Assembly: GCA_958295735.1 (NCBI GenBank)
Contig: OY282369.1
Coordinates: 2,114,983 to 2,146,982 of the forward strand
Source: an uncultured Candidatus Cenarchaeum sp.
Lineage (GTDB): Archaea > Thermoproteota > Nitrososphaeria > Nitrososphaerales > Nitrosopumilaceae
Direction: 5' to 3'
DNA length: 32,000 bases
The position numbers were made by a program, and so were the translations under genes. The notes beneath the pieces were generated by a model. It searched no databases and was not told the DNA's origin. It saw only the letters and a list, made by a program, of their open reading frames with translations. Positions 1 to 32,000 of the stretch are shown here, piece after piece (position 1 is the first letter of the stretch; the number at the start of each line of letters is the position of its first letter).

Positions 1-687
1 CTGCGCGAGGCGCTCGGCGTCGCGACGCGCTCGTACACGGTGCGCATAGGGGACGTGGCCGCGGACGGGCCCGGCGGGAAGGGCGGCCGGCTCTGGACCC
101 GGCGGCCCCCCCCCGCGTCGGCCGTCTACTCCAACGAGGTGCGGTGCCCGGACGCCGCGGCGGCTGCCCGCATGAGGGAGGCCGTGCTGGCCGCCAAGAA
201 GGGCGGCGACTCGCTGGGCGGCGTCGTCGAGTCGGTGACCACGGGCCTGCCGGCCGGCGTGGGCGAGCCCATGTTCGGCTCGCTGGAGTCGGACGTCAGC
301 AGGGCGCTGTACTCCATACCCTCGGTGAAGGGGGTGGAGTTCGGCTCGGGGTTCGCCGGCTCGCTCCGGCGCGGCTCGGAGAACAACGACCCGTACGCGG
401 TGAGGTCCGGCCGCATAGTCACGGCGACCAACAACGCCGGCGGGATCCTGGGGGGCCTGTCCACGGGGATGCCGCTCGTGCTGCGCGCCGCGTTCAAGCC
501 TGCCTCGTCCATATCGCTCCCGCAGCGCACCGTGGACGCCCGCGCCAGGAGGCCGGCCGTGCTGCGCGTGGGCGGCAGGCACGATCCCTGCGTGGTGCCG
601 AGGGCGCCGCCCGTCGTGGACTGCATGGTCTCGCTGGTGCTGGCCGACCACGCCCTGACCGGCGGGTTCATCGGGGCGGTGCTGTAG
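1..687 (+). CDS. aroC: Chorismate synthase, C-terminal ~228 codons (5' end outside window)
   Basis: Frame 1 is open from nt 1 to TAG at 685-687. The translation carries chorismate-synthase hallmarks: GGDSLGGVVE, GVGEPMF, NNAGGILGGLSTG, GRHDPCVVPRA. Confidence 0.9.
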   Translation: MREALGVATRSYTVRIGDVAADGPGGKGGRLWTRRPPPASAVYSNEVRCPDAAAAARMREAVLAAKKGGDSLGGVVESVTTGLPAGVGEPMFGSLESDVSRALYSIPSVKGVEFGSGFAGSLRRGSENNDPYAVRSGRIVTATNNAGGILGGLSTGMPLVLRAAFKPASSISLPQRTVDARARRPAVLRVGGRHDPCVVPRAPPVVDCMVSLVLADHALTGGFIGAVL

Positions 688-688
688 G

Positions 689-2128
689 GTGGCCGGGAGC
701 GGCGGGAGCGGGGCCCCCGGGCTGGAGGCCCTGCGCGCCCGCATGGACGAGGTCACGATGCGGATGGTCGGGCTGCTCAAGGAGCGCACGGAGATAGCGG
801 TGGGGATAGGCCGCGCCAAGCGGAGCGCCGGGCTGGTGGTGGCCGATGCCGGGAGGGAGGAGAGCCTGCGCCGCAGGGTGGCCGCCGAGTGCGGCGCGCT
901 GGGCCTGGACGCCGCCATGGGCTCGCGGCTCCTCGACCTCCTGCTGGACGAGTCGGTGCGCGTGCAGTCGGGGGGCGCCGGCGCGCCCCCCGCGGCGCCG
1001 CGCCGGGAGCCGCGCCCGAGCATGTTCCAGCGGGCCAAGGCGCTCGAGGCGGGGGGCCGCCGCATCATACACATGGAGGTGGGCGAGCCGGACTTTGCGC
1101 CGCCGCCCGAGGCGGAGCGGGCGCTGGCCGGGGCCTGCGCGGCGGGCCGCACGCGGTACGGCCCCCCGAAGGGGACGCCGGAGCTGCGCGCCGCGTTCGC
1201 GGAATACGCCAGGCGGTACGGGGCGTCCCCGGGGGCCGAGGACGTCATGGTCACGCCGGGCGGGCGCTTTTCGGTCTTCCTCGCAATGTCCGCGCTGCTC
1301 TCGCCCGGCGACGAGGTGGTGCTGGTGGAGCCGGCCTGGCCCGCGTACCGCGACTGCGCGGAGCTCGCCGGCGCCGCGGTGCGCGCGGTCGGGACCTCGC
1401 TGGAGGGCGGCTGGGTCCCGCGGCTGGAGGACGTGGAGAGGGCGGCCTCGGGGCCCGCGGCGCGCATGCTGGTCCTCAACTACCCCAACAACCCGACGGG
1501 GCGGGTGCTCCCGCCCGGGACGATGGACGGGCTGATGTCGCTGGCCGCGGAAAGGGGCCTCTACGTGCTCAGCGACGAGATATACTCGGAGCACGCCGGG
1601 CCCTCCTCCGGGTGGAAGAGCGCCCTCTCGTACGGATACGGCCGCGCCGTGACGGTGCAGTCCCTCTCGAAGTCCCACGCGATGACCGGGTTCAGGGCGG
1701 GCTTCGCCGTGGCGGCCCCCCCCATAACGGACAGGATGGCCCGCCTGCAGGCCGTCTGCCTGACCAGCGTGCCCGACCCCGTCCAGCACGCGGCCCTGGC
1801 GGCCCTCGGCGCCGACGTCTCCGGCCGGACGGCGGAGATCCGCTCCCGCCTGCGGGCGCTCCAGTCGAGGGCCTCGGCCATGGGCCTGCGGTTCCTCGCC
1901 CCCGACGGGGCCATGTACCTGTTCGCGACGCCCGGAAACGGCGCCGGATTCGACGGAACGGCGCTGGCCAACAGACTTTTAGGCTACGGCGTGGCGGTAG
2001 CGCCTGGGGAAGACTTTGGCGGATACGGAAGATACGTGCGGATCTCGGCGTGCCTCGGGGTGGACGAGCTGATGGAGGGCATGGACGCGGTGGAGCGGGC
2101 GCTGGCCGAGGGGGGCGGGGTTGGCTAA
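689..2128 (+). CDS. Chorismate mutase (AroQ-type) fused to class I (aspartate/aromatic) aminotransferase
   Basis: A single 479-aa ORF. Residues ~10-95 match the AroQ pattern (LRARMDEV..LLKERTEIAVGIGRAK..REESLRRRV..DESVRVQ). A G/A/P linker follows, then an aminotransferase body (HMEVGEPDF, YGPPKG, NYPNNPTG, SLSKSHAMTGFRAG with the PLP lysine, YVRIS). GTG start lies 1 nt after the aroC stop. An internal Met (MFQRAK) could give a separate aminotransferase, but no stop separates the two domains. Confidence 0.8.
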   Translation: MAGSGGSGAPGLEALRARMDEVTMRMVGLLKERTEIAVGIGRAKRSAGLVVADAGREESLRRRVAAECGALGLDAAMGSRLLDLLLDESVRVQSGGAGAPPAAPRREPRPSMFQRAKALEAGGRRIIHMEVGEPDFAPPPEAERALAGACAAGRTRYGPPKGTPELRAAFAEYARRYGASPGAEDVMVTPGGRFSVFLAMSALLSPGDEVVLVEPAWPAYRDCAELAGAAVRAVGTSLEGGWVPRLEDVERAASGPAARMLVLNYPNNPTGRVLPPGTMDGLMSLAAERGLYVLSDEIYSEHAGPSSGWKSALSYGYGRAVTVQSLSKSHAMTGFRAGFAVAAPPITDRMARLQAVCLTSVPDPVQHAALAALGADVSGRTAEIRSRLRALQSRASAMGLRFLAPDGAMYLFATPGNGAGFDGTALANRLLGYGVAVAPGEDFGGYGRYVRISACLGVDELMEGMDAVERALAEGGGVG

Positions 2129-2978
2129 GCGGATCGCCGTGGTGGGGGCCGGCGGCAAGATGGGCCGCTGGTTCGTCAAGTACTTCCTGGCCAAGGGCCT
2201 CCACGTGGTGGGGTACGACGCCGAGAACCCCATCGAGGAAAAGGCCGTGGAGCAGGCCGACTCGCTGGTCGCGTCCATACTGCAGGTGGACTACGTGGTG
2301 CTGTGCACCCCGACCCGCCGCACCCCGGAGATAATACGCCTCATCGCCAAGGAGATGCGGCGCGGCACCTACCTCATCGAGATCTCGTCGCAAAAGTCCA
2401 AGACGGTCTCGGCCCTCTCCAAGATACCCTCCAAGATAAACCCCGTCTGCATACACCCCATGTTCGGGCCCGGCGCGCGCACGCTGCGGGGCAAGAACAT
2501 CGTCTCCGTCCCCATAAAGGACGCCAAGAAGGAGCTGGCCGTGGCGCGGGAGCTGTTCGGGGACGCCAGCTTCGTGACCATGGACGCGGCCGAGCACGAC
2601 AGGCGCATAGCCGTGGTGCTGGGGCTCACCCACCTGGCCAACCTCGTCTTCGCCAACGTCATATCCAAGGACGAGAAGGTCTCGCTCACCGAAAAGATGT
2701 CCGGCTCCACGTTCAAGACCCAGAAGATACTGGCCGAGAGCATAATGACGGAATCGCCCGAGCTCATCGAGACGATAATATCCAACCCCGAGCTGCGGCG
2801 GTTCGCCGAGGACTTTTGGAAGGACGTCGGGAGGCTGCTCACGGCGGCGCAGGAGGGCAAGACCGAGGAGATCACCGACTACATCAAGGCGTGCCGGGAC
2901 CGGCTGTCCGCGTCGTCCGACCTGGAGGACTCGTACAAAAAACACGTCCGCATGGCCGCCGCCATAGAAAAGAGGTAG
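2121..2978 (+). CDS. tyrA: Prephenate dehydrogenase
   Basis: 285-aa ORF with N-terminal Rossmann motif VVGAGGKMG and an HPMFGPG core typical of prephenate/arogenate dehydrogenases. The TTG start overlaps the upstream stop by 8 nt, so it looks operonic. Confidence 0.85.
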   Translation: MAKRIAVVGAGGKMGRWFVKYFLAKGLHVVGYDAENPIEEKAVEQADSLVASILQVDYVVLCTPTRRTPEIIRLIAKEMRRGTYLIEISSQKSKTVSALSKIPSKINPVCIHPMFGPGARTLRGKNIVSVPIKDAKKELAVARELFGDASFVTMDAAEHDRRIAVVLGLTHLANLVFANVISKDEKVSLTEKMSGSTFKTQKILAESIMTESPELIETIISNPELRRFAEDFWKDVGRLLTAAQEGKTEEITDYIKACRDRLSASSDLEDSYKKHVRMAAAIEKR

Positions 2979-2995
2979 CCGCGCGGCGGCCCGCG

Positions 2996-3463
2996 TTGGA
3001 CGCCACCCCCATAGTCACCTCGTTCCTCGAGGGAAGGGGGCCGGGCGGCCGCCCCCTCTACCTCCTGCTGCGGCGCAGCCCCGGCTGCGAGATGGGCGGC
3101 CTGTGGTCGGGGATCAGCGGCGCGCTGGAGGGGGGCGAGGCGCCGCTGTCCCGCGCGAGGGCCGAGATCCTGGAGGAGGTGGGGCTGGACGGGGGCCAGG
3201 CGAGGCTGGGCCTGTCGGCCGCCCCCGTCCTCGTGGAGTCCCCGGAATACGCGGGCCGGCGGTGGATGCTGTTCCCGTTCCTGTTCGAGCATGCGGGGGG
3301 GCGCGTGCGCCTGAACAGGGAGAACGCCGAGTCGCGCTGGGTGGCCCGCGAGGACCTGGCGGGATACAGGACGGTGCCCCGCCTGGCCGAGGTGCTCGAC
3401 GCGCTGCTGGGCGAGCGGCGGCGGCGGCGCCGCGGGGCTAGCCGGGCGGCGCCGCGGGGCTAG
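2996..3463 (+). CDS. Nudix hydrolase
   Basis: Nudix box GALEGGEAPLSRARAEILEEVGL (GX5EX7-[R->A]EUXEEXGU). The ORF-track ORF 2303..3463 overlaps tyrA in another frame. The first plausible start after the tyrA stop is TTG 2996, and this start is uncertain. Confidence 0.7.
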   Translation: MDATPIVTSFLEGRGPGGRPLYLLLRRSPGCEMGGLWSGISGALEGGEAPLSRARAEILEEVGLDGGQARLGLSAAPVLVESPEYAGRRWMLFPFLFEHAGGRVRLNRENAESRWVAREDLAGYRTVPRLAEVLDALLGERRRRRRGASRAAPRG

Positions 3464-4799
3464 CCGCCGCCGGCTCCGGCGCCGCGGCTCCGGGCTCCCC
3501 GCCCTGCCCCTGCCGCTGCTGCGGCAGCATGACGTACACGCACGCGCCGCCGCACATCGTGCACGGGACGCCGTTTCCCGGATGCTGGCCGGTCCTGGCG
3601 TGGATGCGGGCGGCCGCCTCGGGGTCGATGGACAGGGCCAGCTGGGACTCCCAGTCCAGCGTCCGCCTCGCCTCGCTCATCCTGCGGTCCCACTTTATCG
3701 CCTTGTCCCTCATCTTCACCAGGTCGCCCGCGTGCGCCGCTATCCTGTACGCGATGAGGCCCGCCTTGACCTCTTCCGCGTTGGGGAGGGCCAGGTGCTC
3801 CGACGGGGTCAGGTAGCACAGCAGGTCGACGCCCTCGCCGGCCGAGACGGCCGCGCCTATGGCGCTGGCGATGTGGTCGTGCCCCGATGCCACGTCCGTG
3901 ACCAGCGGGCCCAGCACGTAGTACGGGACGTCCCCGATGAGCGACTTTGCCAGCCTGACGTTGGCGGCCACCTGGTCCAGCGGCACGTGGCCCGGCCCCT
4001 CGGCCATCACCTGCACGCCCGCCTCGCGGGCCCTCCTCGCCAGCCTCGCCACGTTCACCATCTCCTGCACCTGGAGCTCGTCGTGCGAGTCCAGTATGGA
4101 TCCGGGCCTGAGCGCGTCGCCCAGGCTGAACGTGACGTCGTACTCGCGCGCGATCTCCAGCAGGCGGTCAAAGTTCGCGTAGTACGGGTTCTCCCTGCCG
4201 TGCTTCAGCATCCACGCGGCGGTTATGGTGCCGCCCTTGCTCACCACCCCCCCGCTCCTGCGCGCCCCGAGTATCCGCCCCGCTATTTCCTTCGTGATCC
4301 CGGCGTGTATGGTGGTATAGTCGACGCCGTCCCTGGCGTTGCTCTCGAAGGCGTCCAGAAAGTCGTCCTCCGTGATGGCCAGCGGGTTCCTGTGGCGGGC
4401 CACCCCCCTGCTGTACGCCTCGTATATGGGGACTGTCCCGAACGTGATCGGGGCCGCTTCGAGCAGGGCCCTCCGGATGGCCGGCACGTCGCCCCCGTCG
4501 CTCAGGTCCATGATGGTGTCGGCGTGGTACTTTACGGCCACCCTGGCCTTGGCCACCTCCTCGTCCAGGTCGGCGCGCAGGGTGGACGTGCCGATGTTCA
4601 CGTTCACCTTGGTCTTGAGGCCCGCCCCTATGCCCACGTTGTGTATCTTCTGGGGGCGGGCCGTGTTGCTGGGTATTATCACGGATCCCCCGGCCACCCT
4701 GGCCTTGAGCCAATCCACGGAGACGCCCTCGTCCCTGGCCACCTGGCGCATCTGCTCCGTGGCGACCCCCCTCCGCGCCTGGGTCATCTGGGTCGCCAT
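3438..4799 (-). CDS. thiC: Phosphomethylpyrimidine synthase ThiC
   Basis: Strong ThiC-like sequence over the full length (NIGTS, TIHAG, GIVSKGG-like VVSKGG, C-terminal CTMCGGxC Fe-S motif). The start was chosen at MATQMTQARRG (4799) because a TTTAAA box lies 24 nt upstream. An alternative ATG is at 4832. The 5' extension to 5213 in the track is R/G/A/P low complexity. Confidence 0.9.
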   Translation of the reverse strand: MATQMTQARRGVATEQMRQVARDEGVSVDWLKARVAGGSVIIPSNTARPQKIHNVGIGAGLKTKVNVNIGTSTLRADLDEEVAKARVAVKYHADTIMDLSDGGDVPAIRRALLEAAPITFGTVPIYEAYSRGVARHRNPLAITEDDFLDAFESNARDGVDYTTIHAGITKEIAGRILGARRSGGVVSKGGTITAAWMLKHGRENPYYANFDRLLEIAREYDVTFSLGDALRPGSILDSHDELQVQEMVNVARLARRAREAGVQVMAEGPGHVPLDQVAANVRLAKSLIGDVPYYVLGPLVTDVASGHDHIASAIGAAVSAGEGVDLLCYLTPSEHLALPNAEEVKAGLIAYRIAAHAGDLVKMRDKAIKWDRRMSEARRTLDWESQLALSIDPEAAARIHARTGQHPGNGVPCTMCGGACVYVMLPQQRQGQGGEPGAAAPEPAAASPAAPPG

Positions 4800-4823
4800 G
4801 CCTCGCGGCGGGAGGCTGCCGAA

Positions 4824-4829
4824 TTTAAA
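4824..4829 (-). promoter_or_regulatory. TATA box (TTTAAA) for thiC, leaderless geometry
   Basis: This is the only A/T-rich hexamer in a GC-rich upstream region, and it sits 24 nt upstream of ATG 4799. Confidence 0.5.
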
Positions 4830-5332
4830 CATGGCCACGCGGCTGGCCCGCCTAATAACCCGAGTTTTAGGCGCGAAAAACCGCCTCGCCGCGGCCGCCG
4901 CGGGCGCGGCTGCGGGACGGGCCGCGCGCGGCGCCCGCGCCGCGCCCGCCTTTTCCCCGCCGCCGCGTCCCCGGACAGTCCTGGGCGTCCGCGCGCCGCG
5001 CGATCCACGCCGGATTCGGGATCTTTGGATCGCGCCCGCCCCAACACCTCGCCGACCCCGCGCCGAGTACGGATGCGCCGCCCCGGCGCGCCCGGCAAGT
5101 CCCGCCGCGGGCGGCCGGGCGGCAGCCCGGCAGCATCCTGCAGGCCCCGCCGGGCGCGCCCGGGCAGCATCGGCCGGTGCGGGGGGTCGGATCGGCGGGC
5201 GGCAGGGGGGCAAGCGCGCGCCAAAGGATCTCTCGCCCTGCTAAGGTTGCGCAACGTGCGGGCCGGCCAAGGCTGCCCAAGGGCGCGGCGTGCGGCGGGA
5301 AGGCGGGGACGGCAGGTGCATGCCTTGGGAGC

Positions 5333-5794
5333 CTAGCGCTTCTTGAACTTTATGATCGGGTTTGCGTCGACGGTGTACATCGGCTCGCCTTCCGGCGTGA
5401 AGAACTTCGTCCTGTTGATTTGGCCGACCACGGTTTTCATGCTCAACACCAAGCCGTTGCTGAGATCGTAGACGCTGAACTCTTCGCTGAGCGGCTCGCA
5501 GTCCACGTCAACCTCTGTTATGCCGGACTGGACGTCGCCCGGCTGATGCTCTTGAAATTTTTGAGGTCGGCGGTTCTCCTTCGGCGTGAACGAGCTGATC
5601 TGGACCGTATGGTTGATCGTAAAGCCGTCGGGCGAATTCGTGACTGGAACGACATGGTTTGGTCTGATCAAAACGCAGATTATGGTCCCGATGCCGTCGT
5701 TTGTTTTGTAGTAGCTTGGGCGTATTCGTCTTGGTGTGCACGTCACATAGCCCATGTCCCTGATGTTTGCAAGAATCTCCTCTTCTGGAATCAT
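5333..5794 (-). CDS. Hypothetical protein, 153 aa (third gene of the low-GC orphan operon)
   Basis: Clean ATG-to-TAG ORF with normal, non-low-complexity composition in a markedly lower-GC segment. Its start lies 1 nt after the upstream gene's stop. I recognise no family. Confidence 0.6.
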   Translation of the reverse strand: MIPEEEILANIRDMGYVTCTPRRIRPSYYKTNDGIGTIICVLIRPNHVVPVTNSPDGFTINHTVQISSFTPKENRRPQKFQEHQPGDVQSGITEVDVDCEPLSEEFSVYDLSNGLVLSMKTVVGQINRTKFFTPEGEPMYTVDANPIIKFKKR

Positions 5795-5795
5795 T

Positions 5796-5993
5796 CTACC
5801 GCCCTACCGGATATTCCGTAACCGTGTTGTCGCCGTCGTCATTCCCATGCACAATAACCATCGTGGGTTTTCGAAACATCTTGTCGAAAGTAACGACGAG
5901 ATGCGTGCACGGGTCAAGTAGGACCGGAACAGGGCCCTCCTTTTTGTACACGCCTTTTACGGGACCTACCCGTCCGCTGATCTTGCTAGTCAT
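5796..5993 (-). CDS. Hypothetical protein, 65 aa (second gene of the low-GC orphan operon)
   Basis: ATG overlaps the upstream gene's stop (ATGACTAG, 8-nt overlap), so the genes are tightly coupled. No recognisable family. Confidence 0.5.
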   Translation of the reverse strand: MTSKISGRVGPVKGVYKKEGPVPVLLDPCTHLVVTFDKMFRKPTMVIVHGNDDGDNTVTEYPVGR

Positions 5994-6333
5994 CGCTTGC
6001 GGGGTAGAACTTGAACAGTTCTATTTTTTCTCCACTCTTTCGCAAAGCGTAATTTTTTCCATTCCATTCTACGGGGTAAAGCTCGTTTTGAGCCATTTCT
6101 GCCGGGCGGTAGGAAATCTGCTCTTCCCCACAAACATTTATCACGCTAACCGGCGCAGGGATTTTTATGGCAAGTGTGTCGGTTGGCGTGTAGGTTGGCG
6201 TGGTTGTAGGACCCGTATCGCAGATCCCTTTCTCACCATCAATCCGCACCTTGTAAACCAAGCCTTGCGTGGTACGCATCTTCGCCAACTTGGGCTTTTT
6301 GTATTCGTCCCATGTAGGCTTGCCCAAGACCAT
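5986..6333 (-). CDS. Hypothetical protein, 115 aa with a Thr/Pro linker (first gene of the low-GC orphan operon)
   Basis: ATG at 6333 lies 20 nt downstream of a TTTATTATA box. The protein has a TGPTTTPTYTPTDT linker between two small domains. No recognisable family. Confidence 0.6.
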   Translation of the reverse strand: MVLGKPTWDEYKKPKLAKMRTTQGLVYKVRIDGEKGICDTGPTTTPTYTPTDTLAIKIPAPVSVINVCGEEQISYRPAEMAQNELYPVEWNGKNYALRKSGEKIELFKFYPASDD

Positions 6334-6353
6334 GTCGCACGTATGCTTTACGC

Positions 6354-6362
6354 TATAATAAA
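6354..6362 (-). promoter_or_regulatory. TATA box (TTTATTATA) of the orphan operon
   Basis: A/T-rich nonamer 20 nt upstream of ATG 6333, the same geometry as the other promoters in this window. Confidence 0.55.
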
Positions 6363-6378
6363 CGTTTGTATGAGCATA

Positions 6379-6397
6379 GGTGTGGACTCACGTCCAC
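6379..6397. repeat. IS-end-like sequence GGTGTGGACTCACGTCCAC containing the palindrome GTGGAC-TCAC-GTCCAC
   Basis: It matches the left terminus of the IS4-family element at 20296-20313 (GGTGTAGACTTACGTCCA) at all but 2 positions. The 6+4+6 palindrome spans 6382-6397. Confidence 0.5.
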
Positions 6398-6425
6398 TTG
6401 CCGGCCGCGCCCAAAAGCTGCCACC

Positions 6426-6843
6426 GGCCGGCGCCGCGGGGCCCGTCCCCGCCAGGCCGGCGCCGCGGGGCCCGTCCCCGCCAGGCCGGCGCCGCGGGGC
6501 CCGTCCCCGCCAGGCCGGCGCCGCGGGGCCCGTCCCCGCCAGGCCGGCGCCGCGGGGCCCGTCCCCGCCAGGCCGGCGCCGCGGGGCCCGTCCCCGCCAG
6601 GCCGGCGCCGCGGGGCCCGTCCCCGCCAGGCCGGCGCCGCGGGGCCCGTCCCCGCCAGGCCGGCGCCGCGGGGCCCGTCCCCGCCAGGCCGGCGCCGCGG
6701 GGCCCGTCCCCGCCAGGCCGGCGCCGCGGGGCCCGTCCCCGCCAGGCCGGCGCCGCGGGGCCCGTCCCCGCCAGGCCGGCGCCGCGGGGCCCGTCCCCGC
6801 CAGGCCGGCGCCGCGGGGCCCGTCCCCGCCAGGCCGGCGCCGC
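6426..6843. repeat. Perfect 29-bp tandem repeat, 14 full copies plus 12 bp (unit GGCCGGCGCCGCGGGGCCCGTCCCCGCCA)
   Basis: The marker GCCAGG recurs at 6451, 6480, 6509 and so on (period 29). All copies look identical and there are no spacers. Period 29 is not divisible by 3, which explains the 29-aa periodic artefact ORFs in all frames. Confidence 0.9.
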
Positions 6844-6968
6844 ATCGCGCCCGATCCGGGGCCGGGACGGGCCCCGCCCGGGGCCGTGACGGCATCGGGG
6901 GCGGATGCTGCCGCCCGCGCTGCCACGGCGCGCGCGCGGGGCGGCATCGCGCGGGCCGCTGCCGGCGG

Positions 6969-8818
6969 TCAGGCGGCTACCGCCGCCGGGGCCCTCGGCG
7001 GCCAGGTGGCGGGATGCGCGAACATGTCCCATTCCGGGTCGGCGCGGAGGGCCTTCAGCGCGGTCGACGGCCAGATTCCCAGGCGCCCGCGCGTCTGGAA
7101 CACGGTGCACGTTATGGAGAGGCGGCGCATGCCGGCCGCGCTCCTCAGCTGGCGGCGCGACCTCTTTTCCCTGGCCGGCCCCTCGTGTATCGCCTGCTCG
7201 ACGCGGTTGTTGTGGCAGGGCATGCCGGGATGCCTCGGGAACGTGAACATGTGGGGCAGCGCGTTGACGAGGGCGGTGCGCATCGCGTGCCCCCCGCCGT
7301 ACCCTCCCGCGATCTCCAGCACCTGCCTCTCCAGCTCCCGGATGGCGGCCTCGTCCGCCGTGTCGATGCGGGAGATCCTCCGGTACATGGAGCGGAGCCG
7401 CAGGTACAGCAGCAGGTACAGCTCCCGGTTCTCCGCATCCATGGCGCGGATCGCGAAGCTCTCGGCGTGCCGCAGCAGGCGGGTGAGGCAGATCTGCCTC
7501 ACGTCTATCCCGTTGTACCCCGAGTACCAGTCGGTCACCATCGGCTTGCCCTTCACCTCGGGAAAGTACAGGTCCAGCACGGCCGCCGCCCTGCTGCCCA
7601 GGAACCCCACGCGCACCGCATCCCCGCAGCAGACCAGCCACGCGTACCCGCGCTTCCCGCACATTTTGAAGGGGGTCTCGTCGGCCTGTCCGCACCCGTC
7701 GCTGTCCCGGATGTGATCCGCGACGCGCCGGTCTCCTGGCTCCAGCAGGTTGGCGGCGGCCTCGTGGGCGTTGTTGGCGGTGGTCTGCGCGATCCCGCAC
7801 CCGTGCTGCTCCTCCACGAGCTCGGCGACGGCCGCGTACGGCACGGCTTTCGCGATGCAGGCGACCGCGGACCCGAGCAGCCCGGCTCCCATGTGCGTGC
7901 CCGGAATCGACTCCGACTTTGCCATGCTGATCCTGTAGCACCTCGCGCACCAGGCCCGCTCGGCCGAGATGCAGGAGACCCTGATCTTCCCGGCGCCGTC
8001 CTTCTCGACGAGGTTCTTGTTGCAGGGCCGCTCCGTCAGATGCTCGGCCAACCCGCAGTACTCGCACGCGGAAAGGCGGGCGTAGCGCGTCTCCTCCGAC
8101 TTGCGCGAGTGCGACACCCCCTTGTGCCCGATGGGAGGACCCATCTTCTTTCCCGGCTTGCGATCGCTGTCGTACGTGCCGTTCTCCCTGCGGAACTTGG
8201 CCCTGTCGGCGCTGTGCCTTTCCGCATCGGGCTTGTTGTAGCCGTCGCACGAGTTGATCCGCTTCTCGGCCTTTTTCAGCTTCGCGGCCAGCTCGCCGCA
8301 CCCCGCGCAGGCGGCGCCCTTCTCCGCTCGGCCGGCTTGGCGGCCGGGGCGGCCGGGGCGGCCGGCTTGGGGGCGGCCGGCTTGGGGGCGGCCGGCTTGG
8401 GGGCGGCCGGCTTGGGGGCGGCCGGGGCGGCCGGCGTGATGAGTCCGCTGCCGCGCCTGTGGGCGGCCGGGGCGGCCGGCTTGGGGGCAGCGCTCCTCTC
8501 CGCCACGGCCGCATCACGGCCGCCGCTTCCGCCTCGCGCGGCCGCCGCCGCGTTCTCCGCCTTGTTGCCCAGCGCCGCCGCCAACTCGTCCTTGAGGCGA
8601 TCGTTTTCGCCCTGCAGCCTGTCAAGTTCCAGCCTGTTCTCGGCGCAACCGGCGTGCTGCGCCTCCACGGCCTAGAGGCGGTCGATTTCGCTACGCGTTT
8701 CGGCCGACTCCCGCCGCTTGTCCTCTACGTATTCCGCGTGTTTTGCATCCAGGGCCGTCATGCGGCGGGTCACCGCCACCAGCTCCCTCCGCACCAGCAC
8801 CGTTTCAGAGTCGGGCAT
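6969..8818 (-). pseudogene. IS66-family transposase gene, disrupted by an in-frame TAG and a frameshift
   Basis: The body (6969..8144 plus an upstream extension of the same frame) has IS66-type motifs: GPPIGHKG, CxxC pairs, DETPF, TDWYSGYN, RQICLTRLLRH, HNNRVEQAI. It parallels the intact copy at 29422..31152. The coiled-coil N-terminus (MPDSETVLVRRELVAV.., ATG 8818) aligns to MAESGVALLRKELAAA of the intact copy. That N-terminus hits TAG at ~8672-8674 and lies in a different frame from the body; the frame switch falls around 8290-8330. Confidence 0.7.
8356..8415. repeat. 15-bp tandem repeat x4 (GGGCGGCCGGCTTGG) flanked by degenerate 9/15-bp variants
   Basis: Read directly from the sequence. 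It encodes (PKPAA)n in the N-terminal frame of the decayed transposase. Confidence 0.8.
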
Positions 8819-9044
8819 GTCTAGTGTTACGCGCGTGCGGGCCTCAAGCGCGCGTACTGACAACTGGCGACAAGATGGCGAAACAATGTTGACCCGCAGC
8901 GCGCCCCGCGGCCCTCCGGCAGGACGGGATGCCCGCCTTCCGGCAGCCCCGCTCCTGCCGGCGCACTGCTCGCTTGCGTGGCGGCCCCCCATCAGGCGTG
9001 GCTGGCAAGTGGACGCGAGTCCCCGCCCGCCGCGTTTCGCATGC

Positions 9045-9052
9045 CTTATATT
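9045..9052 (+). promoter_or_regulatory. TATA box (CTTATATT) of rps3ae
   Basis: A/T island 23 nt upstream of TTG 9076. Confidence 0.55.
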
Positions 9053-9075
9053 CGCGCCCGCGCCCGCCGTGCCGG

Positions 9076-9687
9076 TTGGCGAGGCGGAAGACCCGCGTCA
9101 AGGACAAGTGGCGCGAGAAGAAGTGGGTTACCGTGCACGCCCCCGACTCGTTCAACGGCGTCCCCGTGGCCGAGGTGCCCATAACCGACGGCAAGCACGC
9201 CCCCGGCCGCGTGCTGGAGGTGACCCTGTTCGACATACTGAAGGGCGACCCGTCGCAGCACCAGTACAAGATCTACTTCCAGATAGACAAGGTGGACGGG
9301 GACAAGGCCACCAGCATATTCAAGAGGTACGAGTACGCCAAGGAGTTCCTGCGCAGCTTGGTGCGGCGCGGCGCCTCGAAGGTAAACTTCATCATGGATG
9401 CGAAGACCAAGGACGGCTACGTGTTCCGCCTCAAGGTCATAGCGCTCACCCACAGGCAGCTGAACACCTCCCGCAAGCACGCCCTGAGGCTGATAGCCCG
9501 GGACGTCATCGAAAAGTCGGTCCCCGAGATGACCATAGACCAGTTCGTCCAGGCCACGTGCTACGGCAAGATCAACTCGGACATAATGGCGGCGGCCAAG
9601 AGGCTCATCCGCATAAAGCACGTGGGCCTCGAGAAGGTAAAGCTCGTGAGGACGGCCGAGGAGCAGATCTCCCTGCTCCGGGCGTGA
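9076..9687 (+). CDS. rps3ae: 30S ribosomal protein S3Ae (eS1)
   Basis: MARRKTRVKDKWREKKWVTVHAPDSFNG... is the typical S3Ae N-terminus and body. The TTG start is supported by the TATA box at -23. The upstream part of track ORF 8929..9687 is low-complexity read-through. Confidence 0.85.
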   Translation: MARRKTRVKDKWREKKWVTVHAPDSFNGVPVAEVPITDGKHAPGRVLEVTLFDILKGDPSQHQYKIYFQIDKVDGDKATSIFKRYEYAKEFLRSLVRRGASKVNFIMDAKTKDGYVFRLKVIALTHRQLNTSRKHALRLIARDVIEKSVPEMTIDQFVQATCYGKINSDIMAAAKRLIRIKHVGLEKVKLVRTAEEQISLLRA

Positions 9688-9743
9688 GGCGGGATGCCCC
9701 GCCGCGCCCCCCCGCCCCCGAGCGGCGGCTAGCCGGCGGCGCC

Positions 9744-10169
9744 ATGCACGGCGGGATCCGCGCCAGCGTGTCCGTCATAATGCACGCCACCGAGGATGCG
9801 GGCAGGTTCCTCGGGGCGCTGGAGGGCGTGCTGGGGATACGGAGGGAGGAGTTCGCCGCGCGCGAGCTCGAGGGGCACCACGGCAACCCCATAACGCTGC
9901 TCGAGGCCGAGCTGGCCGGCGACGATGCGTCGCGGCTGGCCGGGAGGATCGCCGCCGCGATGCCCGCGGCCGAGCTCGACGGGGTGGTGGCCGACCTGCA
10001 CCTGACGGTCTCGGGCTCCGGCCTGCACCTGCGGTTCGGCAAGCAGGATCTCGCGGGGGGCCGCCTGGCCGTCGCGTACGGCGACGCCGTCAAGGTGAGG
10101 ATACGCGCCCCCTCCGGCGGGGCGGCCCCCGCGTACGCGGCCCTGCTGGGCCGCCCGTCCAACCGTTAA
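9744..10169 (+). CDS. DUF54 / COG1325-type RNA-binding protein (predicted exosome-associated)
   Basis: 142 aa. VSVIMHATEDAGRF.., ..GHHGNPITLLEAEL.., ..LHLRFGKQDLAGGRL..GDAVKVRIR match my memory of the DUF54 pattern (hTED, GxxGNxI, RxdKQ). ATG at 9744 lies inside the long artefact ORF 8718..10169. Confidence 0.55.
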   Translation: MHGGIRASVSVIMHATEDAGRFLGALEGVLGIRREEFAARELEGHHGNPITLLEAELAGDDASRLAGRIAAAMPAAELDGVVADLHLTVSGSGLHLRFGKQDLAGGRLAVAYGDAVKVRIRAPSGGAAPAYAALLGRPSNR

Positions 10170-10358
10170 ATAGCGCCCGCTCCCGCGCGGGGCGGGAATG
10201 AGGAGACCGGCCTGTACAGTCCGAGCCGGGGGGCGATGACGACCCCGCGACGAGCCGACCCGAAACAACCACGCGCGCGCGGGCCCGCGCCCGCCGCGAT
10301 CCCGGCGCGGGATCCGGGGGCGGCCCGCCGCCGGCGGGCGCGAGGCAAGTCGTTATAA

Positions 10359-11840
10359 ATGCGGGGGGGCGGCGCATACCGCGTGGCGGACTACGACGTT
10401 ATAGTGGCCGGCGGGGGCTTGGCGGGGACGGTGGTGGCCCAGTCCGTGGCCCGGCACTCCGGCCAGTCGCTCCGCGTGCTCGTCGTCGACCGCAGCCCGC
10501 GGCACATGCCGGGCAGCAAGAACGTCGCCGGCTGGATCTGCGGCGACGCGGTGAGCCGCGAGGCCGTCGACTACATGTCGGAGAAGACGGGGGTGCGCTG
10601 GGGCAGCCCGGAGATAGAGCACACCGTCAAGGGCGTGATGGCCTTCTCCCCGGACAGGCAGACGTCCATACCGTTCGACGGGGACGGCTACATGCTGAAC
10701 CGCCAGCTCCTCCCGGAGAGGCAGAACGAGCGCTGCGCCGGGATGGGGATAGAGTTCCGGTTCGGGGTGAGCCTGACCGACCTGCTGCACGAGGGCGGGG
10801 CGGTGGCCGGGGTGGCCGGCGCCGACACGGCCACGCGGGAGCCGTTCAGGGCCACGGCGCGCATAGTCGTGGACGCGACGGGGATGACCTCGATGCTGCG
10901 CGGCCGCCTGCGCTGCACCGACAAGATCGAGAGGAGGATAGACCGCCGGGACGTCGAGTCCACGGGGCGCCACATAATGTACTTCGAGCAGGGCGAGGAG
11001 GACGCGTCGGAGTTCGACCCGGACTATTGCATAATACACCTGGACCAGGACGCGGCGCCCGGCGGCTACGGCTGGGTCTTCCCGAAGGGCCGCAACAAGG
11101 TCAACATCGGGCTGGGGGTCGAGAAGACGCTGCTCGGGGCGCGCAACCGGCGCATGGGCAGGAGCGACGGGGTGTCCGACCTCATAAGCGAGTACGTCGC
11201 CCGCAACCGGGCGGTGAGGAACCCCCGCCTCTCCGCGGACCCCGGGGACAGCAGCAACGCCACGGGGAACTTCCAGGTGTCCGTGCGGCGGCAGAACGAC
11301 TGCCTGGTGGCCGGGGGGTACATGCTGGTGGGCGACTCGGCCTGGATGCCCAAGCCGCTGGACGCGGGGGGGATAGGGCCCGCGCTGGTGGCCGGCGCCA
11401 TCGCGGGCCGCTGCGCGGCCAGGGCGCTCGAGGCCGGGGACGCGAGCGAGGCGGGGCTGTGGGCGTACAACCGCGAGTTCGTGAACGAGTACGGCTACAA
11501 GACGGCGGGGCTGGAGCTGTTCAGGAGGCTCATACAGTCCCTCACCAACGAGCAGATCAACTACGGCATGAGGCACTTCCTCGGCAACCTCGACGTGGAG
11601 TCCATATCCAAGGGGGAGCACCCTGACTTTGGGGCGCTGGGCAGGCTGGGCATGATAATACGCGGGGCCCTCAACAAGAAGCTGGCCGAGGGCCTCCGGT
11701 TCACCACGAGGCAGAACAGGTGGCTCACCTCCCACTACTACGCCTACCCCGAGTCGCCGGAGGGGTTCGCGGAATGGCGCGCAAAGCTGCACGGGGTCCT
11801 GGACGAGTCGAACGAGCGGCTGGCCGCGTTCATGAACTGA
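10359..11840 (+). CDS. FAD-dependent geranylgeranyl reductase family protein (archaeal lipid saturation)
   Basis: YDVIVAGGGLAGTVVA dinucleotide-binding motif, plus GGYGWVFPKG and GDSA motifs of the GGR family. TTATAAA at 10353-10359 suggests the real start is GTG 10383 (23 nt downstream, in frame). Confidence 0.85.
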   Translation: MRGGGAYRVADYDVIVAGGGLAGTVVAQSVARHSGQSLRVLVVDRSPRHMPGSKNVAGWICGDAVSREAVDYMSEKTGVRWGSPEIEHTVKGVMAFSPDRQTSIPFDGDGYMLNRQLLPERQNERCAGMGIEFRFGVSLTDLLHEGGAVAGVAGADTATREPFRATARIVVDATGMTSMLRGRLRCTDKIERRIDRRDVESTGRHIMYFEQGEEDASEFDPDYCIIHLDQDAAPGGYGWVFPKGRNKVNIGLGVEKTLLGARNRRMGRSDGVSDLISEYVARNRAVRNPRLSADPGDSSNATGNFQVSVRRQNDCLVAGGYMLVGDSAWMPKPLDAGGIGPALVAGAIAGRCAARALEAGDASEAGLWAYNREFVNEYGYKTAGLELFRRLIQSLTNEQINYGMRHFLGNLDVESISKGEHPDFGALGRLGMIIRGALNKKLAEGLRFTTRQNRWLTSHYYAYPESPEGFAEWRAKLHGVLDESNERLAAFMN

Positions 11841-11945
11841 GCGCGGGCCGCGGGGCCCCTCGGATCCGCCCGGGGCGCCCCCCGCCTTCCCGCGCCCCCC
11901 CTCCCGCCTTCCCGCGGCGCCCCCCCGCCGCGGGAGCGGCGGCGC

Positions 11946-13460
11946 CTACGGCCTGGGCGCGCCGATGCTCGCCCTGATCTCGATCGCGCTGCCTTCCGTG
12001 GTCGACTCGTAGGCGTAGCGCGGAAAGCCGCTGTCCGGCACCTCCTGGGAGAACGTCCTGACGACGGTGCTGTTGCGCACCGCCTCCGAGAGCCTCTCGC
12101 CCCTCTGGAAGTCCAGGACGAAGTGCGGATCGACCACCAAATACGCGTGGTCGGTGCCCCGCTCGCGGAACAGGACGTCCCCGTAGTCCGGGAGCACGTT
12201 GTCCCTCCCGTGCACCGACGAGAGGACCCACGTGTACACGGGGCCGGCGACCAGCGTGGACTCTTCGTCGTCGAAGGTGTCCACGGCGTACTGCATCGCG
12301 CGGAACTGGGCGCCGGTCAGGTCCGCCGAGGCGATGCTCGTGGAGACCGCGCCGCCGTACGCGGCGAACCCCAGGGCGATCCCGGCGCACGCGAGCCCGC
12401 GCAGCCTCGCCCCCCCGATCCTGGCCAGCCCCGAGGAGATCATGTGGGCGGCCGCCACGCACATCGCCGGCAGGATCAGGATGTAGTGGAAGTACTGGAA
12501 GAACCCGACCGCGCTCACGAAGAGCAGGAACGGCGCGAGCCACAGCACCAGCAGCGCGTCCCGCCTCGCCGCCGCGTAGGCGAGCCCCGCGAACCCGAGC
12601 CCCGCCAGCACCGGATCCATGGCGAAGACCGCTCCCGTGATCGGCCAGAACTGGCCCGCGCCCCTGCCGCCCTGCCACAGCACGCCGCGGAGCCACAGGT
12701 CGATCTGCCCGAGGTGCGCCGCGACGGCGGGCCACGCCGCCGGGACCGCGACGACCGGCGGGAGCCACCAGGCCAGCCCCCTGGACCCGTGGTGCGATGC
12801 GATGATGAACGCCACGACCGGCACCATCGTGACCGCGGTGACCTTCGTGAATATGGCGAGGCCCAGCAGGACGGACGACGATGCTACCAGCAGGGAGCGG
12901 TGCCTGCTGCCGCCGGAGTGCAGCGCGAGCAGCACGGACGAGAGGAGGAACGGCATCAGTATGGAGTCCAGCAGGATCCTCCTGAACATCCACGTCAGCG
13001 GCATCGCCGCGAAGAGGACCGACGCGAGCACCGCGGTCTTCCTGCCGAACCTCTTCTCCGATATCTTGTAGATGAGGAACGTGTCCAGCACGGCGAAGAG
13101 GCCCATCAGCACGCGCGGCGCGAGGTACGAGGCCTCCAGCGACTGCTCCACGGTGCCGGGGAACCCGGCCAGTTTCACGAAGCCGGCGAGGACCAGCTGC
13201 CCGAAGTAGGGGTGATCGTAAAAGTCCGCCTCCTGCGGGTTTCCGGTCTCGGCCGTGGTCATCGCCCTGCGCATGTAGATGCCCTCGTCGAAGAACAGGT
13301 CCGGGAACCCCGCCGGGTTCCACAGGTGGACGTGGGCCGACAGGGCCAGCACCGCGACCAGGACCAGGCCGCGCGCCCTCCTGTCGGCCAGCAGGCCCCG
13401 CCCGAATCCGCGGCCGGCCGCCCCCCGCGCCGCCGGGCCGTTCAGGCTGCCGGCCTTCAC
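11946..13460 (-). CDS. GT-C fold membrane glycosyltransferase (family 39 / ArnT-PMT-like)
   Basis: Multiple hydrophobic helices, a first-loop DEGIY motif and a soluble C-terminal domain. The start is placed at GTG 13460 because everything upstream to 14090 is R/G/A/P low complexity. The start is uncertain. Confidence 0.7.
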   Translation of the reverse strand: MKAGSLNGPAARGAAGRGFGRGLLADRRARGLVLVAVLALSAHVHLWNPAGFPDLFFDEGIYMRRAMTTAETGNPQEADFYDHPYFGQLVLAGFVKLAGFPGTVEQSLEASYLAPRVLMGLFAVLDTFLIYKISEKRFGRKTAVLASVLFAAMPLTWMFRRILLDSILMPFLLSSVLLALHSGGSRHRSLLVASSSVLLGLAIFTKVTAVTMVPVVAFIIASHHGSRGLAWWLPPVVAVPAAWPAVAAHLGQIDLWLRGVLWQGGRGAGQFWPITGAVFAMDPVLAGLGFAGLAYAAARRDALLVLWLAPFLLFVSAVGFFQYFHYILILPAMCVAAAHMISSGLARIGGARLRGLACAGIALGFAAYGGAVSTSIASADLTGAQFRAMQYAVDTFDDEESTLVAGPVYTWVLSSVHGRDNVLPDYGDVLFRERGTDHAYLVVDPHFVLDFQRGERLSEAVRNSTVVRTFSQEVPDSGFPRYAYESTTEGSAIEIRASIGAPRP

Positions 13461-13790
13461 GCCGCCCCGCCGCCCGCGCGCCGGGCGCGGCGGCCCCGCG
13501 CCGGCCGCCCCCCGCGCCGGGATCCCGGCCCCGCGCCCGCGCGGCCCGGGGCGGAGCCGGCTCCCGCGATCCCCCGCGGCCAGATCTCCGGAGGCCCCGC
13601 GCGCGCGGGATCCCGCCGCGCGGGGCGATGCGCCGCCCCCCGCGCGCGGGCCGGATGCCCGCCGCAGGCCCGCCGCGGGCCGGAGTTCCGCATCGGGCCG
13701 GAACTGGCGCGCCCGCGGCCGGCCCGCCTCCGGCCCCCGGCCGGCATTCCCGCGGCTCCCTTTCGCATCCCGGACTGCGCGGCGCCGCGG

Positions 13791-13796
13791 TATATT
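13791..13796 (-). promoter_or_regulatory. Isolated TATA-like hexamer (AATATA on the minus strand) upstream of the glycosyltransferase
   Basis: It is the only A/T-rich hexamer I noticed in the hyper-GC DNA upstream of the glycosyltransferase start, 22 nt upstream of ATG 13768. That ATG opens an Arg/Gly-rich ORF ending in a GTGA overlap with the glycosyltransferase start. Confidence 0.35.
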
Positions 13797-14344
13797 GGCA
13801 TTGCATCCGCGCCCGGCGCGGGGCCGCCCCCCGCCGATCCGGGCCCGCGCCCGGCGGGGACGGCGGCCGCCCCCGCGCCCCCTGAACGCCCCGAGGGGGA
13901 CCCGGCCGCCGGCCGCGCCGAGTCGTCCCCCGGCTGCGAGAACCGCAGGGACCACGGCCGCCCGCCTCGGGGCCGCGTGCCGGGAAAAGCGCCGCCCCTG
14001 ATTCCGGCACGCCGGGCATCCGCCCGGCGCGGATCTGCCGCTGGCTTGGCGCAGGCCGCGGAAGATGTTCGTGGACGGCACGTCGGACATGTTCCGCGGC
14101 GGCTAGCCGTTCGCGTTCGCCGGAAGGTGCTTCGCCGCGTTGCCCCGCGCGGACCGGCGCGACTGCCGGATCCCGACGAAGCGCCCGGGGAGGACGGCGG
14201 AGTTTTCGGCCCTGTTCAGGGAGCACTTCGGGCGCCGGATCCCCGACTCCATCTGGGCGTGCGCGAGCGCGGAAAGCCGGATGCCGCGCGCGGCTCGCGG
14301 GCTTCGAGCCTGCCGGGATCCGCGGGCGGGACGAGCCTGAAGGG

Positions 14345-15153
14345 CGTGGACCGGGCCATGGCCGGCAGCAGGAGCGGGAGGAACTTCCGCCCCGCCAAGT
14401 GCGGATAACGGGGGCAATAGACCGGTGCGGAAGGCGGCGGGCGCCGGCGTTCTTCAGGCGGCGGGGCGGGATCGGGCAAGTCGGGTGGGCGTACCTCCCG
14501 CGGCAGGCAGCGCGGCGAGTGCCATGAACTGCGGCGGGGGGACGATCTTTCGGGCGCGCGATTCGGCGGGGCCGGGTTCGCGGGGGCGTGCCGCAGGCGC
14601 GGGGGGGGGGGAGGAAGCGCGCGCGGTCCCGGGCGGGGCGGGGCAGGCCGGTCTCCCGCCCACCGACCCGGCGGCCGCGGCAGGCGCCGGCCCGAACCGG
14701 CGGGGCGCGGCGGCTGGCGAGAGCCGGCGGGTCCCTAGCGCCCGCGGCCGGCGCGGATTGCGGGACGGGGGCGGGGGAGCGGGAGGCGCTCGCCAGGAAA
14801 AACCGGCGGCGGAGATCGGGATGGCCGCGCCGGGCCCGCCCGCGCTCCCTCGGCATGGGGGCCGGCCCGCCGACGGCTCCCCGCGCCGCTCCCCGCGCCG
14901 CTCCCCGCGCCGCTCCCCGCGCCGCTCCCCGCGCCGCTCCCCGCGCCGCTCCCCGCGCCGCTCCCCGCGCCGCTCCGCGGGCCGGGCGGGCGGCCCCGCG
15001 GCCGCTGGGTGCGCGCCGGGCCTTGCGGCGCGCGCCACGATCCGTGACGCGCGGGGCAACGGGGCCCATGCGGGCGCGCAACCCCGCGCCGGGGGGAATC
15101 GTGCGGCCTCGCACAGTCCGGCGCCTGCTTGCGGCGAGCGCCGCTGTCCACGT
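14345..15153. repeat. Hyper-GC noncoding spacer, paralog A of three
   Basis: Collinear by eye with 17220-18264 and 22145-23137. Shared blocks include GAGCGGGAGGAACTTCCGCCCCG, GGATAACGGGGGC.ATAGACCGGTGCG, GGCGCCGGCGTTCTTC and CCGCGCCGGGGGGAATCG.GCGGCCTCGCACAGTCCGGCGC. Confidence 0.85.
14876..14971. repeat. 12-bp microsatellite (GCTCCCCGCGCC) x8, present only in spacer A
   Basis: Read directly. The same position in spacers B and C holds a single copy. Confidence 0.85.
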
Positions 15154-17127
15154 TTATGACGGGCCTACCGCATCCCTGTCGGCTTTGGATATCCTGTTGA
15201 GCAACGTCGCCAGCCTTGTGACGCCTTTGTTTTTTTCAACATAGTCGCCGTACGCATTGCGTGCGCTTTCAATCAGCTGGTCGTAAAACACTATTCGCGC
15301 CCCGAATGCTTTAAGAGCATTTTCGTCTTCGCTGCGTTCTCTCGAATTTTCCCAGTCTTTTGGAAGCCTGCCCAGCACGCAGATTACTTCGACCGGCTTT
15401 TCGCCGCCTGATTTCTCAAGAACTTTAGATGCTGCACTTTTGTACTTTTTGAGCTGCGCAAACAACCCCGTTATGTCCGTGCTCGCTTCCGGGCGCTTCA
15501 ACTCTATTATGACGTGCTTGTTCCCGGTCGTCCTGTACTGGATGTCCAGCCTGGCGCGCTTCTCCTCGTCGGTAAGCCCCGCGATCGCGCCGCCCAGCGC
15601 TTTTTTCATGCCGGATTCCATGGCTTCCGGGGCGGAGGCCCTCTCCCATGAGGGATCCAGGAGCCAGAGGTGATCGAACAGGTGCTTTTGGATGATTTTT
15701 TCCTTCGCGTTCTGATCGCGCAAGTCGCTGAACTTCTCGAGCACCTTCAGGCGGGTTTTGGCGGTCTGGTAGTACGCGCTGGCTTCCAAGTCGTCAATCT
15801 GCGGGAGCAGCTCCGCCAGGACCTCCAGGTTGCTGACGTCGATGTCGTCCAGGCGGTCTAGCGCGTCCCTGAATTTGAGGTTCTCGAACGCCAGCATTCC
15901 GCTCACGAACAGCTGCCTCCTCGCATCGTCGCCGTCCAGCGACAGCGCGTTGATGCGCCCGAAGATCCTCTTCGCCTGGTTCCTGTAGCCTTGGGGCAGG
16001 CCGTCGAACCACTCGCGGATCGCCGGCATTTCCAGCGCCGCCTTGGCGCCCTCCTCGTTCCTTAATTCCGCCCACTTTGCCTCCACGGCCTCGACGTCCC
16101 GCCGGAGTTTTTCCTTCAGCGCCACGTACCTGGGATCGTCCTCTATGATAAGATGCCTGCCGGTCGTCGCGATGTCCGGCATGTCGTCCCTGTCCAGGAA
16201 ATCCGCGTGTATCTCCCCGACCACGTGCCTGTCGCACGCTCCCCCTCCGAGGGAGCCCGGCACGCCTTCCTGGGCCATTTTTCCCCTGATCAGGACGGCG
16301 ATCCTGTTGAAGCTCCCGCCGCCGGCATCGTCCTCCAGCTGGCTCGGCTTTTCCACCGTCCCTATCCAGCCGCCGACGCGCTCCGTGATGCCGCCCGCCT
16401 CGACCTCGGGATCCAGGCGGAACGTCCTGGACGCCGACCCGGGGAACTCGTCGCCGCCGTCCCCGCCGAAGAGCCACGCGTACTGCAGTTTTCCGCGGCA
16501 GTTCGCGTCTTCGGCGGCGATCTGCGTCCCGTCGACCGAGACTTCGAACCCGTGCGCGCCGCCGATGATGCCGAACCTGCGCGCGAGCCCCTTCCTCAGC
16601 GATTTCGGGTAGAACGTCCTCGGCTTGATGTCCGTCAAGGTGATGCGCGTCCCGGCTTCCAGGTCGCCGGCCGCCCCGACGTTCGGGGGGTGGTACGCGG
16701 GGGCCCCGCCGCGCAGCGCGCTTTCGATGTCCTTTGCCCTCATCTCGAACTCGTGGCTCTCGCCGTCCTTGGCGCTGTGCACCGTGACCGTACCGGCTAT
16801 GGAGAACAGCGACAGTTTTCCTATCCCCTTGCGCCCCATCACGGGCCTGCCGCGGCGGGCGGTCTTCGCCTCCCCCATTTCCCGGCGCGCGTACCCGGAG
16901 CGCAGGTACTTCTCGTTGGCGTCGCTCACGGTCATCCCGCTCCCGTCGTCCTGTATGGTGATCGTCCCGCCCGGGCCCGTGCGTATATCGACGCGCCCCG
17001 CATCCGCGTCCCACGCGTTGGCGACGGCCTCGGCGAGGGCCGCGGGGATGCTGCCGTGCAGGCTTATGCCCAGATGCTTGAGCGCGTCGAGGCCCACCCG
17101 CATGGTGTACGCGTGATCGCCCGCCAT
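15154..17127 (-). CDS. GHKL (Bergerat-fold, MORC/MutL-like) ATPase fused to a C-terminal PD-(D/E)xK nuclease-like domain, paralog 1 (657 aa)
   Basis: N-box EAVANAWDAD (ExxxNxxD), G1 box QDDGSGM (DxGxG), G2 box GRKGIGKLS (GxxGxG). The C-terminus has KHLFDHLWLLDPSWE ... LDIQYRTTGNKHVIIELKRPE (D...ExK). Confidence 0.8.
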   Translation of the reverse strand: MAGDHAYTMRVGLDALKHLGISLHGSIPAALAEAVANAWDADAGRVDIRTGPGGTITIQDDGSGMTVSDANEKYLRSGYARREMGEAKTARRGRPVMGRKGIGKLSLFSIAGTVTVHSAKDGESHEFEMRAKDIESALRGGAPAYHPPNVGAAGDLEAGTRITLTDIKPRTFYPKSLRKGLARRFGIIGGAHGFEVSVDGTQIAAEDANCRGKLQYAWLFGGDGGDEFPGSASRTFRLDPEVEAGGITERVGGWIGTVEKPSQLEDDAGGGSFNRIAVLIRGKMAQEGVPGSLGGGACDRHVVGEIHADFLDRDDMPDIATTGRHLIIEDDPRYVALKEKLRRDVEAVEAKWAELRNEEGAKAALEMPAIREWFDGLPQGYRNQAKRIFGRINALSLDGDDARRQLFVSGMLAFENLKFRDALDRLDDIDVSNLEVLAELLPQIDDLEASAYYQTAKTRLKVLEKFSDLRDQNAKEKIIQKHLFDHLWLLDPSWERASAPEAMESGMKKALGGAIAGLTDEEKRARLDIQYRTTGNKHVIIELKRPEASTDITGLFAQLKKYKSAASKVLEKSGGEKPVEVICVLGRLPKDWENSRERSEDENALKAFGARIVFYDQLIESARNAYGDYVEKNKGVTRLATLLNRISKADRDAVGPS

Positions 17128-17219
17128 CGCTCCTCAGATGTCACTATGCTCCTGCCTATAACCCTTCCAAGATCCAGTCACCGCATTCCCTGTCAGCCTC
17201 GCCACGGGGCGGCAGACAG
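17128..17219 (-). pseudogene. Stub of the dcm 3' end (about 90 bp) retained upstream of paralog 1
   Basis: It aligns to the region of the intact dcm encoding PVARLIGNAVPVELGRAIGRSIV (25250-25335). A 2-nt deletion is present, and homology stops at ..GCCTCGCCACGGGG. Confidence 0.8.
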
Positions 17220-18264
17220 GGCCATGGTCGGGGGCGAGAGCGGGAGGAACTTCCGCCCCGTCCGGGGAGGTGGGCGCGGCGTACTCCCCCCCTGCTCGGC
17301 CTCACGTGGCGAGAGCGGGAGGAACTTCCGCCCCGTCCGGGAGGAGTGGATAACGGGGGCGATAGACCGGTGCGAAAGGCGGCTGGCGCCGGCGTTCTTC
17401 GGGCGGCGGGGCGGGATCGAGCCATAGTTGGGCGGGCGGACCGTCCGCGGCAGGCAGTGCGGCGAGTACCCCGGACTGCGGCGGGGGACGATCCTTCGGG
17501 CGCGCGCTTCGACAGATGTTCTGAATCGCTGATATGTCCATGTGCGTAAGGCGGGGGACGATCCTTCGGGCACGCGCTTTGACGGGGACGGGTTCGCGGA
17601 GGCGTGCCGCAGGCGCGGGGGAGAAGCGCGCGCGGTCCGGTCAGGGCCGGGCCGGGCTCCCGCCCGCCGGCCCGGCGGCCGCGGCGGGCGCCGGCCCGAA
17701 CTGGCGGGGCTACCCCCCGATGCGGGGCGGCGGCGGGGCGCGCGGGCCCGCGGCCGGGGCGCCGCGGCCGGGCGGAGCCGGCAGGCCTCGGGCGGTGCCG
17801 AATGCCCGCGGCACGCCCGCCGCCGGCGCGGGGGGCGGAGGGAGGGGGAGAGGCGGGGGCCAGGCGGCGCTCGCCTGGAAAAGCCCCGGCCGCCTGTGCA
17901 CGTGCAAGCACGACGCGGTAGGAGGCGGGGGCCAGGCGGCGCTCGCCTGGAAAAGCCAGCGGCGAAGAACGGCGGGACGGCGCCGGGCCCGCCTGCGCTT
18001 CCACGGCATCGGGGGGCCGGCCCGCCGACAGCTCCCCGGGCCGGGCCCGCGCCGCGCCGCTCCGCGGGCCGGGCGGGCGGATCGCGGGCGGCCCCGCGGC
18101 CGCGGGATGCGCGTCGGGCTTTGCGGCGTGCACCACGATCCGGGGCGCGCGGCAGGCGCGCGGGTGCAACAGGGTCCGTGCGGGCGCGCAACCCCGCGCC
18201 GGGGGGAATCGGGCGGCCTTGTACAATCCGGCGCTTGCAACGCGCGCTGCGGCGTTGTCTCCGT
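17220..18264. repeat. Hyper-GC noncoding spacer, paralog B
   Basis: Collinear with spacers A and C. It carries three copy-specific 70-75-bp additions (see findings). Confidence 0.85.
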
Positions 18265-20241
18265 TTACGACGGGCTTATCGCATCCCTGTCCGTTTTGGA
18301 TATCCTGCTGAGCAACGTAGCCAGCCTTGTAATGCCCTCGTTTTTTTCAACATAGTCGCCGTATGCCTTTTGGGCGTTTTCAATCAACTGGTTATAAAAC
18401 ACTATTCGCGCCCCGATTGCCCCAAGGATGTCGTTGGCTATTCTGCGCTCACTTGATTTTTCCCAGTCTTTTGGAGGCCTGCCCAGCACGCAGATGATTT
18501 CGACTGACTCTTCCTTGCCGAATCCTTCAAGGACTTTGGCTGTTGCATCATAGTATTTTCTAAGCTGAGCAAACAATTCCGTTGCATTCGTGCTCGCTTC
18601 CGGGCGCTTCAACTCTATTATGACGTGCTTGCTTCCGGTGGTTCTGTACTTGATGTCCAGCCTGGCGCGCTTCTCCTCGTCGCTAAGCCCCTCGATTGCA
18701 CCGTCCAGCGCTTTTTTCATGCCGGACTCCATGACCTCCGAGGCGGAGACCCTCTCCCAAGACGGATCCAAGAGCCACAAGTGATCGAACAGGTGCTTTT
18801 GGATGATTTTTTCCTTCGCGTTTTGATCGCGCAAGTCGTTGAATTTCTTGATCACCTCCAGGCGGGTTTTGGTGGTCTGGTAGTACGCGCTGGCTTCCAA
18901 GTCGTCAATCTGCAGGAACAGATCCGCCAAGACCTCCAGGTTGCTGACGTCGATGTCGTCCAGGCGGTCGAGCATGTCCCTGAGTTTGAGGTTTTCGAAC
19001 GCCAGTATTCCGCTCACGAACAGCTGCCTTCTTTCGTCGTCGCCGTCCAGCGCCAGGGCGTTGATGCGCCCGAAGACCCTCTTCGCCGGTTTCCTGTGGC
19101 GCGGGGGCAGGCCGTCGAACCACTCGCGGATCGCCGGTATGTCCAGCGCCACCTTGGCGCCCTCCTCGTTCCTTAATTCCGCCCACTTTGCCCTTACTGT
19201 CTTTACATCCTGCCGGATTTTTTCCTTCAGCGCCCCGTACCTGGGATCGTCCTCGATGATCAGCTGCCTGCTGGTCGTCGCGATGTCCGGCATGTCGTCC
19301 CTGTCCAGGAAATCCGCGTATATCTCCCCGACCACGTACTTGCTGTGCATTCCGCCATCTTCAAAGGATCCCAGCATGTCTTCCTGGGCCATTTTTCCCC
19401 TGATCAGGACGGCGATCCTGTTCAGGCTTCCGCCGCTAGCGTCGTCCTCCAGCTGGCTCGGCTTTTCCACCGTCCCTATCCAGCCGCCGACGCGCTCCGT
19501 GATGCCGTCTACCTCAACCTCTGGATCCAAGCGGAACGTCCTGGACGTCGCCCCGGAGAACTCGCTGCGGCCGTTCTCGCCGAACAGCCACACGTACTGC
19601 AGTTTTTCATGGTAGTTCCTGTCTTCGGCGGTGATGCGCGTCCCGTCAAGCGAGACTTCGAACTGGTGCGCGCCGCCGATGATGCTGAACCTGCGCGCAA
19701 GCCTCTTCCTCAGCGATTTCGGATAGAACGTCCTCGGCTTGATATCCGTCAGGGTGATGCGCGTCCCGGCTTCCAGGTCGCCGGCCGCCCCGACTTTGGA
19801 GGGGTGGTACGCGGGGGCCTTGTCGCGCAGCGCGCTTTCGATGTCCTTTACCCTCATCTCGAACCCGTGGCTCTCGCCGTCCTTGACGCTGTGCACCGTG
19901 ACGGTGTTGGCTATCGAGAACAGCGACAGTTTTCCTATCCCCTTGCGCCCCATCACGGGCCTGCCGTGGCGGGCGGTCCTCGTTTCCCCCCTTTCCCGGC
20001 GCGCGTACCCGACGCACAGGTACTTCTCGTTGGCATCGCTCACGGTCATCCCGCTGCCGTCGTCTTGTATGGTGATCGTCTTGCCCGAGTCCGTGCGTAT
20101 CTCTACGCTCTCTGCATCCGCGTCCCACGCGTTGGCTACTGCTTCGGCGAGGACCGTGGGGATGTTGCTGTACAGGCTTATGCCCAGATGCTTGAGCGCG
20201 TCGAGGCTCACCTGCATGGTGTACGCGTGTTCGTCCGCCAT
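18265..20241 (-). CDS. GHKL ATPase / PD-(D/E)xK nuclease fusion, paralog 2 (658 aa, most diverged, lower GC)
   Basis: Same motifs as paralog 1 (EAVANAWDAD, QDDGSGM, GRKGIGKLS, KHVIIELKRPE). It has many substitutions and one extra residue. Confidence 0.8.
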   Translation of the reverse strand: MADEHAYTMQVSLDALKHLGISLYSNIPTVLAEAVANAWDADAESVEIRTDSGKTITIQDDGSGMTVSDANEKYLCVGYARRERGETRTARHGRPVMGRKGIGKLSLFSIANTVTVHSVKDGESHGFEMRVKDIESALRDKAPAYHPSKVGAAGDLEAGTRITLTDIKPRTFYPKSLRKRLARRFSIIGGAHQFEVSLDGTRITAEDRNYHEKLQYVWLFGENGRSEFSGATSRTFRLDPEVEVDGITERVGGWIGTVEKPSQLEDDASGGSLNRIAVLIRGKMAQEDMLGSFEDGGMHSKYVVGEIYADFLDRDDMPDIATTSRQLIIEDDPRYGALKEKIRQDVKTVRAKWAELRNEEGAKVALDIPAIREWFDGLPPRHRKPAKRVFGRINALALDGDDERRQLFVSGILAFENLKLRDMLDRLDDIDVSNLEVLADLFLQIDDLEASAYYQTTKTRLEVIKKFNDLRDQNAKEKIIQKHLFDHLWLLDPSWERVSASEVMESGMKKALDGAIEGLSDEEKRARLDIKYRTTGSKHVIIELKRPEASTNATELFAQLRKYYDATAKVLEGFGKEESVEIICVLGRPPKDWEKSSERRIANDILGAIGARIVFYNQLIENAQKAYGDYVEKNEGITRLATLLSRISKTDRDAISPS

Positions 20242-20296
20242 TGTGCCTCAAATGTTGCATCGTGCTCCTGCCTATAACCCTTCCAATCTCCACCGG
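20242..20296 (-). pseudogene. dcm 3' stub upstream of paralog 2, proximal part (interrupted by IS)
   Basis: ..CCTATAACCCTTCCAATCTCCACCGG is homologous to the intact dcm and ends at the IS insertion point. Confidence 0.75.
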
Positions 20297-22105
20297 GTGT
20301 AGACTTACGTCCAAACCGAAACCACGCCTAGCGGCAACAATCCGCTCCGCGATCCCACGCCCAGATCACAATGGACGTAAGTCTGATGTTGAAAATGTAC
20401 TCCCGTTTCGTGCCGGGCCGAGCGCCAAAACGGCCGGGATTTGTCGGGCTAACGGATCAGTTCCCGCGGCGCCCCGATCCGCCGGCGCGTTCCGCAGCAA
20501 CGGCGGGCCGGATCGCCGATCTTTCGTCGCCGGGAGCGCGTTCGTTGCACCGCGCGCGCCGGGCGCGCCGTGCAGGGCGGCTTACCAGGACCTGCGCGGC
20601 GCGGCCCGCCCGCGGATCGGCGCGCCGCCGCGATCGGGGAGCGGGACCGGCCCCGCCCGGGGCCGGAACGGCATCGGGCGCGGGTGATGCTGCCGGCCGC
20701 GCCGCTTCGGCGCGCGGCAAGGGTCTAAAACGCGCTAGGTCACGCACTGGAGGTAGTAGCCCCGCTTGCCCATGTCCGTCCTGATGATCTCCAGCGCGAA
20801 CTTGACCATCAGCGTCGCGAACTCGGACAGCGCCCTGCGCTTCTTCGCCGGCCGGCGCCCCGATTCCGCGGCATCCGCATCGGCGGCGTGGTTGGACGCG
20901 TACCACGTGTTGCAGTAGACCATGGCGAAGTACATCATGAACGTCCTGATCGACAGGTTCTTGCTGCTCGTCGTGGGCAGGATCTGCTTGATCGACTTGT
21001 AGGCGTTCTCTATCCTCCAGCGCTGCCTGTACAAGCCGGGGATGTCCCTCTTCATGGTCCTCCCGATCCTGCCCTGCCTGACGTTGGTGGTGAACGTGAG
21101 GTACTTCCACCTCCGCTTGCCCTTGGCCTTCACCATGCGCTTTTCGATGACCAGCCAGAATGTGAACTCCGTCCCGTCGTCCGCCTTCATCGTGTACCGC
21201 GACACCTTATTCCGCTTCCTGCGCTTGTATTCCGCCAGGGCCTTCCTGATTCCCGCCGTCTTCCTGGCGGGCATGAGGAACTTCTCCCCGGCGCCGTCAA
21301 ACGCGGACATCACGGCGACCGTGCAGAACTCGCGATCCGCGAGGAACAGCCTCGGCTTGAGCCCGGCCCGGCGCAGCTCCCCGAACATCTGTTTGACGTA
21401 GTCGGCCACCTTGACCCCGTCGACCATGCGGATGGCCCCCACGTGCGGCATGTGCGCCTTCTCCGCCACGTACGCCGTCATGTACCCGTCGAACCGCGTG
21501 GTGCCGCCCTTGGGCCTGCCGCTCACCGTCCAGCCGCCGCCGTCCTCGCCGGTGAACGGATGCAGGTGCATGTCGAACGCGATCGCCGCGCTCGCGGGTA
21601 TGTGGCCCCTCTTTATCATGGACGCGGCGGTGCGGGCGAGCATGGACTGGCCGCACTCCTCCACCAACTCGTGCGGAATTTTTGCCAGCATGCCCAGCAG
21701 CCACTGCCCCGTCGGGATCCTCTCGTCCTTGTAGAGCTCCTTCATGGCCTTGAGCGCCCTGTTGGCCGACGCCCCCTTCTCGCACATGAACACCAGCGCC
21801 GCGATCAGGGCGTGCGCGTCGTACAGCGCGTTGTGCCTGCCCGACAGGGGGATCTGGAGCGCTACTATGAGGGAGTGCAAGGTGTTAAATGCGCCGCCGG
21901 CGAGCAACTGTTGGCGTTCCGATACGCCACTGTCGTGGTACATAGTGGCGTGTCGGAGCGTCGCCTTTTAACCGCTGCTGTCCGGGGAACCGAACCGCGC
22001 GCGCGGCAACCATCCGGCCGTTTCGGCCGGCCGGGCCCGCGCCAAACCTGCAGGATCGCCCATTACGCATAGCACTAGTACATTTTCAACTTCTGAAGTC
22101 TACAC
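20297..22105. mobile_element. IS4-family insertion sequence (~1.8 kb) inserted into the dcm stub
   Basis: The termini GTGTAGACTT... and ...AAGTCTACAC are 10-bp perfect inverted repeats. They are flanked by direct repeats TCCACCGG (20289-20296 and 22106-22113; 9 bp if a C is shared). The joined flanks reconstitute the dcm sequence GCTCCACCGGCACCGCATTCCC. Confidence 0.85.
20735..21943 (-). CDS. DDE transposase, IS4 family (402 aa)
   Basis: Exact Y-(2)-R-(3)-E-(6)-K signature in YRQRWRIENAYKSIK. Candidate catalytic Asp residues lie in AFDMHLH and FLADREF. Confidence 0.8.
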   Translation of the reverse strand: MYHDSGVSERQQLLAGGAFNTLHSLIVALQIPLSGRHNALYDAHALIAALVFMCEKGASANRALKAMKELYKDERIPTGQWLLGMLAKIPHELVEECGQSMLARTAASMIKRGHIPASAAIAFDMHLHPFTGEDGGGWTVSGRPKGGTTRFDGYMTAYVAEKAHMPHVGAIRMVDGVKVADYVKQMFGELRRAGLKPRLFLADREFCTVAVMSAFDGAGEKFLMPARKTAGIRKALAEYKRRKRNKVSRYTMKADDGTEFTFWLVIEKRMVKAKGKRRWKYLTFTTNVRQGRIGRTMKRDIPGLYRQRWRIENAYKSIKQILPTTSSKNLSIRTFMMYFAMVYCNTWYASNHAADADAAESGRRPAKKRRALSEFATLMVKFALEIIRTDMGKRGYYLQCVT

Positions 22106-22144
22106 TCCACCGGCACCGCATTCCCTGTCGGCCTCGCCACGGGG
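22106..22144 (-). pseudogene. dcm 3' stub upstream of paralog 2, distal part
   Basis: TCCACCGGCACCGCATTCCCTGTCGGCCTCGCCACGGGG corresponds to the PVARL.GNAVPVE coding sequence of dcm. It shares the same end point as the stub at 17219. Confidence 0.75.
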
Positions 22145-23137
22145 CGGCAGACAGGGTTAGTTGGGGGCGGGAGCGGGAGGAGCTTCCGCCCCGCTATGGA
22201 GCGAAGGCCGGCTCCAATGCCAACGAGGAGGTGCGGCGGCGGGAGCGGGAGGAACTTCCGCCCCGTCCGGGAGGAGTGGATAACGGGTGCGATTGACCGG
22301 TGCGAAAGGCGGCTGGCGCCGGCGTTCTTCGGGCAGCGGGGCGGGATCGGGCCAAAGTCGGGCGGGCGGGCCGTCCGCGGCAGGCAGCGCGGCGAGTGCC
22401 CGTGACTGCGGCGGGAAGACGATCCCTCGGGCGCGCGCTTCGGCGGGGCCTGGTTCGCGGAGGCGTGCCGCAGGCGAGGGGGAGAAGCGCGCGTGGTCCG
22501 GTCAGGGCCGGGCCGGGCTCCCGCCCGACGCCCCTGAGGCCGCGGCTGGCGCCGGCCCGAACCGGCGGGGCTGCCCCCCGATGCGGGGCGGCAGCGTGGC
22601 GCGCGGGCCCGCGGCCGGGGCGCTCGGTCGCGACCGACCATTCGACGTCCTCCAAGAAGCGGCAGCGTGGCGCGCGGGCCCGCGGCCGGGGCGCCGCGGC
22701 CGGGCGGAGCCGGCGGGCCTCGGGCGGCGCCGAACGCCCGCGGCACGCCCGCGGCCGGCGCGGGACTGCCCTCCTTTCCAACGACGTGGGCCGGACGTTC
22801 CCGAACGCCCGCGGCACGCCCGCGGCCGGCGCGAGGGGCAGGGGGAGGGGGCGGGGGCCGGGCGGCGCTCGCCCGGAAAAGCCGGCGGCGAAAAACGGCG
22901 GGGCGGCGCCGGGCCCGCCCGCGCTCCCGCAGCATCGGGGGGCCGGCCCGCCGACGGCTCCCCGGGGCGGCCCGCGCCGCGCCGCTCCGCCCCGAGGGCC
23001 GGGCGGGCGGATCGCGGGCGGCCCCGCGGCCGCGAGGTGCGCGCCGGGCCCGTGCGGGCGCGCAACCCCGCGCCGGGGGGAATCGGGCGGCCTCGCACAG
23101 TCCGGCGCCTGCTTGCGGCGAGCGCCGCTGTCCACGT
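22145..23137. repeat. Hyper-GC noncoding spacer, paralog C
   Basis: Collinear with spacers A and B. It carries three copy-specific 71-72-bp additions. Confidence 0.85.
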
Positions 23138-25111
23138 TTATGGCGGGCCTGCCGCATCCCTGTCGGCTTTGGATATCCTGTTGAGCAACGTCGCCAGCCT
23201 TGTGACGCCTTTGTTTTTTTCAACATAGTCGCCGTACGCATTGCGTGCGCTTTCAATCAGCTGGTCGTAAAACACTATTCGCGCCCCGATCGCGTCAAGA
23301 ACATTCTGGATTTCTTCGCGCCTTTTCGAATTTTCCCAGTCTTTTGGAGGCCTGCCCAGCACGCAGATTACTTCGACCGGTTCTTCCTTGCCGAATCTTT
23401 CGAGGATCTCGGATGCTTCATCTCTGTATTCGTTGAGCTGCGCAAACAACCCCGTTATGTCCGTGCTCGCTTCCGGGCGCTTCAACTCTATTATGACGTG
23501 CTTGTTCCCGGTCGTCCTGTACTGGATGTCCAGCCTGGCGCGCTTCTCCTCGTCGGTAAGCCCCTCGATCGCGCCGCCCAGCGCTTTTTTCATGCCGGAT
23601 TCCATGGCTTCCGGGGCGGAGGCCCTCTCCCAGGAGGGATCCAGGAGCCACAGGTGATCGAACAGGTGCTTTTGGATGATTTTTTCCTTCGCGTTCTGAT
23701 CGCGCAAGTCGATGAACTTCTCGAGCACCTTCAGGCGGGTTTTGGCGGTCTGGTAGTACGCGCTGGCTTCCAAGTCGTCGATCTGCGGGAGCAGCTCCGC
23801 CAGGACCTCCAGGTTGCTGACGTCGATGTCGTCCAGGCGGTCTAGCGCGTCCCTGAGTTTGAGGTTCTCGAACGCCAGCATTCCGCTCACGAACAGCTGC
23901 CTCCTCGCATCGTCGCCGTCCAGCGCCAGGGCGTTGATGCGCCCGAAGATCCTCTCCGCCGGTTTCCTGTGGCGCGGGGGCAGGCCGTCGAACCACTCGC
24001 GGATCGCCGGCATTTCCAGCGCCGCCCCGGCGCCTTCCTCGTTCCTTAATTCCGCCCACTTTGCCCTTACGGTCTTGACGTCCCGCCGGAGTTTTTCCTT
24101 CAGCGCCCCGTACCTGGGATCGTCCTCTATGATAAGATGCCTGCCGGTCGTCGCGATGTCCGGCATGTCGTCCCTGTCCAGGAAATCCGCGTATATCTCC
24201 CCGACCACGTGCCTGTCGCACGCTCCCCCTCCGAGGGAGCCCGGCACGCCTTCCTGGGCCATTTTCCCCCTGATCAGGACGGCGATCCTGTTGAAGCTCC
24301 CGCCGCCGGCATCGTCCTCCAGCTGGCTCGGCTTTTCCACGGTCCCTATCCAGCCGCCGACGCGCTCCGTGATGCCGCCCGCCTCGACCTCGGGATCCAG
24401 GCGGAACGTCCTGGACGCCGACCCGGGGAACTCGCCGCGGCCGTCCCCGCCGAAGAGCCACGCGTACTGCAGTTTTCCGCGGCAGTTCGCGTCTTCGGCG
24501 GCGATCTGCGTCCCGTCGACCGAGACTTCGAACCCGTGCGCGCCGCCGATGATGCCGAACCTGCGCGCGAGCCTCTCCCTCAGCGATTCCGGACGGAGCG
24601 CCCGCGGCCTGACGTCCGTCAAGGTGATGCGCGTCCCGGCTTCCAGGTCGCCGGCCGCCCCGACGTTCGGGGGGTGGTACGCGGGGGCCCCGCCGCGCAG
24701 CGCGCTTTCGATGTCCTTTGCCCTCATCTCGAACCCGTGGCTCTCGCCGTCCTTGGCGCTGTGCACCGTGACCGTACCGGCTATGGAGAACAGCGACAGT
24801 TTTCCTATCCCCTTGCGCCCCATCACGGGCCTGCCGCGGCGGGCGGTCCTCGCCTCCCCCATTTCCCGGCGCGCGTACCCGGAGCGCAGGTACTTCTCGT
24901 TGGCGTCGCTTATGGTCATCCCGCTCCCGTCGTCCTGTATGGTGATCGTCCCGCCCGGGCCCGTGCGTATATCGACGCGCCCCGCATCCGCGTCCCACGC
25001 GTTGGCGACGGCCTCGGCGAGGGCCGCGGGGATGCTGCCGTGCAGGCCCGCGCCCAGATGCCTGAGCGCGTCGAGGCCCACCCGCATGGTGTACGCGTGA
25101 TCGCCCGCCAT
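23138..25111 (-). CDS. GHKL ATPase / PD-(D/E)xK nuclease fusion, paralog 3 (657 aa), directly downstream of the intact dcm
   Basis: Same motifs as the other paralogs. I counted about 50 substitutions and no indels versus paralog 1. The start codon lies 16 nt after the dcm stop. Confidence 0.85.
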   Translation of the reverse strand: MAGDHAYTMRVGLDALRHLGAGLHGSIPAALAEAVANAWDADAGRVDIRTGPGGTITIQDDGSGMTISDANEKYLRSGYARREMGEARTARRGRPVMGRKGIGKLSLFSIAGTVTVHSAKDGESHGFEMRAKDIESALRGGAPAYHPPNVGAAGDLEAGTRITLTDVRPRALRPESLRERLARRFGIIGGAHGFEVSVDGTQIAAEDANCRGKLQYAWLFGGDGRGEFPGSASRTFRLDPEVEAGGITERVGGWIGTVEKPSQLEDDAGGGSFNRIAVLIRGKMAQEGVPGSLGGGACDRHVVGEIYADFLDRDDMPDIATTGRHLIIEDDPRYGALKEKLRRDVKTVRAKWAELRNEEGAGAALEMPAIREWFDGLPPRHRKPAERIFGRINALALDGDDARRQLFVSGMLAFENLKLRDALDRLDDIDVSNLEVLAELLPQIDDLEASAYYQTAKTRLKVLEKFIDLRDQNAKEKIIQKHLFDHLWLLDPSWERASAPEAMESGMKKALGGAIEGLTDEEKRARLDIQYRTTGNKHVIIELKRPEASTDITGLFAQLNEYRDEASEILERFGKEEPVEVICVLGRPPKDWENSKRREEIQNVLDAIGARIVFYDQLIESARNAYGDYVEKNKGVTRLATLLNRISKADRDAAGPP

Positions 25112-25127
25112 CGCTCCTCGGATTCCG

Positions 25128-26270
25128 CTATGCCCCTGCCCGCGACCCGCTCGCGGGGAACAGCGTGCGCTGGCCCGCCGGCAGCTCCGGATGCCGCACC
25201 GTGCTCCCGTCTCCGGCAGCGGCGGCTGCCTGACCGCCAGCAGCAGCCGGCAGCTCCAGATGCCGCACTATGCTCCTGCCTATGGCCCTCCCGAGCTCCA
25301 CCGGCACCGCATTCCCTATCAGCCTCGCCACGGGGTGGATGCTCACGCGCTCGTAGTCCGCCACGAACGAGTAGTTCTTCGGGAATGTCTGCAGCAGGGC
25401 CCCCTCGCGCAGGGATATGGCGCGGTGCTGCTCGGGATGCCCGAACCTGCCGGTCCCGAACCCGTAGAACTGCGTGGTGATGGTGGGCCCAGGCTTGTGC
25501 CATTCCATGCGGCCGTAGATGCTGCCGAACGTCTTGCCGGCATCCCTCCTGTGGCACGGGGTCCTGAGCCCCTCGTCCCAGTCGCGCCACGACCCGCCGG
25601 GCCTGGATTTGCGGATCCTCTCCAAGTTCTTGGCGGACAGGGCGCTCGCCTTGTGCAGGCGGTCCGTGCCGGACGACTCGCCGGCCCTGATCGGCTCCGT
25701 GTGGCGTATCGCATCCCAGACCGTCGCGCGCCTGCCGCGCTTCCCGCCCTGCAACCTTATGGGGCCCCGCCTCGACGCGAGGAGGACGAGCCGCCTCCTC
25801 GTCTGCGGGATGCCGTACTTGGCGCAGTTGACCGTCCTGTAGTCGTAACCGTAGCCCGCCCGCCTGAGCGCGCCGACGAACTTTTCGAACACCGGGTACT
25901 TCGCGAGCCCGGGGACGTTTTCCATGGCCACCACGTCCGGGAGCACCCGCTCCGCGAGGTCCCCGAACCTGGACAGCAGGTCCCGCTTGTTCCCGCCACG
26001 GCCGGAGGGGTTGTAGCACGAGAACGGCTGGCACGGGGCGCACCCCGCGAGGATCCTGGGGGAGCCCGGCGCGAACAGGGACTCCACGAACTCGGGCGTC
26101 AGGTCCTTGGCGTCCATTTCGACGAACCGCGCCTTGACGTTGGACTCGAACGGGTGCTTGCAGGCGGGATCGGAGTCTATCCCGGCGGCCACGTCGATCC
26201 CCGCCGACTTGAGCCCGTACGACAGCCCCCCCGCCCCGCAGAACAGATCCACCGCGCAGGGCCTGGCCAT
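25128..26270 (-). CDS. dcm: DNA (cytosine-5)-methyltransferase
   Basis: Motif I DLFCGAGG, motif IV PCQPFS, motif VI ENV, motif VIII QTRRR, motif X GNAVP. The start at MARPC (26270) is supported by CTTTAAT 25 nt upstream. The track extension to 26705 is low complexity. Confidence 0.9.
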   Translation of the reverse strand: MARPCAVDLFCGAGGLSYGLKSAGIDVAAGIDSDPACKHPFESNVKARFVEMDAKDLTPEFVESLFAPGSPRILAGCAPCQPFSCYNPSGRGGNKRDLLSRFGDLAERVLPDVVAMENVPGLAKYPVFEKFVGALRRAGYGYDYRTVNCAKYGIPQTRRRLVLLASRRGPIRLQGGKRGRRATVWDAIRHTEPIRAGESSGTDRLHKASALSAKNLERIRKSRPGGSWRDWDEGLRTPCHRRDAGKTFGSIYGRMEWHKPGPTITTQFYGFGTGRFGHPEQHRAISLREGALLQTFPKNYSFVADYERVSIHPVARLIGNAVPVELGRAIGRSIVRHLELPAAAGGQAAAAAGDGSTVRHPELPAGQRTLFPASGSRAGA

Positions 26271-26295
26271 CCCGGCGGCGGGCCGGCCCGCCCGC

Positions 26296-26302
26296 ATTAA
26301 AG
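26296..26302 (-). promoter_or_regulatory. TATA box (CTTTAAT) of dcm
   Basis: A/T island 25 nt upstream of ATG 26270 in otherwise GC-rich DNA. Confidence 0.5.
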
Positions 26303-26707
26303 GTGTAATGCTTCGGGCGGCATGGGGCCGCGCGCCCGCCGGCCGCAGGCGCGAAAACGCCCCCGCTGATCCGGATTCGCGCCTCGGGAGGAGGGAGGGG
26401 GGGGGGGCCGCCGGCCCCGCGCTTCGGGCATCCGCGGGGCGGCGCCCCCCGCGCCGAGCCCGCGCCGCCCGGCCGGGCGGCGGGATCCCCCCGATCGGCG
26501 GGCCCGGATCGGGGCGCTTCCGGCGGCCGCCGCGGCGCGCCGGGCGCTGCCGCCGCGCGGCGGGCAGGCGGCGGCGATCCCGGGAGGGCGCCCCCCCGCG
26601 CCCGGCCGGGCGCGGCGAGCCGGCATCGGCCCGCGCCGGGCGCCGGATCAGCGGCGCGGCGCGCCGGGCGATCCCGCCGCCCCGCGCGCCCGCCCCGGCC
26701 GGCAAGA

Positions 26708-26715
26708 CTTAATTT
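26708..26715 (+). promoter_or_regulatory. TATA box (CTTAATTT) of the AAA+ ATPase gene
   Basis: A/T island 22 nt upstream of ATG 26738. Confidence 0.5.
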
Positions 26716-26737
26716 GAGATCGGGGGGGCGCGGCGCG

Positions 26738-27580
26738 ATGCCGGCGCCGGCCTCCGGGGTGTACCTGGACTGGAACGAGTCGCTGCCCACGCTGGAGGCG
26801 GCGCGCGCCGCGGGCCTGTTCGCGCTGGTGATAGGCCCCAAGGGGACGGGCAAGACCACCCTGGTGAGGCGCTTCGCCGACTCGTCCTCCGCCGCGCTGG
26901 ACACGGTGAACTTTAGCCTGCGGACGCGGGAGAGCCACCTGGTGGGGGCCAAGACGCTCTCCGGCGGCTCGGTGGGGTTCGACGAGGGGCTGCTGGTCAG
27001 GTCGATGCGGGGGGGCGGCATGCTGTACCTCGACGAGGTGAACGCGGCCGAGGCCGACGTCCTGCTGAGGCTCGACGAGGCGCTGGACGACCGCAGGCAG
27101 CTGGTGCTCAAGGAGGCCGACGGCCGGACGGTGAGGGCGGCCCCCGGCTGGTTCGTGGTGGCATCGATAAACCCGCTCACCCACGCGGGGACCAAGGAAC
27201 TCCCGCCCCAGCTGCTCAGCCGCTTCCCCGTCCGGGTGAGCCTGGAGTACCCGCCGGAGGGCGTGGAGCTCGACATTGTGAGGAGGCACCTGGCGGCCCG
27301 CGGCGCGGGGCGGCAGCCCCCGGACGACGACCTGGCCATGGGCGTGCGCCTCGCCAACACCCTGAGGCAGGCGGCCGCCGTGGAAGAACTGGAGTACTCG
27401 CCGAGCCTGCGGGAGACCATATCGTACGCGGTGCTGGTCGGGGCCGGCATGCCGGCCGCCCGGGCGGCCCGCTCCGTCTTCGGCGACGTGTACGCCCAGT
27501 GGGGCGGGCTGGAGCACCGCAAGGTGGCCGACATCATCGGATCCATGTTCGGGGGCGGGGGCGGCGGCGCGGGGCCCTGA
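26738..27580 (+). CDS. MoxR-class AAA+ ATPase (AAA_5; CbbQ/NorQ-like)
   Basis: Walker A GPKGTGKT, Walker B MLYLDEVN, sensor ASINP, LLSRF. The ATG at 26738 is preferred over the TTG at 26714 because of the TATA spacing. Confidence 0.8.
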   Translation: MPAPASGVYLDWNESLPTLEAARAAGLFALVIGPKGTGKTTLVRRFADSSSAALDTVNFSLRTRESHLVGAKTLSGGSVGFDEGLLVRSMRGGGMLYLDEVNAAEADVLLRLDEALDDRRQLVLKEADGRTVRAAPGWFVVASINPLTHAGTKELPPQLLSRFPVRVSLEYPPEGVELDIVRRHLAARGAGRQPPDDDLAMGVRLANTLRQAAAVEELEYSPSLRETISYAVLVGAGMPAARAARSVFGDVYAQWGGLEHRKVADIIGSMFGGGGGGAGP

Positions 27581-27674
27581 GGCCCGCGGCGCGGGGCCGT
27601 GCCCCGGGACCGGCGCGCTGGTCGACATCGGCACGTTCCTGGCCAGGAGGTGGTCGGGCAACGCCCGCGCCACC

Positions 27675-29183
<1,509 letters not shown>

Positions 29184-29421
29184 GGCGCCCCGCGGCCCGG
29201 CCCCGGCGCCGCCGCTTCCGCGGTCCCTTGCCGGGGCGGGCTCCCGGCCGGCGGCGGCCCCCTCCCCGCGGGCGCGGGGCCCCGCGCCGGCCCCGGTACA
29301 CACTTACCTCCCCCCCCCCTCCCGCCGCGACTTGGCCGCCCGGGCGGGCCCGCGCGCCGCGCAAGCTTAGGCTGGCCTAAGGGTCGATTTGTATAATTGT
29401 GGCGAGTTTGGGCCTGCCGGC

Positions 29422-31152
29422 ATGGCGGAATCCGGGGTGGCGCTGCTGCGCAAGGAACTGGCGGCCGCGTTGGAAAAGATCGCCGGGCTGGAAGCCGAGG
29501 CCGCGGAGCGGGCGGCCGAGATCGCGATGCTGAAGGCCAAGTCCACGGAGCAGGCGCTGCTGCGCAAGGAACTTGCGGCCTCGCTCGAAAAGATCGCCGG
29601 GCTGGAAGCCGAGGCCGCGGAGCGGGCGGCCGAGATCGCGATGCTGAAGGCCAAGTCCACGGAGCAGGCGCTGCTGCGCAAGGAACTGGCGGCCGCGTTG
29701 GAAAAGATCGCCGGGCTGGAAGCCGAGAACTCCGGGCTGAAGGCCAAGGCCGCCGAGCAGGCGGTCAGGCTTGCCGTGTGCGACGGCCCGAACGCGCCCT
29801 CGTCGTCCCTCACCACGTACGGCCCCCGGCGGAACGCCTGGCGCAAGGAGCGGGGCTACAAGGGGAGCGACGGGGCCGGATCCGACGGCAAGCCCGCTCC
29901 GGACGGCGGCGCCCCGCGCAAGATGGGCCCGCCCCAAGGGCACAAGGGCGTCTCGCACTGCAACAAGCCCGAGTTCACCATGAAGTGCGGGATCCTGACG
30001 TGCCCCGTGTGCTGCGGCCCCCTGGAGAAGTTCGACAGGTGGCGAAAGCTGGTCAACGACTTCGATCAGTTCTGGCGCGTGGTCACCGCGATGATCGAGG
30101 TGGAGACGGGCTGGTGCGGCAAGTGCGAGAAGTACTACGAGGCCCAGGCGCCGTTTCCGAAGGGCACCTCGTGCGGCCCGAGGGCGCTCGGCCTCATAAT
30201 GGCGCTGTTCGAGATGGGCTGCACGGACGCGAGGATCGCCGGCTTTATCGAGTCCACGTTCTACTTCCGCATCTCGGAGGCGGCCGTGGCGAAGGCCAGG
30301 AGGGCCATGGCGGGCGCGTCGAAGAAGCAGCTGGAGGAGATCAAGTGGGCGTTCAGCGAGAGCATGTTCGTGCACATGGACGAGACCGGGTTCAAGATCG
30401 GCGTGCTGGGCAAGACCGGCTACGTCTGGGTGGCCGTCGTGGGCAACGCCGTGTGGGTGCACTTCGCGCCCACCCGGGGGGCGGCGGTCCTGAGGGAGCA
30501 CTTCGGCTGGCTGTCCCGCAGGGCGGTGGTGGCCGACGGGCTGCCGGCGTACCGCGCGTGGTTCCAGCATCTGCAGAGATGCTGCAGGCACCTGCTCGCC
30601 AAGGGCGAGGCCGTCGCCGTGGACGGCGACCCGGGGGACGAGGCGAGGCACGACTGGATGCAGGGGTACTACCACAAGATACACGGCATCAAGACGCTGG
30701 CGCCGTTCACCGTGACGTACCTGGCCAAGGAGTTCCACGACGCCGTGTCGGCGTACCCCGACGGCAAGCTGAAGACGCACCTCGCCAACGCCGAGCCGCA
30801 CGTGCTCACGTTCATGGGATTCCGCGGCATGCCGCCCCACAACAACCCCGCCGAGCTCGCCATACGCGACCTCATAGTGACGCAGCGCAACGCGCACCAC
30901 AAGATCTCCACGCCGGAGGGGCGCAAGACGTTCTCCGAGCTGGTCACGATCGGGGGCACCGCCCGCATGAACGGCATGTTCCCGGGCAGGGCCTTCACCG
31001 AGATCGCCCGCAATCGCGACTGGAAAATGTTCGACCCCGGCCCGTGGGCCGGGCCCGACTGGTGCGTCTTCGATGACCCCGCATCCGGGCTGGTGCGCCC
31101 GCCCGGCTCCGCGGCGGGGCGGGCGCCGGCTCCGGCAGCGGCGTCCGCCTGA
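29422..31152 (+). CDS. IS66-family transposase with an N-terminal coiled coil
   Basis: Motifs GPPQGHKG, CPVCCG/CGKCEK zinc-finger-like pairs, DETGF, ADGLPAYR, QRCCRHLL, HNNPAELAIR. ATG 29422 lies 23 nt downstream of TATAATT (29392-29398). Confidence 0.85.
   Translation: MAESGVALLRKELAAALEKIAGLEAEAAERAAEIAMLKAKSTEQALLRKELAASLEKIAGLEAEAAERAAEIAMLKAKSTEQALLRKELAAALEKIAGLEAENSGLKAKAAEQAVRLAVCDGPNAPSSSLTTYGPRRNAWRKERGYKGSDGAGSDGKPAPDGGAPRKMGPPQGHKGVSHCNKPEFTMKCGILTCPVCCGPLEKFDRWRKLVNDFDQFWRVVTAMIEVETGWCGKCEKYYEAQAPFPKGTSCGPRALGLIMALFEMGCTDARIAGFIESTFYFRISEAAVAKARRAMAGASKKQLEEIKWAFSESMFVHMDETGFKIGVLGKTGYVWVAVVGNAVWVHFAPTRGAAVLREHFGWLSRRAVVADGLPAYRAWFQHLQRCCRHLLAKGEAVAVDGDPGDEARHDWMQGYYHKIHGIKTLAPFTVTYLAKEFHDAVSAYPDGKLKTHLANAEPHVLTFMGFRGMPPHNNPAELAIRDLIVTQRNAHHKISTPEGRKTFSELVTIGGTARMNGMFPGRAFTEIARNRDWKMFDPGPWAGPDWCVFDDPASGLVRPPGSAAGRAPAPAAASA
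29440..29727 (+). repeat. 114-bp (38-codon) in-frame tandem repeat, about 2.5 copies, inside the transposase coiled coil
   Basis: CGCTGCTGCG recurs at 29441, 29555 and 29669. The encoded unit is ALLRKELAAALEKIAGLEAEAAERAAEIAMLKAKSTEQ. Confidence 0.85.
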
Positions 31153-31475
31153 CCGGCCCCAGCGGATCTGCCGGGCGCGCGCGGGCGGCGTCAGCCCGCG
31201 TCAGGCATCGGGACGGAGCGCCGTACCGGGGCGGCCGCGCGCCGAAAATGCCCCGAACCCTGCCGCGATCGCGCGGCGCGCGCCGATCGGGGCAGGCCGG
31301 GCGCGCGGGGGGCGGCGCCCGCCCGCCGAAGGATCCCCGCTCCGGCCGCGATCGCGCGGCGCGCGCCGATCGGGGCAGCCCGGGCGCGCGGGGGGCGCCG
31401 GGAGGGGGGGGGGAGGTAAGTGTGTACCGGCCCCGCATGGCAAACGCTAAATGTGGCGCGGGCCGGGCCCGCCCC

Positions 31476-32000
31476 ATGTCGGGCGGGGATGGCGGCGCGC
31501 CGGCCGTCGACGAGGGCCTCCTGGAGAGGTTCAGGAGGGAGATCCTCGAGAAGGTCCCGCGCAGGAGCGCGCCGGATGCGCCGGTGGCCGATCCGACCCC
31601 CATGGTCGACCTCACGGCGGACGTGCTGGAGTGCGCCAGGAGCGTGTACAAGATGGACCTCTCGGACACGGGGATCCGGGTCCTCGCCAAGATGGACGGG
31701 GGCCTGCCGGCCGGCTCCATAAAGATGCGCCCGGCGGCGCACATCATACACGATGCCATAGCGACGGGCCGGCTGCGGTCGGGCCAGGCCGTCATAGAGG
31801 CCACGTCGGGGAACTTCGGGATAGCGCTCGGCCGCATGGCAAGGCTGGGCATACCGGTGGTGGCGCTCGTCTCCAGGCGGCTGCAGGAGGGGGTGTTCGA
31901 GGAGCTGAGGGGGGAGGGGGTCAGCGTGATAGACCTGGACATGGACGTCTGCCCCGCGCCGGGCATGGAGGGCAGCCGCGACGCCGCGGCGGCCAAGGCC
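31476..32000 (+). CDS. PLP-dependent enzyme of the tryptophan-synthase-beta/cysteine-synthase (PALP) fold, N-terminal part (runs off the window)
   Basis: My own translation of frame 3; the ORF is missing from the track because there is no stop before the window end. It reads ..LPAGSIKMRPAAHIIHDAI..VIEATSGNFGIALG.., with the lysine motif GS(I)K.R and SGN.G. ATG 31476 lies 23 nt downstream of CTAAAT (31447-31452). An alternative in-frame ATG is at 31437. Confidence 0.6.
   Translation, partial: MSGGDGGAPAVDEGLLERFRREILEKVPRRSAPDAPVADPTPMVDLTADVLECARSVYKMDLSDTGIRVLAKMDGGLPAGSIKMRPAAHIIHDAIATGRLRSGQAVIEATSGNFGIALGRMARLGIPVVALVSRRLQEGVFEELRGEGVSVIDLDMDVCPAPGMEGSRDAAAAKA

Follow-up and report, generated by a model that had tools for sequence, protein, structure and literature searches.

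A putative HgiDII/BbrUII-family Type II restriction-modification locus with multiple nuclease gene copies in a Nitrosopumilaceae-affiliated archaeon

The locus described here is very probably a Type II restriction-modification system that belongs to the HgiDII/BbrUII family and that, judging from its sequence, was horizontally acquired by a GC-rich Nitrosopumilaceae-affiliated archaeon. It lies in a stretch of 32,000 nucleotides (the window) and consists of one C5 cytosine DNA methyltransferase gene, dcm, and three copies of a restriction enzyme gene (the R gene), designated A, B and C (Table 1). A first-pass annotation of this DNA had recognised three ATPase-nuclease paralogs with a single methyltransferase, and we likewise find three intact R gene open reading frames and one intact methyltransferase gene; it had also presented them as an uncharacterised system, a description contradicted by full-length membership in a curated family and by matches to PADLOC REase_II. 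The locus is an ordinary member of a long-known family, its sole oddity being the tandem and dispersed copies of its nuclease gene, and the remaining interest lies in this lineage-specific expansion in a Nitrosopumilaceae-affiliated archaeon.

Family membership and the partner methyltransferase

Compared with the NCBIfam model NF050001 ("BbrUII/HgiDII family restriction enzyme"; cut-off 550 bits), the three R proteins align from end to end and score 675-767 bits: 675 for copy C (profile 1-659/659), 684 for copy A and 767 for copy B. Four further paralogs match the full profile within the same range. PADLOC Type II REase models also match A, B and C, which are filed under REase_II and not SduA (copy B 4e-94, copy C 1.5e-75).

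The dcm product matches Pfam DNA_methylase (2.6e-46, profile 4-323/324) and the PADLOC MTase_II/DrmMII models (1e-78 to 4e-88), and its translation carries DLFCGAGG, GCAPCQPFS, AMENVPGL, QTRRRLVL and GNAVP, which are motifs I, IV, VI, VIII and X. The earlier call of a complete C5 methyltransferase ending 16 nt before a 657-aa gene is confirmed, the stop lying at 25128 and the ATG of copy C at 25111, and copy C and dcm are probably on one transcript. The dcm protein is identical to P0391 of a 3.17-Mb genome.

The linkage of homologs to methyltransferases that had been anticipated was borne out by a neighbourhood survey: 53 of 75 informative species loci (71%), from many phyla, have an orthologous dcm as the immediate upstream neighbour of the REase gene, on its strand. 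These orthologs are 45-62% identical to the window dcm in alignments spanning the entire gene, target-recognition region included, and the gap to the REase gene is usually within ~30 nt. No dcm lies near twelve of the 75 family loci, some of which adjoin Eco57I/MmeI-like adenine methyltransferases and helicases instead; the family is therefore not bound to one methyltransferase type. Nor do archaea lack the family: members with an adjoining dcm are carried by plasmids of Halobaculum and Haloplanus and by a Methanoregulaceae MAG.

The HgiDII restriction enzyme was reportedly cloned in 1991 along with its methyltransferase, and BbrUII is said to have been studied in 2009. M.HgiDII, the product of a gene cloned and studied in 1991, is an m5C enzyme with GTCGAC as its target (Dusterhoft & Kroger 1991, as relayed in PMC5867850), M.BbrUII is its homolog (PMC5867850), and an N-terminal GHKL domain was described for R.HgiDII in 2008 (PMC2441816). 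HgiDII (Herpetosiphon giganteus Hpa2) and BbrUII (Bifidobacterium breve UCC2003) resemble the window system in having an R protein of ~660 aa with a GHKL N-terminus, whose gene directly follows that of an m5C methyltransferase on the same strand. The window differs in its archaeal host, in its three tandem R genes and dispersed copies with one methyltransferase, and in a 35-nt repeat (2.9 copies, 25177-25276; TRF and junction alignment) that lengthens the 3' end of dcm by ~45 codons, giving a ~45-aa C-terminal extension. It differs too in having a recognition sequence that, like ATP dependence and the expression of copies A and B, we infer.

Domain architecture of the R protein

Copy C comprises, in order, a GHKL ATPase, an S5-like middle domain, a helical linker and a PD-(D/E)xK nuclease. 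The full Bergerat ATP-binding site noted earlier is present as ExxxNxxD (E33/N37/D40), DxGxG (D60/G62/G64) and GxxGxG (G98/G101/G103), and its residues are invariant across 123 cluster representatives (32-46% identity). Pfam HATPase_c_3 matches the R proteins with 59-68 bits (cut-off 25 bits; copy C 7e-16). A Foldseek search with the full-length AF2 model (pLDDT 77) recovered the N-terminal modules of Hsp90/TRAP1, MORC2/3, SMCHD1 and MutL at E~1e-10. The fold predicted for residues ~1-330, with its full Bergerat motifs, thus matches the GHKL and transducer modules of these proteins, at just 12-16% identity; unlike the window protein, the matches listed are chaperone, chromatin and mismatch-repair ATPases, with no restriction enzyme among them.

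The nuclease region contains KHLFDHLWLLDPSWE and RLDIQYRTTGNKHVIIELKRPE, and each of E476, D528, E542, K544, Q558 and Y562 is conserved in 90% or more of the same 123 representatives. The D...ExK signature of the first-pass annotation stands, whereas the D-x12-H spacing it gave does not, the residues being spaced D528-x9-H538, or D528-x13-E542. Its suggestion of a Shedu/DUF4263-like domain holds as well: among 22 family C-termini, 20 match Pfam SduA_C (best 6e-7; copy C 2.2e-4, profile 2-158/159) and 16 match PDDEXK_4, and in the C-terminal AF2 model (pLDDT 78) the secondary-structure elements run alpha-beta-beta-beta-alpha-beta. The best PADLOC SduA E-value is 1.9e-7. Foldseek matches of the C-terminal model to solved structures were weak (best E 0.01), the top ones including the PD-(D/E)xK enzymes Nt.BspD6I, EcoT38I, XisH, Card1 and B. 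cereus Shedu.

This architecture, which the first-pass annotation did not recognise as experimentally characterised, has precedents in R.HgiDII, in paraMORC3, described in a paper that it did cite, and in VcSduA. ParaMORC3 consists of GHKL, S5 and RecB-like RE-fold domains (Iyer, Abhiman & Aravind 2008, PMC2292703). The window protein is likened to it by the order of GHKL, S5-like and C-terminal RE-fold nuclease domains and by the E-D-ExK motif, and both share an association with restriction-modification genes and a patchy spread by lateral transfer; many paraMORC3 genes are reported as stand-alone (PMC2292703), unlike the window R gene with its dcm. Shedu type I-D (Gu et al. 2023, preprint) and VcSduA also join a GHKL domain, an Hsp90/MORC-like middle domain and a DUF4263-like PD-(D/E)xK nuclease. 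VcSduA (GHKL-DUF4263) was validated experimentally in 2025, E27A (ATPase) and K557A (nuclease) each abolishing defence (Adams et al. 2025, PMC12137116), and these catalytic residues occupy positions similar to E33 and K544 of the window. Unlike the window system, VcSduA is a single gene without a partner methyltransferase; the window proteins, for their part, fall below the SduA_C gathering score (21.9 against 27 bits) and are classed as REase_II by PADLOC.

Layout of the array

The array is a tandem triplication of a ~3.1-kb unit in which ~90 nt from the 3' end of dcm precede the R gene and ~1 kb of very GC-rich non-coding DNA follows it. Divergence between the copies is 5-12% in DNA (A and C are 95% identical along most of their length), and a long-read contig assembled independently from a sister strain, L001, carries the same dcm and three copies; the triplication is therefore genuine and no assembly artefact. 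The L001 flanks are 97.7-99% identical to the window, its dcm protein is identical, and homology picks up again at 14289. Copy B is nearest the family consensus and lowest in GC (58%). The R genes have 58-64% GC and a GC3 of 0.78-0.84, compared with 0.94-0.97 in flanking core genes, which upholds the earlier observation of lower GC and the horizontal acquisition read from it.

Table 1. Features of the locus in window coordinates.
Feature	Coordinates	Strand	Basis
dcm (M gene, C5 cytosine DNA methyltransferase, 380 aa)	25128..26270	-	Pfam DNA_methylase, PADLOC
R gene copy C (657 aa, HgiDII/BbrUII-family restriction enzyme)	23138..25111	-	NF050001, PADLOC, Pfam, AF2
Spacer of unit C, ~79% GC non-coding	22157..23137	.	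repeat homology, codon-position GC
Distal half of unit B dcm 3' remnant (motif X, PVARLxGNAV)	22114..22156	-	family D18
IS, 1809 bp, between copies B and C	20297..22105	-	ends and target duplication, Pfam
DDE transposase gene within IS	21943..20735	-	Pfam DDE_Tnp_1 1.8e-10
Proximal half of dcm 3' remnant before copy B	20249..20296	-	family D19; upstream alignment
R gene copy B (658 aa)	18265..20241	-	NF050001, PADLOC; identical to P0006
Spacer of unit B, ~1 kb GC-rich non-coding, internal short direct repeats	17222..18264	.	
dcm 3' remnant before copy A, ~90 nt, uninterrupted	17133..17221	-	repeat families D18, D19; alignments
R gene copy A (657 aa)	15154..17127	-	NF050001; identical to P0002
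Terminal spacer of unit A	14349..15153	.	repeat analysis

The array is non-contiguous, with ~1-kb spacers of ~80% GC between the R gene copies, and codon-position GC periodicity is absent from the spacers in every frame. The unit C spacer is 65-94% identical to the other two and has at its end two copies of the near-palindrome GGGCGGAAGTTCCTCCCGC, a motif counted 5 times against 0.05 expected; a 12-nt tandem repeat (9 copies, 14876-14984) occurs only in the unit A spacer. A ~90-nt dcm 3' remnant precedes each downstream R gene copy (A and B). The IS splits the remnant of unit B, the distal half of which is 98% identical to 17179-17221 and 79% to intact dcm (25305-25347). A four-way alignment places the duplication junction at ~17210-17221, where ~8-10 nt of microhomology are shared with the dcm breakpoint. 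Ahead of each downstream copy, ~50-90 nt of the original sequence survive, including a TATA-like GGTTATAGG, which at copy B lies in the remnant ~30 nt 5' of the ATG and is possibly an archaeal TATA box.

An 8-bp target duplication, TCCACCGG, brackets the IS (20289-20296 and 22106-22113). Its transposase matches the NCBIfam ISH3-family model at 1.9e-36, under the cut-off; its terminal 88 nt (20297-20384) are found elsewhere as a solo element, and the IS is absent from L001. The first-pass annotation had overlooked the non-contiguity of the copies, the ~80% GC spacers, the dcm remnants and the IS between B and C.

Selection on the copies and a proposed history

Beyond the array, at least two additional intact paralogs lie in the window genome, bringing the total in one genome to at least five, and related contigs contain solo R gene copies. 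All paralogs form one clade, and all 11 examined have a full-length open reading frame. No matching methyltransferase lies beside the solo copies, and the dispersed archaeal copies all lack an adjoining dcm. Identity patterns among the copies, compared between the window and L001, are mosaic: the last ~400 nt of the R gene are its most divergent part (77-86% identity compared with 97-100% elsewhere), and three types of 3' part sit at array positions that differ between the two strains. The array has been kept in L001 and reshuffled by gene conversion. Paralog dN/dS is 0.3-0.9 (0.5-0.9 in pairs with A or C, up to 0.9 for A against C), with 0.13-0.3 over the catalytic core in most pairs, 0.3-0.8 in the tail and no segment consistently above 1 among the pairs; selection is therefore relaxed purifying rather than positive.

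It is conceivable, if rather doubtful, that the extra copies are debris, with copy C, co-transcribed with dcm, the only active enzyme, and A, B and the dispersed copies silent or inactive, left behind by unequal recombination and IS activity and so far without stop codons. The dN/dS in pairs with A or C is high for an enzyme, and A and C, at 675-684 bits the poorest fits to the family model (the other paralogs reach 731-767) and with that mutual dN/dS, may be decaying; A and B, moreover, have no upstream gene and lie behind 1 kb of non-coding DNA, B also behind an IS. Against this, every examined paralog keeps its full-length frame, dN/dS stays below 1 and is low over the catalytic core, the ATPase and nuclease residues are invariant or highly conserved among the representatives, L001 keeps three copies, and the original upstream sequence with its TATA-like motif persists at each downstream copy.

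Adaptive diversification is less probable still. Here the variable C-terminal ~125 residues would serve to evade viral anti-restriction, to heterodimerise or to widen specificity, with one methyltransferase protecting. The divergent last ~400 nt, the differing placement of the three 3' types and the lineage-specific expansion within one clade would fit, and mosaic copies and variable 3' ends agree weakly with the effector diversification first proposed; but dN/dS gives no sign of positive selection in any segment, the tail included, an altered specificity would be lethal without a matching methyltransferase, and the variable region has no link to DNA recognition or inhibitor binding. We consider it very unlikely that the enzyme is a methylation-independent Shedu-type nuclease (type I-D, VcSduA-like) with dcm as an unrelated neighbour. 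Its domain architecture is that of single-gene VcSduA, SduA profiles match weakly, and dcm is missing beside the 12 family loci and all dispersed archaeal copies; yet most informative loci, from many phyla, have a dcm ortholog alongside, the two Type II enzymes that give the curated family its name have characterised or homologous partner methyltransferases, and the PADLOC assignment is not SduA. The "abortive nuclease" of the first-pass annotation is without support.

In the restriction-modification system that we favour, the Dcm-type methyltransferase would methylate a cytosine in the recognition site, presumably GTCGAC as in the two characterised members, and the 657-aa enzyme would cut unmethylated sites via its PD-(D/E)xK nuclease (E476, D528, E542-x-K544, Q558-xxx-Y562). 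As a reading of sequence, this retains the basic logic proposed earlier, a nuclease whose self-damage is blocked by Dcm methylation. By analogy with MutL/MORC/Hsp90 and VcSduA, the N-terminal GHKL and S5-like module is likely to dimerise on ATP, gating or positioning the nuclease. The ~3.1-kb unit would have undergone tandem duplication at short microhomology and then triplication, its copies later being partly homogenised and reshuffled through gene conversion; the IS would have landed afterwards in the dcm remnant 5' of copy B, and additional copies would have dispersed around the genome. All copies would be tolerable under one methyltransferase only if specificity stays the same. GTCGAC shows no avoidance and no enrichment across the window, which is neutral for this reading: its sites number 13, against 10.6 expected.

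Family assignment and methylase linkage

The locus consists of a C5 methyltransferase gene, dcm, followed on the minus strand by three intact copies of a nuclease (R) gene, C, B and A. The first-pass annotation had described a complete dcm ending 16 nt before a 657-aa gene, and the computed ORF ends, the Pfam match and the motifs in the translation bear out both statements. Its impression that the three R genes are poorer in GC than the surrounding core genes is likewise borne out, with GC3 of 0.78-0.84 against 0.94-0.97 in adjacent core genes, in a window of ~72% GC.

Positions of the genes, mobile elements and repeats discussed in the text
Feature	Position	Strand	Remarks
dcm, C5 cytosine methyltransferase, 380 aa	26270..25128	minus	Pfam DNA_methylase 2.6e-46; motifs I, IV, VI, VIII, X in translation
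R copy C, 657 aa	25111..23138	minus	intact ORF; start 16 nt past dcm stop
R copy B, 658 aa	20241..18265	minus	intact ORF
R copy A, 657 aa	17127..15154	minus	intact ORF
IS, 1,809 bp, DDE transposase	within dcm remnant upstream of copy B		8-bp target duplication TCCACCGG
Terminal 88 nt of the IS	20297-20384
19-mer GGGCGGAAGTTCCTCCCGC	14374-14392, 17240-17258, 17315-17333, 22173-22191, 22245-22263		near-palindromic
12-nt x9 tandem repeat GCTCCCCGCGCC	14876-14984		spacer after copy A
29-nt tandem array GGCCGGCGCCGCGGGGCCCGTCCCCGCCA	6426-6843		14.4 copies, 100% matches
IS66-family transposase gene	8144..6969		adjoins the 29-nt array
MoxR-like AAA_5 ATPase gene	26714-27580		divergent from dcm
VWA-domain gene	27675-29183		weak domain match; divergent from dcm
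Segment of ~2.1 kb absent from the sister strain	29296-31426
IS66-family transposase ORF in that segment	29389-31152		internal 114-nt x2.5 repeat
GC-rich non-coding stretches (examples)	14349-15153, 17222-18264, 22157-23137, 26271-26713, 6348-6947

All three R proteins match the NCBIfam model NF050001 from end to end (profile 1-659/659), scoring 684 (A), 767 (B) and 675 (C) bits. This is an equivalog model named "BbrUII/HgiDII family restriction enzyme" with a cut-off of 550 bits, which five further paralogs (proteins P0005 and P0007-P0010) also exceed at 732-754 bits. A search of defence catalogues, one of the checks proposed in the first-pass annotation together with domain-profile searches, structure prediction and a neighbourhood survey, found that the REBASE-derived Type II REase models of PADLOC match the R proteins (up to 4e-94), and that the dcm product matches Type II, DISARM and Druantia cytosine-methylase models. 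The family is large: 5,717 of 8,000 candidates scored matched at E<=1e-5, and it falls into 468 clusters (50% identity, E<=1e-30), almost all of which align over their full length. Experiments have shown M.HgiDII to be an m5C methylase acting on GTCGAC, and M.BbrUII is homologous to it (PMC5867850); for BbrUII the analysis relies on that paper and on the NCBIfam family name. The B. breve methylome paper lists no BbrUII recognition site and differs in its description of the MTase. On this evidence the locus is very probably a Type II R-M system of the named HgiDII/BbrUII family. The annotation had instead proposed an uncharacterised module, a reading that fails because the NF050001 and PADLOC matches, and a published record that includes GHKL-nuclease relatives, cover this system. 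There is about an even chance that GTCGAC is the recognition site here; the 13 sites observed in the window, against 10.6 expected, are uninformative for specificity.

Methylase linkage was surveyed in 80 family loci from different GTDB species, 75 of which included upstream sequence. A dcm ortholog lay directly upstream on the same strand in 53 of the 75, with 45-62% identity over the entire dcm; four more carried it at another place in the locus, six had a distant dcm only, and in 12 of these informative loci no dcm was found. In some of the dcm-less loci the R gene is flanked by an Eco57I/MmeI-like adenine methylase on one side and a helicase on the other. An adjoining dcm also accompanies family members on plasmids of Halobaculum and Haloplanus and in one Methanoregulaceae MAG; the present locus is therefore not the family's first in archaea. 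Family, domain make-up and cytosine-methylase link are already on record, and the locus adds little as a defence system.

GHKL and nuclease domains

The annotation had read a full Bergerat ATP-binding site (ExxxNxxD, DxGxG, GxxGxG) in the R protein. Every motif was found, and the Pfam HATPase_c_3 profile matches R proteins at 59-68 bits against a cut-off of 25. Conservation was assessed in two alignments, one of 54 relatives (>=47% identity), the other of 123 cluster representatives (32-46% identity). In both, E33, N37, D40, D60, G62, G64, G98, G101 and G103 are invariant, and conservation reaches at least 90% for E476, D528, E542, K544, Q558 and Y562. By sequence, the resulting C-terminal pattern E...D...ExK...QxxxY is that of RecB-like and Shedu PD-(D/E)xK nucleases. 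The segments KHLFDHLWLLDPSWE and RLDIQYRTTGNKHVIIELKRPE quoted for the nuclease signature both occur in the translated R proteins, but the D-x12-H spacing does not, being D528-x9-H538 or D528-x13-E542.

Structure prediction points the same way. A whole-protein AlphaFold2 model (pLDDT 77) matched the N-terminal modules of Hsp90/TRAP1, MORC2/3, SMCHD1 and MutL at E~1e-10. The model of residues 455-657 (pLDDT 78) shows the order alpha-beta-beta-beta-alpha-beta; its Foldseek matches to solved structures are weak (best E 0.01), and the list includes the PD-(D/E)xK enzymes Nt.BspD6I, EcoT38I, XisH, Card1 and B. cereus Shedu. Among 22 family C-termini, 20 matched Pfam SduA_C (PF14082) at E<=1 (best 6.2e-7) and 16 matched PDDEXK_4 (best 2e-5), while the C-terminus of copy C aligned with SduA_C (2-158/159) at 21.9 bits (E 2.2e-4), under the gathering score of 27. 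PADLOC SduA models match four family members (best 1.9e-7). The Shedu-like, PD-(D/E)xK C-terminus suggested by the annotation is supported by these conserved residues, the secondary-structure order and both profiles, and the R protein is, as judged from profile scores, a distant Shedu relative and not a member by the Pfam threshold.

Proteins of this architecture have been described before. ParaMORC3, as defined in the comparative-genomics paper that the annotation had cited (PMC2292703), combines GHKL and S5 domains with a C-terminal RecB-like RE-fold nuclease carrying E-D-ExK motifs, and a 2023 catalogue placed Shedu proteins that have a GHKL N-terminus within type 1D. One of these GHKL-DUF4263 proteins, VcSduA of Vibrio cholerae, protects against phage, for which the glutamate of its ATPase and the lysine of its nuclease are both needed (PMC12137116). 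VcSduA works as a single-gene defence with no modification partner, whereas a dcm partner is present at this locus and in 71% of informative loci of its family. When Type II enzymes were classified in 2008, no known fold could be assigned to the C-terminal domain of R.HgiDII (PMC2441816); the present evidence allows this domain to be taken as a PD-(D/E)xK nuclease of the Shedu/DUF4263-like kind. That reading fills the gap and connects two classical restriction enzymes with the GHKL-Shedu group of paraMORC3 and VcSduA. The connection suggests that methylation is one route by which this group avoids self-damage. Classical R-M is the most likely mechanism of the locus: Dcm would protect host sites (probably GTCGAC) by methylation and the GHKL-nuclease would cut unprotected DNA, with ATP-driven GHKL dimerisation probably gating the nuclease, as the VcSduA mutant data suggest by analogy.

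A triplicated unit and its dispersed paralogs

The three tandem paralogs of the annotation are indeed three intact copies, but repeat analysis shows that what was tandemly triplicated is a ~3.1-kb unit: ~90 nt from the 3' end of dcm, with motif X (PVARLxGNAVPVE...), then the R gene, and then a spacer of ~1 kb with ~80% GC. Where the spacer end meets the dcm remnant, 8-10 nt of microhomology are shared with the breakpoint in the intact dcm. In that intact gene the junction segment is itself repeated (35 nt x2.9), which lengthens the methylase by ~45 residues. An assembly artefact was rejected, as the copies differ by 5-12% and the same array stands on an independent long-read contig. Copies A and B retain ~50 nt of ancestral sequence before the ATG; GGTTATAGG, ~30 nt upstream, could be a putative archaeal TATA box for a leaderless transcript. 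The spacers have long ORFs in all six frames, yet their GC is 0.76-0.86 at each codon position, against a GC3 of 0.9-0.97 in real genes, and they were rejected as coding. Rfam at gathering thresholds and a tRNA search returned no RNA genes and no tRNAs in the window.

Copy A, copy B and the dcm product are identical to proteins P0002, P0006 and P0391 of one genome record. Ribosomal protein S3Ae, with genes for TBP and geranylgeranyl reductase nearby, is 83-90% identical to Nitrosopumilaceae MAG proteins, and by this marker sequence the host is a GC-rich thaumarchaeon affiliated with that family. In a sister strain, the long-read contig L001 encodes an identical dcm protein and has flanks 97.7-99% identical and three copies without the IS. 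For the first 1,600 nt the L001 copies 2 and 3 do not differ at all (100% identity), and beyond that point their identity is 86-93%; window copies A and C are 97-99% identical across most segments. The last ~400 nt of the R gene come in three types, whose array positions differ between the window and L001. Judged from these alignments, the mosaic copies are the signature of unequal crossing-over and gene conversion.

The amplification extends beyond the array. Two more intact paralogs lie in the same genome, P0007 (72% identity to copy C) and P0010 (66%), so that one genome holds at least five, three of them in the array beside the sole cognate methylase. In the sister contig (L082) P0010 lies ~165 kb away from the array, with transposases and a GmrSD gene nearby and without dcm, and P0005, P0008 and P0009 are solo copies on other contigs of the same metagenome. 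No dcm was found within 10 kb of P0010, P0009, P0005 or P0008 (L082-L086). Because all paralogs form one clade, with 66-97% identity among themselves and 51-55% to a bacterial homolog, their sequences point to a single acquisition followed by expansion. Solo paralogs sit among transposases, a GmrSD Type IV enzyme, and Tsp45I/N6_N4 and D12 methylase genes; in L085 the solo copy adjoins an Eco57I-like methylase, an SLFN-g3 helicase and two GHKL ORFs, which at only 32-35% identity are different GHKL genes and not decayed copies.

One methylase covers all copies only if they share its specificity. The annotation had inferred diversification of the effector, and it is conceivable, if improbable, that after one HgiDII-type acquisition became a multigene family in the thaumarchaeal lineage, the variable, shuffled C-terminal nuclease tails were kept by selection, for example through escape from viral anti-restriction proteins or the formation of heterodimers. 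If so, the array would be the R-M counterpart of arrays of immune-gene paralogs. Values of dN/dS give no support for positive selection on the variable tail, however: between paralogs they are 0.3-0.9 overall and 0.13-0.3 in the catalytic core for most pairs, which at the codon level indicates relaxed purifying, not positive, selection. It is uncommon for a restriction-enzyme gene to have been amplified without its methylase, both tandemly and at dispersed sites, and with gene conversion among the copies. This amplification in an archaeal lineage, and the link between HgiDII-type and GHKL-Shedu proteins, are the remaining interest of the locus, which lends itself to studying whether selection in archaeal symbiont-like genomes acts on the dosage or on the variety of nucleases.

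Repeats, insertions and base composition

The terminal 88 nt of the IS are also found as a solo element that has a 13-nt inverted repeat of its own (L083 9858-9944; L084 9758-9846 and 9859-9945; L001 2934-3022 and 12472-12558). Upstream of copy B, P0009 and P0005 the 88-nt element occupies a homologous position, inside the dcm remnant and 48-56 nt before the ATG, which could reflect either common descent or an insertion-site preference. The 19-mer GGGCGGAAGTTCCTCCCGC occurs five times against 0.05 expected, always at a spacer end, ahead of a dcm remnant or the array end, and doubled in both internal units. Only the spacer that follows copy A has the 12-nt tandem repeat; each of the other two has a single degenerate copy.

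Farther out, the perfect 29-nt array is non-coding and ~87% GC; a CRISPR array was ruled out, as its repeats have no spacers between them. On the dcm side, the MoxR-like and VWA-domain genes are kept in the sister strain and probably have no tie to the R-M system, and the segment beyond them that is absent from L001 looks like a recent insertion. Cultured Nitrosopumilaceae are AT-rich. Non-coding DNA in the window, at 78-88% GC, is richer in GC than coding DNA, the reverse of the usual order.

Follow-up and report, generated by a model that had tools for sequence, protein, structure and literature searches.

The copy-specific additions in the G+C-rich spacers of the window (the whole 32,000-nucleotide stretch of DNA that we analysed) are very probably products of off-target spacer integration by Cas1-Cas2, made by the organism's own type I-G Cas4/Cas1 fusion and Cas2. 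Each has the form R-U-R, in which a stretch R that is single-copy in related spacers is duplicated around an unrelated stretch U. We see in them a known reaction occurring in nature and not a new system. If this reading is true, they document, in a rare natural form that is still polymorphic, a reaction known mostly from E. coli in the laboratory.

Anatomy of the R-U-R units

The earlier note had described six such units in spacers B and C, and all six were located where it had placed them (Table 1). Their R copies are 94-100% identical, with C1 counted as first delimited (R of 28 nt, 27/28 identical, U of 44 nt, period 72). This delimitation is the one part that we revised. C1 is better read as 36+36 bp than as 28+44; its homologue in the strain contig L001 (18562-18669) has copies of 36 and 35 nt. 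The homologue, also found in L002, has a U homologous to that of C1 (94% over 34 nt), which places the event before the split of the strains. C1 is an older event, with five mismatches between its R copies.

The three spacers are non-coding, since their G+C content is uniform (~0.78-0.80) across the three codon positions of each frame. R differs at every site, as had been reported. The U segments are unrelated to one another, without shared sequence, terminal inverted repeats or common ends. They also lack homologues in the other paralogues, with the sole exception of the U of C1, which is homologous to the one that L001 and L002 carry at this site. The two compositional oddities singled out previously are both real: the U of B2 is A/T-rich for a spacer of ~75% G+C, and that of C2 begins with TCGGTCGCGACCGA (22624-22637), a perfect 14-bp palindrome.

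Table 1. Positions in the window of the R-U-R units, of the spacers that hold them and of neighbouring features.
Feature	Coordinates	Strand	Remarks
Empty target site	3432..3466	.	single 35-bp R; the stop codons of both convergent genes, NUDIX (+) and ThiC (-), lie in it
Spacer A	14200..15153	.	non-coding tail downstream of HATPase paralogue A; no R-U-R unit; empty-site reference
HATPase_c_3 / REase_II-like paralogue A	15154..17127	-	context
Spacer B	17128..18264	.	non-coding, ~75% G+C, downstream of HATPase paralogue B; three units
Unit B1	R 17233-17266, U 17267-17307, R 17308-17341	.	U 41 nt, 76% G+C; period 75; R 34/34 identical
Unit B2	R 17480-17513, U 17514-17549, R 17550-17583	.	U 36 nt, 42% G+C; period 70; R 32/34 identical
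Unit B3	R 17850-17885, U 17886-17921, R 17922-17957	.	U 36 nt; period 72; R 36/36 identical
HATPase_c_3 / REase_II-like paralogue B	18265..20241	-	context; 87% DNA identity to paralogue A
IS4-like element	20373..22105	-	transposase 20735-21943; identical copies elsewhere
Spacer C	22106..23137	.	non-coding, ~78% G+C, downstream of HATPase paralogue C; three units
Unit C1 (refined)	R 22166-22201, U 22202-22237, R 22238-22273	.	U 36 nt; period 72; R 31/36 identical
Unit C2	R 22588-22623, U 22624-22658, R 22659-22694	.	U 35 nt; period 71; R 36/36 identical
Unit C3	R 22730-22762, U 22763-22800, R 22801-22833	.	U 38 nt; period 71; R 33/33 identical
HATPase_c_3 / REase_II-like paralogue C	23138..25111	-	context

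Empty sites and polymorphism

We reconstructed the empty site of each unit by deleting one R and the U, and aligned the result to the paralogous spacers. The reconstructed sites run contiguously in these alignments, in agreement with the earlier claim that R is single-copy and U unrelated in the other spacers. The empty site of C2 aligns with spacer B over 116/116 columns with 0 gaps, and that of B2 aligns with A, C, L1a, L1b and L2b with at most 2 gaps. The site of B3 aligns over positions 1-116 with C and over 1-108 with L1a and L1b, and that of C3 aligns with B, L1a and L1b. B1 is represented by a single R in paralogues A and L1a. B2 is confined to spacer B, and its site is empty in the five other related spacers.

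B2, B3 and the U of C2 each occur in only one of the six related spacers, and one same site can hold different U segments in different copies. These observations speak for insertion and not deletion, and U is not ancestral sequence that the other copies lost. Several positions were used more than once. B1 and C1 have the same left boundary and unrelated U segments. The C2 site in L001 (19000-19156) carries a 132-bp addition of two units with two different U segments, and an independent unit lies almost at the C3 site in L002 (19038-19139), with a different U, its left boundary shifted by 5 nt and its right one by 3 nt.

The variation between strains that the earlier note had proposed to look for is found at the NUDIX/ThiC junction, where the window has a single R. 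Strains L001 and L002 carry an R-U-R unit at this place (R 35, U 35, period 70). It is a presence/absence polymorphism, because the flanks are 99.5% identical between the strains.

Recurrence and length clustering

The same architecture recurs in ~15 further cases in related contigs of the same metagenome, and the length clustering reported at 70-75 bp extends with it beyond the window. We scanned the six related spacers for 30-nt windows matching at 24/30 or more positions at a fixed offset, for offsets of 35-159. Clusters were found at offsets of 70 (2), 71 (4) and 72 (9), and nearly all other offsets in this range were empty. In 133 kb of non-array sequence, ~24 of the ~28 isolated direct-repeat pairs are spaced by 67-76 bp; the density is ~25 R-U-R units per ~133 kb, with a different repeat sequence in each. 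The periods of 20 units range from 67 to 76 bp (mean 71.35, SD 1.85). R is mostly 33-38 nt long and the median U is 36 nt, and a few units show an odd split between R and U (40/30, 46/26). Units have two repeats and seldom three; the three-repeat units (L001 19000-19156, L005 17484-17662 and L002 19382-19555) represent array-like growth.

The resident type I-G adaptation module

We reached the CRISPR-Cas contigs through a transposase identical to that of the window's IS element. One of them, s176, bears R-U-R units and encodes a Cas4g/Cas1g fusion (NCBIfam NF049935, 715 bits for a cut-off of 560) with Cas2 adjacent to it. Beside cas4/1-cas2 lie arrays of a 36-nt repeat, CTTTCCGCAACTCTCATGTTGCGGCCCCATTGAAGG, which is present in at least 100 copies in one and at least 133 in the other; no effector cas genes were seen within ~10 kb of these two genes. 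In the arrays of L005 and L009 (231 spacers), spacers are 34-39 nt long and periods run from 70 to 75 nt (mode 71-72). This geometry agrees with that of the R-U-R units (R ~36, U ~36) to ~1 bp, with 4 of 20 unit periods (67, 69, 75 and 76) beyond the arrays' main range of 70-74 and a period of 75 found once among the 231 array periods. The inserts also lean towards the array spacers in composition: the G+C content of U is 0.664 vs 0.757 for the flanks (p=0.012), and thus nearer to that of the array spacers (0.603).

The data support the assignment of the integrase and the array to the same organism or population as the window, on the basis of cluster metadata and shared IS elements. For a 96%-identical Cas4/Cas1 and for the HATPase C, S3Ae and GGR proteins of the window, the longest contig listed is in every case one of 3,166,131 bp, and the exact HATPase C protein is among those listed with it. 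The window and the array-bearing contig have two IS elements in common at 99-100% DNA identity, and their tetranucleotide frequencies correlate at 0.96. This contig, of 499 kb, also holds R-U-R units (L005 17484-17662, L006 8305-8410). The enzyme was thus rightly expected to be encoded outside the window, and the suggestion that it might be something new is not needed given the resident Cas4g/Cas1g and Cas2.

Donors, repeat likeness and target motifs

None of 22 U segments matched a protospacer donor in ~190 kb of related loci, in a phage collection or in IMG/VR scans; the search covered ~6% of the genome, and viruses from other samples only. Donor matches were the sole prediction of the earlier note not borne out in the limited sequence searched. 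Within the related loci, no U was copied from nearby sequence on either strand.

The similarity of R to the canonical repeat or to the leader junction is not above background (P=0.99), and the arrays account for all copies of that repeat with 10 or fewer mismatches. We saw no leader-like flank at the units, identified no conserved promoter there and found no target motif at their sites. An apparent preference for hairpins disappeared under a dinucleotide-shuffle control. We also rejected the units as canonical resident type I-G arrays, since R is unlike the array repeat and differs at every site, no leader-like sequence was seen and each unit has two, rarely three, repeats.

Proposed mechanism and alternatives

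The established Cas1-Cas2 reaction suggests how such units could arise. A complex loaded with a prespacer of ~36 bp would bring its two 3'-OH ends to attack opposite strands of a non-CRISPR target ~36 bp apart, the span that the complex normally covers across the 36-nt repeat. Gap filling would then duplicate the 33-38 bp between the attack sites, and the outcome would be a copy of the target, the insert and a second copy of the target. Units may persist where they are harmless, i.e. in long non-coding G+C-rich tracts and at junctions of convergent genes, where, thanks to the duplication, both genes would keep a 3' end of their own. Some sites would have been hit again or extended to three repeats, and recombination between the two R copies may remove units again. 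Gain and loss together would yield the copy-specific and strain-specific pattern.

Repair of double-strand breaks or replication can in principle also place a duplication around unrelated filler, if a nascent strand leaves its template, copies ~36 nt elsewhere and re-anneals ~36 nt upstream. Slippage-prone tandem repeats are abundant in this genome and differ between strains, and no donor match in the related loci or the phage collection proves that the inserts have a spacer-like origin. Yet these events have no ruler, whereas the lengths of R and U are both tightly clustered, and the match of both to the resident array is left unexplained, as is the reuse of the same sites, twice with identical left boundaries. 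We rejected this alternative, already named in the earlier note, given the sharp offset peak at 70-72 only and the lack of nearby donors, and consider it highly improbable. It is extremely unlikely that R-U-R is ancestral and that the copies without a unit arose by deletion between direct repeats, with no active insertion process. Recombination between direct repeats of 33-38 bp would excise exactly one R and U, which at any one locus, e.g. 3432-3466, looks like an empty site, and the scarcity of old, decayed units is consistent with ongoing loss. However, this scenario leaves the origin of the units unexplained and requires as many as five separate, precise deletions at each site for B2, B3 and the U of C2. 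It also does not fit with the different U segments held by one site, nor with R copies that are usually 100% identical when the paralogues diverge by 7-15%.

A different integrase or an unknown small mobile element, such as a lone Cas1 of casposase type or a transposase whose target-site duplication is unusually long, would be compatible with an R unlike the CRISPR repeat, with a region full of IS elements and with a search that covered only ~6% of the genome. Nevertheless, we regard it as very unlikely. The diversity of the U segments and of their ends means that they are not copies of one element, the duplications of 33-38 bp are long when compared with the ~2-15 bp typical of IS elements and casposons, and the agreement in length with the resident I-G array would be coincidental. 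Ordinary IS or transposon insertion with target-site duplication was rejected on the same grounds of unrelated U segments and duplication length. Finally, the units could work as mini-CRISPR arrays or solitary repeat units whose transcripts would be processed into guide RNAs serving defence or gene regulation. Several lie downstream of a restriction-modification-like island, some are extended to three repeats, and one source proposed for isolated arrays is off-target integration (Shmakov et al. 2020, as cited in PMC13142298). Such a function is nonetheless hard to reconcile with an R that differs per site and never resembles the 36-nt repeat that would be recognised by the processing nuclease of the system, with units that lack an identifiable leader or conserved promoter and are seemingly lost as readily as gained, and with U segments that are not conserved between paralogues; we give it hardly any credence. 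As products of off-target Cas1-Cas2 integration, the units are probably inert scars and not functioning mini-arrays, because R is unrelated to the canonical repeat.

Comparison with known systems

The integrase proposed here is a type I-G Cas4/Cas1 fusion and that of E. coli is type I-E; the duplication is 36 bp here and 28 bp in E. coli. Off-target integration is an established side reaction of Cas1-Cas2, known from living E. coli cells (Nivala et al. 2018, as cited in PMC7054753, PMC11788318 and 10.1101/148544), where it gave rise to 'neo-CRISPR' loci (Nivala, Shipman and Church 2018, Nat Microbiol, also cited in PMC9456107). As these citing papers present it, spacer-sized DNA is put into non-CRISPR genomic sites with a duplication of roughly one repeat length of target, resulting in repeat-spacer-repeat units able to seed new arrays. 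The units described here likewise have a repeat-length duplication of the target around an unrelated insert of spacer length. Related sequence preserves the precise empty site (single R, no U), and Cas1 and Cas2 are encoded in the same genome, to which the window is linked through cluster metadata and shared IS elements. The E. coli work, as cited, relied on over-expressed Cas1-Cas2 and supplied oligonucleotides, whereas the archaeal units are natural and fixed or polymorphic in a wild population. IHF-like sites are described there as raising the frequency, whereas no target motif was recognised at the archaeal units.

The survey of isolated mini-arrays by Shmakov and colleagues reportedly stressed integration into cognate-repeat-like sequences at single loci per genome; this differs from the ~25 units in ~133 kb with a unique R per unit found here. 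The isolated or orphan mini-arrays themselves, as far as they are summarised in the citing work, are similar in being two-repeat, one-spacer units that lie at a distance from cas genes and are ascribed to stray integration (Shmakov et al.).

Among archaea, Cas1-Cas2 of Pyrococcus furiosus performs off-target integration in vitro, with full-site integration into non-CRISPR DNA at a spacing set by the complex (PMC6698737). The off-target sites of P. furiosus had specific sequence features in common with the CRISPR repeat (PMC6698737), whereas R here does not exceed background in its likeness to the canonical repeat. Geobacter sulfurreducens has the same enzyme architecture, a Cas4/1 fusion (NCBIfam Cas4g/Cas1g) plus Cas2, and the same predominant spacer length. 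The work on this bacterium concerned canonical leader-directed integration with selection of a TTN PAM, ectopic integration not being its subject, and its type I-U (now I-G) Cas4/1-Cas2 inserts mostly 36-bp spacers (PMC6547450).

Structure of the units in the window

All six R-U-R units of the window (a target copy R, an unrelated insert U, and a second copy of R) lie exactly where the earlier note had placed them, three in spacer B (B1 to B3) and three in spacer C (C1 to C3). Their periods, i.e., the sums of R and U, are 75, 70, 72, 72, 71, and 71 bp, their R copies are 94–100% identical, and their U segments span 35–44 nt. For C1, position and period stand, but the division into a shorter R and a longer U does not: we revised it to 36+36 bp, and the homologue of C1 in a sister strain retains R copies of 36 and 35 nt. 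Where the R/U border has decayed, or where bases match there by chance, bases pass from one segment to the other at a fixed period, so that R and U lengths look negatively correlated and their sum constant. Once one R+U is deleted from each unit, the spacers align end to end with those of the other paralogues, and the proposed insertion boundaries are exact. For example, the reconstructed empty site of C2 (a single R, without U) aligns with spacer B over 116 columns with zero gaps. Nothing matching the window U segments occurs in the other copies, in agreement with the earlier description of U as unrelated sequence.

Units in related contigs

We retrieved sister contigs, all from one HiFi metagenome assembly (ENA ERZ19489113), by exact-protein look-ups; those with HATPase A, HATPase B, two start variants of the IS66 transposase, and P0011 gave no match. 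L003 is of the same strain as the window. L001 and L002 are 99% identical to it in the flanks and only 85–91% in the HATPase region. These and other contigs carry further units, several of them in unrelated regions (Table).

Table. Coordinates of R-U-R units and associated features in the window and related contigs (L001 to L007).
Feature	Sequence	Position	Strand	Period (bp)	R (nt)	Remarks
Unit C1, refined	window	22166-22201 and 22238-22273				five mismatches between R copies
Unit	L001	15408		71	37	
Unit	L001	15883		67	38	
Unit	L001	18439		72	36	
Unit	L001	18562		72	36/35	homologous to C1, U included
Two-unit addition	L001	19000-19156				132 bp; at C2 site; two other U segments
Unit	L002	19038		72	30	C3 site; boundaries moved 5 and 3 nt; other U
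Three-copy unit	L002	19382/19453/19523		71, 70	33	
Unit	L004	16951		76		unrelated region
Unit	L005	14142		72		unrelated region
Unit	L005	14936		73		unrelated region
Unit	L005	17484 / 17556		70 / 69		unrelated region
Unit	L006	8305		72		unrelated region
Unit	L007	3831		72		unrelated region
Unit	L007	16925		71		unrelated region
Unit	L007	17191		71		unrelated region
cas and array locus	L005					499-kb contig; adjoins one identical IS4-like transposase copy
GHKL-ATPase paralogue A	window	15154-17127	-			657-658 aa; tandem, one of three
GHKL-ATPase paralogue B	window	18265-20241	-			657-658 aa; tandem, one of three
GHKL-ATPase paralogue C	window	23138-25111	-			657-658 aa; tandem, one of three
IS4-like element	window	~20373-22105				between B unit and spacer C

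The length clustering described for the window holds outside it. Repeat offsets in six spacers fall at 70 (2 clusters), 71 (4), and 72 bp (9), with practically none elsewhere in the range 35–159. Of some 28 isolated direct-repeat pairs located in 133 kb of non-array sequence, about 24 are spaced by 67–76 bp. The mean period of 20 measured units is 71.35 bp (SD 1.85); four of them lie outside the main range of the arrays (70–74), and a few units have an unusual R/U split.

One case in housekeeping DNA is an R35-U35-R35 unit between the convergent genes NUDIX and ThiC in L001 and L002. The window has a single R there (3432-3466), in flanks 99.5% identical to those of L001/L002, and its two genes overlap by 26 bp (3438-3463), with both stop codons inside the 35-bp R. 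The duplication therefore supplies each gene with an end, making the insertion costless: in L001/L002 the genes are pulled apart by the unit and each retains its own end. A similar arrangement occurs in L007 (3831-3939), between AsnC and a convergent gene. The region 13800-15100 of L005 contains complex non-coding repeats, among them a 36-nt segment (CGCGCCTTTTCCCGGCCGCGAGGCGAAGCATGCCGC) that recurs several times and a 28-nt minisatellite. It also holds two units with periods of 72–73 bp in which the division between R and U is atypical (46/26 and 25/48); secondary or nested duplication of ectopic units may have produced them.

B2, B3, and the U of C2 are each found in only one of the six related spacers, which by parsimony favours insertion over deletion. 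Some sites were used more than once: B1 and C1 have a common left boundary, as do C2 and the double unit of L001, and the boundaries of C3 and of the L002 unit are a few bases apart. Such re-use suggests either local hot spots or that new units integrated at an existing R and older ones were then lost by recombination between the R copies. Relaxing the identity threshold added essentially no decayed older units in the spacers, a scarcity that fits turnover.

A type I-G adaptation module, probably of the same organism

The window has no cas gene, as had been noted, and the search for an integrase outside it uncovered a Cas4g/Cas1g fusion, Cas2, and arrays on related contigs. The window IS4-like transposase is encoded identically at five other sites of the same assembly. 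In L005 (contig s176), a 553-aa protein matches the NCBIfam Cas4g/Cas1g model (715 bits for a cut-off of 560), with Cas2 adjacent. Its array comprises at least 100 repeats of 36 nt, all identical, with periods of 70–74 nt and spacers of 34–38 nt (11 of 34, 38 of 35, 32 of 36, 16 of 37, and 2 of 38 nt). The syntenic L009, from a second strain, carries the same system with at least 133 copies of this repeat, a leader between cas2 and the array, spacers of 34–39 nt, and periods of 70–75 nt. The geometry of the arrays is thus that of the R-U-R units, within about 1 bp in every dimension. The two arrays, of which 99 and 132 spacers were sampled starting at the leader, have none in common, a sign of active adaptation. 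Counted from the leader-proximal end, positions 3 and 6 of their spacers are A-poor (10–12% A), a hint that the choice of protospacers is biased by codon phase or in connection with a PAM. The 36-nt repeat had no match in GTDB genomes or JGI metagenomes.

Four lines of evidence indicate that the window and the CRISPR module belong to the same organism. Two IS elements are common to the window and the array-bearing contig (1.7 kb at 99.2–100% and 2.1 kb at 99.3% DNA identity), tetranucleotide usage is correlated (r=0.96), G+C content matches, and R-U-R units are present on the array-bearing contig itself. In the cluster metadata, a contig of 3,166,131 bp, the longest listed (NCBI, ENA), is given for HATPase C and for variants of ribosomal protein S3Ae and geranylgeranyl reductase (GGR), and likewise for a Cas4/Cas1 96% identical to that of L005.

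Sequence properties of R and U

No similarity links the R segments to the canonical repeat: in both orientations and a register of ±6 nt, they have on average 13.9 of 36 matches (background 14.7). We found no motifs at the unit boundaries or at the ends of U. An apparent preference of R for hairpins or cruciforms relative to neighbouring 36-mers (p=5e-4) was not supported and reflects local G+C content only; it vanished when compared with dinucleotide shuffles (p=0.19) or random spacer 36-mers (p=0.26). The search for donors of U proposed in the earlier note came back empty in the related loci, array spacers, phage collection, and IMG/VR: phage matches were at chance level (E 0.09–0.3), and the three low-G+C U cores had no donor in IMG/VR. 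The G+C content of U (0.664) is lower than that of the flanks (0.757, p=0.012) and higher than that of array spacers (0.603, p=0.011), as might be expected if self and foreign fragments had been inserted together without selection.

Origin of the units

Staggered attack on two strands followed by gap repair is established Cas1-Cas2 chemistry. A Cas4/1-Cas2 complex with a prespacer of about 36 bp would attack both strands of a non-CRISPR duplex some 36 bp apart, and gap repair would then duplicate the target stretch between the attack sites. The earlier suggestion of ectopic Cas1-Cas2 integration gains support from the match with the enzyme and the array geometry, and we are highly confident that the units arose by off-target spacer integration by Cas4/1-Cas2. 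Such integration is known in vivo in E. coli (Nivala et al. 2018, as cited in PMC7054753, PMC11788318, and 10.1101/148544) and in vitro in P. furiosus (PMC6698737). The type I-U/I-G Cas4/1-Cas2 of Geobacter inserts mostly 36-bp spacers (PMC6547450), like the array geometry observed here.

The other origins that we considered are all very improbable. Against another integrase or a mobile element, the U segments have nothing in common; moreover, we know of no transposon that makes 33–38-bp duplications. Filler synthesis during break repair, or template switching, has no ruler and no reason to match the arrays, and local donors are absent. The scenario in which R-U-R is ancestral and the copies without units are deletions leaves unexplained how the units originated, why one site carries different U segments, and why some units are private to one copy. 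Deletion itself probably contributes to unit loss. Finally, the units are unlikely to be functional mini-arrays, because each site has its own R, which is not an expected substrate for the nuclease of the system.

Extent and consequences of the proposed stray integration

Read as off-target integration by Cas4/1-Cas2, these units are not a new kind of system but a natural, unusually rich, and still-polymorphic case of a known side reaction of adaptation. Its natural frequency has been called unclear (10.1101/148544), and most demonstrations of off-target Cas1-Cas2 integration have come from over-expression of the E. coli proteins and from in vitro work. Here, the natural record in the window and its sister contigs comprises about 25 dated, partly polymorphic events with precise empty sites, for a type I-G system in an uncultivated high-G+C archaeon. 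On this reading, the integrase spacing of about 36 bp is kept without repeat-like sequence, insertions persist in non-coding tracts and between convergent genes, and sites can be hit repeatedly and begin to resemble arrays. This bears on the origin of new CRISPR arrays, the mutational cost of the adaptation module, and the reading of isolated mini-arrays found by repeat finders. In a wild population, it becomes possible to measure how often stray integration occurs, which targets it chooses, what follows from it, and how proto-arrays are born.

The density of about one unit per 5 kb, in a sample biased to defence islands, could mean tens to hundreds of units over the 3.17-Mb chromosome. We propose only tentatively that stray integration is no rare accident here but happens often enough to influence the shape of the genome. 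If so, it would bring in extra non-coding DNA, alter convergent genes at their 3' ends, and give rise to small new arrays with at most three repeats. The driver might be an adaptation module uncoupled from interference. In neither strain does an effector cas gene lie within about 10 kb of cas4/1-cas2 (L005 1-9306; L009 10001-21662), and in both an IS4-like element lies directly upstream of cas4/1. The population would then be a natural system in which to study how often CRISPR 'autoimmune integration' occurs, which targets it chooses, what it costs in fitness, and how arrays are born.

Genomic setting and other repeats

The host is a high-G+C archaeon (about 70% overall), with S3Ae and GGR as archaeal markers in the window and TATA-binding protein (TBP) on L003. 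The window proteins have a basic pI, showing that the host is not a halophile. The three GHKL-ATPase paralogues match the Pfam HATPase_c_3 and PADLOC 'REase_II' models and adjoin a C5 cytosine methylase (25128-26705). The genes of this block (15154-25111 and 25128-26705) have 60–65% G+C in a genome of about 72%, and therefore it is probably an acquired restriction-modification island. About 1 kb of non-coding sequence with 75–79% G+C follows the 3' end of every paralogue (spacers A, B, and C). We discarded a coding role for these spacers because they lack codon-position G+C bias in any frame; their long ORFs have no Pfam match. No known RNA families were found in the window.

Other repeats were also noted. 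A 29-nt tandem repeat (CAGGCCGGCGCCGCGGGGCCCGTCCCCGC; unit length not divisible by 3) forms a minisatellite that varies strongly, with about 22 copies in the window (6339-6976) and about 3–4 in L001 (5753-5851). A 15-nt tandem repeat (GGGGCGGCCGGCTTG) located 5' of S3Ae (8346-8488) is much longer in sister strains (L001 9284-9560). A 12-nt repeat (GCCGCTCCCCGC, about 9 copies) is found in spacer A only (14849-14992). A candidate seventh unit at 31262-31378 (83-bp period, 53-bp repeat) was rejected: it belongs to the right end of an IS66 element and is present in every IS copy. The transposase of this element had no match among GTDB representative genomes. The IS66-family element of the window (29296-31427) is precisely absent from the same-strain contig L003, indicating a recent insertion, and the N-terminus of its transposase contains 114-bp tandem repeats (29439-29780).
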